The notes: a model not told the origin generated them from the letters alone. A stretch of DNA of 64,000 nucleotides from Armatimonadota bacterium (GCA_013203665.1 JABMPU010000108.1:11092-75091); one strand, 5' to 3'. Positions 1 to 64,000 are shown, counted from the stretch's first letter. Program-made: numbers and translations.

Positions 1-1251
1 TGAATTAAACAATGTGGCAACCATCAGATTAACACCAGTTAAAACTCCCCTCTCGTCTGATTCATAGTGATGGATCAAAGTTCCTCGTGGTGCTTCTACA
101 ATTCCAATTCCTTCTTTGGGAGTCTGGAGATTCATATTACGAGTATTAGGTGAGACCAATTCTTCCGAATTGACAAGTTCGTTAATTCTTTCAGCAGCAT
201 AAAGGATCTCAACTAATCTAGCCCAATGGTAAGCGAGAGTGTTATGACATGGTTTTCCACCTACTGTAGAATACATTCTTTCATATTCCTGTTGAGCAAA
301 AGGAGTAGCCATACCGTCGGCAGCATTAAGTCTTGCCAGGGGGGCAACTCTCACAATACCGCTGTTAACACCATCAATAAAACCCTTCCAGCCGATCTTT
401 CGCAGATATGGGAACTTGATATAACTCCAATCCTCAACATGTTCAGCAATAATATCCGCATAGTCATCCGGTGCAAAAAGTTCTACCGGATTACCTTCCG
501 GATCGACGATCCTGATCTTTCCATCATAGAAATTGACCTTGTTATTTTCATCGACCATTCCCATATAATAAGTTTTATGATAATAAGTATCAGACAGGAT
601 AAGATCAACATAATCTTTATTTTTTAAAACGATATCATCAAAAGCCTTCAGGGTGAATTTTGCAAACTCGATCGCATCTGCAGCGAATGCTTTGATAACA
701 TCTCTTGTTTCTTCGGTTACTCTTTTTGCCACACCACCCGGAAGCCCGAGAACAGGATGAATAGTTTTTCCGCCAATCTCAGCCATAATATCACGGCAGC
801 GTTTTCTGATGGTAATAACCTGTTTAGCAACATCCACACCAACCTTTTCAATAACACCCAGGATATTCCTTTCTCCAGCAGGAGCATCTGGACCAACAAT
901 AAAATCCGGACCTCCAAGATAGTAAAAGTGAATTGTGTGATCCTCAAACATAAACAAGTTATAAAAGAGTTCACGAATTGCTCTGGCAGTTGGAGTGGGT
1001 TCTACTTTGAAAAGGGAATCCAGGGCTTTGGTCCCCGCCATGTGATGAGCAGTAGGGCAAACACCACAGATACGCGATGTTATTTGAGGCATATCTTCTG
1101 CAGGTCTTCCCACGCAAAAAGCTTCAAATCCGCGAAGTTCCGGTACTTGGAAAAAAGCTCTTTCCACATCACCCTTATCATCAAGGATAATTGTTATTTT
1201 ACCATGACCTTCCAGCCTGGTGATAGGATCAATAGTAATAGTTTTACTCAT
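1..1251 (-). CDS. mvhA: [NiFe]-hydrogenase large subunit, group 3c MvhA-like (C-terminus runs off the window)
   Basis: Absent from the ORF track because it is open at the window edge. My translation from ATG at 1251 gives MSKTITIDPITRLEGHGKITIILDD...SRICGVCPTAHH (N-terminal RxCGxCxxxH Ni-Fe ligand motif)...EAPRGTLIHHY. The start overlaps the small-subunit stop by 8 nt. Confidence 0.85.
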   Translation of the reverse strand, partial: MSKTITIDPITRLEGHGKITIILDDKGDVERAFFQVPELRGFEAFCVGRPAEDMPQITSRICGVCPTAHHMAGTKALDSLFKVEPTPTARAIRELFYNLFMFEDHTIHFYYLGGPDFIVGPDAPAGERNILGVIEKVGVDVAKQVITIRKRCRDIMAEIGGKTIHPVLGLPGGVAKRVTEETRDVIKAFAADAIEFAKFTLKAFDDIVLKNKDYVDLILSDTYYHKTYYMGMVDENNKVNFYDGKIRIVDPEGNPVELFAPDDYADIIAEHVEDWSYIKFPYLRKIGWKGFIDGVNSGIVRVAPLARLNAADGMATPFAQQEYERMYSTVGGKPCHNTLAYHWARLVEILYAAERINELVNSEELVSPNTRNMNLQTPKEGIGIVEAPRGTLIHHYESDERGVLTGVNLMVATLFNS

Positions 1252-2221
1252 CTTCTTCCTCCTTGCGAGCACTGCCAAGCATAGATGCAGCTAAGCCATA
1301 CCTGTAAAAAGTTCCGGCAGGATCAACCGCTCCCTCAATAACTTTATCAATAGCTTCTTCTTCTTCACCTTCTAAGATCGCTCCCAGAGTGCCTATCATT
1401 TTAGCTCCCTGATCTTTGCAGGAATCGGTGGGACCAAAACATCCGGTACAGGGCATATTCCCATTAATGCAGGAAGCTCCGCAACCATCTCTTGTGGCAG
1501 GTCCCATACAGATTATACCCTGAGCGAGAAAGCATTTTTCCGGATCAAGTTCAATGTCGATTACCCGTTTTATTTCCGAAATTTCAACATCTTCCGGTTT
1601 ACTCTCATTTCTATCACAGGAATTGCATAAAGATTTATCCGGTGATAAGATCGCTCCTTTGGGAGGTAATTTGCCCTCAAGAATTGCATTAACAGCATTT
1701 GCAATAAGCTCGGGAGTGGGAGGACAACCTGGTAAGTAATAGTCAACATCGATCACATCAGCCAGCTTATATACAGTTTTATAAAATTCAGGAAGAGTAA
1801 GTTCGTAACCATCTATCACTGATTTAGTTTTGGGAATAATTCCATCAGGATTAACGACTGTAGGAGATTTCAAATAAGAACGTTTAAATATCTTTTTCTT
1901 AGATGTAAGGTTTGCTAACGCAGGAATCCCGCCAAGGGAAGCGCAACTTCCGAAAGCAACAACGAGTCCTGATTTTTTTCTAAGAAGTTTCGCCATCTTC
2001 TTTTGCTCTTCTGTTCTTATCGCTCCATTGATAAATGAAACTGCGATACTACCCTCTTCCATTGCTTTAATATCTTTATATTTGAAATCCAGAGCTACAG
2101 GCCAGAGTATAATATCAACGGCAGCAACCACATCGAGAATATTTTCTGCCAGGTCAACTACAGCTTCTTCGCATCCTCCACAGGATGCACACCAATAAAA
2201 TGCAACTTTTGGTTTAGCCAT
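1244..2221 (-). CDS. mvhG: [NiFe]-hydrogenase small subunit, MvhG-like
   Basis: 325 aa. N-terminus KVAFYWCASCGGCEEAV and later GSCASLGGIP, YLPGCPP and C-terminal Cys clusters typical of group 3 small subunits. Translationally coupled to the flanking genes. Confidence 0.85.
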   Translation of the reverse strand: MAKPKVAFYWCASCGGCEEAVVDLAENILDVVAAVDIILWPVALDFKYKDIKAMEEGSIAVSFINGAIRTEEQKKMAKLLRKKSGLVVAFGSCASLGGIPALANLTSKKKIFKRSYLKSPTVVNPDGIIPKTKSVIDGYELTLPEFYKTVYKLADVIDVDYYLPGCPPTPELIANAVNAILEGKLPPKGAILSPDKSLCNSCDRNESKPEDVEISEIKRVIDIELDPEKCFLAQGIICMGPATRDGCGASCINGNMPCTGCFGPTDSCKDQGAKMIGTLGAILEGEEEEAIDKVIEGAVDPAGTFYRYGLAASMLGSARKEEEDE

Positions 2222-2652
2222 TATTTACCTCCCTGTTCAACATAACCTGTTATGTGTAATGGACCAAGTTCTTTAACGGTTTCGGCCATATCATTAACAA
2301 CTTTCTGGAATAATGCTGCTTCACCGGCAGCTACCCAATCGAGTTTTAATCGTTTATCGTTTATTCCAAACTGTGATAATGTTTTTTTAAGTAATTTATA
2401 ACGTTTTAATGCTTTCACATTTCCAGTTCTATAATGGCAATCACCCGGATGACAGCCAAGGATCATAACTCCATCAGCTCCTTCCCTGTAAGCATCCATA
2501 ACAAATTGCGGATCAACACGACCGCTGCACATCACCCTTATGAGTTTTACATTTGCGGGATAATTCAACTTTAGCGCTCCCGCCTTGTCAGCTCCGGCGT
2601 ATGAACACCAGTTGCAGACAAACGCTACTATTTTTGGATTGAAATCAGACAT
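2221..2652 (-). CDS. mvhD: methyl-viologen-reducing hydrogenase delta subunit (MvhD/FlpD family)
   Basis: 143 aa. KIVAFVCNWCSYAGAD...RVMCSGRVDP...GADGVMILGCHPGDCHY is the MvhD signature. Overlaps hdrA and mvhG. Confidence 0.85.
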   Translation of the reverse strand: MSDFNPKIVAFVCNWCSYAGADKAGALKLNYPANVKLIRVMCSGRVDPQFVMDAYREGADGVMILGCHPGDCHYRTGNVKALKRYKLLKKTLSQFGINDKRLKLDWVAAGEAALFQKVVNDMAETVKELGPLHITGYVEQGGK

Positions 2653-4591
2653 TTAGCAATCCTCCTATTTCTGCAAATATTTGTTTATCGGTGAAATACT
2701 TTGCCTTAGCAGCACCGCTTGGGCAGGTAGCCGCACATGTACCGCAGCCACGGCATATTGCCTCGATGACCTTGCTGATGTTTTCTTCAGCGTCATATTC
2801 TATCGCCTTGAATGGGCAAACGGTGATGCAAAGCTTGCAGCCACCGCATTTGTCCTCGTCAATGACTGTTGTCATCATTTCGAGTTCAATCTCGCGTCCG
2901 GGCACAAGTTTGCTTATGGCATCTCCAACGGTAGCTTGCGCTCTTGTTACGGATTCAGCTACATCGCATGGACCTGCAGCACTCCCAGCGATATAGATGC
3001 AGTCAACCGATGCACATGTAGCGTGCAAAAGCTCATGATCAGACTGGAAAAAACCGTTCTTTCCTATGTCGATATTAAGCATTTCCGCAAGCGCTTCCGT
3101 TCCTTTTGCGGGCTTCACTCCTGTTGAAAGTACAACCATATCCACTTCGAGCAGGATTCCAGCGCCTTCAATGGCGATCTTATCGTTCCTTTCATAAATC
3201 TTGATGGATGTATGGTCGGTCTTGACGAATTCAGTTCCTCCATCGAGTTGCTTCCTGTAGAAATCATTTGCTGCTGGACCCGTGAATACGAGGTCATTGT
3301 GAATATTGATGACTCTAACATCTGGTATCTGCTTGCGCGCCAGCTCACCTACCTTCGCAGCCCTGATGCAGCATGTTCCGGAGCAATAGGGAATGCCATT
3401 CTCCCTGAGCGAGTCAGCACAATGAATAACAGCGATAGATGTGGGTTCTTCACCGTTCTTAAGCTTGATTTTACTTCCGGTTGGTCCATTTGAACACGTG
3501 AGTCGTTCGAATTCACGAATCGTATAGACATTTTCGATCTTCCTATAGCCCATCTCTTCGATGACTGAAGGATCGCCGGTTTCAAAGCCGGTAGCAATAA
3601 CTATCGCGCCGACTTCCGCCACGATTTCTTCATCTTTCTCATCGAAGTTGATCGAACCGAAGGGACATGCACCAATGCAGGCATTGCAAGAGTCATCAAT
3701 GAAATGTTTGCATATATCTTTATCGATGACTGCCATTGCTGGAACGGCACCAGGGAAAAGTGTGTATATTGCATTCCTTGTGCTCAGTTCAAGATTGAAT
3801 TCGCTCGGAACAGTCACAGGGCATACTTCAAAGCAAGCGTCACAGCCGATACAGCTATCATCGACATACCTCGCTTTCTTATGGATTTTCACGGTGAAAT
3901 TACCCAGGAATCCCAGCACTTCCGTGACAACCGCATTTGTGATGACAGTGATATTGGGGTCGTCCCTGACTTCGGAGAGTCTTGGAGCCAGAAGGCATGG
4001 CGCACACGCCATATTGGGAGCAATTTCCTCGGTCTTGATGATTTCGCCCCCGAGGGAGATATCCCTTTCCACAATGAAGACCTTCCGACCCGCCTTTGAA
4101 GCGATGAGAGAAGCCTCGATGCCGGCAATCCCGCCACCAATTATCAAAACATCGGTATTGGCTATCATGGTTTGCTTTTCAATATCTTCGGCAAGCTCCG
4201 CTCTCATCATTGCAGCATTGATCAGCGATTTCGCCTTCTCCGTCGCCTTCACCTTATCCGGTGTAACCCATGCGCAGTGTTCGCGGATGTTTACCATCTG
4301 GATATGACCGATGTTCAGTCCAGCTTCTGCAGCGAGATCTTGAAATGTTACCTCGTGCTGGTGAGGTGAGCAGGCGGCAATGATAACATTCTCCGGCTTG
4401 TTCCGGGCAATCTCCTGCTTGAAGAACTCCTTCCCGTCGGGTGAGCACAACAAACTGTGGACCTCGATAATGTCGATATCTTCCCTTTTCCGTGCCCACT
4501 CCGCGATCGCATCCAAGTCAATAAGATTAGAAATGTTCGTGCTGCACCCACACAAAAACAGCGCGATCTTTGGTTTTTCTACATTCGTCAT
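2645..4591 (-). CDS. hdrA: heterodisulfide reductase subunit A-like flavoprotein (HdrA)
   Basis: 648 aa. FAD fold DVLIIGGGIAGIEASL and four ferredoxin-type motifs (CIGCDACFEVCP, CNACIGACP, CGGCKLCITVCP, CRGCGTCAATCP). Cys-rich N-terminal domain. Confidence 0.85.
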   Translation of the reverse strand: MTNVEKPKIALFLCGCSTNISNLIDLDAIAEWARKREDIDIIEVHSLLCSPDGKEFFKQEIARNKPENVIIAACSPHQHEVTFQDLAAEAGLNIGHIQMVNIREHCAWVTPDKVKATEKAKSLINAAMMRAELAEDIEKQTMIANTDVLIIGGGIAGIEASLIASKAGRKVFIVERDISLGGEIIKTEEIAPNMACAPCLLAPRLSEVRDDPNITVITNAVVTEVLGFLGNFTVKIHKKARYVDDSCIGCDACFEVCPVTVPSEFNLELSTRNAIYTLFPGAVPAMAVIDKDICKHFIDDSCNACIGACPFGSINFDEKDEEIVAEVGAIVIATGFETGDPSVIEEMGYRKIENVYTIREFERLTCSNGPTGSKIKLKNGEEPTSIAVIHCADSLRENGIPYCSGTCCIRAAKVGELARKQIPDVRVINIHNDLVFTGPAANDFYRKQLDGGTEFVKTDHTSIKIYERNDKIAIEGAGILLEVDMVVLSTGVKPAKGTEALAEMLNIDIGKNGFFQSDHELLHATCASVDCIYIAGSAAGPCDVAESVTRAQATVGDAISKLVPGREIELEMMTTVIDEDKCGGCKLCITVCPFKAIEYDAEENISKVIEAICRGCGTCAATCPSGAAKAKYFTDKQIFAEIGGLLNV

Positions 4592-4640
4592 AAATTTCCT
4601 CCCTTTCTTTTTCTAAATGCAATATTCTATCAATCAATAT

Positions 4641-5138
4641 TTAATGAACTGTTGAATCCAGTTCAATCCACAAGAGGATTTCTTTGCGAATCCTCTTTAC
4701 AACATTATCTACACAAGCATTTACACTCGCTGTTAATTGCTCTGATAAAGTAGTAACATCTGCAGATTCAATACCCAGAATGATGAAATCTTCCGGCATT
4801 TTATATCCGCATTTTTTTCCTGTTTTAATAGTTGTAGGCAAATTCAATGAGTGAGAATTAACAGGATTTAACTGTGTAAGATGCTCGAAATCTTCTATAG
4901 TGAACGTTAGACATGTTCCCGGTTTGCTTTTCCGTGTTACAATACTATCTACCACCAATAACCTGTTGTAACCATTTATATCATAAAGAAGGTCAAATCC
5001 ACCGGAATGGTTTTCTTTGAAATCTACGTGCTCTTTCAGATCAGAGAGTAATTCCTGTGCTCTTCTAACTATGAACAGTCCTACAGCATCATCACTTAAA
5101 ATTGAATTTCCAAGTCCTAAAATAAGATTTTTTTTCAT
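4641..5138 (-). CDS. hydrogenase maturation endopeptidase (HycI/FrhD/HoxW family)
   Basis: KNLILGLGNSILSDDAVGLFIV is the family N-terminus. I prefer ATG at 5138 (MKKNLILG...); the track start at 5156 is an alternative. Confidence 0.75.
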   Translation of the reverse strand: MKKNLILGLGNSILSDDAVGLFIVRRAQELLSDLKEHVDFKENHSGGFDLLYDINGYNRLLVVDSIVTRKSKPGTCLTFTIEDFEHLTQLNPVNSHSLNLPTTIKTGKKCGYKMPEDFIILGIESADVTTLSEQLTASVNACVDNVVKRIRKEILLWIELDSTVH

Positions 5139-5513
5139 GATTTGTTTATTATTCAAAAAAATCTATTATTTGAATGGTAGTAAAAAAAATTGATATTCTG
5201 CGAATATTCTCTTTGAGATTTCTTACCCAATGTTTCATTGAAACTGAGTAAAATTTCATAAATTTCCTATTAAATTTTTTACTTTCTTAACTATTAAAAG
5301 ACGGAAATATTTTTTGCCGATATGATGATGTCAAGCCTTTTTTACTATATTTTATTTTCAGATAGGATGAAATTATTCACGCCTGCTAAATATTTGTTTT
5401 CAGAAAACTCGCCAATTAAATCTGTGTTTATCTTCCGTCCCATTCTAACAAAATATAGCTTGACTTTAAATTCTAAAAAAAAGTTATATTCACTGGAAGG
5501 GAGAAATCCAGGG

Positions 5514-7763
5514 ATGTTGAAAATTGAGATAAACGGAATCGTTCAAGGTGTGGGATTCAGACCATTCGTATATAAAACTGCAATAGAATTGGATCTAAAA
5601 GGATATGTTCTGAACTCGACATCCGGGATTGAGATTGAAGCCTGTGGTACGGAAAAGAACCTGGAATTATTTGTCGAGAGAATAAAAAAAGAACATCCCC
5701 CTGCTGCATTTATCAGGGAATTCCATATCGAGAAAAAAGATGATGTTCCCTGCACGGAATTTACCATCCAACAAAGCCGAAACAGAAAAGGTTCCACCCA
5801 GATATCCCCCGACCTTGCTGTTTGTGAAGATTGTGCTAAAGAATTATTTGATAAGTCCGATCCACGTTTTAACTATGCTTTCATAAATTGCACAAATTGC
5901 GGTCCCCGCTATTCGATAATTGAAAATACACCTTACGATCGTCCTGTCACTTCTATGAAAAATTTTGATATGTGCGACTACTGCAATAGTGAATATACTG
6001 ATCCTCTGAATAGAAGATTTCACGCTCAACCGATCGCCTGTCCAACCTGTGGTCCTCAATTGAAATTTCTGGATAGGAATTTTGAGGAAATTACAGGTGA
6101 CCCAATCTCAAATACAATTAAGTTTCTTAAAGATGGAAAAATAATCGGAATAAAAGGCATCGGCGGATTTCATATTGCCTGCGATGCTACGAATTGTGAA
6201 ACTGTTTCCGAACTACGGAAAAGAAAAGACCGTCCGCACAAACCTTTTGCTGTGATATGTCATCCTGAAAAAATATCTGAAGTTGTAGAAATAAATGAAG
6301 AACAATTTGAACTGCTGAAATCACCTGCAGCACCGATTGTTATTTTGCCAAAGAAAGAAAGCAGTTCAATACAAAATAATGTAGCTCCTCAAAATCCAAA
6401 CATGGGAGTCTTTCTGCCTTACACACCAATCCATCATCAAATCCTGAGCAATGAACTTCCCTACTTGATAATGACTTCCGGTAACTTCCACGACGAGCCC
6501 ATCGCTGCAGAAGAAAAAGAGCTGAGCGGTCTTTGTGGTTTCTTTCTGACCCATAATCGTCCCATCCTGAACCGTAGTGACGATTCGGTGATACGCGCTT
6601 CCAAACCGCAAAATGTGATGATGCGAAGATCCCGCGGATATGTCCCGTCTCCCATAAAACTTCCTTTTAAAACCGTTCAGACGCTTGGTGCTGGCGCAGA
6701 ATTGAAAATAACTTTCGCACTCAGCAAACACGATTCCTTTTTTCTTTCTCCTTACATTGGAAATTCCAACAGCAAGCAAACGTTGGATTTTTACACGGAT
6801 ACACTGGAAAAATATAAGAAATGGTTCGAGCTTGAACCGGAGTTGGTAGTCTGTGATCTTCATCCTGATTATATGACCACTCGATTTGCAGAAAGTACAG
6901 GTCTGCCTTTGAAGAAAGTCCAGCATCATCACGCTCATATTGCTGCTGTAATGGCAGAACATCACCTGGATGAACCGGTGATCGGTATCGCTTATGACGG
7001 CACAGGTTACGGAACTGACGGAACTATCTGGGGCGGCGAAATATTCCTGGCAGATTACGCAAAATTTGAACGATTATTTCATCTGAATTATATGCCGCTT
7101 CCCGGTGGAGATGCTGCCATAAAACATCCCATCAGGATAGCTTATGCTTATTTATTGGAATCCGGAATTGACCCGGGTTTTCTGAAAAATATCTCCGATA
7201 TCGAGAAGAGAATTATTTCAAAACAGATAGAAAATAAATTCAATATTTTCCAGACTTCCAGTATGGGAAGATTATTTGATTGTGTTGCTGCAATGCTCGG
7301 TCTTTTTCCTGAGATCACTTTTGAAGCCCAATCTGCTATGGCACTGGAATTTCTAAGTGGAGAAAAATGCATTTCAAGTAGAGTCAATTATCCTTACAAT
7401 TTAGCAGAAGATACGATAGACATTATCCCTTTGATCCGGGCTGTTGCAAACGATGTTCAAAGAAAAGAACCTCTACACAAAATTGCAGAGAAATTTCATA
7501 GTACTATTATTAATTTTACATTGGATGCAGTTAAAAAAGCACACAGAAAAACAGGGATTAAGAAAGTGGTTCTTTCAGGTGGGGTAATGCAGAATAAAGT
7601 CCTTCTGGAAGGGATCAGCAAGGTTTTAACGAAAAATAACTTTACAGTTTTTGTGCCCTCGATTTTACCCCCTAATGATGGTTCGATATCTGTTGGTCAG
7701 GTGGTAATTGGGAATGGAAAATTAGAAATTAGAAATTTGAAGAAGGAAAAAATATGTGTTTAG
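5514..7763 (+). CDS. hypF: carbamoyltransferase HypF
   Basis: Acylphosphatase-like GIVQGVGFRPFVY. Two Zn-finger pairs (CEDCAKEL..CTNCGPRYS, CDYCNSEY..CPTCGP). YrdC-like and Kae1-like domains. ATG at 5514 is preceded by GGAAGGGAGA; the track start at 5322 reads through an AT-rich leader. Confidence 0.9.
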   Translation: MLKIEINGIVQGVGFRPFVYKTAIELDLKGYVLNSTSGIEIEACGTEKNLELFVERIKKEHPPAAFIREFHIEKKDDVPCTEFTIQQSRNRKGSTQISPDLAVCEDCAKELFDKSDPRFNYAFINCTNCGPRYSIIENTPYDRPVTSMKNFDMCDYCNSEYTDPLNRRFHAQPIACPTCGPQLKFLDRNFEEITGDPISNTIKFLKDGKIIGIKGIGGFHIACDATNCETVSELRKRKDRPHKPFAVICHPEKISEVVEINEEQFELLKSPAAPIVILPKKESSSIQNNVAPQNPNMGVFLPYTPIHHQILSNELPYLIMTSGNFHDEPIAAEEKELSGLCGFFLTHNRPILNRSDDSVIRASKPQNVMMRRSRGYVPSPIKLPFKTVQTLGAGAELKITFALSKHDSFFLSPYIGNSNSKQTLDFYTDTLEKYKKWFELEPELVVCDLHPDYMTTRFAESTGLPLKKVQHHHAHIAAVMAEHHLDEPVIGIAYDGTGYGTDGTIWGGEIFLADYAKFERLFHLNYMPLPGGDAAIKHPIRIAYAYLLESGIDPGFLKNISDIEKRIISKQIENKFNIFQTSSMGRLFDCVAAMLGLFPEITFEAQSAMALEFLSGEKCISSRVNYPYNLAEDTIDIIPLIRAVANDVQRKEPLHKIAEKFHSTIINFTLDAVKKAHRKTGIKKVVLSGGVMQNKVLLEGISKVLTKNNFTVFVPSILPPNDGSISVGQVVIGNGKLEIRNLKKEKICV

Positions 7764-7969
7764 CAATACCGGGAAAACTTATAAAAAAAGAAAATGAAAA
7801 AGGCATCGTAGATCTGGGTGGAGTGAACAAAGAGATATCTCTTACATTCATTCCGGAAGTTAAAGAAGGTGATTGGGTCATCATTCACACCGGATTTGGA
7901 TTGAACATCATTTCCGAAGAAGAAGCAAATGAAACATTAGCGATTTTGAAGGAAGTTTATGCACCTTAA
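7754..7969 (+). CDS. hypC: hydrogenase assembly chaperone HypC
   Basis: 71 aa starting MCLAIPGK (conserved Cys2). Overlaps hypF and hypD. Confidence 0.9.
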   Translation: MCLAIPGKLIKKENEKGIVDLGGVNKEISLTFIPEVKEGDWVIIHTGFGLNIISEEEANETLAILKEVYAP

Positions 7970-9017
7970 TAATTTCAGAAATCCCGAACTTATTAAAAAG
8001 ATCGTTACTGAACTGCAAGGTTGGAAAAAACCAGTCAAATTTATGGAAGTTTGTGGTTCTCACACGATGGCTATCGGTCACTGGGGAATTCGCAAGCTAT
8101 TACCAAAATCAATTTCATTAATTTCTGGTCCGGGTTGTCCGGTTTGCGTAACTCCTTCTTCCGTTATTGATTCATTGATAGATTTGAAAGATGTGACAAT
8201 CGCTACTTTTGGAGATCTAGTCCGCGTTCCCGGAAATAAAGGAACACTGGAACAAGCACGTGCAAAAGGTCTGGACGTTCGCATGATATATTCACCGATG
8301 GAAGCACTGGAGATGGCAAAAGAAAAAGAAACCGTTTTCGTGGGAATTGGCTTTGAAACAACTATTCCCGGAATAGCATATACTATTTTGGAAGCTTCCA
8401 GACAAAACCTGAAAAATTTCTCAGTTCTTCCTGCTTTTAAATTAGTTCCTCCCGCTCTGGATGCACTTCTTTCTGCCAAAGATACTAATTTTGACGGATT
8501 CATCCTGCCCGGGCATGTAAGTGTGATCATTGGTGCAGATGCCTACAATCTGCTTCCAGAAAAATTCGGGATAGGTGGAGTAGTTACAGGATTTGAACCG
8601 TTGGATATCCTGATCGGGATTGAAAAGCTGACTAACCAGATAAAGAATAACGAGCCAAAAATCGAGAATGAATATAGCCGCGTGGTTTCTTCATCTGGTA
8701 ACCTGCAAGCTCAAAAAATTATTGATAAAGTATTACAGGTAGAAGATGCTCTGTGGCGAGGTTTAGGCTGGATACCAATGTCCGGTCTGGGGATCAGAAA
8801 AGATTTTGAAGAATTCGATGCTATCATGAAATATGGAGTCGAAATTACAGATACGGAAAAACAAACCGGCTGCAGATGCGGTGATGTTCTAAAAGGAAAG
8901 ATAATCCCGTCGGAATGCCCGCTGTTTGGAAAAGCCTGCCTGCCAAATAATCCGATAGGACCCTGCATGGTTTCCTCGGAAGGCAGCTGTGCAGCGTATT
9001 ATAAATATGAAAGATAA
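7959..9017 (+). CDS. hypD: hydrogenase formation protein HypD
   Basis: 352 aa with MEVCGSHT, GPGCPVCVTP and a C-terminal Cys cluster. Confidence 0.9.
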   Translation: MHLNNFRNPELIKKIVTELQGWKKPVKFMEVCGSHTMAIGHWGIRKLLPKSISLISGPGCPVCVTPSSVIDSLIDLKDVTIATFGDLVRVPGNKGTLEQARAKGLDVRMIYSPMEALEMAKEKETVFVGIGFETTIPGIAYTILEASRQNLKNFSVLPAFKLVPPALDALLSAKDTNFDGFILPGHVSVIIGADAYNLLPEKFGIGGVVTGFEPLDILIGIEKLTNQIKNNEPKIENEYSRVVSSSGNLQAQKIIDKVLQVEDALWRGLGWIPMSGLGIRKDFEEFDAIMKYGVEITDTEKQTGCRCGDVLKGKIIPSECPLFGKACLPNNPIGPCMVSSEGSCAAYYKYER

Positions 9018-9234
9018 TTTAGCTCACGGATTGGCACGGATGAAACGGATAAAAAATATAACCACAGAGCACACGGAGAACACAGAGAAAAACCCTGCGA
9101 ATTGTTACAAACAGAGAATTTTTTTCAACTGAACATTCGCAATGGTTAGCACTACTTCTCGACCATTACGGAGATTTTCAACCATCCGTAAGGTCTTACA
9201 TCTTCAATGAATTCAGTGTTTTCGGTGTTTAAAT

Positions 9235-9263
9235 TATCAGTGTTTATCAGTGTTTATCAGTGA
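9235..9263. repeat. tandem 10-nt repeat TATCAGTGTT, about 2.9 copies
   Basis: Read directly: tatcagtgtt tatcagtgtt tatcagtga, inside the hypD-hypE spacer. Confidence 0.8.
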
Positions 9264-9272
9264 CTAATTTCC

Positions 9273-9299
9273 CTTTGTGCCTTAGTGTCTTGGTGGTGA
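9273..9299 (+). repeat. 27-nt GTG-periodic leader motif directly upstream of the hypE start
   Basis: CTTTGTGCCTTAGTGTCTTGGTGGTGA matches the reverse complement of 46164-46190 (CTTTGTGTCTTAGTGCCTTTGTGGCGA) at 23 of 27 positions. Both copies sit just 5' of a start codon in the sense orientation. Confidence 0.75.
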
Positions 9300-9303
9300 A
9301 AAT

Positions 9304-10287
9304 ATGAAAAATGAAATAATAACTCTTGGTCATGGCAGCGGGGCCGGATTGACCCGTAAACTTATTGAAGAAATTTTCGATAAGAATTTCAAACTTCCTA
9401 CACTGGATGATGCAGTTGAGATCGAGAATAGAATAGTTGTTACAACTGATGCACATGTTATAAAACCAATTTTCTTTCCAGGTGGTGATATCGGTAAACT
9501 TTCCGTTACCGGAACTGTGAACGATGTGAGCATGAGCGGAGCTATTCCCAAATACCTGCTTTCTGCTTTTATTATCGAGGAAGGGTTCAAAATATCTGAT
9601 CTGAAAAAAATAGTTGAGTCCATGAAAAATGCTGCTGAAGAAGCCGGAGTACACATCATAGCCGGAGATACAAAAGTAGTGGAAAAAGGCAAAGCAGACG
9701 GAATTTACATAACTACTACAGGAGTCGGTTTTCTACCAGATGGTGTCCATCTGAGTTCCAAAAACATCAAATCCGGTGATAAGATAATAGTGAATGGAAC
9801 CCTGGGAGATCATACCGTAACTATCATTAATGCACGCGAAAACCTGGAATTAGATCCAACTCCTCAAAGTGATTGTACATCACTCAATGAACTTGTACAA
9901 TTGATGCTAAAAAATGGAGAAATAAAATTCCTGCGTGATGCTACCCGCGGTGGAGTTGCCACTATATTAAATGAAGTTATCGAAGAAACAGGTCTTGGTA
10001 TAATCGTCGAAGAAAATACAATTCCTATTAAAGATGCTACCCAGGCTGTATGTGGACTCCTCGGTCTGGATGCACTTTATATGGCTAACGAGGGTAAACT
10101 GGTTTCATTTGCCAGCGGAGAAACTTCCAACTTAATAGCAGAAATGAAAAAACATGAACACGGAAAAGATTCATCTATTATCGGTGAAGTCACAACCGAA
10201 GTTAAAGGAGTATATCTACGCACTTCAATTGGTGGACTGCGTCCGTTGCTGATGCTGGAATCCGACCCGCTTCCGAGGATATGTTGA
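9304..10287 (+). CDS. hypE: hydrogenase expression/formation protein HypE
   Basis: 327 aa, AIR-synthase-like, with the diagnostic C-terminal PRIC. Confidence 0.9.
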   Translation: MKNEIITLGHGSGAGLTRKLIEEIFDKNFKLPTLDDAVEIENRIVVTTDAHVIKPIFFPGGDIGKLSVTGTVNDVSMSGAIPKYLLSAFIIEEGFKISDLKKIVESMKNAAEEAGVHIIAGDTKVVEKGKADGIYITTTGVGFLPDGVHLSSKNIKSGDKIIVNGTLGDHTVTIINARENLELDPTPQSDCTSLNELVQLMLKNGEIKFLRDATRGGVATILNEVIEETGLGIIVEENTIPIKDATQAVCGLLGLDALYMANEGKLVSFASGETSNLIAEMKKHEHGKDSSIIGEVTTEVKGVYLRTSIGGLRPLLMLESDPLPRIC

Positions 10288-10529
10288 AAACCTTCGGAAC
10301 GGTTTCCATCAGAGAATATCTCACAAATAAACCTTCCGAACGGTTGAATTTGAAAGCTTTCAAGTCGTAAGGAACGAAGTGACAACGACTCGAGGTAAAT
10401 ATACAGAGAACGCTCGACTCGTCGCAATGAAAGGGAAGCTTCACCTCGACTCGTCGCAAGCTTACGAATCGAAATGAAAAATGGATGATAAGCAGGAAAA
10501 AGATTTTCGAGCTGTAGAACTCATCCTGA

Positions 10530-10552
10530 CCTTCTCTTTACCTAAGAGAAGG
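10530..10552 (+). repeat. 9-bp stem hairpin CCTTCTCTT-N5-AAGAGAAGG (member of a dispersed hairpin family)
   Basis: Perfect inverted repeat in the hypE-hypA spacer. Related copies at 18687, 50035 and 54418. Confidence 0.6.
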
Positions 10553-10600
10553 AACTAAACGGAAGAAAATCTTTTAATCTAACTTAATAAGGAAAAGTAA

Positions 10601-10948
10601 ATGCACGAAGGTTCTATAGTAAAATCACTATTTGATATTGCCGGCAAGATAAAAGAAGACGAAAAACTCATCGAAATCCAGAAGGTGAAAGTTGTTATCG
10701 GTAAATTCCACATGATCGTGGATGATGTGTTCCTGATGTATTTCGACCTGATGAAAAAGGAATACAAAGGCTTTGAGAACGCAGAACTTATTATGGAAGA
10801 AAAAGATGTGAAGGTTAAATGCAAAAAGTGCAATGAAATCTTTATGATCGAGGACCCTATCTTTATCTGTCCCAAATGTGAATCATTCGACACGGAAATT
10901 ATCCAGGGAAATGAGCTGCACATTAAAACAATGGAAGGAATGAAATAA
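10601..10948 (+). CDS. hypA: hydrogenase nickel incorporation protein HypA
   Basis: 115 aa. MHEGSI N-terminus (Ni site) and CKKC...CPKC zinc motif. Confidence 0.85.
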   Translation: MHEGSIVKSLFDIAGKIKEDEKLIEIQKVKVVIGKFHMIVDDVFLMYFDLMKKEYKGFENAELIMEEKDVKVKCKKCNEIFMIEDPIFICPKCESFDTEIIQGNELHIKTMEGMK

Positions 10949-10965
10949 TTTGGAAAGGAGATGGT

Positions 10966-12861
10966 ATGAATAAAAAATCATTTTCAATTCGTTTTATATT
11001 AATAATTTTCTTCATATTTGTTTGCATGATATGTTTTTCACAAAATACAATATTAACCATCAATGATGTAAGAAGCAAGTATCCTGATCTTGACCAATAT
11101 AACGAAGTTGCATTGAACAATCTTGGCTATCAACTCATAAAGCAGGATAAAATAGAGGAAGCCATCGAGATTTTCAGATTTAACTGTAAAACTTATCCTG
11201 AATCGTGGAATGTATACGACAGTTTGGCTGAAGCCTACATGATAACCGGAGAAAGAGACCTTGCAATTCTGAATTATGAAAAATCCATAGAACTAAATCC
11301 GGCAAGTGTAAATGGAAAAAGAATACTGGAAAAATTGAAAAATCCTGTTTTAGCAGAATTCACTGGAAATTATGAATTCTATCATGAAGAAAAATATATT
11401 GTTCTTACTCTTTATATCGAAAACGGTAAATTGATGGGAATCGAACCTCCCGATGACCCAATTGAAATTAAAGCATTGAACCTGGAAAAACTCGAATTCA
11501 AAGCTGAGGAGGAAGGACATGAATATTTCATCACATTTATGCTAAATGAAAAGAGAGAAATCTCCGGGATCAAATGGGTTGATGAAGATGTTACATTATT
11601 CGCAGAAAAAATTAAAACCAGAGATAAAAAATCCGAATTTTCAGTAAAAGAATTACAGGAAGATTTCCATCAGATGAGACAAACACTCCAAGAAAATCAT
11701 GCAAATTTATATGAATACACAGACAAAGGAACCTTCGATAAGCTATTTGAGCAGCAATATAATCTTATAGATAAACCCATGAATCTGAACGAATTTTTCA
11801 AATTACTCACTCCTATAACTGCACGAGTTGGCTGTGGACATACAAATCTGTGGATGCCGGATGAATTTTGGAATTCAGGTCGTGACAAACTATTTCCTCT
11901 TCAGATAACATTAATAGAAGGTTATGCTGTAGTAACAGGTGATTACAATAGCAAATCATTGGTTCCTGTAGGGAGCATTGTTTTGGAAATTAACGACATA
12001 TCCATCAACGACATCATAGAAGAAATGAAGTTCAATTATTCTGCAGATGCCATGAATGAAAATTTCATCCTCTCCCAGATCGAAAGACGATTCTCTTTGA
12101 TCTATGCTAGAAGGTTCGGATTTCCGGAAAAATTCACTGTTACTTATGCCCTGCCCGGACGAAAAACCAGCGAAACTGCTGAATTTAATCCTGCTAATAT
12201 CCCGGCTGTAAGAGCTGTTGTTTTTGAAAATTTTAATCATCCTGAACTTGGCTTTGAAGTTATGCAAGAAAAAAGTACAGCCATCATGACCATTCAAACA
12301 TTCATTTATTATGATCGTGTTCCCATGTTCAAAGCATTCCTGGAAAGTTGTTTCGTGGAAATCCATGAAAAGAAAATAGAAAACCTGATTCTGGATCTAC
12401 GCGGAAACGACGGAGGTGACCCCTTCTGTGCTGCTCCGTTGTTCTCATATTTAGAACACGAGCCGGTTCCATATTTTGCAGAACCGATTCCTCTGGCTGA
12501 AAATCGCTTTACAGGAAATTTGTTCACTCTCATCAACGGTCGCTGCTTTTCTACAAATGGACATTTTTGTTCTCTCTTAAAATACCATAAAATCGGTAAA
12601 TTCGTTGGCTCTGAGGGTGGAGCAACCTACAAATGCAATGCTGGTAAAAATACGCAGATCAATCTAAAAAATACAAGAATAATGCTGTATTTCGGACGAA
12701 GCACTTATGCAGCAGCAGTAGAAGGAATGGACAAAACACGCGGCATTTTACCAGATTATACTGTTGAACAAACCTACCGGGATTTCCTTGATGGAAAAGA
12801 CACTATTATGGAATATACTTTGAAATTGATCAAGAGCTTGAAGATTATCAAGCAGAATTAA
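10966..12861 (+). CDS. secreted TPR plus S41-family peptidase
   Basis: Signal-like N-terminus, TPR-like segment (EEAIEIFRFNCKTYPESWNVYDSLAEAY), and S41-like LILDLRGNDGGD followed by LINGRCFSTNGHF. Confidence 0.6.
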   Translation: MNKKSFSIRFILIIFFIFVCMICFSQNTILTINDVRSKYPDLDQYNEVALNNLGYQLIKQDKIEEAIEIFRFNCKTYPESWNVYDSLAEAYMITGERDLAILNYEKSIELNPASVNGKRILEKLKNPVLAEFTGNYEFYHEEKYIVLTLYIENGKLMGIEPPDDPIEIKALNLEKLEFKAEEEGHEYFITFMLNEKREISGIKWVDEDVTLFAEKIKTRDKKSEFSVKELQEDFHQMRQTLQENHANLYEYTDKGTFDKLFEQQYNLIDKPMNLNEFFKLLTPITARVGCGHTNLWMPDEFWNSGRDKLFPLQITLIEGYAVVTGDYNSKSLVPVGSIVLEINDISINDIIEEMKFNYSADAMNENFILSQIERRFSLIYARRFGFPEKFTVTYALPGRKTSETAEFNPANIPAVRAVVFENFNHPELGFEVMQEKSTAIMTIQTFIYYDRVPMFKAFLESCFVEIHEKKIENLILDLRGNDGGDPFCAAPLFSYLEHEPVPYFAEPIPLAENRFTGNLFTLINGRCFSTNGHFCSLLKYHKIGKFVGSEGGATYKCNAGKNTQINLKNTRIMLYFGRSTYAAAVEGMDKTRGILPDYTVEQTYRDFLDGKDTIMEYTLKLIKSLKIIKQN

Positions 12862-12870
12862 ACAAAAAAT

Positions 12871-12898
12871 TTGACATCACACCGCTACCAATTAAATT
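12871..12898 (+). promoter_or_regulatory. candidate sigma70-type promoter for hicAB
   Basis: TTGACA (12871-12876), 16-nt spacer, TAAATT (12893-12898); AAAGGA RBS before ATG at 12917. Confidence 0.3.
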
Positions 12899-12916
12899 TG
12901 GTAAAGGATAGAGCAG

Positions 12917-13099
12917 ATGCCTTTAAGTGGAAAAGAGATGTTAGCTCTTTATGAAAAACAAAATTGGGTTGTTCTACGTAAAAGAGGTAGTCACGTAATA
13001 ATTGGCAAACAAAACCTACGGCAGACGATACCCATGCACAAAGAGCTGAAGAAAGGATTGGAAAGAAAATTATTAACGACCTTGAAAGAAGGAGATTGA
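12917..13099 (+). CDS. hicA: HicA-family mRNA interferase toxin
   Basis: 60 aa. ...WVVLRKRGSHVII...TIPMHKELKKGLERKLL matches the HicA/YcfA pattern. Confidence 0.75.
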   Translation: MPLSGKEMLALYEKQNWVVLRKRGSHVIIGKQNLRQTIPMHKELKKGLERKLLTTLKEGD

Positions 13100-13530
13100 C
13101 CATGTATTATAATTTTAAAGCTCACCCGGAAGATAAAGGTTTCTGGGCAGAATGCATCGAGCTGGATGGATGCCAGACTCAAGGAGATTCTATTGAAGAA
13201 CTCAAAAGTAATATGCATCAGGCTTTAAATCTTTATCTATCTGAACCGGATGATTCTACTGTTATTTATGATCTCCCTCAAAAGAACTTAGTCGCTCAAA
13301 ATGTTTATCAAATAAATGTAGAACCAAAAGTCGCACTTTCATTTCTTCTTCGCAGGTATAGACTTTTGCATAATTTAACTCAGAAGCAGGCTGCAGAAAA
13401 AATCGGAATGAAAAACCTCTGGAGTTATCAAAAATTCGAGAAACCAGCTTCTGCCAATCCAACCTTATCCATGCTTGCCAAATTCAAAGAAGTCTTCCCC
13501 GATCTTAATCTGGATTATATTTTTTCTTAA
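13096..13530 (+). CDS. hicB: HicB-family antitoxin with C-terminal XRE-type HTH
   Basis: UPF0150-like N-terminus (FWAECIELDGCQTQGDSIEELKSNMHQAL) plus HTH (LTQKQAAEKIGM). 4-nt overlap with hicA. Confidence 0.75.
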   Translation: MTMYYNFKAHPEDKGFWAECIELDGCQTQGDSIEELKSNMHQALNLYLSEPDDSTVIYDLPQKNLVAQNVYQINVEPKVALSFLLRRYRLLHNLTQKQAAEKIGMKNLWSYQKFEKPASANPTLSMLAKFKEVFPDLNLDYIFS

Positions 13531-13553
13531 ATGCTTGCTTGAGTTTATCACCT

Positions 13554-13625
13554 AACCGCTTAGTATCCCCCTTTGGCTTGTCGCGGCGGAGTATCACGAA
13601 GACGGAAAGGGGAAATTAAAGGAGG
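13554..13625 (+). repeat. stem-loop element with conserved flanks (AACCGCTTAGTATCCCC ... GGGGAAATTAAAGGAGG)
   Basis: The left flank matches the second copy at 15161-15213 at 15 of 17 positions and the right flank is similar; the interior differs. Confidence 0.65.
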
Positions 13626-13635
13626 TTCAAAAAAC

Positions 13636-14163
13636 ATGGAAACCTTCATAGAATCCAAACTATTAGAAAAAAATCCACTCTTTCGCCAGCAAAGAGAAAA
13701 ATCGCTAAATCAACTTGATATCAATACTATCGACGCACCCATAAAAGAAGTAATCAACTGTTTTTCAAATCTTCCATATTGCTTTACACTTCAATGTTGT
13801 TATGGTCATTTTCTGTATGATAATCAGAAGAATCCCCAAAACTTCGAGCCCCTGCCAAATTTGGACATCAACTCCAAAGTTGAATACAGAATATCATACA
13901 TCGCATTCTGCATCCGGAATAACCAGCAGGGAAGAAAGCTATTACATGAACTAAAAAAAATCCCTGCAATTGACCCGGATTATGTTCAGTTCTGCTGTGC
14001 GGACTGGTTCTGGGAAAGACAGGTTAATTCTTATGCTCTGCAGGTTGAACCGGAAAGATATAAAAGAGAAGATAAGATCACTGTAAATTTTCAAGAAGCA
14101 TTACATATAGAAAACATAAGAAATGAATTCTTTAGAAGATTTGAAAAAATGTTTGACAAATAA
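13636..14163 (+). CDS. hypothetical Cys-rich cytoplasmic protein (175 aa)
   Basis: ATG at 13636 follows AAAGGAGG. Motifs CFTLQCCYGHF and FCCADWFWE. No family recognised. Confidence 0.5.
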   Translation: METFIESKLLEKNPLFRQQREKSLNQLDINTIDAPIKEVINCFSNLPYCFTLQCCYGHFLYDNQKNPQNFEPLPNLDINSKVEYRISYIAFCIRNNQQGRKLLHELKKIPAIDPDYVQFCCADWFWERQVNSYALQVEPERYKREDKITVNFQEALHIENIRNEFFRRFEKMFDK

Positions 14164-14378
14164 AATTCAAAACCAGTTATTCAAATGTGTATTTTTAAAG
14201 AGGATTTTGCAAAATGAAAAAGGACTTTCTTTCTGAGGAAAATTTGCAAAGGCTAACTTTCGAAGAATCTCATTATAAGCGGAGATCCTTCATAGGAAAA
14301 GCAAGTCGAATTCTTCAGGATGACAAGAAAATTCTATTTTGCGGAATTCATTGCATTTAAAATGAAAAGGAGGAAATC

Positions 14379-15122
14379 ATGAAATGCAAAGTAATATTAA
14401 CAGCTTTGATTGTCGGATTCTTATTTATTATGAGTAGTTGTGAAGATGAAGAATGCCCGACTAGCCCCACAAATCCAGCTGACCAGCCATACAATATTAC
14501 TATAGATCCTGCTGATTTTGTGGATACTATCACAGGTAATACATTCATGCCCTTAGTATCCGGAACCACTTTTTTCTATGAAGGTGAAGATGAAGACGGC
14601 ATTTTGGTTGAAGTAGAAGAATATATTACAGATTCGCTTATAATAATTATGGGTGTAACCTGTATTGTGGTGGAAGCTACAGAATATGAAGATGGAGATT
14701 TAGTAGAAGATACAGACGATTGGTATGCTCAGGATCTGGATGGAAATATCTGGTATTTTGGAGAATATTCGGAGGAATATGAAGATGGACAGGTTGTAAG
14801 TACAGAAGGTTCCTGGGAAGCAGGAGTTGACGGTGCTCTTCCAGGTATAATCATGCTGGCAGATCCAATCGTGGGATTGTGGTACAGACAGGAATATTAT
14901 GAAGGTGAAGCTGAAGACTGTGCACAGATTCTAAGCTTGGATGCTTCGGTAACAGTACCCTTTGGAATATATGATAACTGTCTGCAAACTGCTGAATGGA
15001 ATCCTCTGGAACCTGGCATTGTTGAACACAAGTTTTATGCTGCGGACGTAGGTTTATTGAGAGCTATAGCAGTAGAAGGTGAAACCGGATTTGAAGATCT
15101 CGTTAATATAGTTGCTCCATAA
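14379..15122 (+). CDS. acidic lipoprotein, unknown function
   Basis: Signal peptide with a lipobox-like IMSSC. Very D/E-rich mature part with a GNIWYFGEY motif. GGAGG RBS. Confidence 0.6.
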   Translation: MKCKVILTALIVGFLFIMSSCEDEECPTSPTNPADQPYNITIDPADFVDTITGNTFMPLVSGTTFFYEGEDEDGILVEVEEYITDSLIIIMGVTCIVVEATEYEDGDLVEDTDDWYAQDLDGNIWYFGEYSEEYEDGQVVSTEGSWEAGVDGALPGIIMLADPIVGLWYRQEYYEGEAEDCAQILSLDASVTVPFGIYDNCLQTAEWNPLEPGIVEHKFYAADVGLLRAIAVEGETGFEDLVNIVAP

Positions 15123-15160
15123 TCTTTATTAGCACGGTCAACTCATCTTGTAAAAGCTTG

Positions 15161-15213
15161 AACCGCTTTGTGTCCCCTGACCACTCGTGAGTGGTTCAGG
15201 GGAATTAAAGGGG
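15161..15213 (+). repeat. second copy of the conserved-flank stem-loop element
   Basis: AACCGCTTTGTGTCCCC, then TGACCACTCGTGAGTGGTTCA (near-perfect palindrome), then GGGGAATTAAAGGGG. Confidence 0.65.
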
Positions 15214-15293
15214 ATTAATATAAAATATTTGACAGGTAAGAATGAATATCTGATTTTCTCATTAATATTTTTTATAGAATTGAAGGAATAGAA

Positions 15294-16091
15294 ATGAAAT
15301 CTTTTAAAAACAATAAATTTTTTAATTTATTACGACATATTAATCGTATTATAAGAAAATTATTAAAAAATTTGAATATCAAACTGAGTCATGAAGACAA
15401 TTTATATCCAGCAATTTTATTATTCCATTTATCTAAGTTGTATTCCTTATCTATCGTATCATATTATTTGATGAAAAAGAAGTACAGTCGAGAATCAGAC
15501 ATCATCTTAAGAAGCTTCTGGGAAACTTATGTAAATTTGTTTTATATTTCTCAAAAACCCAAAATAAGGTCTCATCAATATCGTATGGATGAGGTTCAAA
15601 CAATAATAGCAAGAAACAATATCCAGGTAAAATACAATGATGAAGAGGCTCAAATAATAAATAGTATTCACATTGAGGAAGCAATAATAGAACTTGAAAA
15701 AGTAAAAAAATATTTGATGAAAATTGATTCAGAAACAGATTATGAAAAATTTAAATGGAAATCAATATCAGTGGAAACAAAATCCAGAGAATTAGGATTA
15801 TCTGAAGATTACGACTTCATTTATAGAAGTTTTTCTAAAATAACACATCCATCATCTACAACAGGACAGAATTATATAGCAACCAAGAAAGACATTGTTA
15901 AATCTATAGTTCCAGTTAAATTTATAGATAAAATGATCCCAGCAAAAGTATTGTTTATTTCACTATACCTAATAAAAACATTAACATTAATCCATGAAGA
16001 TTTTGATTTAAAATCGGACTATAGATTTCTTAATAAAAAGATTTTAGACAGCTTAACAAGTTATTTTAATATTCTCAATTCTGAAATTTAG
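15294..16091 (+). CDS. hypothetical helical protein (265 aa); possibly DUF5677-like, uncertain
   Basis: Long ORF in a very AT-rich stretch. Only a vague resemblance (RSFWETYVNLFYI, FSKITHPSS). No catalytic motif recognised. Confidence 0.45.
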   Translation: MKSFKNNKFFNLLRHINRIIRKLLKNLNIKLSHEDNLYPAILLFHLSKLYSLSIVSYYLMKKKYSRESDIILRSFWETYVNLFYISQKPKIRSHQYRMDEVQTIIARNNIQVKYNDEEAQIINSIHIEEAIIELEKVKKYLMKIDSETDYEKFKWKSISVETKSRELGLSEDYDFIYRSFSKITHPSSTTGQNYIATKKDIVKSIVPVKFIDKMIPAKVLFISLYLIKTLTLIHEDFDLKSDYRFLNKKILDSLTSYFNILNSEI

Positions 16092-16138
16092 TAATTTATT
16101 TTTTAGAATCAGATAAGAAAAAAATTGAGGTAAATTAT

Positions 16139-16454
16139 ATGAAACAGTTAATAATTATTTTTTTCATTATGTTTTTTTTTGTCAGCATGTGGCAAAAGTA
16201 GGATTGAGGATCTTGAAAATGAACTAGAAGAAGCTCAAAGTACATTAGAAAATATTGAAAGTGAATTTGATGATGTTCTCTCAGAAATGAAAGATTTAGA
16301 ATCAGCTATTGATGACCTTATGTATGAAATAGATGATTTTTATTATGAAAATTGTAAAGACAATGTCCCAGATGTTGAAAGTGCTGCAGATTGTGTTGAA
16401 TCAGCATTTGACGATTTAGAAAGTGAAATTGATGATATTGAATATGAACTATAA
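16139..16454 (+). pseudogene. acidic coiled-coil lipoprotein gene split by a frameshift in a T9 tract
   Basis: ATG at 16139 (GAGG RBS) encodes MKQLIIIFFIMFFF and stops at 16199. The +1 frame continues (L)SACGKSRIEDLENELEE... to 16454. With T8 instead of T9 (16172-16180) the product is MKQLIIIFFIMFFLSACGKS..., a textbook lipoprotein signal with an LSAC lipobox. Confidence 0.7.
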
Positions 16455-16475
16455 ATTGCATAACAAATAGTTAAG

Positions 16476-17264
16476 ATGTCATATCCTTCAAATTATAGAA
16501 TTTTAGTACATCGATTCTCTGTATCAAAAATTCATATTTTATTACCAATTAGCATTATTATTTTTATAATTAGCTTACACTTTTACTCCGAAGCAGGAAA
16601 ACATCTCACACCATATAGTGTTCATGTTAGAGGTTATTATAGGAGAGATGGGACTTACGTAAGTTCACATTACCGTAGACCACCTGGAAGCGTAACACAC
16701 GACGCTCCTTATGAATCTACAAGAAATGCTTGCAAAACGTTTTTTTTTATTAGTTTTATAATAGGTGGATCTGGTATTTTCTTATTTGTACGCGCAAAAA
16801 AATCAAACATCTTTAGTTTTTATAGAGACGAAGTATATCAGGAAATTTTAAATAAAATCGAATTTACACCTAACTTGTTGCCTAAACCAAAAAACCTGAT
16901 TAACCGTAAATTAAGTAAATATCCTAATATATACAAAACATATTACTGCCAAGACTGTTATAATCCTATTAAATACGATGATTTTCATTATAGTGATCTA
17001 AAGAAATCTAATCCAAACAAATTGTGCTTAAATTGTTTATTTAAACATCTCGATAATCCTCAGGAAAAGGAGATTCAAGAATATTTATTATCATTTTACA
17101 ATGAGAGGAAAAAATTTATTGATTTATTCTCTAAACATTATAAAAAAAACACTAAATCTGAGTTAGAGGATCATGATAAAATATTCAGTTACTTTTTTGA
17201 TATTGCAAAAAAAAAACTCATTGATAACTCTAATTACGGAAATTATATTAGAATAAATTTTTAA
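16476..17264 (+). CDS. hypothetical membrane protein with C-terminal CxxC...CxxC motif
   Basis: Two predicted TM helices, a basic GYYRRDGTYVSSHYRRPPGS segment, and YYCQDCYNP...LCLNCLF. No family recognised. Confidence 0.5.
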   Translation: MSYPSNYRILVHRFSVSKIHILLPISIIIFIISLHFYSEAGKHLTPYSVHVRGYYRRDGTYVSSHYRRPPGSVTHDAPYESTRNACKTFFFISFIIGGSGIFLFVRAKKSNIFSFYRDEVYQEILNKIEFTPNLLPKPKNLINRKLSKYPNIYKTYYCQDCYNPIKYDDFHYSDLKKSNPNKLCLNCLFKHLDNPQEKEIQEYLLSFYNERKKFIDLFSKHYKKNTKSELEDHDKIFSYFFDIAKKKLIDNSNYGNYIRINF

Positions 17265-17461
17265 TATCTATATTATCTAATTTCTTAAGCTTTCCACCCT
17301 GAACTAAACATTTCAGTTCATCCGGCAACTGCCTGATTGAACCAGCACAAAGGGAAATTCGACAGGATTTCATTCTCTACTCACTCTAAGCCGCGAGGTA
17401 AATCCGATATCTAAATAAAATATTTGTTGCCAAAATGCACACAATGTAATAAATTTGTATT

Positions 17462-17743
17462 ATGAAATTATTAAATTGGAATAATGACAAAAATATCTGG
17501 CTTAAACAAAATCGAGGAATTTGTTTTGAGGATATTTTATATTATTTGGAAAATGATTGTCTTTTAGATGATTTGGAACATCCGGATCAGACTAAATATC
17601 CTGATCAAAGAATAATGGTAATTAATATTGAAGGTTATGCTTGTTTAGTTCCATATATCGAAAGTGAAAATGAGATATTCTTAAAAACAATAATTCCAAG
17701 TAGAAAAGCTACAAAGCAGTATCTGGAGGTAAAAAATGATTGA
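17462..17743 (+). CDS. BrnT-like (DUF497-type) toxin, tentative
   Basis: 93 aa. WNNDKNIWLKQNRGICFEDI...RIMVINIEGYACLVPYIESENEIFLKTIIPSRKATKQY follows the BrnT pattern. Overlaps the downstream antitoxin by 8 nt. Confidence 0.55.
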   Translation: MKLLNWNNDKNIWLKQNRGICFEDILYYLENDCLLDDLEHPDQTKYPDQRIMVINIEGYACLVPYIESENEIFLKTIIPSRKATKQYLEVKND

Positions 17744-18011
17744 TAAAATTAATAAAGAAGAACAAGATTTGTTAAAATCATTTGAACGGGGAGAATGGAA
17801 ATCTGTAAATAATTTAGAAAAACGAAAATCTGATTTGAAGAATTATGCCCGGACTACAATGCGAAAAGAAAAAAGAGTGAACATTAGAATTTCCGAAAGA
17901 GACCTTAAAGAATTGCAAAGAAAAGCTGTTCATGAGGGATTGCCATATCAAACATTCATTTCCAGTATTCTTCACAAATTTATTAATGGAAATCTTGGTT
18001 ATCATAAATAG
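17736..18011 (+). CDS. BrnA/CopG-type (RHH) antitoxin
   Basis: KRVNIRISERDLKELQRKAVHEGLPYQTFISSILHKFINGNL is the typical C-terminal pattern of this antitoxin family. Confidence 0.65.
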   Translation: MIDKINKEEQDLLKSFERGEWKSVNNLEKRKSDLKNYARTTMRKEKRVNIRISERDLKELQRKAVHEGLPYQTFISSILHKFINGNLGYHK

Positions 18012-18200
18012 CAAAACTCGACTCTTAGCGAAGTGAGAATTGAGAATTGTGGAAGAGATTTTCATTCTCGTCTCACACTGCGCTGCAAGGCAAGTACGAA
18101 CATCAATAATTTTTTCTAATAAATAAAAAATAATCCCTCCTCTTCGTGTTTCCTTCGCGCCCTTCGCGGCTATAAACTTTTTAATTGACACCCAATCTTC

Positions 18201-18227
18201 GTAACACTTTTCTGCCATTCGTAACAC
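18201..18227 (+). promoter_or_regulatory. candidate NikR operator: GTAACAC-N13-GTAACAC
   Basis: Two identical heptamers (18201-18207 and 18221-18227) 13 nt apart, between a TTGACA (18185-18190) and the nikR RBS. Confidence 0.3.
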
Positions 18228-18239
18228 GAAGGAGAGAAA

Positions 18240-18653
18240 ATGTCGGAATTGATCAGGTTTGGTGTTTCGCTGGAGAAAGGGCTTCTACAGAAGTTCGATA
18301 AGCACATTAAAAAAGAGAATTACGCCAACCGTTCCAATGCCATTGCAGACCTCATAAGAGACAAACTCATCAAGCAGGAATGGGCGGAAGATAAAGAAGT
18401 TGCCGGTGCCGTCATCATGGTTTTCGACCATCTTCAGCGTGACCTGGTAAATAACCTCACCAACATCCAGCATGATTATCACAAATATATTATTTCTTCC
18501 CAGCATATTCACCTGGATCATGATAATTGCTTTGAGATCGTGGTGGTAAAAGGTAAACCTCACATTTTGGAAGAACTGGCAAATAAACTGAAAGCAGCCA
18601 AAGGTGTGAAACATGCATCGCTCAGCCTGGCAACCACAGGGAAAGAGGTGTAA
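18240..18653 (+). CDS. nikR: nickel-responsive transcriptional regulator NikR
   Basis: 137 aa. RHH N-terminus (IRFGVSLEKGLLQKFDKHI...YANRSNAIADLIR) and a His-rich ACT-like C-domain (HDYH...HIHLDHDNC). Confidence 0.85.
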   Translation: MSELIRFGVSLEKGLLQKFDKHIKKENYANRSNAIADLIRDKLIKQEWAEDKEVAGAVIMVFDHLQRDLVNNLTNIQHDYHKYIISSQHIHLDHDNCFEIVVVKGKPHILEELANKLKAAKGVKHASLSLATTGKEV

Positions 18654-18686
18654 CCTTGCGTAAAGATTGTTTCGACTCGAAAAGCT

Positions 18687-18723
18687 CCCCTCTCTTGAAT
18701 CGAAGAGAGGGATCGGGGGTGAG
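18687..18723 (+). repeat. hairpin element CCCCTCTCTT-N6-AAGAGAGGG followed by TCGGGGGTGAG
   Basis: Perfect 9-bp stem in the nikR-fmdE spacer. Same architecture at 54418-54456 and 50035-50065 (both on the minus strand). Confidence 0.7.
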
Positions 18724-18728
18724 TTAAC

Positions 18729-19271
18729 ATGAAATCCTATCAAGAAGCCGTTCAATTCCACGGACATAGCTGTCCCGGGCTGGCAATGGGTTATCGCATG
18801 ACAAAAGCAGCTCTGGAATTTTTTTCTACCGAACGGGCAGTTGATGAAGAAATGGTTGCCATCGTAGAAAATGACGCCTGCGGAACAGATGCAGTTCAAT
18901 TTCTTTCCGGCTGTACTTTCGGTAAAGGAAACCTGATCTTTAAAGATTTTGGAAAGATGGTTTATATATTCTATCATCGAGCTTCCGGGAAAGCAATTCG
19001 CATCGGCAGGAAATCCAGCTTTAGAACAAAGCTATCCGATACACAGATTTCTAGTGAAGAAAGAATAAATTTGATTCTCACATCTCCCGAAAAGGATATT
19101 GTCCAAATTGAAGAGATAAATATACCTGAGCCGGAATATTCTCGAATTTTTGATACAGTTTTGTGCGAGATATGCGAAGAATCGGTAGTTGAAAGTAAAA
19201 CCCGAAAGCTTAACGGTAAAATTGTTTGCATCCCATGTTATGAGAAACAGAAAAAAAAGGAAGGAAATTAA
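18729..19271 (+). CDS. FmdE-family protein with C-terminal zinc ribbon
   Basis: FHGHSCPGLAMGYRM signature and a C-terminal CEICEE...CIPCYE. Confidence 0.75.
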   Translation: MKSYQEAVQFHGHSCPGLAMGYRMTKAALEFFSTERAVDEEMVAIVENDACGTDAVQFLSGCTFGKGNLIFKDFGKMVYIFYHRASGKAIRIGRKSSFRTKLSDTQISSEERINLILTSPEKDIVQIEEINIPEPEYSRIFDTVLCEICEESVVESKTRKLNGKIVCIPCYEKQKKKEGN

Positions 19272-19274
19272 CAG

Positions 19275-19985
19275 ATGAGTAATGATATCACTCTTTTAGC
19301 GATCACAGCCGCATCGATCGGCTTTTTTCACACGTTATTCGGACCGGATCATTACTTGCCGTTCATCATGATGTCCAAGGCAAGGAACTGGTCAACTCCC
19401 AAAACTATGCTGATAACTTTTTTGTGTGGATTGGGACATGTAGGTAGCTCGGTAGTTCTGGGAATAATTGGAGTTTCGATAGGAATTGCCATAACCAGGA
19501 TCGAATTTTTTGAATCTTTCCGCGGCAACCTGGCAGCTTGGGCTTTTATTGCATTCGGGCTGGTTTATTTTATCTGGGGAATCCGGCAGGCGATCCGCAA
19601 TAAACCGCATACACATTTGCATATTCACGAGGACAGTACATCTCATGAACACGAACATGCTCACATCAAAGGCCACTCTCATGTGCACGAAAATAAAGGT
19701 AAAACAATCACACCCTGGATTCTCTTCACGATCTTCGTGCTTGGTCCCTGTGAACCTTTAATTCCTATTTTGATGTATCCGGCAGCAAAGAATAATGTCG
19801 GTGGTTTGATCCTGGTCACATCGATCTTTGCCACGGTTACTATTGCTACAATGATGGCTGTGGTTTATGTTACATCAACCGGAATAAAACTAATTCCTAT
19901 GAAGAAAATGGAAAAATATTCCCATGCAATTGCCGGAGCGATAATTTTGTTCAGTGGATTGGGAATACAGTTTCTGGGTCTGTAA
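19275..19985 (+). CDS. nickel/cobalt transporter, NicO/RcnA-like, with His-rich loop
   Basis: Six-TM-like profile. FHTLFGPDH motif. Central loop HTHLHIHEDSTSHEHEHAHIKGHSHVHE. LGPCEPLIP. Confidence 0.6.
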   Translation: MSNDITLLAITAASIGFFHTLFGPDHYLPFIMMSKARNWSTPKTMLITFLCGLGHVGSSVVLGIIGVSIGIAITRIEFFESFRGNLAAWAFIAFGLVYFIWGIRQAIRNKPHTHLHIHEDSTSHEHEHAHIKGHSHVHENKGKTITPWILFTIFVLGPCEPLIPILMYPAAKNNVGGLILVTSIFATVTIATMMAVVYVTSTGIKLIPMKKMEKYSHAIAGAIILFSGLGIQFLGL

Positions 19986-20046
19986 CTCAAAGCTCCCGCT
20001 TTGAGAGTGTGAAATTCGAAATTAAAAAATGAGAAATGGAGAATAA

Positions 20047-20703
20047 ATGGAAACGAAAGAAATTAAAGTGATGCAGAAGATATTGAACATCAATGACAGG
20101 ATCGCAGATGAACTCAGGATTTCGCTAAAAGAAAAAGGGATTCTTTACATAAACCTGATGAGTTCTCCCGGTTCGGGAAAAACCACTCTCCTGGAAAAAA
20201 CCGCAGAGAAATTCGGGAAGAACATCTTTGTTATCGAAGGTGATATCCAAACCACACTCGATGCAGAAAGAGTGGCAAAAGCAGGAATTCGCAGTTTTCA
20301 GATAAACACAGGTCCTTTTGGTGGAGATTGCCATCTGGAATCCGGTTGGATAAAATCTGCCATAGAAGAAATCGACCTGGAAGGAATTGATATTCTATTT
20401 GTAGAAAATATTGGCAATTTGGTGTGTCCGGCCGAATTTGATGTAGGAGCACACATTAATGCAGTGGTTCTCAGTGTAACGGAAGGTGAAGATAAACCGC
20501 TCAAATACCCCCTCGCTTTCAGAAACTCACAGCTTTGTATAATTTCTAAAACCGACCTTCTTCCCTATCTTGATATCAATATAAAAAAGATCAAAGAAAA
20601 CATAAAAAATGTTAATCCTCAAATGGAAGTAATCGAGCTTTCGGCAAAAACAGGTGAAGGATTTGCAGAGTGGGTTGAGTATTTGAAGAAAAATAAAAAA
20701 TAA
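20047..20703 (+). CDS. hypB: hydrogenase nickel incorporation GTPase HypB
   Basis: 218 aa. P-loop MSSPGSGKTTLL, ENIGNLVCP and ISKTDL motifs. Confidence 0.9.
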   Translation: METKEIKVMQKILNINDRIADELRISLKEKGILYINLMSSPGSGKTTLLEKTAEKFGKNIFVIEGDIQTTLDAERVAKAGIRSFQINTGPFGGDCHLESGWIKSAIEEIDLEGIDILFVENIGNLVCPAEFDVGAHINAVVLSVTEGEDKPLKYPLAFRNSQLCIISKTDLLPYLDINIKKIKENIKNVNPQMEVIELSAKTGEGFAEWVEYLKKNKK

Positions 20704-20730
20704 AGCTGCTCCATTTAGAATAAAAAAAAT

Positions 20731-20762
20731 GAACCACTTTATAAATTGAAGGTGGTTTTTTA
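20731..20762 (+). terminator. rho-independent terminator after hypB
   Basis: Stem 20732-20740 / 20749-20757 (9 bp with one G-U), 8-nt loop, then a T-run. Confidence 0.6.
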
Positions 20763-20832
20763 AATTTATCTTGTTATAAATTTTATAAATATTTCTTTTG
20801 ATTTGAAATAAATATTTCGTCTGGAGTTAAGC

Positions 20833-21306
20833 ATGTTGCGGAATAAATATGACAATTTCGGAAGATTTCTGGAAGACTTCAAAGTTGGTGATGTTTATCA
20901 ACACAGGAATAAAAAAACTATCACCGAAAGAGATAATAACCTGTTTTGCCAGATAACAATGAATCATCATCCCTTGCACCTTGATAACGAATATGCCGTA
21001 TCAACGATCTACAAGAAAATAGTTGTAGCTGGCACTTTTGTTGCAAGTATCGCAGTAGGTTTGAGTGTGCCTGATATCAGCGGCAAGGCAATTGCTAATC
21101 TGGATTATGAAAAAATTATACATGATGCTCCTGCTTTTCTTGGAGATACGCTTCATGCAGAAACAGAAATTCTGGAAGTAAGGGAATCAAAAACGAAACC
21201 GGCCAGAGGAATAGTATTCGTGGAAACAAGAGCTTATAATCAAAATAACGAAAAAGTACTGACTTTAAAACGACATATATTAATTCCCAAAAGAGAGAAG
21301 AAATGA
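20833..21306 (+). CDS. MaoC-family (hot-dog) enoyl-CoA hydratase/dehydratase
   Basis: FEDFKVGDVYQH...TITERDNNLFCQITMNHHPLHLD pattern. Confidence 0.7.
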   Translation: MLRNKYDNFGRFLEDFKVGDVYQHRNKKTITERDNNLFCQITMNHHPLHLDNEYAVSTIYKKIVVAGTFVASIAVGLSVPDISGKAIANLDYEKIIHDAPAFLGDTLHAETEILEVRESKTKPARGIVFVETRAYNQNNEKVLTLKRHILIPKREKK

Positions 21307-22226
21307 AACATTATATTCTTCGCAGTATGATGTTCGTTCCCGGCAACAACGAAAAACTTTTGAGAAGTGCTTCCCGAACCAATGCAGATGCCCTTATTTT
21401 AGACTTGGAAGATTCTGTGATCGACAACTCGAAACAGGAAGCAAGAGACACGATAAAAAAAATACTCCCAGAGGATATCTTTAAAAAATTCCACGTCTTT
21501 ATACGTTTAAATGATAGAGACAGTGGATTTCTGGAAAAGGACATTTCCAATCTAATGTTAGAAGAAGTTACCGGTTTTGTTTTCCCGAAATCCTATGGGA
21601 AAGATGATATAATTTTCTTTGAGAACCTGCTGGAAAAAAATGAAACAGAAAAAGGATTCCCGAAAGGTAAATTCAAGATCATTCCTCTCATAGAAACTGC
21701 TTCCGCTGTTCTCCATGCAGAAGATATCTGCAGAGCTTCTGAAAGGATAATTGCAGTTGCTTTCGGCAGTGAAGATTTTTGTGCAGATATACAGGGAATC
21801 CACGATAAAGAAGGAAAAAGTCTGCTTGTACCCCGAGCTCTTACTGTAATGGCTGCCAGAGCAACAGGTGTCATTCCGATCGATACACTGCACGTAAATG
21901 TTCACGACCTTGAAGACCTTGAAGATAATCTGAAACTTGCTCGGATTCTGGGTTTCGAAGGAATGCTGCTGCTGCATCCAAAAGAGATAGAACTTGCTCA
22001 TAAATATTTTACTCCCTATCAAAAAGAAGTAGAGGAAGCCAGAGAAATGCTCCGTTTAACGGAAGAAGCAAGAGAAAAAAATACACGTGTAGCAATAATG
22101 AATGGGACTTTCATCGGTCCTCCTATGGTGCGAATTGCAAAGAAAATAATCGAGCGAGATAAACAAATAAAAGAGTGGAAAAATATGAAAACAAATAAAA
22201 TAGATTACCGATTGGATCGGGAATGA
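21303..22226 (+). CDS. HpcH/HpaI aldolase / citrate-lyase beta (CitE)-like acyl-CoA lyase
   Basis: LRSMMFVPGNNEKLL...ADALILDLEDSV N-terminus. 4-nt overlap with the MaoC gene. Confidence 0.7.
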   Translation: MKHYILRSMMFVPGNNEKLLRSASRTNADALILDLEDSVIDNSKQEARDTIKKILPEDIFKKFHVFIRLNDRDSGFLEKDISNLMLEEVTGFVFPKSYGKDDIIFFENLLEKNETEKGFPKGKFKIIPLIETASAVLHAEDICRASERIIAVAFGSEDFCADIQGIHDKEGKSLLVPRALTVMAARATGVIPIDTLHVNVHDLEDLEDNLKLARILGFEGMLLLHPKEIELAHKYFTPYQKEVEEAREMLRLTEEAREKNTRVAIMNGTFIGPPMVRIAKKIIERDKQIKEWKNMKTNKIDYRLDRE

Positions 22227-22249
22227 CAAGGAAACTAACAGGAGTTTAA

Positions 22250-23539
22250 TTGGAAAAATCGATTTTTCAGATTCCTTTTAAAGTTCTAAGAAGATACAGA
22301 TTCTACAAAAGAAGCCAATTCTGGACAAAAACTCAAATTGAACAGTATCAGGACAAACAATTAATAAAACTAGTTCAGCATGCAGGTCAACATGTTCCCT
22401 TTTATCGCGATCTGTTCAAAAATATTGGATTTGATATAAGTACTTTTCGTGGACGAATAGATATGCATAAAATTCCTACTTTAGATAAAGAAATTGTGCG
22501 AACATGTCAGAAAGAACTTATGGCTGATAATGCCGGAAAGTTCGGGATAACCTGGGATTCTACCAGTGGTTCGACAGGAACACCTCTGCATTTTGTTCTG
22601 GATGATGCAGTTCAGGCAAATAAAATAGCAGCACTCCTGCGAAGTTACAGATGGGCAGGTTACAAACTAGGGAAGAAGACGTTCAGTCTGCAAAGTTATT
22701 ACTTCCCGGAACACGATTACAAATTCAATAGATTCTACAACATCCTTCGTTTTGATTCCAACAAATTGAAAAAAGAATCTGCTTTGAATGTAATCAAAGA
22801 GATTAACCGGCTAAAGCCAAAATTTTTTATGGGATTCCCTTTTGATATTCTTATGTTGAGCAATTTTGCGGAGGATGAAGGAATTTCAATTAACTCACCT
22901 CAATCCATTGTAACTTATGGTGAAACACTTTCCCAAAAGAAACGGAAATTTTTGGAAAAAGCCTACAACTGTAAGGTTTTTGATTTCTATTCCCTTCATG
23001 AATGTGCTGCTATGATCTCTGAATGTGAGCATGGTAATCTGCACCTAATCGAGGATTTTGCTTATCATGAGACTTTAGAGGAAAATGGTGTCAGAAGACT
23101 GGTTGGAACAAGTTTCTATAATTATGCATTGCCTTTAATCCGCTATGAAACAAAAGATAATATTGCACTTTCTGAAAAACAGGAAACTTGCTCCTGTGGA
23201 AGACATTTTCGAACTGTAAAAGAGATTGTCGGAAAGCAGTGCGATTACATCGAAACCCCGGATGGTAGATTCCTGGGATCGGTTATGTCACATTCGATAG
23301 ATAATGCCAAAGGTGTTGTCTGTTCACAATGTATCCAAAACGCAATTGACCGGATCGATATCAATATAGTTGTTGATGAAACATATAATGAAGATTCACA
23401 GATTGCATTAGAAAATGGACTTCGGAAAAGATTGGGACATGAGATAAAACTCGTTTTCATGATTGTTCCACAACTCGAAAGAAGCAGAAGTGGAAAAACA
23501 CCTTTCATTATTTCTAAAATCGGAAATAAATATATCTAG
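22250..23539 (+). CDS. phenylacetate-CoA ligase family adenylating enzyme (CapK/F390 synthetase-like)
   Basis: WDSTSGSTGTPLHF AMP-binding motif. TTG start per the track. Confidence 0.65.
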   Translation: MEKSIFQIPFKVLRRYRFYKRSQFWTKTQIEQYQDKQLIKLVQHAGQHVPFYRDLFKNIGFDISTFRGRIDMHKIPTLDKEIVRTCQKELMADNAGKFGITWDSTSGSTGTPLHFVLDDAVQANKIAALLRSYRWAGYKLGKKTFSLQSYYFPEHDYKFNRFYNILRFDSNKLKKESALNVIKEINRLKPKFFMGFPFDILMLSNFAEDEGISINSPQSIVTYGETLSQKKRKFLEKAYNCKVFDFYSLHECAAMISECEHGNLHLIEDFAYHETLEENGVRRLVGTSFYNYALPLIRYETKDNIALSEKQETCSCGRHFRTVKEIVGKQCDYIETPDGRFLGSVMSHSIDNAKGVVCSQCIQNAIDRIDINIVVDETYNEDSQIALENGLRKRLGHEIKLVFMIVPQLERSRSGKTPFIISKIGNKYI

Positions 23540-23765
23540 TTTTTTAAGACTCAAAATAATTCAAGACGAGATAAATAATAAGATAAATTTTGAAAATAAT
23601 CATTCTCATAAGTTTTATTACAAATGACGTAATCCTAAAATAGCCGAGACTATTTTTTGGTCGATATGGGAAAATATTTATTTTGACAGATAAGAAATAT
23701 TTCCAAACATGGAATACAATATGCAACATTTAGCACTATATTTCATAAGTTCAGGAGATTGAAAA

Positions 23766-24695
23766 ATGGAAAGTATCGATTGGAACTCATTATCAAATGA
23801 TGATCTATACTCAATTGCAGAAAATTTGAAAAAAGAGAAGAACTGTTTCATTTTAGCTCATAATTACCAATTTGTGGAAGTTCAAAAAATAGCTGATTAT
23901 GTGGGCGATTCCCTGCAAATGGCAAAAGTAGCTACCAAAACAGATGCCAAAATGATCCTGCTTTGTGGAATAAAAATTATGGCAGAGACTGTAAAAATAT
24001 TGAATCCGGATAAAAAAGTAGTAATGTCTCATTTTGATGCAGATTGCCCCCTGGCAAATATGAAATCTCCTGATGATTTGCGTGCTCTAAGAAAAAAATA
24101 TCCGGATGCAGAAGTTGTATGTTATGTGAATTCTCCAGCAGCCCTGAAAGCAGAAAGCACGATAACCTGTACATCTGCAAATGCTGTAAAAGTTGTTTCT
24201 TCCATCTCCAAAGATAAGCAAATAATTTTTGTACCGGATCAAAATATCGGAGCTTGGGTAGCTTATAAAAATAACCGCGAACTTATTATGTTCGATAGTT
24301 ACTGTTATGTTCATGAGCAGATTACATTGAAAGAAGCCAGGATGATGAAAGAAGAATACCCTGATTATTCGCTTATTGTTCACCCGGAATGTGCTCTCGA
24401 TGTTTGTAAAGAGGCTGACCTTGTCTGCTCCACCAGCCAGATGATAGACTTCGTGAAAGACAATGACAGGGTAATCATCGGAACTGAGATCGGACTTTAT
24501 TACCAGTTAAAATATCGCTATCCGGAAAAGCATCTGGTTCCGCTCAGTCCCAAAATGGTTTGTGACGATATGAAAAAAACTGACCTGCGAGGTGCAGTTA
24601 GAGCGCTAGCTGAAGAAAAATATGAAATAATAGTAACTGAAAGCATAAAACAAAAAGCCAGAAAATCATTGGATCGGATGCTGTTTTTTATTTAA
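23766..24695 (+). CDS. nadA: quinolinate synthase NadA
   Basis: 309 aa. ILAHNYQ...VGDSLQMA and downstream Cys ligands. Confidence 0.85.
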   Translation: MESIDWNSLSNDDLYSIAENLKKEKNCFILAHNYQFVEVQKIADYVGDSLQMAKVATKTDAKMILLCGIKIMAETVKILNPDKKVVMSHFDADCPLANMKSPDDLRALRKKYPDAEVVCYVNSPAALKAESTITCTSANAVKVVSSISKDKQIIFVPDQNIGAWVAYKNNRELIMFDSYCYVHEQITLKEARMMKEEYPDYSLIVHPECALDVCKEADLVCSTSQMIDFVKDNDRVIIGTEIGLYYQLKYRYPEKHLVPLSPKMVCDDMKKTDLRGAVRALAEEKYEIIVTESIKQKARKSLDRMLFFI

Positions 24696-24701
24696 GAAAT
24701 C

Positions 24702-25685
24702 ATGAAAACACATTCAAATACGATCAGGAAATTATTCACTTTCTTTCAAATTATAATTTCTATCGGATTATTGGCATTTATATTTTTTAGATACAATATT
24801 TCCCTGGCAAATAAAGCAATTACACTTCCACAGCCTGAATGGCTAATTTTCTCCTTATTTTTGACTCTTATTTTAATTCCAATACTCGCAGCAGTAAGGT
24901 GGAGAATATTCCTTTTTTTTACTGATATAAAAGAAAAATTATTGAGTTTAATCAAAATAAATTTCATCTCTATTTTCTGGGGAATTATGCTTCCTTCTTC
25001 AGACGGTTTTGCTGCTATCAGGATGTATCTTATAGAAAAGAAACACAGGGACAAGCCGGGAACTTCAGGAAGTACTATCATAGCAGAAAAATTGCTGGGT
25101 TTTATTCTTCTTTGCTTTTGTGGAATTTTTTTCGGTCTGTTCATTCATGATATTCCACAAATAGCGCTTGCCAGAATCATCCTGATCCTGATAGCTATCA
25201 TAATTCTTTCAATAACACTAATCATAACTAACAGTAATATTTACAATTATGTTTCAATTCGTTTAAAAAAGATCAAATTTGCCAGAAAGGTCTTTGAATT
25301 CCTCTCTGGCATGCACAGATCACTTACCAGGTTGCCATTCAAGGAAATCCTTCTGGAAGCTTTACCGATAATGATATTAATCCAACTGACTACATTCATG
25401 AATGTGTATCTTATTTTCAAAGCTATGGATATAAATATTCCCATAATTTATCATCTTTCCTTTGTTCCTGTAATTCAAATTATCTCTTTGATACCTGTAA
25501 CTATCAGCGGGTTCGGGATTCGTGAAGGTGCTTTTGTTCATTTTTATAGTCTCGTTGGAATTGAACCGACGGTTGCCTTCAGTGTGTCAATACTGAATTT
25601 CCTGATATTAACAGGCGTACCTGCTTTTATAGGTGGGATAATCAGTATTGCAAGCCAGATACACAAAAGGGATGTCATTAAATGA
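24702..25685 (+). CDS. UPF0104 (lysyl-PG synthase TM-region / flippase-like) membrane protein
   Basis: Polytopic 327-aa protein with the family-typical topology. Overlaps the downstream GT2 gene. Confidence 0.55.
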   Translation: MKTHSNTIRKLFTFFQIIISIGLLAFIFFRYNISLANKAITLPQPEWLIFSLFLTLILIPILAAVRWRIFLFFTDIKEKLLSLIKINFISIFWGIMLPSSDGFAAIRMYLIEKKHRDKPGTSGSTIIAEKLLGFILLCFCGIFFGLFIHDIPQIALARIILILIAIIILSITLIITNSNIYNYVSIRLKKIKFARKVFEFLSGMHRSLTRLPFKEILLEALPIMILIQLTTFMNVYLIFKAMDINIPIIYHLSFVPVIQIISLIPVTISGFGIREGAFVHFYSLVGIEPTVAFSVSILNFLILTGVPAFIGGIISIASQIHKRDVIK

Positions 25686-26428
25686 CCGAACTTTCAATTG
25701 TAATCCCTGTTTTTAACGATTGCAAAGTTCTGCAGGAATTATACAGAAGATTAGAACCTGTTGTCTCCAAGGTGGGAAAAAGTTATGAAATTATCTTTGT
25801 TGATGATGGAAGTTCAGATGATTCATTTCAGATATTAAAAGAACTTCAGGATAAAGATGAGAACATAAGAATTGTTAAACTCGTAAAGAATTTTGGTCAA
25901 TCGAATGCAATAACTGCAGGATTGGAGTATTCAAAAGGAGATATAATAGTAATCATGGATTCCGACCTTCAGGACAAACCGGAAGACATCCCAATATTAC
26001 TAAACGCATTAGAAGAAAATGATGTTCAAATGGTAGTTGCAAAATGGGTTTCCAGAAAAGGTCCCGTTGTAAAAAAAATCATTTCAAATACATTCTTTAG
26101 AGTTTCCAATATTATCACGAAAATTCATCATCCTCCAAATATAGGAGTTTTTCGGGCTTTTAAAAAAGGAGCTTATGAAACTGTTAAAAATATCCCCGAA
26201 TTGTCTGGAACAACTTTAAGCCGATTTTACAGGGCAGAAATAAATTACAAAACTGTTGACCTTCATCGCGATAAAAGATATGCAGGTAAAGGCGGATATA
26301 ATTTAAATAGAATGTTCAAACTTGCATTTGACAGAATTCTTCCACATGCGAGATTTAAAATTGCAAAGCGAGATCCTGAATTTACAGTTGAAAGATTTAT
26401 GGCAAAAAAAGAGAGCACTAATGAGTAA
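25682..26428 (+). CDS. family 2 glycosyltransferase, polyprenyl-phosphate sugar synthase type (ArnC/DPM1-like)
   Basis: LSIVIPVFND...EIIFVDDGSSDDS...MDSDLQD. Confidence 0.75.
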   Translation: MTELSIVIPVFNDCKVLQELYRRLEPVVSKVGKSYEIIFVDDGSSDDSFQILKELQDKDENIRIVKLVKNFGQSNAITAGLEYSKGDIIVIMDSDLQDKPEDIPILLNALEENDVQMVVAKWVSRKGPVVKKIISNTFFRVSNIITKIHHPPNIGVFRAFKKGAYETVKNIPELSGTTLSRFYRAEINYKTVDLHRDKRYAGKGGYNLNRMFKLAFDRILPHARFKIAKRDPEFTVERFMAKKESTNE

Positions 26429-27080
26429 GAAAATAATTATTTTAGGTGGTCTGGGAAATGGTTCTGTAATAGCGAATGCAATTGTTGATGCAAATAAACG
26501 TGGTTTCAATGAATGGAAATTTGTGGGATATCTGAATGATAGGCAGGAAAAAGACTCTCTTATCGAAGGTTTCACGGTCCTGGGAAAAACAGGAGATGCT
26601 TCTGAATTTATAAAAAAAGGATTTTATTTTATCAATACAATCTACAGGATCGATGGGCAAAAGGAGAGGATCAAACTTTTCAAGGGTTTGAAAATTCTGG
26701 ATTCTTCCCTGGCTACTTTTATTCATCCAATGGCGTATGTTGCACCCAATGTGAAACTGGGTGCAGGAACAATCATCATGCCGAATGTATCGGTTTCTTC
26801 GGGGACTATTTTTGGAAAATGCTGTCTGGTGATGGTGGGTGCAACTATCGGACATAATAACAAAATCGGGAATTATTGCCACTTTGCTGCTCAATGCTGT
26901 ACCGGAGCCTATCTAAAAATCTCGGATGGAGTTCATATCGGACTAAATGCTACGATCAGGGAAAATCTGGAAATAGGAAAACACTCAGCTTTGGGAATGG
27001 GTTCTGTCCTGCTGGAAAATATTGGTGAAAATGAGATCTGGGCAGGAAATCCTGCAAAATTTATCAGGAGGGTAAAATAA
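26421..27080 (+). CDS. NeuD/PglB-type hexapeptide sugar acetyltransferase
   Basis: Start MSKKIIILGGLGNGSVIANAI (ATG at 26421, 8-nt overlap). Left-handed beta-helix repeats in the C-terminal half. Confidence 0.7.
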   Translation: MSKKIIILGGLGNGSVIANAIVDANKRGFNEWKFVGYLNDRQEKDSLIEGFTVLGKTGDASEFIKKGFYFINTIYRIDGQKERIKLFKGLKILDSSLATFIHPMAYVAPNVKLGAGTIIMPNVSVSSGTIFGKCCLVMVGATIGHNNKIGNYCHFAAQCCTGAYLKISDGVHIGLNATIRENLEIGKHSALGMGSVLLENIGENEIWAGNPAKFIRRVK

Positions 27081-27100
27081 CAACAAACAAGAAAATATTT

Positions 27101-27250
27101 AACACGAAAACACTGAAAATTTAATATTGAATATGGAAGAATGAATATTATCTATACACTCTTAGTGATCTTTGTGTTTAAGTAAAATGAAAAAAAGTTC
27201 GCTATTGTTAGTTTTGTTCGTTGCTAAAAATTTTTCATGTTTTTCGTGTA
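27101..27250. repeat. intergenic element bounded by an imperfect 19-nt inverted repeat
   Basis: AACACGAAAACACTGAAAA (27101-27119) versus TTTTCATGTTTTTCGTGTA (27232-27250). The interior carries the CTTAGTGATCTTTGTG GTG-periodic motif. Confidence 0.55.
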
Positions 27251-27263
27251 TTTAGCGGGAAAA

Positions 27264-27950
27264 ATGAAGAAAGTCGCAATCCTCCAATCAAATTATATTC
27301 CCTGGAAAGGATATTTTCATATTATTCAAAAGGTTGATCACTTTGTATTCCTGGATACTGCACAATATACTAGCAGAGATTGGAGAAACCGCAACCAGAT
27401 AAAAACCCCCGAAGGTCTCAAATGGCTTACAGTTCCCAGCAATGGAACACAATCCATGAAAATAAATGAAGTCAAAATAGATAATTCTGTAGATTGGAGA
27501 AAAAAGCACCTGAAAGCATTGGGAAAAAACTATAGAAAATGCAGATATTTCCAACGATATTTCGAATTATTCCAAAATATATTAATGAGTAAAAACTGGA
27601 AAAACCTGAGTAACCTGAATCAACTTTTGATTAAAGAAATTGCCGGAATACTCAGTATAAAAACGACTTTCTCCGATTCTGGAGAATTTAAACTTATGGA
27701 AGGAAAAAACGAAAAAATAATTTCGATTATTCAGCAACTTAATGGAGATTCCTACCTGACAGGACCAGCAGCAAAATCATACATTGATCCCGAAATGTTC
27801 AAAAGAAATAACATTAAACTCGAATATATAGACTATTCAAATTATCCTGTTTACAGACAGCCCTGGGGAAAGTTTGCACACAAGGTCACGATCTTTGACC
27901 TTCTATTCTGCGAAGGTTCTGATTCCCCCCAATTTATCTGGAAGAAATAG
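27264..27950 (+). CDS. WbqC-family protein
   Basis: MKKVAILQSNYIPWKGYFHII is the WbqC N-terminal signature. ATG at 27264 is preferred over the track start. Confidence 0.75.
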   Translation: MKKVAILQSNYIPWKGYFHIIQKVDHFVFLDTAQYTSRDWRNRNQIKTPEGLKWLTVPSNGTQSMKINEVKIDNSVDWRKKHLKALGKNYRKCRYFQRYFELFQNILMSKNWKNLSNLNQLLIKEIAGILSIKTTFSDSGEFKLMEGKNEKIISIIQQLNGDSYLTGPAAKSYIDPEMFKRNNIKLEYIDYSNYPVYRQPWGKFAHKVTIFDLLFCEGSDSPQFIWKK

Positions 27951-27959
27951 GAAATCAAA

Positions 27960-29090
27960 ATGAAAATCCCTTTTAATAAACCTTTAGTCTTGGGAAATGA
28001 AACTGAATATCTGAAGCAAGCAATAGATAAAAATCGTTTTTCAGGAAAAGGAGAATTTACATCTAAATGTGCTGAGTTCATAGAAACAGAAACTTCCTGT
28101 CAGAAAGCCATTATGACCCCTTCCTGTACATCTGCCCTGGAAATGTGTGCCTTATTGTATAATATTAAATCGGGTGATGAAGTGATCATGCCATCTTTCA
28201 CACATCCAGGTACTGCTAATCCATTCGTTCGTGCCGGTGCAGAGATAGTCTGGTGTGATGTAAAAAAAGATACTAAAAATATCGATGAAAATAAAATCGA
28301 ACCTTTGATCACAAATAAAACCAAAGCTGTTGTGGCGGTTCATTATGGTGGTGGTGTCTGCAGGATGGATAAGATTGCAGCTATCTGTAAAAGGAACGAT
28401 CTCTTTTTGATCGAAGATGCGGCAATGTCGATCGGTAGCAGGTTCAAAGATCAACCTGCAGGAAGTTTCGGTGACCTGGCAGTCATAAGTTTCCATAAAA
28501 CAAAAAATGTTCAATGCGGAGAGGGGGGAGCTCTTCTTATAAATAAAAAGGAAATGATAGAAAGAGCGGAATTCCTTCGGGACTATGGCACAAACCGCAT
28601 CCATTTTGAAAAAGGTCTAATCGAAAAATATACCTGGGTAGAAAAAAGCTCGAATTTCTCGATGTCCGAACTGCAGGCAGCATTTCTTTATGCTCAATTT
28701 AAAAACCTATCTAAAGTTAATGAAAAAAGAAATTTACTTTTTAAACGTTATCTAAAGTACCTTTCTGAAATTATTGAAAATAACAGATTACCGGTAATTC
28801 CCAACGAATGTTTAGCAAATGGTCATTGTTTCTATATTCATACAAAGAACGAAAGGCAAAGAAAAGATCTAATAGATTATTTGAAGCGGCAAGGAATAGA
28901 AGCTGTTTTTCATTACCAGCCATTGCATAAAGCTGCTTTGTGGGAGGGCAGATACAATAAGGTTGATTTGCCAGTAACAGATTATATTTGTGAAACTATT
29001 CTTCGTTTGCCAATGTTTTACTCTCTCACTATTCGAGAAGTTGATTTCATCTGTTCTAAAATATTAGAATTTTATGAGAAATTGAGTTAA
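27960..29090 (+). CDS. DegT/WecE-type PLP aminotransferase (dTDP-4-amino-4,6-dideoxyhexose type)
   Basis: MKIPFNKPLVLGNETEYLKQAI...FSGKGEFTSKCAEFIE resembles the WecE N-terminus. SFHKTKN contains the PLP lysine. Confidence 0.75.
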   Translation: MKIPFNKPLVLGNETEYLKQAIDKNRFSGKGEFTSKCAEFIETETSCQKAIMTPSCTSALEMCALLYNIKSGDEVIMPSFTHPGTANPFVRAGAEIVWCDVKKDTKNIDENKIEPLITNKTKAVVAVHYGGGVCRMDKIAAICKRNDLFLIEDAAMSIGSRFKDQPAGSFGDLAVISFHKTKNVQCGEGGALLINKKEMIERAEFLRDYGTNRIHFEKGLIEKYTWVEKSSNFSMSELQAAFLYAQFKNLSKVNEKRNLLFKRYLKYLSEIIENNRLPVIPNECLANGHCFYIHTKNERQRKDLIDYLKRQGIEAVFHYQPLHKAALWEGRYNKVDLPVTDYICETILRLPMFYSLTIREVDFICSKILEFYEKLS

Positions 29091-29091
29091 A

Positions 29092-30783
29092 ATGAAACTG
29101 AAATTCCTTGAACATAGGTTAACCTGGATTTTACTTTCGGTTTTTTTGTTCACAATCTATTTTCTACCCTATTTCATTAAAGGAGAGAATTGTTATATAG
29201 AGCAATTCGATAATCTCGATCAGATAAGTTATTTAGGACTTTTTGATGGGAAATTTCAGGGTCACTTTTTTCCTGATGAATCAATGGAAGAATTTTATAT
29301 GCCGGGTATTGAACCGATTTTTCGAGTATCTCTGTTAACCATACCCAAAATTTTCTGGCAATTCGGATTTCTTAATGGTTATATCATTAATGAGATTATT
29401 TATCGAATCTTAGCTTTTATGGGATTCTTTCTTCTTTTAAGAAATTATATTTTTAAAAAAAAAATACCAATTATTTTCTCTGCTTTGTTATCCATTTCAT
29501 TCATTTATCTACCATTCTGGTCGCAAGGAGGATTATCTGTAGCCGGAATTCCTTTACTGCTCTATGCTTTTGCAAATCTATTTTTTTCAAAAAAGATCTT
29601 TATTTCATATTTTATTGTTATTCTTTATCCTTTCTATTCCGGATTTTTCTTATCCGGATTTTTCATCCTTTTCTGCGTGTTCATCATTATTATTCATCTT
29701 ATTAAGAAAAAGCGAGTTGTAAAACATCTGATAATTTCCACTGTTATTTTAACTATTCTCTATATTATTATTAATTATCCTTTCTTTTTGATCAACTTTG
29801 TATACAGAATTCCTACAAACAGGGTAGGAATTAAGCTAGCTGGAAAAGGATTTGAGATCGTTTTAAAAAACTTTATAAATTTCTTTTTCACCTCTCATTT
29901 ACATGCAAAAAGTAATCACCAATATATTATTCTTCCTACAGTATTATTATTTTTAATTATAAAAAATAAGGATTATGAACTAAGCAAATATTTTAGAATC
30001 ATTTGTCTTTTTATTATTTTCACTGCCATAACTTTTAGTTTATACAATTACAAACCAATAAACGATTTTTATACAAAACTTAGATTTGGTTTTAACTATT
30101 CAAGGTTTTATTTTCTTAATGTTGGATTGTGGTATTTATTATGGGCTATTTGCCTTTTAAACTTTTATAAAAGAATTAAGAACAAAAAAATAGCTCAGAT
30201 ATTTATTCTAATTTTAATAATTTCACAAATGGGAATTAATTTCTATCAATCGAGCTGGAGAAGCTGGAACTCTAAACCAACTTTCAAAGAAGTTGTATCC
30301 AAAGAACTATTTTCCGAAATAAATGACCATCTTCTCAAAACAGAGAGAGATTATGATAAAAATAAGATTCGAATTGGCTGCATCGGATTCCATCCAAGTA
30401 TCGCAAACCTCAATGGTTTTAAGACAATTGGAGGATACATACCTGTCTATCCCTTAAAATTTAAAAAAGATTTTTATAAAATCATAAAAGATGAAATAAA
30501 ACAAAATGAAAAACTTTATCAATATTTTTTGAAGTGGGGACAGCAGGCTTATTTATTTGACGATAAATTATCTATGGGATTAAATAACCAATATATGATA
30601 AAAAAATATTTTAAAACTATAAGATGTGAACTGAATATCGAAGAACTGAAAAAGTTTGATGTAAATTATATTTTCTCAACAGTCCGGATACTGAATGCCC
30701 AGGAAATCGGTTTGCAAGATATCTACCTTAATACTGAGTCGGAATATTATTACAATTTTTACGTTTATTTAATTGGTGATTAA
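29092..30783 (+). CDS. large polytopic membrane protein (possible GT-C-type transferase or polymerase)
   Basis: 563 aa, at least 10 hydrophobic helices then a soluble C-terminal domain. No motif recognised; the role is inferred from context only. Confidence 0.4.
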   Translation: MKLKFLEHRLTWILLSVFLFTIYFLPYFIKGENCYIEQFDNLDQISYLGLFDGKFQGHFFPDESMEEFYMPGIEPIFRVSLLTIPKIFWQFGFLNGYIINEIIYRILAFMGFFLLLRNYIFKKKIPIIFSALLSISFIYLPFWSQGGLSVAGIPLLLYAFANLFFSKKIFISYFIVILYPFYSGFFLSGFFILFCVFIIIIHLIKKKRVVKHLIISTVILTILYIIINYPFFLINFVYRIPTNRVGIKLAGKGFEIVLKNFINFFFTSHLHAKSNHQYIILPTVLLFLIIKNKDYELSKYFRIICLFIIFTAITFSLYNYKPINDFYTKLRFGFNYSRFYFLNVGLWYLLWAICLLNFYKRIKNKKIAQIFILILIISQMGINFYQSSWRSWNSKPTFKEVVSKELFSEINDHLLKTERDYDKNKIRIGCIGFHPSIANLNGFKTIGGYIPVYPLKFKKDFYKIIKDEIKQNEKLYQYFLKWGQQAYLFDDKLSMGLNNQYMIKKYFKTIRCELNIEELKKFDVNYIFSTVRILNAQEIGLQDIYLNTESEYYYNFYVYLIGD

Positions 30784-30828
30784 GGTTTTGAAAAGAGGAT
30801 AGAATTCCAAGATATAAGTTCGAAGAAA

Positions 30829-30860
30829 TAAAAGAGAAACAGTTCTGTTTCTCTTTTTTC
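30829..30860. terminator. bidirectional terminator between convergent genes
   Basis: AGAGAAACA-GTTC-TGTTTCTCT perfect 9-bp stem, flanked by an A-run and a T-run. Confidence 0.7.
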
Positions 30861-30891
30861 TTAGCGACTTTATAAATCAGATGCTGTAGAT

Positions 30892-31848
30892 TTATAATGT
30901 TTTACTTTTAATCCATTCGATAAATTTCGAGATTCCATCATCAAATTTGGTTTGAGGATTGTAGCCCAGAATTTTCTTACTTTTAGAGATATCCGCAAAG
31001 GTTATATTAACATCTCCGGGTTGAAGGGGAAACTGCTCTTTCTTTGCTTTTAAATCTAAGACCTGTTCCAGAGTTTTAATCATATAAGACAGCGCTATTG
31101 TTTGCGATTCTCCCAGGTTAAATATTTCATAATGATTTCCGGTTTGAACATAATCAATTGCTTTGAGAACTCCATCTATAATATCATCGATATATGTATA
31201 ATCACGCTGCGTAGCGCCATCCCCAAAAACAGGAATCGGTTTGCCAGCCAGCATTAAACGTGTAAACTTATGGATTGCAAGATCCGGTCTCTGGCGTGGA
31301 CCATAAACAGTAAAAAACCTCAGACAAAGAAGAGAAATATCATATAAATGATGAAAAGTGTGACAAATCAGTTCGCATGCTTTTTTTGTGGATGCATATG
31401 GTGAAATGGGTAAATCAACCGGATCATCTTCTGAGAATGGAACTTTCTTGTTATTCCCGTAAACAGATGAGGATGATGCAAAAATGAAATTTTTGATATT
31501 GTTTTTCCGGCATTCTTCCAGCAGGTTAACTGTTCCATTTATATTTACTTCCGTATAAAGTTTAGGATTTTCAATGGAAGGCCGAACACCTGCCATAGCT
31601 GCCAAATGGATGACCAGGTCGAACCTGCATTCTGAAAATATTTTATTTAAACCGGAAAGGTCGCAAATATCGGATTCAAAAATTCTGAAATTATCGTTTT
31701 TCAATATTTCATTGATATTATTCCATTTTATCTTCGGATCATAAAAATCGCAGAAATTATCTAATCCGAACACCTCGTGTTCCTTAACTAAGGCATCACA
31801 AAGATGAGAACCGATAAATCCTGCTGCGCCAGTAACTAAGATTTTCAT
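30892..31848 (-). CDS. NAD-dependent epimerase, UDP-glucuronate 4-epimerase-like
   Basis: MKILVTGAAGFIGSH, YxxxK (YASTKKA), adjacent to ugd. Confidence 0.7.
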   Translation of the reverse strand: MKILVTGAAGFIGSHLCDALVKEHEVFGLDNFCDFYDPKIKWNNINEILKNDNFRIFESDICDLSGLNKIFSECRFDLVIHLAAMAGVRPSIENPKLYTEVNINGTVNLLEECRKNNIKNFIFASSSSVYGNNKKVPFSEDDPVDLPISPYASTKKACELICHTFHHLYDISLLCLRFFTVYGPRQRPDLAIHKFTRLMLAGKPIPVFGDGATQRDYTYIDDIIDGVLKAIDYVQTGNHYEIFNLGESQTIALSYMIKTLEQVLDLKAKKEQFPLQPGDVNITFADISKSKKILGYNPQTKFDDGISKFIEWIKSKTL

Positions 31849-33174
31849 CTAACCTTGTCTTCCGATTCCATAATAAACAAATCCCAGCTCTTTCATTTCT
31901 TTTGGATTATACTGATTACGACCATCAAAAATAATGGGATTATTAAGAAGATTCTTTACTTTAGCAAAATCCGGATAGCGGAACTGGTTCCATTCAGTAA
32001 TCAAGAGAAGAGCATCAGCACCCTTAAGAGCATCATAGTTGCCGTGAGTATATTGTATTTCAGTATTGTCCCCAAACATACGGTTTGCTTCGTCCATAGC
32101 CACGGGATCATAAGCCTGAATCTTTGCTCCAGCTTCGATAAGACCGTTAATAACTGTAATTGAGGTTGCTTCACGCATATCATCTGTTTTCGGTTTGAAG
32201 GCAAGCCCCCAGACAGCAAATGTAAGACCTGCAAGATCATCTCCAAAATGTTTTTTAACTTTCTTAATAAGAACCGTTTTTTGATAGTCATTAACATCTT
32301 CTACTGCCTGTAAAACTCGTGTTTCAGAATTTACTTTTTTTGCCATTTTGATGAGTGCTTTCACATCTTTGGGAAAACAACTGCCGCCATACCCAACTCC
32401 CGGATAGATAAATTTATATCCAATACGCGAATCTGAACCAATCCCATGACGGACTTCAGAAATATCCGCACCCATCAATTCGCAAAGATTAGCAACATCA
32501 TTCATAAAAGAAATCTTAGTTGCCAGCATTGCATTAGCAGCATATTTGGTCATTTCTGCAGAACGAACCGACATGATTATGAGTTTCTCATGACTTCTGG
32601 CAAACGGAGCGTAAAGTTCTTTCAGAATTTCAGCACACTTGGGAGAATCTGTGCCCACAACAACCCTATCAGGTTTCAAGCAATCATTTATGGCATCTCC
32701 TTCTTTCAGGAATTCAGGATTGGAGACAACATCGAATTTATAGTTTACATTTCGTTCATTTAATATTTTTTGAACTTCTTCTTTTACTAAATCTGCAGTA
32801 CCAACCGGAACAGTGGATTTATTGATGATTACCTTATAACCATTCATATATGTTCCAATATCACGCGCCACAGCCAGAACATATTGAAGGTCAGCAGAAC
32901 CGTCTTCACCCGGTGGGGTTCCTACAGCAATAAAACAAATGTTTGTTTTTTCTACAGCATCTTTAATGTCTGTAGTAAAACTCAGCCGTTCCTGCTCGAC
33001 ATTTCGCTGTACCATCTCTTCCAGACCCGGTTCCCAGATAGGAATTTCACCTTTTAACAGCTTATCAATTTTGCGTTTATCGTTATCAACGCAAATCACA
33101 TCATTTCCCATTTCGGCAAAACAGGTACCACTTACAAGTCCAACATAACCGGTTCCAATAACTGATAATTTCAT
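31849..33174 (-). CDS. ugd: UDP-glucose 6-dehydrogenase
   Basis: 441 aa. [14 protein letters not shown]... and GGSCFPKD catalytic Cys motif. Confidence 0.9.
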
Positions 33175-33349
33175 ATAAACTCCTCTTAAAATTTGATAAT
33201 TCAGAAGTGTAAAAGCTTTGAAAACTTAATTATTGTCAATGGAAAAGTGTATTAATATCGGTTCGCAACCATAAAATTAATATTATATTGACGCCTAAAA
33301 AATAAAAATAAATTTATCTCCAAGTTGAAAATGAAAGTAAGGTAGATCT

Positions 33350-34387
33350 ATGATAAAAACAGGAACTATCACAGCTGTTGGAAGCTGGTCATACAAAAAT
33401 GTTGATAAAGCTGTAAATTCGATTTTAGCGAATTTTAAGGATTTACCTGCCTGGCCTCAATTGCCGAAAACTAGTTTTTACGAAAATATGTATGTGCAAT
33501 ATTGTGAGGGATTACCCTGTACTAAAATCGATCCTGAAAATGAGAAAATCTGTTTTGATACTACTCAAGATATTTTACAGCCAATTCAGCAGGTTTATGA
33601 AAATTATCTAACCGAAAATTATGACTATTTCAAGATTTCCGAAAAGTATGCAAAAGGATTATACGATTTCAAAAGAAAAGTGCTGGCAAAAAGTAAATTG
33701 CCAATTGTTAAAGGACAAACTCTTGGACCTGTCAGCTTAGGATTAACCCTCACAGATGAAAACAAAAGATTGATCCTTTATAATGAACAAATGGCAGATG
33801 CAATCGTAAAAACCTGTGTCTGCAAAGCTGTCTGGCAGGCAAAATTCTTAAAGGAAATTGCTGAGCAAATTGTAATTTTTATTGATGAGCCTTACCTTGT
33901 TTCATTTGGTTCTGCTTATGTGAATATAACTCGAGACCAAATCATAACAATGCTGAATGAAATTATCGATAAATTGCATGAGCTCGATGTCATTACCGGT
34001 GTACATTGTTGCGGCAGTACAGACTGGTCTATCTTAATGGATACAAACGTTGATATCATAAATTTCGACGCCTATGAATATGCTGATAGCTTGATGTTAT
34101 ATGCTGAAAAAATTAATGCTTTTCTGATAAAGAATAAATATCTTGCCTGGGGGATTATTCCAACTTCAGAAGACAGAATCTTTTCAGAAACTCCTGAAAG
34201 TTTATATGAAAAACTGTTAATAAAACAAGATGAATTAGCTTCCAAAGGTGTAGATAAAAACAACATTCTCAATAAAACAATCATTACTCCAGCTTGCGGC
34301 ACAGGTTCGTTATCCGAAAAAGCTGCTGATAGAGTTATTGAACTGCTGAAGAATGTTTCTGAATTGTACAAAAAAGGATTATTTTAA
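33350..34387 (+). CDS. Zn-dependent thiol methyltransferase of the MetE C-terminal / MtaA (UroD-like barrel) superfamily; candidate core methionine synthase
   Basis: 345 aa. Putative Zn ligands GVHCCG (HxC) and ITPACGTGS, at the spacing expected for MetE/MT2 enzymes. 1-nt overlap (TAATG) with cooC. Confidence 0.5.
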   Translation: MIKTGTITAVGSWSYKNVDKAVNSILANFKDLPAWPQLPKTSFYENMYVQYCEGLPCTKIDPENEKICFDTTQDILQPIQQVYENYLTENYDYFKISEKYAKGLYDFKRKVLAKSKLPIVKGQTLGPVSLGLTLTDENKRLILYNEQMADAIVKTCVCKAVWQAKFLKEIAEQIVIFIDEPYLVSFGSAYVNITRDQIITMLNEIIDKLHELDVITGVHCCGSTDWSILMDTNVDIINFDAYEYADSLMLYAEKINAFLIKNKYLAWGIIPTSEDRIFSETPESLYEKLLIKQDELASKGVDKNNILNKTIITPACGTGSLSEKAADRVIELLKNVSELYKKGLF

Positions 34388-35163
34388 TGCCGGAACTGAT
34401 CGGATTTATAGGTAAGGGTGGAACCGGGAAATCAACTCTCTCTGCTCTTTTCCTGAAATATGTTCTTGAGAAAAACATCAAACCAATCCTGGTAATAGAT
34501 GCTGATCCCAATAGTTGCCTGCCAGAACTTTTAAACTTAAAAGCAGATAAAACTATTGGCAGTATCCGGCAGGAATTGCTCAATAAAAACAACGAAATAA
34601 GCGCATCTTTTTCCAAATATGATTATTGTGAATATGCTTTGAACAATGCCATTATTGAATCCAGAGGATTTGATTTGGTTGTGATGGGCAGAACTGACGG
34701 TCCAGGTTGTTACTGTTACATAAACAACATTATTAAAACAATGATTGAAAAGCTTAAAAGAAATTACAAACTTATTATTGTAGATTGTGAAGCCGGCTTG
34801 GAGCATCTCAGCAGGAAAACTCTGGGCGAAATCAGTACTGCCTTTATCGTTTCAGATTTATCTCGCAAGGGAATCATAACTGGAGCAAGACAAGTTGAAT
34901 TAATGAAGGAACTTGAAATCAATACCGAAGGAAATTATCTTTTAATAAATAATATGATTGAAGATAAATCTATAGATAAGTTTGAAAATATGATTCAACA
35001 GACAGAAAATGAAAAATTGAAATATCTTGGAGTAATTCATAATGACGAAAATGTTCTAAAATATGAACTCAACCAGGATTCACTGCTGGAATTACCAGGC
35101 AATTCCAAAGCTTTTCTTGACTTAAAAAATATTATCGATGAAATAAATCTGTTTAAAACATAA
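34387..35163 (+). CDS. cooC: CooC/AcsF-type nickel-insertion ATPase
   Basis: IGFIGKGGTGKSTLSA deviant Walker A. CYC motif (GPGCYCYIN). Confidence 0.8.
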   Translation: MPELIGFIGKGGTGKSTLSALFLKYVLEKNIKPILVIDADPNSCLPELLNLKADKTIGSIRQELLNKNNEISASFSKYDYCEYALNNAIIESRGFDLVVMGRTDGPGCYCYINNIIKTMIEKLKRNYKLIIVDCEAGLEHLSRKTLGEISTAFIVSDLSRKGIITGARQVELMKELEINTEGNYLLINNMIEDKSIDKFENMIQQTENEKLKYLGVIHNDENVLKYELNQDSLLELPGNSKAFLDLKNIIDEINLFKT

Positions 35164-35174
35164 AGGAAATTAAT

Positions 35175-37334
35175 ATGTCCAAACAAATAATTGAACTGGC
35201 AATTCAGGGTTATCAAGAGCAATTAAACAACACCAAGGCTGTTGTCCAAAAGACTGAAAACAAAATTCCTGCAGATAAGAAAATTACATTTCCCGAAACT
35301 GCTTATAATTTACCTTTGTATTTTGCTTTTACCGGTAAAAAAATCCATTCCATTTCTGATGCTCAAAATCTAATAGATGAAATAGAGAAAAAGAATTCAA
35401 ACATCATTTCTGCAGATATTGATCTAACTGAAACTCTGGATTTAGGGATCGATACAATTATATTGCAGGAACTGCAATTAGCAGTGGAATCTTCAGCTGG
35501 AGAGCAAATAAACTTTATTCCCGATAATGTTCTTAGATCGCTTGGGGTTCAACTTGTAAGCGGAGATATTTCCGGAATTGCCGTCATAATCGGTGCTGCC
35601 AGGGATGAAGAAACAGCGGTTGAAATCATACGCACTCTTCAGGAGAAAAATATCTTATCAGTTCTTGCTGCTGACTATGAAGGCAAAACAATGTTTGAGC
35701 AACTATCCAATCAAAATGTGGAAATGACGCTTGATACTTATATTGTTCATCTTGGAAATAAAACCGAATCTGTAGTCCTGGGTTTGAACTGGGCAATTAG
35801 AGCAGCCTTAACTTACGGAGGATTAGAAGGTGGGCAGAAGGAAAAATGCCTGAAATACTGCTCAGACCGAATTCCGGCTTTTGCTTTAGTATTAGGCGGA
35901 GTTGATGCCAAAAAAGTAGCGACTGCTGTGGGAGCAATCGCTATGGGATTCCCGATAATTTGTAATTTTGAAGTTCCGGAAATATCAGTTAAGGATGATC
36001 ATGGATTTGAACAGAAGCTGCTGACCTTTGAACTGAACTCGAATAAATTAGTAGAAAAATGTCTCGAAGTTAGAAACATCAAAGTAAAAGTAACTGAAGT
36101 TCCCATTCCGGTAAGATACAGCTCTGCATTTGAAGGGGAAAGGGTTAGAAAAGAGGATGTTGCTTTAGAATTTGGTGGAAAATATTCTAAGGCTTTTGAA
36201 TTTGTAGAAATGAAAAATCTGGATGAGGTTGAAAACGGAAAAATAGAGGTTATTGGTAAAAAAATTAATGAGGTTGAAGAAAGTTCTGCTTTACCTCTGG
36301 GAATAGTAGTTTATGTAGCTGGACGAAAAATGCAAAAAGATTTTGAGCCGATACTTGAAATACGGTTTCATAATTTTTTAAACCAGGCAACTGGAATAAT
36401 GCATATCGGGCATCGCAGTTTTGTCTGGCTCAGAATCAGCAAAGAAGCCAAAAAAGCGGGATTTAAAATCAAACATCTGGGCACAATCCTGCAAACAAAA
36501 TTTCTCGATGAATTTCATTCGATAATAGATAAAGTTGAGATCCATATTTATACTGAACTGGAAATGATTAATAAATTCATGCCAACCGCAGAAAAACTCT
36601 ATCATGAGCGAGATCAGAGAATGGGAGCAATGACTGATGAAAGTGTTGATGTTTTTTATTCCTGCACGCTCTGCCAGTCTTTTGCACCCAACCATGTCTG
36701 CATTATTACTCCAGAGCGTCTCGGACTTTGCGGAGCATACAACTGGTTAGATGGAAAAGCTGCTTTTCAGATTAGTCCCACAGGTCCAAACCAACCGGTG
36801 GAAAAAGGTGAGGTTGTCAATGCAGAGATCGGGGAATGGGAAGGAGTGAATGAATTTGTTTATAAAGCCTCAAATAATACTCTGGAAAGGTTTAGTGCTT
36901 ATTCTTTGATAAAATACCCGATGACCTCCTGTGGCTGTTTTGAATGCATTATTGCCATCCTGCCGGGAACTGGCGGTTTTATGATTGTGGATCGTACTTT
37001 TCTGGAAATGACACCCTGCGGCATGACTTTTTCCACTCTGGCCGGAGTTGTGGGAGGTGGACAGCAAACTCCCGGATTTCTTGGAATTGGCTTGAATTAT
37101 ATTGTCAGTAAAAAATTCGTTTCTGCAGAAGGGGGATTAAAACGTTTAGTTTGGATGCCTTCTTATGTTAAAGAAAGATTCAGAGAAAAACTTGATAAGC
37201 GTGCTGATGAATTAGTTGTTCCCGGTTTAGTGGACAAGATTGCAGATGAAACTATCTGTTCAGATTTAGCAGGATTGATTGAATTTCTAGCTGAAAAAGA
37301 TCATCCAGCACTTAAAATGGGTGAACTAATATAA
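35175..37334 (+). CDS. acsB: acetyl-CoA synthase (A-cluster subunit, AcsB/CdhC)
   Basis: 719 aa. CTLCQSFAPNHVC and the A-cluster MTSCGCFECI motif. Confidence 0.85.
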   Translation: MSKQIIELAIQGYQEQLNNTKAVVQKTENKIPADKKITFPETAYNLPLYFAFTGKKIHSISDAQNLIDEIEKKNSNIISADIDLTETLDLGIDTIILQELQLAVESSAGEQINFIPDNVLRSLGVQLVSGDISGIAVIIGAARDEETAVEIIRTLQEKNILSVLAADYEGKTMFEQLSNQNVEMTLDTYIVHLGNKTESVVLGLNWAIRAALTYGGLEGGQKEKCLKYCSDRIPAFALVLGGVDAKKVATAVGAIAMGFPIICNFEVPEISVKDDHGFEQKLLTFELNSNKLVEKCLEVRNIKVKVTEVPIPVRYSSAFEGERVRKEDVALEFGGKYSKAFEFVEMKNLDEVENGKIEVIGKKINEVEESSALPLGIVVYVAGRKMQKDFEPILEIRFHNFLNQATGIMHIGHRSFVWLRISKEAKKAGFKIKHLGTILQTKFLDEFHSIIDKVEIHIYTELEMINKFMPTAEKLYHERDQRMGAMTDESVDVFYSCTLCQSFAPNHVCIITPERLGLCGAYNWLDGKAAFQISPTGPNQPVEKGEVVNAEIGEWEGVNEFVYKASNNTLERFSAYSLIKYPMTSCGCFECIIAILPGTGGFMIVDRTFLEMTPCGMTFSTLAGVVGGGQQTPGFLGIGLNYIVSKKFVSAEGGLKRLVWMPSYVKERFREKLDKRADELVVPGLVDKIADETICSDLAGLIEFLAEKDHPALKMGELI

Positions 37335-37359
37335 ACGAAAATTTTTTAGGAAATAGAAT

Positions 37360-38310
37360 ATGGAATTTGAAAAACCGTTGGCAGAATGGAAAGGACAAGT
37401 TCAGGAAATTAAGTTATCAGACAAAGTAATTATTGGCGGAGAGCAGGTTTTTCCAAATTACTCTTTTGATGGAAAATGCTCGAACAAACCTGCTGTGGCA
37501 ATTGAAATAAATGATGTATTTCCCGAAAACTGGCCTGAAAATCTTAAAGAAATCTGGAATACTGATACTTTAAAATCGCCAGTTGAAAGGGCAAAAAAAG
37601 CAGAAAAAGAATTCGGGGCTGACATCATCTTTTTTGATATGATCGGTACACATCAGGACAGGGAAAATATATCTGCCAATCAGGCTGCAGAAAATATGAA
37701 TGCCATCTTAAAAGCAGTAGATACTCCTGTAATAGTTAGACCTGATGGTAATTTTGAAAAGCAGAATAAAATTTTCGCAAAATGCTGCGAACTGGCAGAA
37801 AGACAGATTATTATTGGCTCAGCAAAAGAAGACAATTACAGAACAATCACTGCTTCTGCTCTGGCTGGCAATCATTTCATAATCGCTGAAGCACCGATCG
37901 ATGTAAACATTCAGAAACAATTAAATATTCTGATTACCCAAATGAATTTCCCGCTTGAAAGAATTATCATGGATCCCATGACCGGCGGTTTAGGTTACGG
38001 CTTTGAATATACTTATTCTGTAATGGAACGAATCCGATTACAGACTTTTATGGATGATCCTTTTATGATTCCTCCCATGGTTTGCTGTGTGGGACAGGAA
38101 ACCTGGAAAATCAAGGAAATTAAAATTGAAGATGAGAAATACGGCAGCAAACCGGAAAGAGGAATTAATTGGGAAACAACAACTGCGATTGGCTTGATAC
38201 TTTCAGGAGCAAATATCGTTGTGGTTCGTCATCCTGAGTCTGTTATTAAAATAAAGAATTTTATTGATTCTATCTATCAAAAAAGCGATTGCTTACAGCA
38301 GGGGATATAA
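37360..38310 (+). CDS. acsD: corrinoid iron-sulfur protein small subunit (AcsD/CdhD)
   Basis: 316 aa, TIM-barrel-like, positioned between acsB and acsC. Confidence 0.7.
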   Translation: MEFEKPLAEWKGQVQEIKLSDKVIIGGEQVFPNYSFDGKCSNKPAVAIEINDVFPENWPENLKEIWNTDTLKSPVERAKKAEKEFGADIIFFDMIGTHQDRENISANQAAENMNAILKAVDTPVIVRPDGNFEKQNKIFAKCCELAERQIIIGSAKEDNYRTITASALAGNHFIIAEAPIDVNIQKQLNILITQMNFPLERIIMDPMTGGLGYGFEYTYSVMERIRLQTFMDDPFMIPPMVCCVGQETWKIKEIKIEDEKYGSKPERGINWETTTAIGLILSGANIVVVRHPESVIKIKNFIDSIYQKSDCLQQGI

Positions 38311-38312
38311 TT

Positions 38313-39638
38313 ATGGCACTTACAGGATTACAAATTTTTAAACTTCTACCAAATAAGAATTGTGGGGAGTGTGATGTTCCCACCTGCCTGGCTTTTGCTA
38401 TGAAACTTGCCGGCAAAATTGCCGAACCTCAAGCTTGTCCATATATTTCAGATGAAGCAATGGAAATTCTGGGAGCAGCTCAAACACCACCTATTAAAAA
38501 AATAATTTTCAAAAATGGAGAAAAGGAGATTTCCATTGGTGCGGAAACCGTGATGTTCAGGCATGAAAAAACTTTCGTTAATCAAACTCTCATAGCTTTG
38601 GAAATGACTGATAATCTAAGTGCTGAAGAATTTGAAAACGAATTGAAAAGAATTGAAAGTTATAAATATGAACGAGTCGGAGAAAGGCTTGAACCGGAAT
38701 GTATTTCATTAAAAAATGTGTCTGATGACAAAAATAATTATCTGCTAAAGCTGGAAACAATTCAATCCAAAACTGAAAAGATAATTATCTTAAGCGATTG
38801 CAATGCTGAAATCATTAAAGAAGCAATGCAGCTTGTTGATAATAAAAGATTAATCCTAAATAAAGTTGAAGATCTGAGCGAGACACTCAATATAATTTCT
38901 GACACTCAAACTCCAATTGTTTTATCTGCAAAGAATATTGAAGAATTACTGGAGAAAGTTGAAAAATGTGAAGCTCAAAATTTCAAAAATATAATTTTAT
39001 CAATAGACTTTAATAATCTAAATGAATTATTGGAAAACAATGTTTTGCTGAGAAGATCGGCAATAGAAAAAGGATTCAAACTTGCCGGATATCCCATTTT
39101 AACAGAATGTACCGAAGAAGACGAGTTGCATTCAGCAATCCTGGGAATCTGCAAATATTCATCAATTGTCCTCCTGAAAAAGTTTTCCGGTGCTTCACTA
39201 TTTCCGCTTCTAACCTTAAGACAGAATATTTTCACTGACCCGCAGAAACCTCTGCAAATCGACCCTGGAATTTACCAGGTTGGGGAGCCGGATGAAAGTT
39301 CTCCCCTGATAGTTACAACAAATTTTTCTTTAACCTATTTTATCGTGTCCGGTGAAATCGAAAACTCTATTTCTCCAGCCTGGTTGTGTATAGTGGATGC
39401 TGAAGGAATGTCGGTTTTAACAGCCTGGTCTGCCAATAAATTTTCCGGAGAAATCGTGGGCAAAGCCATCTTGAATTCCGGAATTGAGGAAAAGATAAAT
39501 CATAAAAAAGTTATCATTCCCGGTTATGTGGCTATTATCAGAGGAGAGCTTGAGGATAAACTTCCGGAATGGGAAATATTGGTCGGACCGCAGGAAGCAG
39601 CGGATATTCCAAAATATTTAAAAGAAATCTGGAAATGA
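38313..39638 (+). CDS. acsC: corrinoid iron-sulfur protein large subunit (AcsC/CdhE)
   Basis: Start MALTGLQIFKLLPNKNCGECDVPTCLAFAMKLA (N-terminal 4Fe-4S motif). ATG at 38313 lies right after the acsD stop. Confidence 0.8.
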   Translation: MALTGLQIFKLLPNKNCGECDVPTCLAFAMKLAGKIAEPQACPYISDEAMEILGAAQTPPIKKIIFKNGEKEISIGAETVMFRHEKTFVNQTLIALEMTDNLSAEEFENELKRIESYKYERVGERLEPECISLKNVSDDKNNYLLKLETIQSKTEKIIILSDCNAEIIKEAMQLVDNKRLILNKVEDLSETLNIISDTQTPIVLSAKNIEELLEKVEKCEAQNFKNIILSIDFNNLNELLENNVLLRRSAIEKGFKLAGYPILTECTEEDELHSAILGICKYSSIVLLKKFSGASLFPLLTLRQNIFTDPQKPLQIDPGIYQVGEPDESSPLIVTTNFSLTYFIVSGEIENSISPAWLCIVDAEGMSVLTAWSANKFSGEIVGKAILNSGIEEKINHKKVIIPGYVAIIRGELEDKLPEWEILVGPQEAADIPKYLKEIWK

Positions 39639-41404
39639 AAAATTTAAAATTAATTTCAGGTGATTTTACCAAAGAAATTCAGGTTAAAGAAAACACCAAT
39701 TTATTATATGCCATTCAGGAAAGCGGCTTGTTCATCGATGCTCCCTGTGGAGGAAACAGTGTTTGCAAAAAATGCACGGTTTTCATTGATGGCAAATCCT
39801 GTTTAGCCTGCCAGACTTTTGTGAACAAAGATTTGATTGTTATTTTGCCTGAATACAGTAATCTTGTAGTTGAAGAAGATAAAAACCATTTTATAGAAAA
39901 ATTCAAAGATATCAAGATTAATCCAATTATTCAAAAAATTGAGATCTTCATTAATCCAGAGGAAAGAATCTCTTATCAATCTGATCTTGAGTATTTTAAA
40001 AGCCTTCTGAAAAAAGCAGGTTTTGAGATTTTTATTCCATCAGATGTTGAATTGCTGTCGAAAATATCAAAAGCAACTCACAAAAAAAACACCTTCACAA
40101 TCTATCTTTTTGAAGAGAATAATAAATATGAAATCGTTGATATTATTGAAGGCACAAACCTTAAAAATCTGGGAATTGCGATTGACCTGGGAACGACCAC
40201 AATTTCTATTGCTCTGCTCGATTTAGATTCAGGAATTTTTATTGATTCCATAACTTTTTATAATCCGCAGATTATCTATGGAGCAGATATTATTCATCGC
40301 ATTGTTTTTGCTCAGAAAAATGATGGAGCTGAAATCTTACAGAAAAAAGTCCTGGAAGAACTGAATCAAAGTATCAGCTCTTTATGTATGAAAAATAATC
40401 TTTCAGCTAATGAAATAAAATCTGTTGTCCTTTCAGGAAATACAACCATGATCCATCTATTTCTGGGATTACCCTCAAAATTTATTCGAGAAACGCCTTA
40501 TAGTCCGGTAATGCAAAAATTTCCAATATTGAATTCAAATTCATTCATCGATATAATAAAAAAAGGTAAACTTTTTGTAATGCCTTGTGTGGCAAATTAT
40601 CTGGGCGGAGACTTGGTTTCCGGAATTATTTCCTGTGATTTACACAAAAAAGATGAGATAAATATCCTGCTTGATATTGGTACAAATGGTGAGATAGTCA
40701 TTGGCAATAAAGATTGGCTGATTGGCTGCGCCTGTTCTGCCGGACCTGCTTTTGAGGGAATGGGTCTTAATTGTGGAGTGAGATTCAAACAAGGTGCAAT
40801 CACAGAAGTATCTTATGAAAATAATAAATTTGTCTATAGCATTGCTGGTAATTCAAAACCTTGCGGCATCAGTGGCACAGGAATTATCAGCCTGATCAAA
40901 CATCTGAAAGAACAAAAACATATTGATAATCGAGGAAAATTTACTGAAAAAGTTAAAGACAAAATCGATCACAGAAAAGCTTTTATACTATTCAAAAAAG
41001 AAGAGACTTTCAACAATGAATTTATCTATGTTGATGAAACCGATATTGATAATATCCTGCGAGCAAAAGCAGCTATTTATTCCGGAATAAGCCTGCTTTT
41101 GAAAAAATTATCTCTTGATATTTCTGAGATTGATAATATGTTTATTGCAGGTGGGATTGGTAATTCCTTGAACATTAATAATGCCTTGGAAATCGGATTG
41201 TTCCCTCGAATGCGAAAGGAAAAAATTGTATTTATCGGGAATTCTTCATTAACCGGCGCAATTAAATTTTTACTTTCAAGAGAAAGCAGAGATGAAACTA
41301 ATGATCTATTTCCTAAAGTAACTTACATCGACTTAAGTAACGAACCATCCTATATGGATGAATTCATGGCAGCATTGTTTATTCCTCATACAAACCAGAT
41401 TTGA
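39635..41404 (+). CDS. reductive activator of corrinoid Fe-S protein (RACo-like: 2Fe-2S ferredoxin plus ASKHA ATPase)
   Basis: N-terminal CGGNSVCKKC...C..C plant-type ferredoxin motif. DLGTTT and DIGTNGE ASKHA phosphate motifs. ATGA overlap with acsC. Confidence 0.75.
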   Translation: MKNLKLISGDFTKEIQVKENTNLLYAIQESGLFIDAPCGGNSVCKKCTVFIDGKSCLACQTFVNKDLIVILPEYSNLVVEEDKNHFIEKFKDIKINPIIQKIEIFINPEERISYQSDLEYFKSLLKKAGFEIFIPSDVELLSKISKATHKKNTFTIYLFEENNKYEIVDIIEGTNLKNLGIAIDLGTTTISIALLDLDSGIFIDSITFYNPQIIYGADIIHRIVFAQKNDGAEILQKKVLEELNQSISSLCMKNNLSANEIKSVVLSGNTTMIHLFLGLPSKFIRETPYSPVMQKFPILNSNSFIDIIKKGKLFVMPCVANYLGGDLVSGIISCDLHKKDEINILLDIGTNGEIVIGNKDWLIGCACSAGPAFEGMGLNCGVRFKQGAITEVSYENNKFVYSIAGNSKPCGISGTGIISLIKHLKEQKHIDNRGKFTEKVKDKIDHRKAFILFKKEETFNNEFIYVDETDIDNILRAKAAIYSGISLLLKKLSLDISEIDNMFIAGGIGNSLNINNALEIGLFPRMRKEKIVFIGNSSLTGAIKFLLSRESRDETNDLFPKVTYIDLSNEPSYMDEFMAALFIPHTNQI

Positions 41405-41416
41405 GGCTATAAACAG

Positions 41417-41444
41417 AAAAAGGAAGCATCTCTGCTTCCTTTTC
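41417..41444. terminator. bidirectional terminator between the acs cluster and ahcY
   Basis: AGGAAGCA-TCTC-TGCTTCCT perfect 8-bp stem, with AAAA upstream and TTT downstream. Confidence 0.7.
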
Positions 41445-41511
41445 GTAATTGTTAAAAATTATCTTAAAAACTTACTTCTCGAAATTTACTTCAGGCTTAA
41501 TATTCTCCTTC

Positions 41512-42918
41512 TTAATACCTGTAATGCTCTGGTTTATAAGGACCTTCAATGGGAATATTAATATATTCAGATTGTTCTTTGGTCATTACAGTTAAATTTA
41601 CGCCAAGTTTTTCCAGATGAAGTCTGGCAACTTCTTCATCCAATTCTTTAGAAAGTCTATAAACCTTTTTCTCATGCTCTTTTTTCCAGAGTTCTATCTG
41701 AGCTAACACCTGATTAGAAAAAGAATTGCTCATAACAAATGATGGATGTCCGGTGGCATTTCCAAGATTCACCAGACGTCCCTCAGATAAAAGAATAATA
41801 GAATGACCATCAGGGAAACGGATTTCATCAACTTGAGGTTTGATATTGATTTTCATTACTCCCGGAGTTTCTAATAATTGATCAACCTGTATTTCATTAT
41901 CAAAATGTCCGATATTGCAGACAATAGCTTTATCCTTCATCTTCTGCATATGTTCCACGCGAATCACTTCAAGATTGCCGGTAGCAGTTACAAAAACATC
42001 ACCTTCATCAAAAGTATCTTCAAGAACCTTAACCCTGAAACCTTCCATAGCTGCCTGAAGTGCACAAATCGGATCAATCTCAGTTATGATTATTTTTGCC
42101 CCAAAACCACGCATAGACTGAGCACAACCCTTGCCAACATCACCATAACCGCAAATCACAATCGTTTTACCCGCTATCATTACGTCGGTTCCTCTTTTGA
42201 TGCCATCAGCAAGCGATTCACGACAACCATAAATATTATCAAATTTAGATTTCGTAACAGAATCATTCACATTGATCGCTGGAAAAAGCAGAGTACCATC
42301 TTCCAATTGCTGATAAAGCCTATGAACACCTGTAGTAGTTTCTTCTGAAATGCCCTTCATTTCAGCTACGATTTTATGCCATTTATCAGGGTTTTTCTCC
42401 AAGTCCTGAATAATAAGATTATGTATAATATTCAATTCTTTATTTGATGTATCAGCTTGTGGAAGTTTCCCTGTTTTCTTATACTTTTCTTCCAGATAAT
42501 ACCCCTCATAAACAAAAAGAGTGGCATCTCCTCCATCATCCACAATAAGATGCGGACCTTTATTATTTTCATGTGCTAAAGCCTTTTTCGTACACCACCA
42601 GTATTCTTCCAGAGATTCACCTTTCCATGCAAAAACAGGAGTGCCTGTTCTGGCAATCTCTGCTGCAGCATGATCCTGTGTGGAAAAAATATTACAGCTT
42701 GCCCAGCGGATATCAGCTCCCAATTCCTTTAAAGTTTCAATCAAAACAGCGGTTTGAATAGTCATGTGAAGACTACCTGTAATACGAGCTCCAGCCAGAG
42801 GTTTCTGTTCTCTATATTTTTCACGAATTGCCATTAAACCCGGCATTTCAACTTCTGCTAATTCAATCTCTTTCCTGCCAAAGTCAGCAAGATTCATATC
42901 AGCAATTTTATAATCCAT
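41512..42918 (-). CDS. ahcY: S-adenosyl-L-homocysteine hydrolase
   Basis: [29 protein letters not shown]... NAD fold GYGDVGKG. C-terminal [12 protein letters not shown] at 42918 is preferred over the track start at 42987. Confidence 0.9.
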
Positions 42919-43045
42919 CTTCTCTCCTTTTATAGCTCGCGGATTTTTACGAATGCAGGATGTATCATTCTGATGCGTCCGAAACATTACGGTTCAATCT
43001 GCAAGAATGAACCTGCAAAGCTAAGTTTTTTTATAATTCATAATT

Positions 43046-43942
43046 TTAAAATATTACACTTTCCCGAATTTTTTCTTTTCGGATCTCGATCATCTCGAAA
43101 GTCAAGTCCTTAACTCTTTCCAGACTAAATGATTCCACGCAAAACGACGCCATGATCGTACCGTAAATCATGGCATTACGAATCGTATCTTTATCAAAAT
43201 TATCTTTCCGTGTAAGATATCCCATAAAACCACCAGCAAAACTATCGCCTGCCCCGGTCGGATCAACAGCTTTTTTCACTGGATAAACAGGTGCAAAGAA
43301 AATGAAATTATCTCCAATACACACTGAACCATGTTCACCACATTTGATGACAACTATCTTTGGTCCGAATGAAAGAGCAATTTCAGCTGCTTGATAAATA
43401 TTGCTTTCATTAATAAGCATCTTTATCTCTTCTTCATTAATAAAAAGAATATCAACTTTTTTTATAACTTTTAGAAGTGCATCTTTATTACCAGAAATCC
43501 AGAAATTCATGGTGTCGCAAGCAGTAACCTTAGGATCTTGCATCTGAACCAAAACTCTCAATTGCAGAACCGGATCAATATTCCCTAAAAATACATAATT
43601 ACATTTTTTATAATTTTCAGGAATCCTGGGATTGAATTCGGCAAAGACATTAAGCTGAGTATCAAGGGTTTCAGCTCGATTCAAGTCGTTATAAACTCCT
43701 TTCCAGCGAAACGTTTTTCCCGGAACAATTTCCATTCCTTCCGTATCAATATCATTAGATTTAAGCAATTCAATATGTTCTTTGGGAAAATCTTCGCCGA
43801 CAACTCCCACAATATTGGTCTGACAAAAGTTCTTACTTGCCATCGAGGTATAAACAGTAGAACCGCCAAGAATGTCCTCTCTTTTACCAAAAGGAGTAAA
43901 TACTGTGTCCAGGGCTATCGAACCTACGATTAATAAACTCAT
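43046..43942 (-). CDS. PfkB-family kinase (adenosine kinase-like by context)
   Basis: 298 aa. C-terminal [13 protein letters not shown] PfkB signature. Sits between metK and ahcY. Confidence 0.65.
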
Positions 43943-45102
43943 TTTATCTTTTCAGCCTTTTTCTTCAGAATATCAACTTTATCCGTTTTTTCCCAGGTGA
44001 ATTCTTCTAATTCACGACCAAAATGACCATAGGCTGCAGTAAGTTTATAGATTGGACGTCTCAATTTAAGATGATTAATTATTCCATTTGGAGTCAGGGG
44101 AAAAACTTCGCGAACAATTTCCATCAGTTTATCATCCGGGATTTTTCCTGTGCCGAATGTATTCACAAAAACTGAGACCGGCTCAGCCACACCAATGGCG
44201 TAAGCAAGCTGAACCTCACATTCCTTTGCCAGTTCTGCAGCTACAATATTTTTGGCAATATACCTTGCACAATAAGCTGCGCTTCTATCCACCTTGGATG
44301 GATCTTTGCCCGAAAATGCTCCGCCGCCGTGTCTGCCCATTCCGCCATAAGTATCTACAATTATTTTCCTTCCCGTAAGACCGGCATCTGCTTGAGGACC
44401 TCCAATAATGAAAGCTCCCGTAGGATTAACATGAATTGTTGTGTCGTTGTCGATATACTCTCCGCAGGCCGGTTTTATTGCGTATTTGATGATATCGGCT
44501 TTTATCTTATCATGAGTTACGTCGGGACTGTGCTGATTGGATACAACAATAGTATGAACTCTTTGCGGAACAATGTCCTCGTATTCTACAGTAACCTGAG
44601 ATTTACCATCCGGACCTAAATAAGATAATGTTCCATTCTTTCTGATTTCAGCAAGTTTCTTTGTAAGCCCGTGAGCTAACATAATCGGCAGGGGCATTAA
44701 CTGTGGAGTTTCATTAACTGCATAGCCAAACATCATACCCTGATCCCCGGCACCTTGCTCTTTATGCAATCCTTTTCCAGAAGAAACTCCCTGACTTATA
44801 TCAGGTGATTGTGGAACAATGCTGGAAAAAACACCGCAATTTCCAGCATCGATTCCCAGCTTGCTGTGATCATAACCGATTTCATAAAGTGTCTTTCTAA
44901 CAATTTTATCAACATCAACAAACCCATGAGTTGTAACTTCTCCAAAAACCCACACAGCTCCATTTTTTGTGGCTGTTTCAACAGCAACTCTAGATTCCGG
45001 ATCTTGCCTTAAACATTCATCGAGAATTGCATCACTAATCTGATCACAAATTTTATCCGGATGGCCTTCTGTAACAGATTCCGAAGTGAATAAACTTTTC
45101 AT
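43939..45102 (-). CDS. metK: S-adenosylmethionine synthetase
   Basis: [48 protein letters not shown]. Confidence 0.95.
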
Positions 45103-45131
45103 TGATTTCTCCTATAATTTAATATGTATTT

Positions 45132-46154
45132 CTATAATATAACTTTTTTTCCTGTTCTTGCTGATTTATAAATTGCTTCAATTATCTCTAACGATTTTCG
45201 TCCTTCTTGTCCATCGGTATTGGCGCTTGTTTCTCCCAAAAGAGTAGAAACCACATTTTTATAATATGGCAAATGTCCAAATCCATAAACATTGGGAGGT
45301 TGATAATTTGATTGTTCAATCAATCTATCATCATCATCGTATTCTTTAAAATCCCACTTTTCAATCTTATTTACTGCAACTCCACCCACTTTTACAGTTC
45401 CATTCTCACCCAAGATTGTAATTGAACCTTCAAAATTATGTGGATAAGTAAGCATTGTTGTATTGATCGTTCCAATTGCACCATTTTCAAATTTAAGAAT
45501 TACTGATCCTGTATCTTCTGTTTCGATTTTTCTTCCTAATATCGCAGTTTCTGCCATCACTGATTCAACAGGACCGATAAGCCATTGAATAGCATCCACA
45601 TAATGGCTTGCCTGGTTCATAAATGCTCCACCATCTAATTTTTGTTTACCTCGCCAATCTGCCTGGTCATAATAAGATTGAGGACGCTGCCAGAAAACAT
45701 TTGATTGAACCAGAAAGATTTTTCCAAAACGGTTTTTATCTATTGCTTTCTTCAATAACTGCATAGTTGTATTCAAACGGTTTTGTTTAACAACGAATAA
45801 TTTCACATTGTTGTTTTCGCAAGCTTCGATCAGCTTATCAGCATCTTTTACAGTAGTCGCCATCGGTTTTTCAGAAACGACATGTAATTTTCTTTTTGCA
45901 GATTCTATACCCATTTCAGGATGTAAACCGCTGGGAGTTGCAATGATTACAGCATCAAGTTTTTCCTTATCTAACATTTCCAAATAATCTGTGTAATATT
46001 TCTTCACCTCGTATTTTTCTGCAGAATCTTTAGCTCGGGATTCAATTATATCTGCACAAGCAACGATTTCATCTTCACCAATTTGCTTTATCGAATCGAA
46101 GTGTTTTGAAGATATTCGTCCACAACCGATAAGTCCGAATTTTATTTTTTTCAA
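45132..46154 (-). CDS. Gfo/Idh/MocA-family oxidoreductase
   Basis: TTG start at 46154 after GAGGAGG gives MKKIKFGLIGCGRISSKHF. The longer track ORF (to 46313) reads through the repeat array. Confidence 0.7.
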   Translation of the reverse strand: MKKIKFGLIGCGRISSKHFDSIKQIGEDEIVACADIIESRAKDSAEKYEVKKYYTDYLEMLDKEKLDAVIIATPSGLHPEMGIESAKRKLHVVSEKPMATTVKDADKLIEACENNNVKLFVVKQNRLNTTMQLLKKAIDKNRFGKIFLVQSNVFWQRPQSYYDQADWRGKQKLDGGAFMNQASHYVDAIQWLIGPVESVMAETAILGRKIETEDTGSVILKFENGAIGTINTTMLTYPHNFEGSITILGENGTVKVGGVAVNKIEKWDFKEYDDDDRLIEQSNYQPPNVYGFGHLPYYKNVVSTLLGETSANTDGQEGRKSLEIIEAIYKSARTGKKVIL

Positions 46155-46163
46155 ATAACCTCC

Positions 46164-46269
46164 TCGCCACAAAGGCACTAAGACACAAAGAAAAGAAATA
46201 GAAATCGAGAATTTGAGAAATCGAGAATTTGAGAACACGAGAATTTGAGAACACGAGAATTCGTGAAAC
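46164..46269. repeat. GTG-periodic leader motif (minus-strand copy) followed by a 16-nt tandem array, 4 copies
   Basis: 46164-46190 is the reverse complement of the 9273-9299 motif (23 of 27). 46205-46269 reads TCGAGAATTTGAGAAA / TCGAGAATTTGAGAAC / ACGAGAATTTGAGAAC / ACGAGAATTCGTGAAAC. Confidence 0.8.
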
Positions 46270-46300
46270 TGAGAAGTCGAGAGAAAGAAACTATGAGATT

Positions 46301-46675
46301 TTAAAGAGACCATTTCTCCGGATGTTTTAGCATATTCACAAGCTTTCCGATAATATGATCATATTTTTTATCAAGTTTTTCTCTTTGATTTTTATTAATA
46401 TAACCACATTTACATGAAAACTCTAACCAAACTTGTGTCTCTGCTGCTTCTCCTTCAGAATCAGAAAGTTTTGCAACAAACGCTTTTTCATATCTTCTTT
46501 TACGAAATGCTTCTGCAATATTTGATGAAACTGATCTTGAACTTCTCCTAATTTGATCAACTAAGGAATACAATTCTTCTTTTGGATAAGATTTTGTTAA
46601 TTCAAATATTTCCATTGCAGTCTCAAAAGCCAATTTATAAACATCTAAATCTTTATGTGTATGAATTATCTTCAT
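46301..46675 (-). CDS. four-helix-bundle protein (23S rRNA intervening-sequence protein / Avd family)
   Basis: DLDVYKLAFETAMEIFELTKSYPKEELYSLVDQIRRSSRSVSSNIAEA...E..TQVWLEF pattern. Confidence 0.8.
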   Translation of the reverse strand: MKIIHTHKDLDVYKLAFETAMEIFELTKSYPKEELYSLVDQIRRSSRSVSSNIAEAFRKRRYEKAFVAKLSDSEGEAAETQVWLEFSCKCGYINKNQREKLDKKYDHIIGKLVNMLKHPEKWSL

Positions 46676-46795
46676 CTCTTATTTGCCCATTTCTCCATCT
46701 TCACGTATTCACTCTATAAAATATTCTCTTCTTCATACACTCACTCCATCCCCTCTTCTCTTCTTCACGCACTCTCTCTATCACCCGTTCTCTCA

Positions 46796-48340
46796 TCAGT
46801 ATCTAACCTCCAAACCAGAATAGAGATAACTTGTATTATTTTCTTCTTTCTTTTGAAATTCATATTTCAGATGTATTGAAATTTCAGGATATGGATAATA
46901 TTTTATTTCTGTTGTAATCCTTTCAGTTCGCGAAATTTTTCCTGCAAGAAATTCAGTATTAGGCTGTGGCACAAAAGGATTATTGCTTATACTTCCTTGT
47001 TGCATATTATCATAATATAATGTTGCAACTATTTGAGAATGCAAATACTGAATCTGGGTAGCAATATTTAGTTGATTTGAGCCATTGGGATAACCTAGTA
47101 ATTGGCTGTCATGTGTGTATGGCAGGTATCTTCTATGACAATATGTTCTCGGACCAACAGCGGTCATCTCAAAAGCAATCTGGAGAGGAATTTTTGAAAA
47201 AGCATAAGTAATTCCGTTTTGATAAGCAAATCCGGAAAATACCTTGTTAGTTGACATTCTACCAATCTTAAAATCATCTATAAAAAAATTACAGTATATC
47301 ATCATACCCTTAAAAGGATTATAAGTTCCAAATAGAAAACCATTAACATTATCCCTAGAATGATTTACAAAATCAACTAATTTATACATTACAAGTGGAG
47401 TAATATAGCTGAGATCAATATTTTTATCACCATAAAGCGCACACTCTCCAACACCCAGAGAAAAATTATTAACTGAATAATAAACTATTTGCAAAGCATA
47501 GGATTTTGTTTCATAATCAGCTTCATTATTCAGGCTATCTGGTAAAAGCTGTGCATTAAAGGCAAGATAATGAAAATTTCCAAACCTTTTATAATATTTG
47601 AAATACGGATAGGATGTTATAATCGGATTAAGGATTATGGAAGTAGTTATTGATTTCCCAATTTGAAAAGTTCCAAATCCCAATGATAAATTCAAATATC
47701 TATTTTTATAATCAGTTTCAGAACACATAGAGACAACTTCAACATTCTCCCAATTGAGAAACTCAGATTTACGATAATCCTCTCTTATAAATTCCTTATT
47801 CCCCTTATAATGTCCTTTTCTAAATCTGGAGTAAAACCCAAAGTTTTCTTTGATGTTTCCACCAAACTCCATGCCATAGTATTTTAATGATCTCCATTTG
47901 CTGATGGAATCCCTTTTGGTATCATAATTCAGACCGAGTAACCCGGAAAAAAATAGTTCGCACTCTCCATTTTTATAAGTTACCAGTCGTTTCTTAACAG
48001 AATGAGATTTAAAGACATTTATTGCTGATCGTGGAATTTTACGTAATGGATAAACATCCGCATTAACTCCTTCGGGGAAATTTATAGAAAGTCTTTCATA
48101 ATGATACTCAGCTAACTTTTGGTACTGTTTGGGAAGATTTTGAACTCGCAAATTCTCTAAGATTTCTATAATCTCATTGTAATATTGAGGATAAATAAAA
48201 AATGTTTTTTCTGTATATCCCAAGTTATTCATCGACTCCAAAAAAGAGTAAACAGGATCATCTTGAGGAATGATAAAATCTGAATGCAAAAAGCTGATAA
48301 AGAATAAAAATAAAATAATTATTAAATAACTTTTTTTCAT
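46796..48340 (-). CDS. outer-membrane beta-barrel protein, capsule assembly Wzi-like (tentative)
   Basis: Signal peptide from ATG at 48340 (MKKSYLIIILFLFF). N-terminal DDPVYSFLESMNNLGY helix motif. Aromatic-rich alternating strands ending in ...GLEVRY. Confidence 0.45.
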   Translation of the reverse strand: MKKSYLIIILFLFFISFLHSDFIIPQDDPVYSFLESMNNLGYTEKTFFIYPQYYNEIIEILENLRVQNLPKQYQKLAEYHYERLSINFPEGVNADVYPLRKIPRSAINVFKSHSVKKRLVTYKNGECELFFSGLLGLNYDTKRDSISKWRSLKYYGMEFGGNIKENFGFYSRFRKGHYKGNKEFIREDYRKSEFLNWENVEVVSMCSETDYKNRYLNLSLGFGTFQIGKSITTSIILNPIITSYPYFKYYKRFGNFHYLAFNAQLLPDSLNNEADYETKSYALQIVYYSVNNFSLGVGECALYGDKNIDLSYITPLVMYKLVDFVNHSRDNVNGFLFGTYNPFKGMMIYCNFFIDDFKIGRMSTNKVFSGFAYQNGITYAFSKIPLQIAFEMTAVGPRTYCHRRYLPYTHDSQLLGYPNGSNQLNIATQIQYLHSQIVATLYYDNMQQGSISNNPFVPQPNTEFLAGKISRTERITTEIKYYPYPEISIHLKYEFQKKEENNTSYLYSGLEVRY

Positions 48341-48434
48341 CTTAGAATCCTTTGAAACCTCACCCCCCGTTGAAATATTCAGCCCGCTGAATTTCACGGG
48401 GTAAACCAGCCCTCCGTCAGTAGCCGGATTAAAA

Positions 48435-48465
48435 TCTCCTGCGAGGAGAGGGAGAAATCTCGTTC
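48435..48465 (+). repeat. 31-bp perfect direct repeat, copy 1
   Basis: TCTCCTGCGAGGAGAGGGAGAAATCTCGTTC, identical to 50048-50078. Confidence 0.9.
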
Positions 48466-48695
48466 AATCCTTGTTCCTAAATTGCATTTGGGAACACAAT
48501 CGTTATAGAAATTGTATTTAGTGTATATTCGTGCCTACCGAACTGTCCCGAAAGCTTTCGGGAGGCAGGAAAAAGTCAAAGTAAAACTTTTTTGAAAATT
48601 ACATTCCCAAGCAGACCTGTTATACAACAGGTTAAAAGTTTAGGAACGAGATGAAGCGGCATCCGGCAGCTGCCGGAATTCGCAGGTTAAAAATG

Positions 48696-49970
48696 TCAAG
48701 CCACAGTTTTTTTTAATAACCATTTCCAAACCGGTATTACATTAATATCAAATCCCGATTCTATCAGCATTTCTTCTTCGTTATATGTTAAGATTGTTCC
48801 ATGACTGAAATCAAGTTCCTTCATTGTGCTGATAAGAGCTCTTACTTCCCTTTCCCTTGTTTCAACATCCTTTAGCGAATATGAAATCTGAAATACTTTT
48901 TTTTCTTTTGGAACAACGAAATCTGTTTCAAAACCTTTTGTAGTCTTATGATAATATAACTCTTTATGCTCCCGTCTAAGCTCAATAAAAACCAGGTTTT
49001 CAAGCAACTTCCCCAAATCTGGTTCTACGGAATTCAGGGTTATGAATGAATTATCCATGAAATATACTTTTCGTTCTCTTTCCCGTTGCACAAAAGATTT
49101 CCTGTATTGAAAAATAGCTTGAACCAGATAGGGTTTTTCAAGAATATTTACATACTGAATTGTTGTAGGTTTACTTATATTATACAAAGGTTTCAGTTTG
49201 TTGTGAAGTTTATTCAAGGAAAAAGTCTTTCCTACATTTTCAACTAACTTGGAGATAACAAGTTTTACACCATATTCAGAACACTTAAATCTTGCGATAA
49301 GATCCTTGTAGAACAGAAGATCAAATATACTGCGGATCGACAACATTTTATCATCGCTTCGGATAACTTCCGGTAAACCGCCATAAAGTAAATAATCATC
49401 AAATAAATTGAGTATTTGTGGAACTTTAGTGAAAAAATCATTATTCTGAAAACTTAACCTTTTCAACTGAAGATACTCAAAAAAACTGAATGGAAGTATC
49501 TCAAACTCGACTCCCCGACCACTGATATAGGTAGAAATATCACGAGTGATCAAATCAGAATTACTTCCGGTAATATATATCTTAAACCCTTGTGAATATA
49601 ATCTTTTTACATACAGATACCAGTTTTTCAGACCTTGTATCTCATCAAAAAACAAAACCGGTTTTCTTTTTTCAAATAGACGTTTATAGCTGTCTATGAT
49701 GCAATCGTAAGATGAAAGAGAATTCAACATAACAAGTCTTTCATCCTCGAAATCCAGGAACAGAACATCTTCCTTCGGGTATTTGTCTGTTTCAATGAAT
49801 AGAAGTGATGTTTTTCCTGATCTTCTTAAACCTGTAATAATGGATATCTGTTCTATCTCCGGTAATTCCAGGTATCTTGGGATAAGTTTCTTATGTTCTA
49901 TTCTTTCCTGATTTTCCAGAATTATTCTTTTTAATACTTCTTCCATAACCGCCTCTTTGTCAAATGGCAT
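48696..49970 (-). CDS. AAA-type ATPase with DUF4143-like C-terminal domain
   Basis: 424 aa. Walker A GLRRSGKTSLL and the typical architecture of stand-alone DUF4143 ATPases. Confidence 0.75.
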   Translation of the reverse strand: MPFDKEAVMEEVLKRIILENQERIEHKKLIPRYLELPEIEQISIITGLRRSGKTSLLFIETDKYPKEDVLFLDFEDERLVMLNSLSSYDCIIDSYKRLFEKRKPVLFFDEIQGLKNWYLYVKRLYSQGFKIYITGSNSDLITRDISTYISGRGVEFEILPFSFFEYLQLKRLSFQNNDFFTKVPQILNLFDDYLLYGGLPEVIRSDDKMLSIRSIFDLLFYKDLIARFKCSEYGVKLVISKLVENVGKTFSLNKLHNKLKPLYNISKPTTIQYVNILEKPYLVQAIFQYRKSFVQRERERKVYFMDNSFITLNSVEPDLGKLLENLVFIELRREHKELYYHKTTKGFETDFVVPKEKKVFQISYSLKDVETREREVRALISTMKELDFSHGTILTYNEEEMLIESGFDINVIPVWKWLLKKTVA

Positions 49971-50047
49971 TTTTCAAACTATCGTGAGTTTGTCAAATAC
50001 TATTTAACGGAGTTCTGCTGTTGGATTCTTCCTCCTCACCCCTGCCC

Positions 50048-50078
50048 TCTCCTGCGAGGAGAGGGAGAAATCTCGTTC
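50048..50078 (+). repeat. 31-bp perfect direct repeat, copy 2
   Basis: Identical to 48435-48465, 1613 bp away; the pair brackets the ATPase gene. Confidence 0.9.
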
Positions 50079-50230
50079 CCAAGTTTTTCTTGGGAATGAT
50101 ATTGTATAAAAAGTTATACTTTGTTATGATGCTATGGTTTGCTATTATATGGTTCAAAATGTAATTTTTTAGGCAATTGTGTTCCCAAATGCAATTCAAG
50201 GATAAGGGATAAAGGATAAGGGATAAGGTT

Positions 50231-50584
50231 TTATAATGATTTTATTTTTTGCGAAGCTGAAATTGAGCCAAGAATTTTTTTAAGTTCATCAGATTCTGTT
50301 ATTAATTTATCTAATTCAATTTGGTCGCCAAGCCTTAATGCTTTTAATATTTTCAGCCAGTAAGCTGTCTCTCGTGCTTCTTTCAATGATATTTTAATCT
50401 TATTATAAAAGTCAGCTTTAGATGAAGCTGCCTGTGATTCTTCGTAGTTAGCTCCCATTGAAGAACTACATTTAGTTAGCTGATATCTGATTACATTATT
50501 TTCTACAGATTGGGGAATTGTCTTTAAGAATTTGATGACTGCTACTGCAAATTCCAGAAACCGTTTACTCAAATCTTGTTTCAC
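50231..50584 (-). CDS. four-helix-bundle protein (23S rRNA IVS / Avd family), second copy
   Basis: ...YQLTKCSSSMGANYEESQAASSKADFYNKIKISLKEARETAYWLKIL. GTG start. Flanked by GGATAAG and AAGTATAA short repeats. Confidence 0.8.
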   Translation of the reverse strand: MKQDLSKRFLEFAVAVIKFLKTIPQSVENNVIRYQLTKCSSSMGANYEESQAASSKADFYNKIKISLKEARETAYWLKILKALRLGDQIELDKLITESDELKKILGSISASQKIKSL

Positions 50585-50730
50585 TACTCCTTCCTTTTTA
50601 CTTTATACTTTTTACCTTATACTTTAACCCTGCAAATAAAGCAAAACTTAGATTTCAAGCCACGGACCTGTTAAATATCCAGCAGCTGCCAGATTTCACA
50701 GGTTAAAAGTGTCAGGCTACTGTTTAGTTT

Positions 50731-51600
50731 TTATTTATTTGTTCTTATAAGCAGATATGCTCCAACAAACGCAGGTAACACTGAATTCATAAAAAATATT
50801 ATGAGAGTAGTTGTTACTGCAGTTTCAGGGTTTATATTGAATCGTGAAAAAACTTCGATTGCAAAAATTTCTCGCATACCAAATCCACTGAATGAAACAG
50901 GTAAAATATGGGAAATATGAACTAATGGAACTGAAATCATAACTTCAAAAAAACTTATTTTCACAAAATCTTTTAAAATAATATAATACTGAAAAAAAGA
51001 GATAAATGTAAAAATAATTTGCATAATAATAATTCTCGGAACTATTTTCAAATAATTATTAAAGAATTTCTTAAGATTCTCTTTATTAATTATAAAAGAA
51101 AAAAAATAAAGCAAAAATGGCGAAAGAAAAATAAGAATCAAAAGAGCAATTTTGAAAAATAAACTAAACGTTGAAAAATAAAATATTGCTGCAAAAGATG
51201 CAAAAAAAAGATTTTTCCAGGTTACAAAAATCCTTTCAACTCCTACTGAAGCTGCAGTTGCACTTTTTCTATTATTTACAAAATATACTTTTCCGAAAAA
51301 ACCAAGACCAGCAGGCAAAACGAAATGAAGTGCCATCCCGATAAAATATGATTTTAACACTTCATTCTTTTGAGGATGGTAGTCCGGGTTTATATGAAGA
51401 TACTTTCCCCAGTTGTTAAATTGAATAAACAGTTTTATCAGGGTTGTAAAAAATATTATCAAAATAGTGATAAAACTAATGTGCTGAAAATCTTTAATAA
51501 GTTGCAGAAAATCGACTTTTTTGGATATCAAGAATATTATTACTATTGTAACTAAAATTTTAATAACAAAGATAACTTTTTTTTGATTTTTTTTTTGCAT
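50731..51600 (-). CDS. UPF0104 flippase-like membrane protein (second paralogue in the window)
   Basis: 289 aa polytopic protein with the same overall pattern as 24702-25685. Confidence 0.5.
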   Translation of the reverse strand: MQKKNQKKVIFVIKILVTIVIIFLISKKVDFLQLIKDFQHISFITILIIFFTTLIKLFIQFNNWGKYLHINPDYHPQKNEVLKSYFIGMALHFVLPAGLGFFGKVYFVNNRKSATAASVGVERIFVTWKNLFFASFAAIFYFSTFSLFFKIALLILIFLSPFLLYFFSFIINKENLKKFFNNYLKIVPRIIIMQIIFTFISFFQYYIILKDFVKISFFEVMISVPLVHISHILPVSFSGFGMREIFAIEVFSRFNINPETAVTTTLIIFFMNSVLPAFVGAYLLIRTNK

Positions 51601-51693
51601 TTTTTTTCAGATTAGTCCAATAAATTTAAAAAAAGCAGGATGATTCTGCTCTGTTTTGTTTTTAATTCTAAATCACTGAGAATATGAAGTGCA

Positions 51694-52230
51694 TTAAATA
51701 ATTTGTATAATCTCCATCAAAGAGTCTACAATAAAATTTGCTTCAGATTTTTTTTTATTTAAGAATTTATTAACAAGTACTGTTTTTAATCCAATCCTTT
51801 TCCCTGCAATAATATCACTTTCCGAATCGCCTATCATGAAAGAATTATTGAAATCAATTTCATAATTTAATTCTTGAATTGCCTTTTCGATCAAACCTGT
51901 TTTTGGCTTTCTACAATTACAATTGTCTGAAACCAAATGAGGACAAAAGTATATTTTCTCAATTAATATATCATTTTCGTTTAAGACTGAAACCATTTTT
52001 TCATGAATATTATCTAAATCTTTATATGTCAGAATTCCCTTACCAATTCCCTGTTGGTTAGAAATTATTATTATTTTGAAATTCAATTTAGATAGGTGAA
52101 TTAAGACTTCGAAAATATCCAGCAGAAATACAAATTCATTCCATTTTGTTATATATTGATGCTCAGGTGCTTTCTTATTGATTATACCATCACGATCTAA
52201 GAAGATTACTTTTTTTAATTGCTTCTGCAT
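51694..52230 (-). CDS. gmhB: D,D-heptose 1,7-bisphosphate phosphatase (HAD-IIIA)
   Basis: VIFLDRDGIIN...ISNQ...CxHxxxxxCxCRKP Zn motif...GDSESD. Confidence 0.8.
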   Translation of the reverse strand: MQKQLKKVIFLDRDGIINKKAPEHQYITKWNEFVFLLDIFEVLIHLSKLNFKIIIISNQQGIGKGILTYKDLDNIHEKMVSVLNENDILIEKIYFCPHLVSDNCNCRKPKTGLIEKAIQELNYEIDFNNSFMIGDSESDIIAGKRIGLKTVLVNKFLNKKKSEANFIVDSLMEIIQII

Positions 52231-52238
52231 AAATCCCT

Positions 52239-52964
52239 TTAAGTTGGATATTCAAACAAACTTGTATGTTCTCTAACAAAACTATTTGCTTCATTAAGAT
52301 TATCTAATGTGCCAATATCTAAAATATAGTCGTTAATCACAAAACCTTTCATTTGATAAACCAATTGCGGTAATAAATCAAATCCAAAATCAAGAATTGA
52401 ATTTTCATCTTTAAAAGAAAAAGAATGAAGTAATTGGGGTTCAATTACAAAAATACCTGCACTTGCTAAGTTTGATGTGGGTTCTTTTGGTTTTTCAATA
52501 AAATCTGTAATCAACATTTCTTTGTTTACAACTGCGATACCACATTGTTCAGGCTTGTTCGTATGAAATAATCCCATGGTAATAGGCTGATCATGCGATG
52601 AGTGATATTTTATGATTTCACTTAAATCTATGTTTGTAAGATTATCTGCGTAACAGACAAGAAAACAACTTTCATTTTCATAAAACCATTGGTTTTGCAA
52701 TACTATTCCTAAACTACCTGAAAGTTCCTTTTCAAATACATGTTTTATTTCAATATTTCCTTTGTATCCTGAAATATATTCTTTTACTTTACCAGGAAAA
52801 TGATGAAGGTTTATCAAAACATTATATATTCCGTGAAATTCAAATAAGTCAATCCAATACTGTAAGAGAGGTTTATTATTAATAGGTACTAAACATTTTG
52901 GAATTTTATTCGTTATTGGACTTAATCTAGTTCCTAATCCGGCTGCTAATAAAATTGCTTTCAC
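52239..52964 (-). CDS. hddC: sugar-1-phosphate nucleotidylyltransferase (heptose-1-P guanylyltransferase-like)
   Basis: MKAILLAAGLGTRLSPIT..PK; context with hddA/gmhA/gmhB. Confidence 0.65.
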   Translation of the reverse strand: MKAILLAAGLGTRLSPITNKIPKCLVPINNKPLLQYWIDLFEFHGIYNVLINLHHFPGKVKEYISGYKGNIEIKHVFEKELSGSLGIVLQNQWFYENESCFLVCYADNLTNIDLSEIIKYHSSHDQPITMGLFHTNKPEQCGIAVVNKEMLITDFIEKPKEPTSNLASAGIFVIEPQLLHSFSFKDENSILDFGFDLLPQLVYQMKGFVINDYILDIGTLDNLNEANSFVREHTSLFEYPT

Positions 52965-52969
52965 AACAA

Positions 52970-53821
52970 TCAGTTTTTTGATTGAAAGTATTTATCGTCA
53001 ATTCTTCGCAGAGTACAAAAATCTTTATCGGTTCTCAGTTTTTGTTGAAAAGTTAGATCATCCCAATCATCCCAAGGTGCACTGATAAACTTACCTGTAA
53101 TTCCATTGGATCTTTCAGATAAAAGAAACTCTACTAAATTTAAAGTATGTTCTACCGGAATCCCTTCACAATTAAGCATATCCAATGTCTTCTGGTAAAA
53201 ATTGCCTGCTCCGCTTTTTCCAGCTTTCAGGGTCTGATTTGCAAGATTTGTTTTAATAAAACCTGGCGCAATAACATTAACATCAATATTTTCATTCTTA
53301 TATTCTTCTGCAATATTTTCGGTTAGTTTAACAACTGCAATTTTACTGCATGCATATCCGGTGTAATTTGGAAATAAACTTGCTGCTCCACCTCCGGAAA
53401 AATTGATAATCTTACTGTGTGTAGATTTTTTAAGAAGAGATAATCCGAAATTACACATATTATATGTGCCTAATAAGTTTGTTTTTATAGCCTTAAAAAA
53501 AACTTCTGGTGGAACTGTATCCAGTCGTCCAATTCCACCAAAAATTCCTGCACAATTTATCAATCCATAAATTGCAGTATTTTTTTTTTGAAGCTTAATA
53601 AATAAATTTTTAACTTCCTGAGCTTCTCCAACATCGACAGAAAAATATTTATGTCTTCTATTGTCCAGTTTAGAAACGGATACCTTTAGCTTACTTTCGT
53701 TTCTGGAAAGCAAAATTAATTGAGCATTTAAAGAAGATAAATGTTTTGCAACTGAAAAACCAATGCCTTCACTTGCTCCAGTTATTATTATTACTTTATT
53801 GCTGAAAAAAGAATCATTCAT
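52970..53821 (-). CDS. short-chain dehydrogenase/reductase
   Basis: ITGASEGIG cofactor motif and YxxxK (YACSKIA). Confidence 0.75.
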   Translation of the reverse strand: MNDSFFSNKVIIITGASEGIGFSVAKHLSSLNAQLILLSRNESKLKVSVSKLDNRRHKYFSVDVGEAQEVKNLFIKLQKKNTAIYGLINCAGIFGGIGRLDTVPPEVFFKAIKTNLLGTYNMCNFGLSLLKKSTHSKIINFSGGGAASLFPNYTGYACSKIAVVKLTENIAEEYKNENIDVNVIAPGFIKTNLANQTLKAGKSGAGNFYQKTLDMLNCEGIPVEHTLNLVEFLLSERSNGITGKFISAPWDDWDDLTFQQKLRTDKDFCTLRRIDDKYFQSKN

Positions 53822-54380
53822 TACGTTCTGAAAGATACTCTTTGATATAATCCTTAATCATATGGTTGATAATCAAGTGAACATCTTCGATTCTTTCCAT
53901 CGATGTTGTATTAACAATTAGTGAAATATCTGCAAGTTTAGCTAACTTTCCTCCCTTGCGACTTTTATAATTCCCGGTAATTCCGATAGTAAAGTTTCCC
54001 TTCTCTATTGAATATTGAATAGCTTTTAAGACATTTTCTGAATTTCCACTTCCACTATAACCGATTACAATATCACCTGGTTCGAGAAAAGTTTCAAGTT
54101 GACCCTTGAAAATATTATCATAAGCTGTATCATTCCCAAATGCAGTAACTGCTGAAGCATTATCGGTTAAACAAATCGTCTTTATTTTTAACTCTTTTGT
54201 CCAATCTCCTGCTGAGTGTGAAGGGGTTGCAGAGGAACCACCGTTGCCAATTAGAAATACTGAATTGTGATTAACTTTAGCTTCAATTAACTTATTAGAT
54301 ATTTCTTTAATCTTTTGGTGATCCAAGTTATCTAATGCAGTTTTTAAATCGTTAATGTAATTTTTCAGGAGATTTTTCAT
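53814..54380 (-). CDS. gmhA: SIS-domain phosphoheptose isomerase
   Basis: 188 aa. IGNGGSSATPSH and GYSGSGNSENV motifs. Confidence 0.8.
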   Translation of the reverse strand: MKNLLKNYINDLKTALDNLDHQKIKEISNKLIEAKVNHNSVFLIGNGGSSATPSHSAGDWTKELKIKTICLTDNASAVTAFGNDTAYDNIFKGQLETFLEPGDIVIGYSGSGNSENVLKAIQYSIEKGNFTIGITGNYKSRKGGKLAKLADISLIVNTTSMERIEDVHLIINHMIKDYIKEYLSERNE

Positions 54381-54417
54381 ATAAACTCACTTTTATTAAT
54401 TTTCAAATATTTTCTAA

Positions 54418-54456
54418 CTCACCCTCGGTCCCTCTCTTTATCACAAGAGAGGGATG
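54418..54456 (-). repeat. hairpin element (minus-strand copy): CCCTCTCTT-N8-AAGAGAGGG followed by ACCGAGGGTGAG
   Basis: The reverse complement of 54418-54456 has the same architecture as 18687-18723. Lies in the hddA-gmhA spacer, in the sense orientation. Confidence 0.7.
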
Positions 54457-54480
54457 ACTACAAGATATTTTTTTCTTTTA

Positions 54481-55458
54481 TCACCTATGATCAAAGATGA
54501 TCCTGCTTCCATATTTATCTAACATAAAAGGCAATTCACGATAATCTTTAAGAGCTTCTCTTACATTATCCTGTTTGTTCCTGGGCACATAAAACATCAT
54601 AAATCCGCCACCACCAGCCCCTGATATTTTACAACCGATTGCACCTGCTTTCAAAGCTGTTTGACACATATTATCAATCTGACCATTAGTAATTTTGGAT
54701 GCTAACGACTTTTTAAAATTCCAATTCTGATGTAATAATTCACCTAATTTATCATAGTTTTTGTTTAGCAAATTTTGCTTAAATGGTTCCACTAAACACA
54801 CCATTTTCTTTAGAACATCTAATTTCTCTTTAGTATTCTTTTTTTGTTCAGAAAGAATTTCTGAGGATTTCCTAGTTTTATCAGTATAAAATAAAAGTAT
54901 ATTTGATCCAAATTTTCTATATTGTTCATCACAAAGCTCTATCTTCTCAACATCAACAGTATTATCTTTATTAAAGGTGATTTGATTGACACCACCAAAT
55001 GCTGCAATATATTGATCCTGCTTTCCAATTGGTTTTCTTAGTATATCAATTTCTATTTCACAAGCTTCTCTTGCTAAACATTCTTTAGTTACGATTTCAC
55101 CTTGATAAGCATAAAATGCATGTAATAAGCCTACTGTAACAGTGCTGGATGAGCCAAGACCTGAACCTTCTGATGGAATGTCTGCAAGAGTAGTTATTTC
55201 AATACTGTCTTTTATTCCAGTTTTTCTCATTGATTCTCTAACCAGATCATGCTCAATTTCATCAACTGCATTTATTATTTCTTTTTTGGAGTAATTGATA
55301 TAAATTTTATCATCAAATCTTTCTTTGATTATGACATAAATATATTTGTCAATTGCTGAACTTATTACTTTGCCTTCTGAATGTTGATAATGATCTTCGA
55401 GATCAGAACCACCACCAATAAAACTAATTCTTAAAGGAGTTTTACTAATTATCATCAA
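54481..55458 (-). CDS. hddA: GHMP kinase, D-glycero-D-manno-heptose 7-phosphate kinase-like
   Basis: SKTPLRISFIGGGSDL N-terminus and PSEGSGLGSSST GHMP motif. Confidence 0.75.
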   Translation of the reverse strand: MMIISKTPLRISFIGGGSDLEDHYQHSEGKVISSAIDKYIYVIIKERFDDKIYINYSKKEIINAVDEIEHDLVRESMRKTGIKDSIEITTLADIPSEGSGLGSSSTVTVGLLHAFYAYQGEIVTKECLAREACEIEIDILRKPIGKQDQYIAAFGGVNQITFNKDNTVDVEKIELCDEQYRKFGSNILLFYTDKTRKSSEILSEQKKNTKEKLDVLKKMVCLVEPFKQNLLNKNYDKLGELLHQNWNFKKSLASKITNGQIDNMCQTALKAGAIGCKISGAGGGGFMMFYVPRNKQDNVREALKDYRELPFMLDKYGSRIIFDHR

Positions 55459-56563
55459 TCCTCCTTACCGCTCCTAATGTTTTCATTTGTTTCTGAGCAT
55501 AATCCAAAATATCAGCGATATCTGTTTGTTGCTCCAAATATTCTTTATATTCTCTAACACTATCATAAATACTTCTCTTTGGTTTCCATCCAAGCGATTC
55601 CAACTTTGAAATATCAGAAACAATATGTCTTGTATCACCAAATCTATATTCGCCAGGAATCTTAGCTGTTATTGATTTACTAAACACTTCAGCAACAATC
55701 TTTAAGAATTCAAAAACTGTATATGGCTTTCCTCCACCTACATTGAAAACTTCATAGTTAGCTTCATCAGATTCCATAACCAAGATATTTGCATCTACTA
55801 CATCACGAATATTCACATAATCCCTAATAGAATTTCCATCTTCATATACAATTGGTTGTTTATCAAAAAACATTGAAAGAGAAAATATTCTACAAACTCC
55901 TGAGTATGCATTATAAAAACTTTGTCGAGAACCTTGTACAATAGAATATCGTAATGCCACAGAAGGAATACCAATCCTTTTACCTAAATTTATTGCAATC
56001 ATTTCTTGTGTATGTTTTGACATACCATAGGGATTTTGGGGATTTATTACTTTTTCATCAGAGAGATCCATTATGAGTTTTTTTTTACAAGTTGGACAGT
56101 AATGATCCCAAATTTTTTTATTAAGTTTTAATTCGGATCGGAGATTCGGGAAAAAAGTACCGTGCTCTCTACAATGATACCTTCCTTCCCCCATGACTGC
56201 TTGTGAAGAGGCAACAATAATTTTTCTAACAGGTAATTTTTTTTCCTCAATAATTTCATACATAAGAGAAGTGCTATAAGTATTAACATGACTGAATGTA
56301 GAATAATCAGGTAAATAATCCTGGTATGCTGCAAAATGAAATACAATATCAACATCCTCCAATGCATATGTCATAACCGTTTTATCTCGAACATCTCCAT
56401 AGATAAATTCAATTTTTGATTTATCAATATAGTCAGGGAAGCCTTTCAAATGTACAGGTTTCTTCAAGCAATCGATAATTTTTACTTGATGCCCCATCTC
56501 TAACAGCTTATCTGCTGTATGTGAACCAATGAAACCTGCTCCTCCAGTAAACAACACCCTCAT
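55445..56563 (-). CDS. extended SDR epimerase/dehydratase with a Cys/His insertion
   Basis: MRVLFTGGAGFIGSH, YGMSKH. Insert HCREHG...YCPTCKKK between the core strands. Confidence 0.7.
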   Translation of the reverse strand: MRVLFTGGAGFIGSHTADKLLEMGHQVKIIDCLKKPVHLKGFPDYIDKSKIEFIYGDVRDKTVMTYALEDVDIVFHFAAYQDYLPDYSTFSHVNTYSTSLMYEIIEEKKLPVRKIIVASSQAVMGEGRYHCREHGTFFPNLRSELKLNKKIWDHYCPTCKKKLIMDLSDEKVINPQNPYGMSKHTQEMIAINLGKRIGIPSVALRYSIVQGSRQSFYNAYSGVCRIFSLSMFFDKQPIVYEDGNSIRDYVNIRDVVDANILVMESDEANYEVFNVGGGKPYTVFEFLKIVAEVFSKSITAKIPGEYRFGDTRHIVSDISKLESLGWKPKRSIYDSVREYKEYLEQQTDIADILDYAQKQMKTLGAVRRIDDN

Positions 56564-56718
56564 AATACCCCTCGGCTTTCTTATAAATATTGCCTTTTAA
56601 TTTAAATATTAATGGTTATATGCATAATAAACGTAAGCAGCTCCGATTTTAAAAAAATATCAAATTTATCCTTTGATCTTTTTTAAAAAGCATTTCCAAT
56701 ATAACGAACTATTATAGA

Positions 56719-57261
56719 TTATTCATCCAACAGGTATAGGATTGTTGATAAATCATAGTGAGCTAAATCCCATATAACAATAACTTCTGATTCTGAGGAT
56801 ATCATATCGATGCTTGCCATATTTATTATATATCACCAATTGTTCCACGTTTTAAAATTTCCTTTATTTTATTCACCGCTAGATGATATTCAAAAAGGTG
56901 CCCAAACATCAATACAAGTTGTTTGCTTTCTGCAATACTGATGAGTTCAGGAGCTTAAGTAAAAGAGGGAATAAAAGGTTTTTCTACGAATACATATATC
57001 ACAGCTTGCAGAGCATTCAATCCTAGCTGATAATGAGTTGATACAGGTTTGGCAATTACAACTGCTGAAATTTCCATATCTTCAAGTATTACACTTTAAT
57101 CAATGGTTGTTTATATTTCAAGATAATTCTTTTTTATTTATTCAAGACGCTCCAGCTCAAGATCTGCTACATAATTAACTTAAGAATTTTCAAAATTTGT
57201 AAAAATTCCTTACAAAATTAGGATTCCAATACCCAGCACCTATTATTACGATATTAACCAC
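56719..57261 (-). pseudogene. decayed Gfo/Idh/MocA oxidoreductase gene
   Basis: My minus-strand translation: (GTG)VNIVIIGAGYWNPNFVRNFY, then several stops; AVVIAKPVSTHYQLGLNALQA..VFVEKPF; APELISIAESKQLVLMFGHLFEYHLAVNKIKEILKRGTIGDI, stop; frameshift; VIVIWDLAHYDLSTILYLLDE, stop. The C-terminal third is missing. Confidence 0.75.
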
Positions 57262-58378
57262 ATCGCTTGACCCCTTTCGAATAATATTCTCTTATTTTTT
57301 CAGAAACATATTTTATCTCTTCTTTATTTAACTGTTCTGACATTGGAAGAGAAATTATTTCATTAGCTAACCTTTCAGTTATTGGGAAATTTCCAATTTT
57401 ATAGTTTAAATAATCATACGCTTTTTGCAGATGACACGGTATTGGATAGTGAATGCCAGTTTGTATATGATTATTACCAAGGAAATGCCTGAGCTCATCT
57501 CTCTTTTTAGTTCTAATAACAAAAAGATGATAGACATGCTTAATATTATCCATTTCATTGGGTAATATTATCTCACTGCAATCTTGAAGATATTTTCTAT
57601 ATAAATCAGCATTTCTTCTTCGTATTTCAGTCCATTTATCTAGGTATTTCAATTTAACATCAAGGATAGCTCCTTGCATTCCAGCCATTCTATAGTTATG
57701 ACCAATAATATTATGATGGTATTTTCGAGACATACCAAGATTTCTAATCATTAACAATTTTTCATAAAGAGTTTCATCATTAGTTATAATTGCTCCACCT
57801 TCACCATAAGCACCAAGATTTTTGCCACAGTAAAAACTGAAACATCCGCATATACCAAAAGTACCAACAGTTCTTTTATGGTATTCTGCAATATGTGCTT
57901 GAGCACAATCTTCAATTAATAATAAATTATATCTATCAGCAATATCTTTAATTTTATCAAGTTGGGCAGGTTGTCCATAAAGATGGACCGCAATGATTGC
58001 TTTAGTTTTGCCTGTAATTGCATTTTCGATCTTATTTACATCGATATTAAAATAATCTGGTTCACAATCTACAAAAACCGGAGTAGCACCTGAAAGAGTT
58101 ACAGATAATGGTGTAGCAAAAAATGTATTTGCAGGAACAATGATTTCATCACCAGCATTGATCTCTAAAGCCATTAAAGTAGCATGAAGTGCAGCTGTCC
58201 CTGAATTTACTCCTACACAATATCTTGCATTATGTTTTTTTGCAAATTTTTCTTCAAAGGATTTCACATAAGAACCTGCTGTAAAGGCAGAGTCTATTAA
58301 CACATTTTGGATGGCTTCATCAATTTCATCTTTAATTGATAAATACTGAGCTTTTAAATCAATAAATTTAACAATCAT
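57254..58378 (-). CDS. DegT/DnrJ/EryC1 PLP aminotransferase (sugar 3- or 4-aminotransferase)
   Basis: 374 aa, typical family sequence throughout (FEEKFAKKHNARYCVGVNSGTAALH...). Confidence 0.85.
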   Translation of the reverse strand: MIVKFIDLKAQYLSIKDEIDEAIQNVLIDSAFTAGSYVKSFEEKFAKKHNARYCVGVNSGTAALHATLMALEINAGDEIIVPANTFFATPLSVTLSGATPVFVDCEPDYFNIDVNKIENAITGKTKAIIAVHLYGQPAQLDKIKDIADRYNLLLIEDCAQAHIAEYHKRTVGTFGICGCFSFYCGKNLGAYGEGGAIITNDETLYEKLLMIRNLGMSRKYHHNIIGHNYRMAGMQGAILDVKLKYLDKWTEIRRRNADLYRKYLQDCSEIILPNEMDNIKHVYHLFVIRTKKRDELRHFLGNNHIQTGIHYPIPCHLQKAYDYLNYKIGNFPITERLANEIISLPMSEQLNKEEIKYVSEKIREYYSKGVKRCG

Positions 58379-58383
58379 GATTA

Positions 58384-58779
58384 TTATTGTTTTTTAATTA
58401 TAAATTCATATTGATCCGGATCTTCATGATTATGTACTTTATTTCCCCATGCCAATAATATTACTTCTTCATTACCTATATTTGTAAAAGTATGAGCAAA
58501 TTTTGGTGGAACCAATAATCTATCCAGATCTTCTTTATTTCCATCGAGTATGAACTCATCAACCTTGTTTGAATTAATATTTTGAATTAGAACCTTAAGT
58601 TTACCTTTCAAAACACAGAATATTTCTGTTTTCTCGTTATGATAATGATTGCCTCTTATATCTCCGGGACTAATGGTTGATGCATATACCTGCCCTTTGA
58701 AATTAAGTATATTCTCATCTTCCCTAAGAAATTCAATTAAAAATCCTCTTTCATCAGAATGTTTAGGAATCGGTTTCAT
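58384..58779 (-). CDS. cupin-fold sugar epimerase / 3,4-ketoisomerase (RmlC/WxcM/FdtA-like)
   Basis: 131 aa. DERGFLIEF...RGNHYH...E.F.VLKGKL pattern. Confidence 0.55.
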   Translation of the reverse strand: MKPIPKHSDERGFLIEFLREDENILNFKGQVYASTISPGDIRGNHYHNEKTEIFCVLKGKLKVLIQNINSNKVDEFILDGNKEDLDRLLVPPKFAHTFTNIGNEEVILLAWGNKVHNHEDPDQYEFIIKKQ

Positions 58780-59695
58780 TATTTTCCTTGTAAAAATTAA
58801 TGATTTCGTGCAGATTTTCTTTTAGGGTATATTGAGGTTTCCAGCTAATTGTATTGAGAATTTTATTAGTAGATATTGCATATCTTAAATCCTGTCCCCA
58901 ACGATTTTCTACAAAATCTAAATTGGGTTCAATATCCATAGCTTTATAAATCATATTTACAACTTCCAGATTAGAATATTCCTTACACGAACAAATATTA
59001 TAAACATTATTATAATGCTTATTTTCAATTAATTTTAAAATTGCTTCACAATGATCTTTCACATGAATCCAGGATCTGATATATGTGCCATCTCCATGTA
59101 TAGTCATCTTCCTATTATTTAGAGCGCTTTCAATAGTTTTTGGTATCAATTTTTCCGGATATTGGCGTGTTCCATAATTGTTGCTACATCGTGTAGTTAT
59201 ATAGTCAATTCCATAAGTACGGTTGTAGGCAATCAAAAATTTTTCTGCTGCTGCTTTGGTTGCAGAATAGGGATTACTTGGTCTTAAAATATCTTTTTCA
59301 GTAAATTTACCATCAGCAGTATCTCCGTAAACTTCATCAGTACTGATTTGAACAAAAACCGGTCGATCGAATTTAGCTTTCATTCTAATGTGTTCGAGCA
59401 AGTTATGAACTCCCTGAACATTTGACCTAAAAAATATTTCACTGTTTCCGATAGAATTATCAACAAAACTTTCAGCAGCAAAATTAACAAGATAATCAGA
59501 TTTCGGGAGATTCGAAATATTGCAAATATCTTGTTTCCAAAAATCGTAATTTTTATGATTTTCATATCCAATATTATCCCATGAGACATAGGTCATTTTA
59601 TCAATATTCAAGACACTATAGCCCCTTGATAATATTAATTCAATAAAATGACTACCAATAAAACCACATCCACCTGTTACGATAAAATTGTACAT
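58763..59695 (-). CDS. rfbB: dTDP-glucose 4,6-dehydratase
   Basis: VTGGCGFIGSHF, ISTDEVYG, YSATKAA. Confidence 0.8.
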   Translation of the reverse strand: MYNFIVTGGCGFIGSHFIELILSRGYSVLNIDKMTYVSWDNIGYENHKNYDFWKQDICNISNLPKSDYLVNFAAESFVDNSIGNSEIFFRSNVQGVHNLLEHIRMKAKFDRPVFVQISTDEVYGDTADGKFTEKDILRPSNPYSATKAAAEKFLIAYNRTYGIDYITTRCSNNYGTRQYPEKLIPKTIESALNNRKMTIHGDGTYIRSWIHVKDHCEAILKLIENKHYNNVYNICSCKEYSNLEVVNMIYKAMDIEPNLDFVENRWGQDLRYAISTNKILNTISWKPQYTLKENLHEIINFYKENNETDS

Positions 59696-59704
59696 AAATA
59701 ACTC

Positions 59705-60460
59705 CTACTCTTTCTTTTCTTTTATTATGTTCTCAATTTTTATTAATAATTCATCCATTAATGGAAAACTTTCTTCAGGATATTCATCTCTAAAGTGATT
59801 TGGCCATGGATGCTTTATTTTATGTTTAAAATCAATTAATCTATCTATGCGTGTAAAATATTTTGCTGGATTTCCTTGAACACAATGAGTATCAGGTACA
59901 TCATCTTTTACTACAGATCTTGCTGCGACAAATGAACCAATGCCTAATGTCACGCCAGGAAGTATTAAAGAACCAGTTGCAATGACTGACATGTCCCCAA
60001 CTGTAATAGGTAGCTCAATTCGGGAAGGTGGGAGTGGATCAGCACTAAATTGCACTCGTGGGAAAAACCATGAGAAATGTCCAATTTTTGAATGAAGCGA
60101 TAAATGAACCTTGCTATGAAGTTTAACATATTCACCAAAGAATGAATCTCCCTCAAGTTCTGTATAGCTTCCAATTTGAAAATATTTACCCGCTGTTATT
60201 TTATCCCTCACTAAAACATGATGCCCAGTAACTAAATTTCTCTCAAACTCTGAATTATCATAAAAAACACTATGGCTTCTTATATGGCTATTTTTACCAA
60301 TTATTAGTGGGTTTCTAGTTTCGTTTCTCGAAGGAAGACCAATAATACAATAACTCTCAATAATTGTATTATCACCAATCACTACATTATCATGCACAAT
60401 TGATGTAGGACATATTTTAACATTTTTCCCAATGACAGCCTTTTTTGATATTAGATCCAT
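59705..60460 (-). CDS. left-handed beta-helix acyltransferase with extended C-terminal domain
   Basis: Hexapeptide repeats across residues about 10-190 and a 60-aa non-repeat tail. Confidence 0.7.
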   Translation of the reverse strand: MDLISKKAVIGKNVKICPTSIVHDNVVIGDNTIIESYCIIGLPSRNETRNPLIIGKNSHIRSHSVFYDNSEFERNLVTGHHVLVRDKITAGKYFQIGSYTELEGDSFFGEYVKLHSKVHLSLHSKIGHFSWFFPRVQFSADPLPPSRIELPITVGDMSVIATGSLILPGVTLGIGSFVAARSVVKDDVPDTHCVQGNPAKYFTRIDRLIDFKHKIKHPWPNHFRDEYPEESFPLMDELLIKIENIIKEKKE

Positions 60461-60717
60461 TATAATTGTCCTGAATATTTAGCAATGATGAGTTTAATGA
60501 ATGGATAATTAATCATTTCAAAAATCTCATCATCATTGAGAGTTATATCAAATTCTTCTTCAAGAGTGACAACCAAATTCATATGCTTGAGCGAATCCCA
60601 AGATTCTATTGATTCAGGGGATGAATCATCATCAATACTATCAGCAGGTATTTCAAAAACTGCAGACATAACATTCTTTATCCGATCTTCTATTTTATTT
60701 ACCATTAATAACCTCAA
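60460..60717 (-). CDS. acyl carrier protein
   Basis: 85 aa. SWDSLKHM phosphopantetheine attachment motif (DSL). Alternative start MVNK at 60705. Confidence 0.75.
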   Translation of the reverse strand: MRLLMVNKIEDRIKNVMSAVFEIPADSIDDDSSPESIESWDSLKHMNLVVTLEEEFDITLNDDEIFEMINYPFIKLIIAKYSGQL

Positions 60718-62440
60718 TGTAGTTTAATTGTTTGGGCTCATAATTGTTTATATCCAAGGTATAGTTTCTAACTGAATCAGTTGATTCAGTCAGACTAAAT
60801 GAACACTTATCATAGAATTCTTTCACCTGCTCATTTTTCTGAGTTTTTATATACTTTGCTTTAACAACATTCACTTTTTTCCCTTTCATCATATCAATTA
60901 TGTGATCAATAAAAACATATTCAACATTCCGACCAATAATTCTACAACTCATTAATAAAGTGTCAATTTCTGCAGATTGTATTTCATCGTGAAAATTGAT
61001 AATACACAATCCTGTAACACCGCTATCTCCAAATTTATCTGAAACAGAAATCGCAAAAATCATGGATTCTTCATTTTTAATAAAATTTTTAATATCACCT
61101 TCAGTGTATCTTTTAGTAGTTAAATTAAACTGATTTGTCTTTTGACTCATCTGAGCCATGCGTGGAATTATAGATTTATCATCTTGGTGAATAGTCATTT
61201 TAAGTTCCATAGAAGCAAGATAATCTTCAATATCAGTAAACTCTTTTTTAACAGATTCTCTTTTTACCTGCTGCTTATACATCTTTATTTTCTTTCTATC
61301 TTCAGCAGTAAAAGAAAGGTTATAAAACAAGCCAATATTCTCCCGAAGCATTTTAGGATAATTATATAATCTTTCCGGCACCTGCAAAACAGTGATTTCC
61401 GGCAACTGCTCTCTTATCATGTTTACTTCAAAAGATGAATCATCTACAAATACTAAACTGTTTAAACCAATATTTAAATCTTGTGCAATCTCCTTAAGAT
61501 TAGTCACCTTGTTCGACCAGTTACTTTTGTTGATCGTAATATGCTTATTCCTTAACTGCATATCCGGATGAGAGTTGATTACTTCATCTACATCTGCAGG
61601 ATTATTTTTACTACATAGTCCTAACAATATTCCCTGTTTATTTAAAGAGATCGCCATATCTTGTATTTCATAAAAAATTGCTCCATCTTTTGTTTTGGGA
61701 GACATTTCAATATTATCAAAACCATCTTCACCTAAAATCCCCTTCCATAATGTGTTGTCACAATCAAATATCAATGCCTTCTTGGCTTTGCCATTTGCAG
61801 ACATAAAAAAAGGCTTAACATGCTCAGCATAGGCTTTGAAGAAATCAACCGTGTACAATGCTTTTGAAGAATAATAATATCTTAGATCCAAACTTTTTTC
61901 CACTCCAACATTAGCGATCACTTTTTCCAAATCAACCAGTCTAACATTTTCCGGTATTCTCATCTCTAGATATTGATTTAATTGATCCGCTAATTCCTCA
62001 AGATTGTTTTTCATGATATTTGAACTGCAAAAATGAATTGATGTGAATTTATTAATAAGAATAAGTGAAGTTTTCTCAAAGTTTTTTAGAACAAGATCAA
62101 TTTCAGATTTTGTTTTTTCAAGGATCTCATCCAACTGATCGTCGTTTAATAATTCAATTTTAAATTGTAACCCATCTACAATATTGGATAGCTCCAAAAA
62201 AATAATAATAACATTTGAGTTTTGATATTTCAGACTATCTTGAACTATGTTATCATAATCACCAGATTTCACAATTGCGGGAATTGCATCCACCCTTAAT
62301 GTATATTCCAGTATTTCGTTTAATTGCGATGTAACAATATTTGATAAAACTTTTATTTCATATCCTGTATCAGACAATAATTTTGCAAAATCACTGTTCC
62401 TTTTTAATATTTCACTATATTTTAAATTCCTTACTGTCAT
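60695..62440 (-). CDS. FkbH-like HAD-IIIC phosphatase/acyl-loading enzyme
   Basis: 581 aa. ALIFDCDNTLWKGILGEDG (DxDxT), LCSKN and FVDD HAD motifs. C-terminal acyltransferase-like domain. Confidence 0.7.
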   Translation of the reverse strand: MTVRNLKYSEILKRNSDFAKLLSDTGYEIKVLSNIVTSQLNEILEYTLRVDAIPAIVKSGDYDNIVQDSLKYQNSNVIIIFLELSNIVDGLQFKIELLNDDQLDEILEKTKSEIDLVLKNFEKTSLILINKFTSIHFCSSNIMKNNLEELADQLNQYLEMRIPENVRLVDLEKVIANVGVEKSLDLRYYYSSKALYTVDFFKAYAEHVKPFFMSANGKAKKALIFDCDNTLWKGILGEDGFDNIEMSPKTKDGAIFYEIQDMAISLNKQGILLGLCSKNNPADVDEVINSHPDMQLRNKHITINKSNWSNKVTNLKEIAQDLNIGLNSLVFVDDSSFEVNMIREQLPEITVLQVPERLYNYPKMLRENIGLFYNLSFTAEDRKKIKMYKQQVKRESVKKEFTDIEDYLASMELKMTIHQDDKSIIPRMAQMSQKTNQFNLTTKRYTEGDIKNFIKNEESMIFAISVSDKFGDSGVTGLCIINFHDEIQSAEIDTLLMSCRIIGRNVEYVFIDHIIDMMKGKKVNVVKAKYIKTQKNEQVKEFYDKCSFSLTESTDSVRNYTLDINNYEPKQLNYIEVINGK

Positions 62441-62850
62441 TTTTGTAACACCTCAATTAATCCAACATTGTTGATATAATAAAATGAAACAAGACGATTA
62501 TCAAATAATATAGCTGGTTTAGGTTTGCTCACACAAAACGCTCGGTAATTCGAAAATAGTATTTTAATATCTCTAGCAATATCTTCAACTTCGTAACAAA
62601 CATGATATATCATCTCATTATTCTTGCTCAAATAATTTGTAATGGGTGAATTATTATTAATTGGTTTTACTAATTCGACAGTTGGATGTTTTTCTGAAGT
62701 ACAAAGAACTAGTTCAACATTTTGTAGAGAATCAATTATTGGTTCAGTATGATCATAACCTAATTTCTTATAGAATTCTATAGCTTTAGAAAAATCTTTT
62801 AGAGCCAATCCGAAATGATGAAAAGTGATTTTGTTCAATGAATTATCCAT
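62437..62850 (-). CDS. VOC (glyoxalase / methylmalonyl-CoA epimerase-like) protein
   Basis: FHHFGLALKDFSKAIEFYKKLGY, later HVCYEVEDI. Confidence 0.65.
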   Translation of the reverse strand: MDNSLNKITFHHFGLALKDFSKAIEFYKKLGYDHTEPIIDSLQNVELVLCTSEKHPTVELVKPINNNSPITNYLSKNNEMIYHVCYEVEDIARDIKILFSNYRAFCVSKPKPAILFDNRLVSFYYINNVGLIEVLQK

Positions 62851-63131
62851 TATTTATCCTTATTTATTAGCGTCATGTAACAAACCCCATAAATCATACT
62901 ATGTGCAAGGTAATGACCATGATTCCTAAGATTTGAGAAAATTATATCTTTATTTCGATCTAAAGCATTTATTACACCAACTGCACACGCTTCTTGACCT
63001 ATGCTAGTGTGCGTAGTACCGGCTAATAATCCCTCTGAAAAAGATTTTAAAAGCTTTTCTTCGACTTTTATTATTAAAGTCATTTGTTTAAAAAAAATAA
63101 TTTTTAATTCATTAATAAAGTTACTATTCAT
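62850..63131 (-). pseudogene. N-terminal fragment of a TPP-dependent dehydrogenase E1 alpha subunit
   Basis: 93 aa. LLAGTTHTSIGQEACAVGVINALDRNKDIIFSNLRNHGHYLAHS matches the first ~90 residues of E1-alpha proteins, which I recall as ~320 aa, then terminates. Confidence 0.6.
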
Positions 63132-63307
63132 ACTGATCGCACCTTATTTGTTGGATTATTTTCAATGAAACAGTGTTCTACTATATTGCAATAAGTCCCA
63201 ATTTGTACACCCTTCATAATGTGGCTAAAATCCCATATTCGAGTATTTTCCCTTATGTTATCGGATTTAAACCACTCCCTTCCATGTACAAAATATCCCT
63301 TATTCAT
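63128..63307 (-). pseudogene. N-terminal fragment (59 aa) of an FdtC/WxcM-type hexapeptide N-acetyltransferase
   Basis: Below the ORF-track cutoff. My translation: MNKGYFVHGREWFKSDNIRENTRIWDFSHIMKGVQIGTYCNIVEHCFIENNPTNKVRSV, stop. ATGA overlap with the next fragment. Confidence 0.55.
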
Positions 63308-63316
63308 TTAATTTTT

Positions 63317-64000
63317 TTATACTCCACCTTTACCAAATATAACTACTGGAATAGTTTTAAGTAAAATTTCCAAATCAAGTTTTAAAGATCTATTTTCAAT
63401 ATAATACAAGTCCAAGATAACCTGGTCATTAAATTTAACTTCATCTCTACCTCTTACCTGCCATATACCTGTCATTCCAGGTAAAACAGAATGTCTTTTC
63501 TTTTGCCATTCATTCATTATCTTATATTCATAAGGTACATTAGGGCGAGGTCCTACCAAACTCATATCTCCTTTTATCACATTCCATAATTGTGAAAATT
63601 CATCGATAGAGGATTTTCTAAGGAATTTCCCGAGGGATGTAATTCTCGTATCTTCTCTTAATTTCTTAGTATTTCCATTTCCATTTATCATCTCTTTAAC
63701 TTTGTCTATGTGAGGTTTTGGATTACAATCATGATACATCGAACGAAATTTTAACATATCAAATTCACAACCATCTTTTCCAATTACTCTGGCTTTGTAA
63801 AAAACAGGTCCTTTTGAGGTAATCTTTATTAAAAATGCAATTACAATCCAAATAGGCGACAAAATTATAATTAATAAAGCGGAAATTAAAACTTCAAAAA
63901 TTCTTTTAATAATCTTATAACCCAGTTTCTGATTATATGGTTGCAACCTAAAAGCAGAGATGCCGGCAATCTCTTCAACCTCTAATTTCTCCGAAACAAT
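63317..64000 (-). CDS. polyprenyl-phosphate glycosyl-1-phosphate transferase (WbaP/PglC bacterial sugar transferase); N-terminus beyond the window
   Basis: IKRIFEVLISALLIIILSPIW...GKDGCEFDMLKFRSM...SLVGPRP...PGMTGIWQV. The reading frame stays open to position 64000 (…IVSEKLEVEEIAGISAFRLQPYN), so the track Met is internal. Confidence 0.85.
   Translation of the reverse strand: MVSEKLEVEEIAGISAFRLQPYNQKLGYKIIKRIFEVLISALLIIILSPIWIVIAFLIKITSKGPVFYKARVIGKDGCEFDMLKFRSMYHDCNPKPHIDKVKEMINGNGNTKKLREDTRITSLGKFLRKSSIDEFSQLWNVIKGDMSLVGPRPNVPYEYKIMNEWQKKRHSVLPGMTGIWQVRGRDEVKFNDQVILDLYYIENRSLKLDLEILLKTIPVVIFGKGGV

Follow-up and report, generated by a model that had tools for sequence, protein, structure and literature searches.

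For Dehalococcoides, a route in which the methyl group of acetyl-CoA passes to the corrinoid Fe-S protein (CFeSP) and from methyl-CFeSP to homocysteine was reportedly proposed by Zhuang in 2014. A published model of this flow, with folate bypassed, is given by Deobald 2020 (PMC7005905) and Price 2021 (PMC7857596). In D. mccartyi the methyl group of methionine derives from C2 of acetate, and the core-MetE enzyme accepts methylcobalamin but not methyl-tetrahydrofolate (PMC7005905, PMC7857596). Williams 2022 extended the model to CODH-less metagenome-assembled genomes (MAGs) of the Auribacterota (PMC9324843). The Dehalococcoides precedent that an earlier note on this DNA had named is correct: the idea is in print and has since been used for other MAGs that lack CODH.

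The locus described here, from an uncultured anaerobe, adds a new and very explicit case of this proposed methionine pathway. It lies in a 64-kb stretch of DNA, the whole of which was analysed and which we call the window. D. mccartyi, which has an incomplete Wood-Ljungdahl pathway (WLP) and the core-MetE or MesB cbdbA481 / DET0516, shares with the window AcsB, AcsC/AcsD and a MesB-type synthase bearing an H-x-C/D/C Zn site; in both, mesB is close to metK and ahcY and the same methyl flow is proposed. The layouts differ. Dehalococcoidia loci hold mesB together with SAM-cycle and salvage genes and have no acs genes within 10 kb, whereas the window has its acs genes, RACo, mesB and SAM-cycle genes side by side, in an organism unrelated to the Dehalococcoidia and with a MesB that is ∼41% identical. 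CODH, AcsE and MetF are absent genome-wide in Dehalococcoides and within the 64-kb window here; CODH, AcsE, MetF, MetH or MetE could be encoded beyond the window of this MAG.

Two further systems invite comparison. The mesB-acsC-acsD operons of methanogens (Price 2021, Figure 3B; PMC7857596) likewise link mesB to CFeSP genes, but they are of the archaeal Cdh type and belong to complete pathways, and their description mentions no RACo or SAM-cycle linkage. MetH resembles the predicted system in its chemistry: the methyl-Co(III) corrinoid is attacked by a homocysteine thiolate that Zn has activated, and dedicated reductive reactivation is required. In MetH, however, the corrinoid, folate-binding and SAM-dependent reactivation domains are all part of the enzyme itself, whereas in the window a distinct Fe-S protein would carry the corrinoid, acetyl-CoA would supply the methyl group via ACS, and reactivation would depend on the ATP-dependent RACo.

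The features of the locus are listed in Table 1. They form two convergent units, one on the plus strand (33350–41404) and one on the minus strand (41512–45102), with the terminator-like hairpin between them. This agrees with the gene content and order first described for the DNA, namely mesB-like, CooC-like, AcsB, AcsD, AcsC and RACo genes facing ahcY, pfkB and metK.

Table 1. Features of the mesB-acs locus and the convergent SAM-cycle genes (positions in the window)
Feature	Position	Strand	Basis and remarks
mesB	33350..34387	+	MesB / core-MetE type, 345 aa; deposited as 'hypothetical protein' NQV18368.1
CooC-family P-loop Ni-insertion ATPase (predicted), 'GPGCYC' paralogue type	34387..35163	+	Pfam CbiA + AAA_31
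acsB, full-length A-cluster subunit of acetyl-CoA synthase	35175..37334	+	NF040764
acsD	37360..38310	+	NF003376; Pfam CdhD
acsC	38313 (deposited start)..39638	+	NF003195; Pfam FeS + CdhD; deposited product 441 aa
RACo, ATP-dependent reductive activator of corrinoid protein	39635 (deposited start)..41404	+	Pfam; product 589 aa
Terminator-like hairpin	41417..41444	both strands	Stem of 11–12 pairs; consensus match only
ahcY, S-adenosylhomocysteine hydrolase	41512..42987; likely true start 42918 (468 aa)	-	TIGR00936
pfkB, PfkB-family kinase	43046..43942	-	Pfam PfkB
metK, S-adenosylmethionine synthetase	43939..45102	-	TIGR01034

An independent assembly, L005 (Logan SRR28106079), shows the same gene arrangement, so that the locus is no misassembly, and its gene call for ahcY is 468 aa long. 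The tight coupling by overlaps of 1–4 nt that had been reported for the operon holds for mesB/cooC (1 nt), acsC/RACo (4 nt) and, on the minus strand, metK/pfkB (4 nt), but the other junctions are gaps: the plus-strand spacers measure 11, 25 and 2 nt, and that between pfkB and ahcY 58 or 127 nt, depending on the choice of ahcY start. Pfam searches of essentially every open reading frame (ORF) of at least 115 aa in the 64 kb found no CODH, AcsE (Pterin_bind), MetF, Fhs or FolD, as the earlier note had stated. With neither a Prismane nor a Pterin_bind domain in the ORFs of the window, the canonical pairing of acsB with AcsA/CooS and AcsE in a bifunctional CODH/ACS is missing from it. MvhD/HdrA-like proteins and a hydrogenase are also encoded in the window. 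Upstream of mesB, we found no Rfam riboswitch or leader (whole window at the gathering threshold; 33100–33420 at E ≤ 1). A promoter scan was uninformative, since it returned 43 sites against 40 expected by chance.

The sequence of the 345-aa protein encoded by the first gene places it in the MesB / core-MetE family of folate-independent, Zn-dependent methionine synthases. Its predicted Zn ligands are H219, C221, D240 and C316. They include the HxC…C signature noticed earlier (H219-C220-C221 and C316), and D240 completes the set; MesB and bacterial core-MetE have Asp as a Zn ligand where MetE has Glu665. H219, C221 and D240 occur in all 80 sequences compared and C316 in 79 of 80, and the +2/+19/+76 spacing is identical to that of the published CBDB1 positions 215/217/236/312 (PMC7005905). 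Conservation extends to the positions aligned with homocysteine-binding residues: D179 is shared by 80 of 80 sequences, and S12 by all those whose alignment covers its column. Price 2021 defined MesB by a score of at least 173 bits (phmmer) to DET0516 (PMC7857596), for which the scores of Dehalococcoidia orthologues serve here as a proxy. Against 11 Dehalococcoidia/Dehalococcoidaceae orthologues the protein scores 276–300 bits, with two shortened ORF calls at 246–247 bits; over all 79 family members its lowest score is 246 bits. It shares 40–42% full-length identity with the Dehalococcoidia proteins linked to ahcY and metK, and some of its 3717 homologues are named methionine synthase. The genome also encodes the CFeSP subunits, acsD and acsC being in the same operon as mesB.

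Profile searches and structure prediction, both of which the earlier note had suggested, differed in what they gave for this protein. Pfam returned no match, Meth_synt_2 falling short of E ≤ 0.001, and the only curated NCBIfam match is a weak one to MtbA (26 bits). [quoted passage not shown] A sequence search against the PDB gave chance matches only, so the relationship is seen only at the level of the fold. Since mesB was deposited as a hypothetical protein and matches no Pfam or NCBIfam methionine-synthase model, automated reconstructions of methionine pathways will miss it.

Downstream of mesB, AcsB scores 921 bits against NF040764 (cutoff 800) and 649 bits against PDB 6ytt over residues 10–717. 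Its A-cluster ligands are present (C497, C500, C509, C519 and C586-G587-C588), and the CGCFEC motif that had been noticed spans residues 586–591. AcsB also retains the N-terminal CODH-docking domain (PF18537), which would be superfluous without a CODH, although D. mccartyi-type systems, too, are reported to function in the absence of a CODH. AcsD scores 348 bits against NF003376 (cutoff 280), and AcsC 505 bits against NF003195 (cutoff 306), with an N-terminal FeS match (PF04060). RACo has the expected N-terminal [2Fe-2S] ferredoxin, middle and C-terminal ASKHA ATPase domains, matching Fer2, Raco_middle and RACo_C_ter (PF00111, PF17651, PF14574); its 498 bits against the narrower NCBIfam AcsV model are under the cutoff of 800. 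The CooC-like ATPase has a P-loop and a CxC motif at C108-x-C110. It scores only 50 bits against CooC1 (3kje), to which the other, 'GCxCPE' paralogue type of related operons scores 144 bits, which points to a distinct CooC subgroup; the protein may be an ACS-specific (AcsF-like) maturase. On the opposite strand, AhcY scores 624 bits against TIGR00936 (cutoff 498) and MetK 572 bits against TIGR01034 (cutoff 309). The PfkB kinase scores 319 bits against PDB 3kd6, and in four Chloroflexota loci mesB and ahcY flank homologues with 48–52% identity; it is probably an adenosine or nucleoside kinase that clears the adenosine made by AhcY.

Both linkages of mesB seen in the window recur across phyla. 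It is the first gene of cooC-cooS-acsB-acsD-acsC-RACo operons in at least eight loci from several phyla, and of the 80 loci surveyed it adjoins ahcY in 24 and metK in 15, MtnA-like and MTA-phosphorylase-like genes also being found nearby. None of the 80 has all the parts in one locus, in keeping with the explicit physical linkage that the earlier note had emphasised. The closest homologues belong to operons of the Ca. Liberimonas-like type and others (L001, L086, L087, L012, L066, L068), which have the same order and orientation with mesB first (MesB 64–72% and AcsB 54–61% identical). What sets them apart is the stretch from cooC to acsB, which encodes the catalytic subunit of CODH and its electron-transfer partners; the window has an 11-nt spacer in this place. 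In the closest CODH-bearing relatives (L001, L086, L087) the genes there are cooS-(cooF)-FAD oxidoreductase, whereas the window and its 90% sibling have 11–13 nt. The window's clade thus lost CODH from an ancestral operon by excision. What is new here is this excision, together with the presence of all parts in one locus and purifying selection on the remainder. The linkage is nevertheless not fixed even within the genus, because acsD, acsC and RACo are missing beside acsB in the 90% sibling, which has repeat-rich, non-coding DNA at the junction. Auribacterota likewise have a CODH-less ACS/CFeSP, read by the authors as the methyl source for methionine (PMC9324843). The Auribacterota locus L007 is mesB-acsB-acsD-acsC-RACo without cooS and, unlike the window, has no CooC-like gene and no adjoining SAM-cycle genes; its proteins are 37–50% identical to the window's, which points to an independent loss of CODH in another phylum.

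On balance, we think it probable that, as in Dehalococcoides, the locus is a self-contained methyl supply line on which methionine and SAM synthesis draws. In this scheme the CooC-like ATPase would load Ni into AcsB, which would split acetyl-CoA into CoA, CO and a methyl group, while RACo would re-reduce the corrinoid after accidental oxidation. The Zn site of MesB (H219, C221, D240, C316) would activate homocysteine and take the methyl group directly from methyl-CFeSP, a transfer for which we found no demonstration in the literature for any family member. Methionine would thereby form without methyl-tetrahydrofolate. MetK would convert it to SAM, AhcY would split the SAH left after methyl transfer into homocysteine and adenosine, and the PfkB kinase would remove the adenosine. 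The folate-bypassing shuttle between acetyl-CoA and homocysteine via the CFeSP, suggested in the earlier note, fits all the testable points: the MesB family, the recurring linkages and the loss of CODH. More tentatively, and with somewhat less than even confidence, we propose that a complete mesB-cooC-cooS-cooF-FADox-acsBDC-RACo operon became, independently in this lineage, a dedicated acetyl-CoA to methionine methyl shunt, the CODH module being cleanly excised, only an ACS-specific (AcsF-like) Ni insertase kept, and the SAM cycle adjoining.

The main competitor, which we consider less likely, is a standard Wood-Ljungdahl organism whose pathway genes are split between sites, in which CODH, AcsE, MetF, Fhs and FolD are encoded elsewhere, ACS/CFeSP is synthetic or reversible, and MesB draws on the methyl-CFeSP pool, as Price et al. 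proposed for acetogens and sulfate reducers (PMC7857596). Such an organism would suit an AcsB that is full length, keeps its CODH-docking domain and can be aligned from one end to the other with structures of CODH-bound ACS. It would also suit the occurrence of mesB inside complete WLP clusters (e.g., L055, with AcsE, CooS and formate dehydrogenase) and the MvhD/HdrA-like proteins and hydrogenase, which could give low-potential electrons; moreover, our view of the genome spans 64 kb. Yet every close relative with a CODH has it inside the operon, from which it is cleanly missing here, the CooC paralogue that was kept is not of the CooC1 type, and genomes with ACS/CFeSP but no CODH are on record for both Dehalococcoidia and Auribacterota (PMC7005905, PMC9324843). 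The 120 best homologues of the CooS of the Liberimonas operon include none from this MAG, a weak negative because a divergent CODH would fall outside them.

It is far less probable that the 345-aa protein is a methyl-corrinoid:thiol methyltransferase for another acceptor (MtaA/MtbA-like, for a coenzyme-M-type or small thiol). The MtbA match and the failure of Meth_synt_2 would be in line with this, and Price et al. noted that some MesB paralogues may have different partners (PMC7857596), but the identity to Dehalococcoidia proteins that share the ahcY/metK linkage of the characterised enzyme, the conserved S12 and D179, the Foldseek ranking of methionine synthases above URO-D and the SAM cycle in the locus itself all argue for homocysteine. 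Equally improbable is a decaying, non-functional CODH/ACS operon remnant on its way to loss. Although the CODH genes are gone and the sibling is also without acsD, acsC and RACo at this site, dN/dS for mesB, cooC and acsB is 0.10–0.14 (acsB 0.106 against L003), similar to the 0.12–0.20 of flanking housekeeping genes, so that the remaining genes are under purifying selection at a dN/dS of ∼0.1. All ORFs are intact, all metal ligands are present, and AcsB, AcsC and AcsD exceed their curated cutoffs. With dN/dS this low and the ligands intact, we rejected a decaying pseudo-operon.

The taxonomic labels around the locus disagree. The DNA has a GC content of ∼35% and is labelled Armatimonadota; the NCBI label 'Armatimonadetes' is at odds both with its cluster-mates (at least 90% identity), which are labelled Cloacimonadota, and with the closest operon relatives, which are labelled Elusimicrobia. 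ACS was not found in a 46-genome survey of Cloacimonadota.

If the independent conversion of a complete operon is true, the Dehalococcoides solution would have arisen a third time, by convergence, and methionine methyl supply by ACS/CFeSP could outlive carbon fixation. Given also that mesB heads CODH/ACS operons in many phyla, methionine methyl supply would then be a primary, ancient output of ACS/CFeSP. [quoted passage not shown] The compact, predicted co-transcribed set from a single organism (MesB, AcsB, AcsCD, RACo and one Ni insertase) is well suited to in-vitro reconstitution.

The earlier note read this locus, in which acs and SAM-cycle genes occur without CODH, as a possible methyl shuttle from acetyl-CoA to homocysteine; that interpretation is the published model. 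In D. mccartyi, the methionine methyl group derives from the C2 of acetate via acetyl-CoA cleavage with release of CO, according to the labelling study by Zhuang 2014 (cited in PMC7005905). Deobald 2020 reported that core-MetE (cbdbA481), which shares an operon with metK and ahcY, uses methylcobalamin and not methyl-THF, and proposed direct methyl transfer from the corrinoid Fe-S protein (CFeSP) AcsCD (PMC7005905). Price 2021 named the family MesB, found AcsC or AcsD in all 123 of 123 MesB proteomes, and described mesB-acsC-acsD operons in methanogens (PMC7857596). A literature search found no published report in which methyl-CFeSP was tested biochemically as methyl donor to MesB. This locus adds a new, unusually explicit example of the known system, from a lineage with no earlier record of it; for the locus itself, we infer the direction of methyl flow and the fate of CO.

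ORF listing and profile searches of the window bore out the gene list of the earlier note (Table). The operon was rightly called tightly coupled, as its junctions are 1- or 4-nt overlaps or gaps of 2–25 nt; overlap does not extend to every junction. A hairpin readable on either strand lies between the two convergent units, and envelope-sugar genes flank the locus. The gene arrangement is identical in an independent Logan assembly (SRR28106079).

Table. Features of the window and of two comparison loci. Coordinates are window positions unless a locus is named.
Feature	Coordinates	Strand	Evidence
mesB-like, 345 aa	33350-34387	+	ORF listing, profile searches
CooC-like P-loop ATPase	34387-35163	+	ORF listing, profile searches
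AcsB	35175-37334	+	NF040764, 921 bits (cutoff 800)
AcsD	37360-38310	+	score above curated cutoff
AcsC	38313-39638	+	score above curated cutoff
RACo-type activator	39635-41404	+	profile searches
ahcY	41512-42918/42987	-	ORF listing, profile searches
PfkB kinase	43046-43942	-	ORF listing, profile searches
metK	43939-45102	-	ORF listing, profile searches
Nickel/hydrogenase theme	1244-10948, 18240-20703		
F420-non-reducing hydrogenase small-subunit-like, MvhD-like and HdrA-like proteins	1244-4591	-	
HycI protease, HypF, HypD, HypE, HypA, FmdE-domain protein, HypB/CobW	within 1244-10948, 18240-20703		
NikR	18240-18653		
Low-GC region	13000-18000		GC 0.28-0.33
MaoC-like and HpcH-like genes, 429-aa ORF	20833-23539		
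Two 23S rRNA intervening-sequence proteins	46301-46675, 50231-50584	-	PF05635 four-helix bundle
Repeat-bearing stretch, 90% sibling	L003:13986-14586		
MetH reactivation domain, Ca. Liberimonas-like MAG	L001:897-1502	-	PF02965 Met_synt_B12

Comparison with related operons indicates how the CODH-less state arose. As the earlier note had stated, CODH (Prismane), AcsE (Pterin_bind), MetF, Fhs, and FolD are absent from the 64 kb in Pfam scans of essentially all window ORFs. Between cooC and acsB, the nearest CODH-bearing relatives (MesB 64–72% and AcsB 54–61% identical to the window proteins) have cooS and an FAD oxidoreductase, in most cases with cooF. In the window and in its 90% sibling (L003/L004), this interval is only an 11–13-nt spacer, so the loss of CODH is derived and clean. 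It is also older than the split between the window and L003 (dS ∼0.4), and the locus adds evidence that CODH was cut out of an ancestral CODH/ACS operon headed by mesB. With the CooS of the Liberimonas operon as query, the window's MAG is absent from the best 120 matches (floor ∼60% identity, so that a divergent CODH could escape), which argues weakly against an orthologous CODH elsewhere in the MAG. We infer that CODH, AcsE, and MetF are probably absent genome-wide.

The genes left after the loss of CODH are under purifying selection (dN/dS 0.138 for mesB, 0.095 for cooC, and 0.106 for acsB; 0.12–0.20 for flanking genes). In the sibling L003, the acsB stop codon is exactly the point where homology to the window ends. 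There follows a 600-nt non-coding stretch with 27-nt inverted and 22–31-nt direct repeats, beyond which unrelated genes (NERD/UPF0102 and GWxTD) replace the acsD-to-metK block. The stretch resembles either a small repeat element or the scar of a rearrangement.

The 345-aa product is recorded at NCBI as a ‘hypothetical protein’ (NQV18368.1). The earlier note had placed it in the MetE/MtaA superfamily; profile searches returned no Pfam match and only the MtbA model, at 26 bits. The AlphaFold model (pLDDT 92.3) has its best matches in MetE of T. maritima and the core synthase 3RPD of Shewanella, followed by URO-D. A PDB sequence search found no solved MesB-family structure. There are 3717 homologues at E ≤ 0.001, several of them named ‘methionine synthase’ by NCBI. 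H219, C221, and D240 are invariant in alignments of 19 and 80 sequences, and C316 is present in 79 of the 80. The fourth ligand is Asp, a diagnostic feature of the Dehalococcoides enzyme that has been characterised, where MetE has Glu (PMC7857596, PMC7005905), and the ligand spacing (+2, +19, +76) is that published for CBDB1 (215/217/236/312). Against Dehalococcoidia/Dehalococcoidaceae orthologues the protein scores 276–300 bits; these are stand-ins for DET0516, so that the comparison with the family threshold of Price et al. (173 bits against DET0516; PMC7857596) is by proxy. From the ligands, their spacing, the bit scores, and the predicted fold, we conclude that this protein belongs to the MesB/core-MetE family.

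One scan of a species-representative genome collection yielded 80 loci with mesB, spread over about ten phyla; their neighbourhoods were surveyed by local tblastn and ORF clustering. One arrangement, mesB-cooC-cooS-(cooF-FAD oxidoreductase)-acsB-acsD-acsC-RACo, occurs in Clostridia, LCP-89, Latescibacterota, Leptospiraceae, and others, and also in the closest CODH-bearing relatives (L001, L086, and L087). Another, in Chloroflexota including Dehalococcoidia, joins mesB to IF-2B/MtnA-like and PNP_UDP_1 phosphorylase genes, sometimes PfkB, and then ahcY (24 of the 80 loci) and metK (15 of 80). A third, mesB-hypF(C-terminal half)-hypD-hypE, is found in Omnitrophota and Planctomycetia (L013, L016, L019, L021, L023, L024, L028, L029, L031, and L060); the mesB-hypF gap is 7–84 nt in most, 437 nt in L060, and ∼2 kb in L028. 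Single loci show further arrangements: mesB lies within a complete Wood-Ljungdahl cluster containing AcsE in L055, and an Auribacterota locus (L007) encodes mesB-acsB-acsD-acsC-RACo without cooS or cooC. None of the 80 surveyed loci carries acs genes together with ahcY or metK; the window, unlike all of them, combines acs genes, ahcY, and metK. The Ca. Liberimonas-like MAG (L001) also encodes a stand-alone 201-aa MetH reactivation domain. It lies upstream of mesB at a distance of ∼1.6 kb, and a tRNA U5-methyltransferase-family gene separates the two.

The alignment of AcsB to structures of CODH-bound ACS runs from end to end (649 bits to 6ytt), and all A-cluster cysteines are retained. The window and the comparison loci (L001-L087) encode two classes of CooC paralogue, which differ in the residues around the Ni-binding motif. 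The window protein has its CxC within ‘GPGCYC’ and scores just 50 bits to CooC1, whereas the ‘GCxCPE’ type of related operons is CooC1-like (144 bits). On this basis, the retained ATPase may be an ACS-specific (AcsF-like) maturase. The ‘GPGCYC’ class adjoins mesB, and also occurs in two Elusimicrobia loci (L008 and L011) that have neither cooS nor acs genes within 10 kb. The PfkB kinase matches PDB 3kd6 (319 bits), which we take to be a nucleoside kinase. In four Chloroflexota loci, homologues (48–52% identity) separate mesB from ahcY, which fits a role as an adenosine kinase that would ease AhcY product inhibition.

The window is part of a 104,976-bp contig of a MAG whose NCBI label (Armatimonadetes/Armatimonadota) is doubtful because cluster-mates of MetK and a hydrogenase subunit at ≥90% identity are labelled Cloacimonadota. 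Elusimicrobia is the label on the closest operon relatives, and a survey of 46 Cloacimonadota genomes reported no ACS in that phylum.

Several other features of the window merit mention. We speculate that the nickel/hydrogenase proteins encoded upstream of the locus could draw on the same Ni supply and low-potential electrons as ACS and RACo. Besides an HTH protein and a DUF5677 protein, the low-GC region encodes several ORFs without a family match; it is perhaps a mobile or defence island. Elsewhere, the genes of a dehydratase (MaoC-like, mesaconyl-CoA hydratase-like) and of an aldolase (HpcH/citrate-lyase-beta-like) overlap by 4 nt, followed after 23 nt by a 429-aa ORF without a Pfam match; these genes may form an acyl-CoA C–C lyase module. 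One of the two PF05635 genes overlaps the start of an oxidoreductase gene just upstream of metK.
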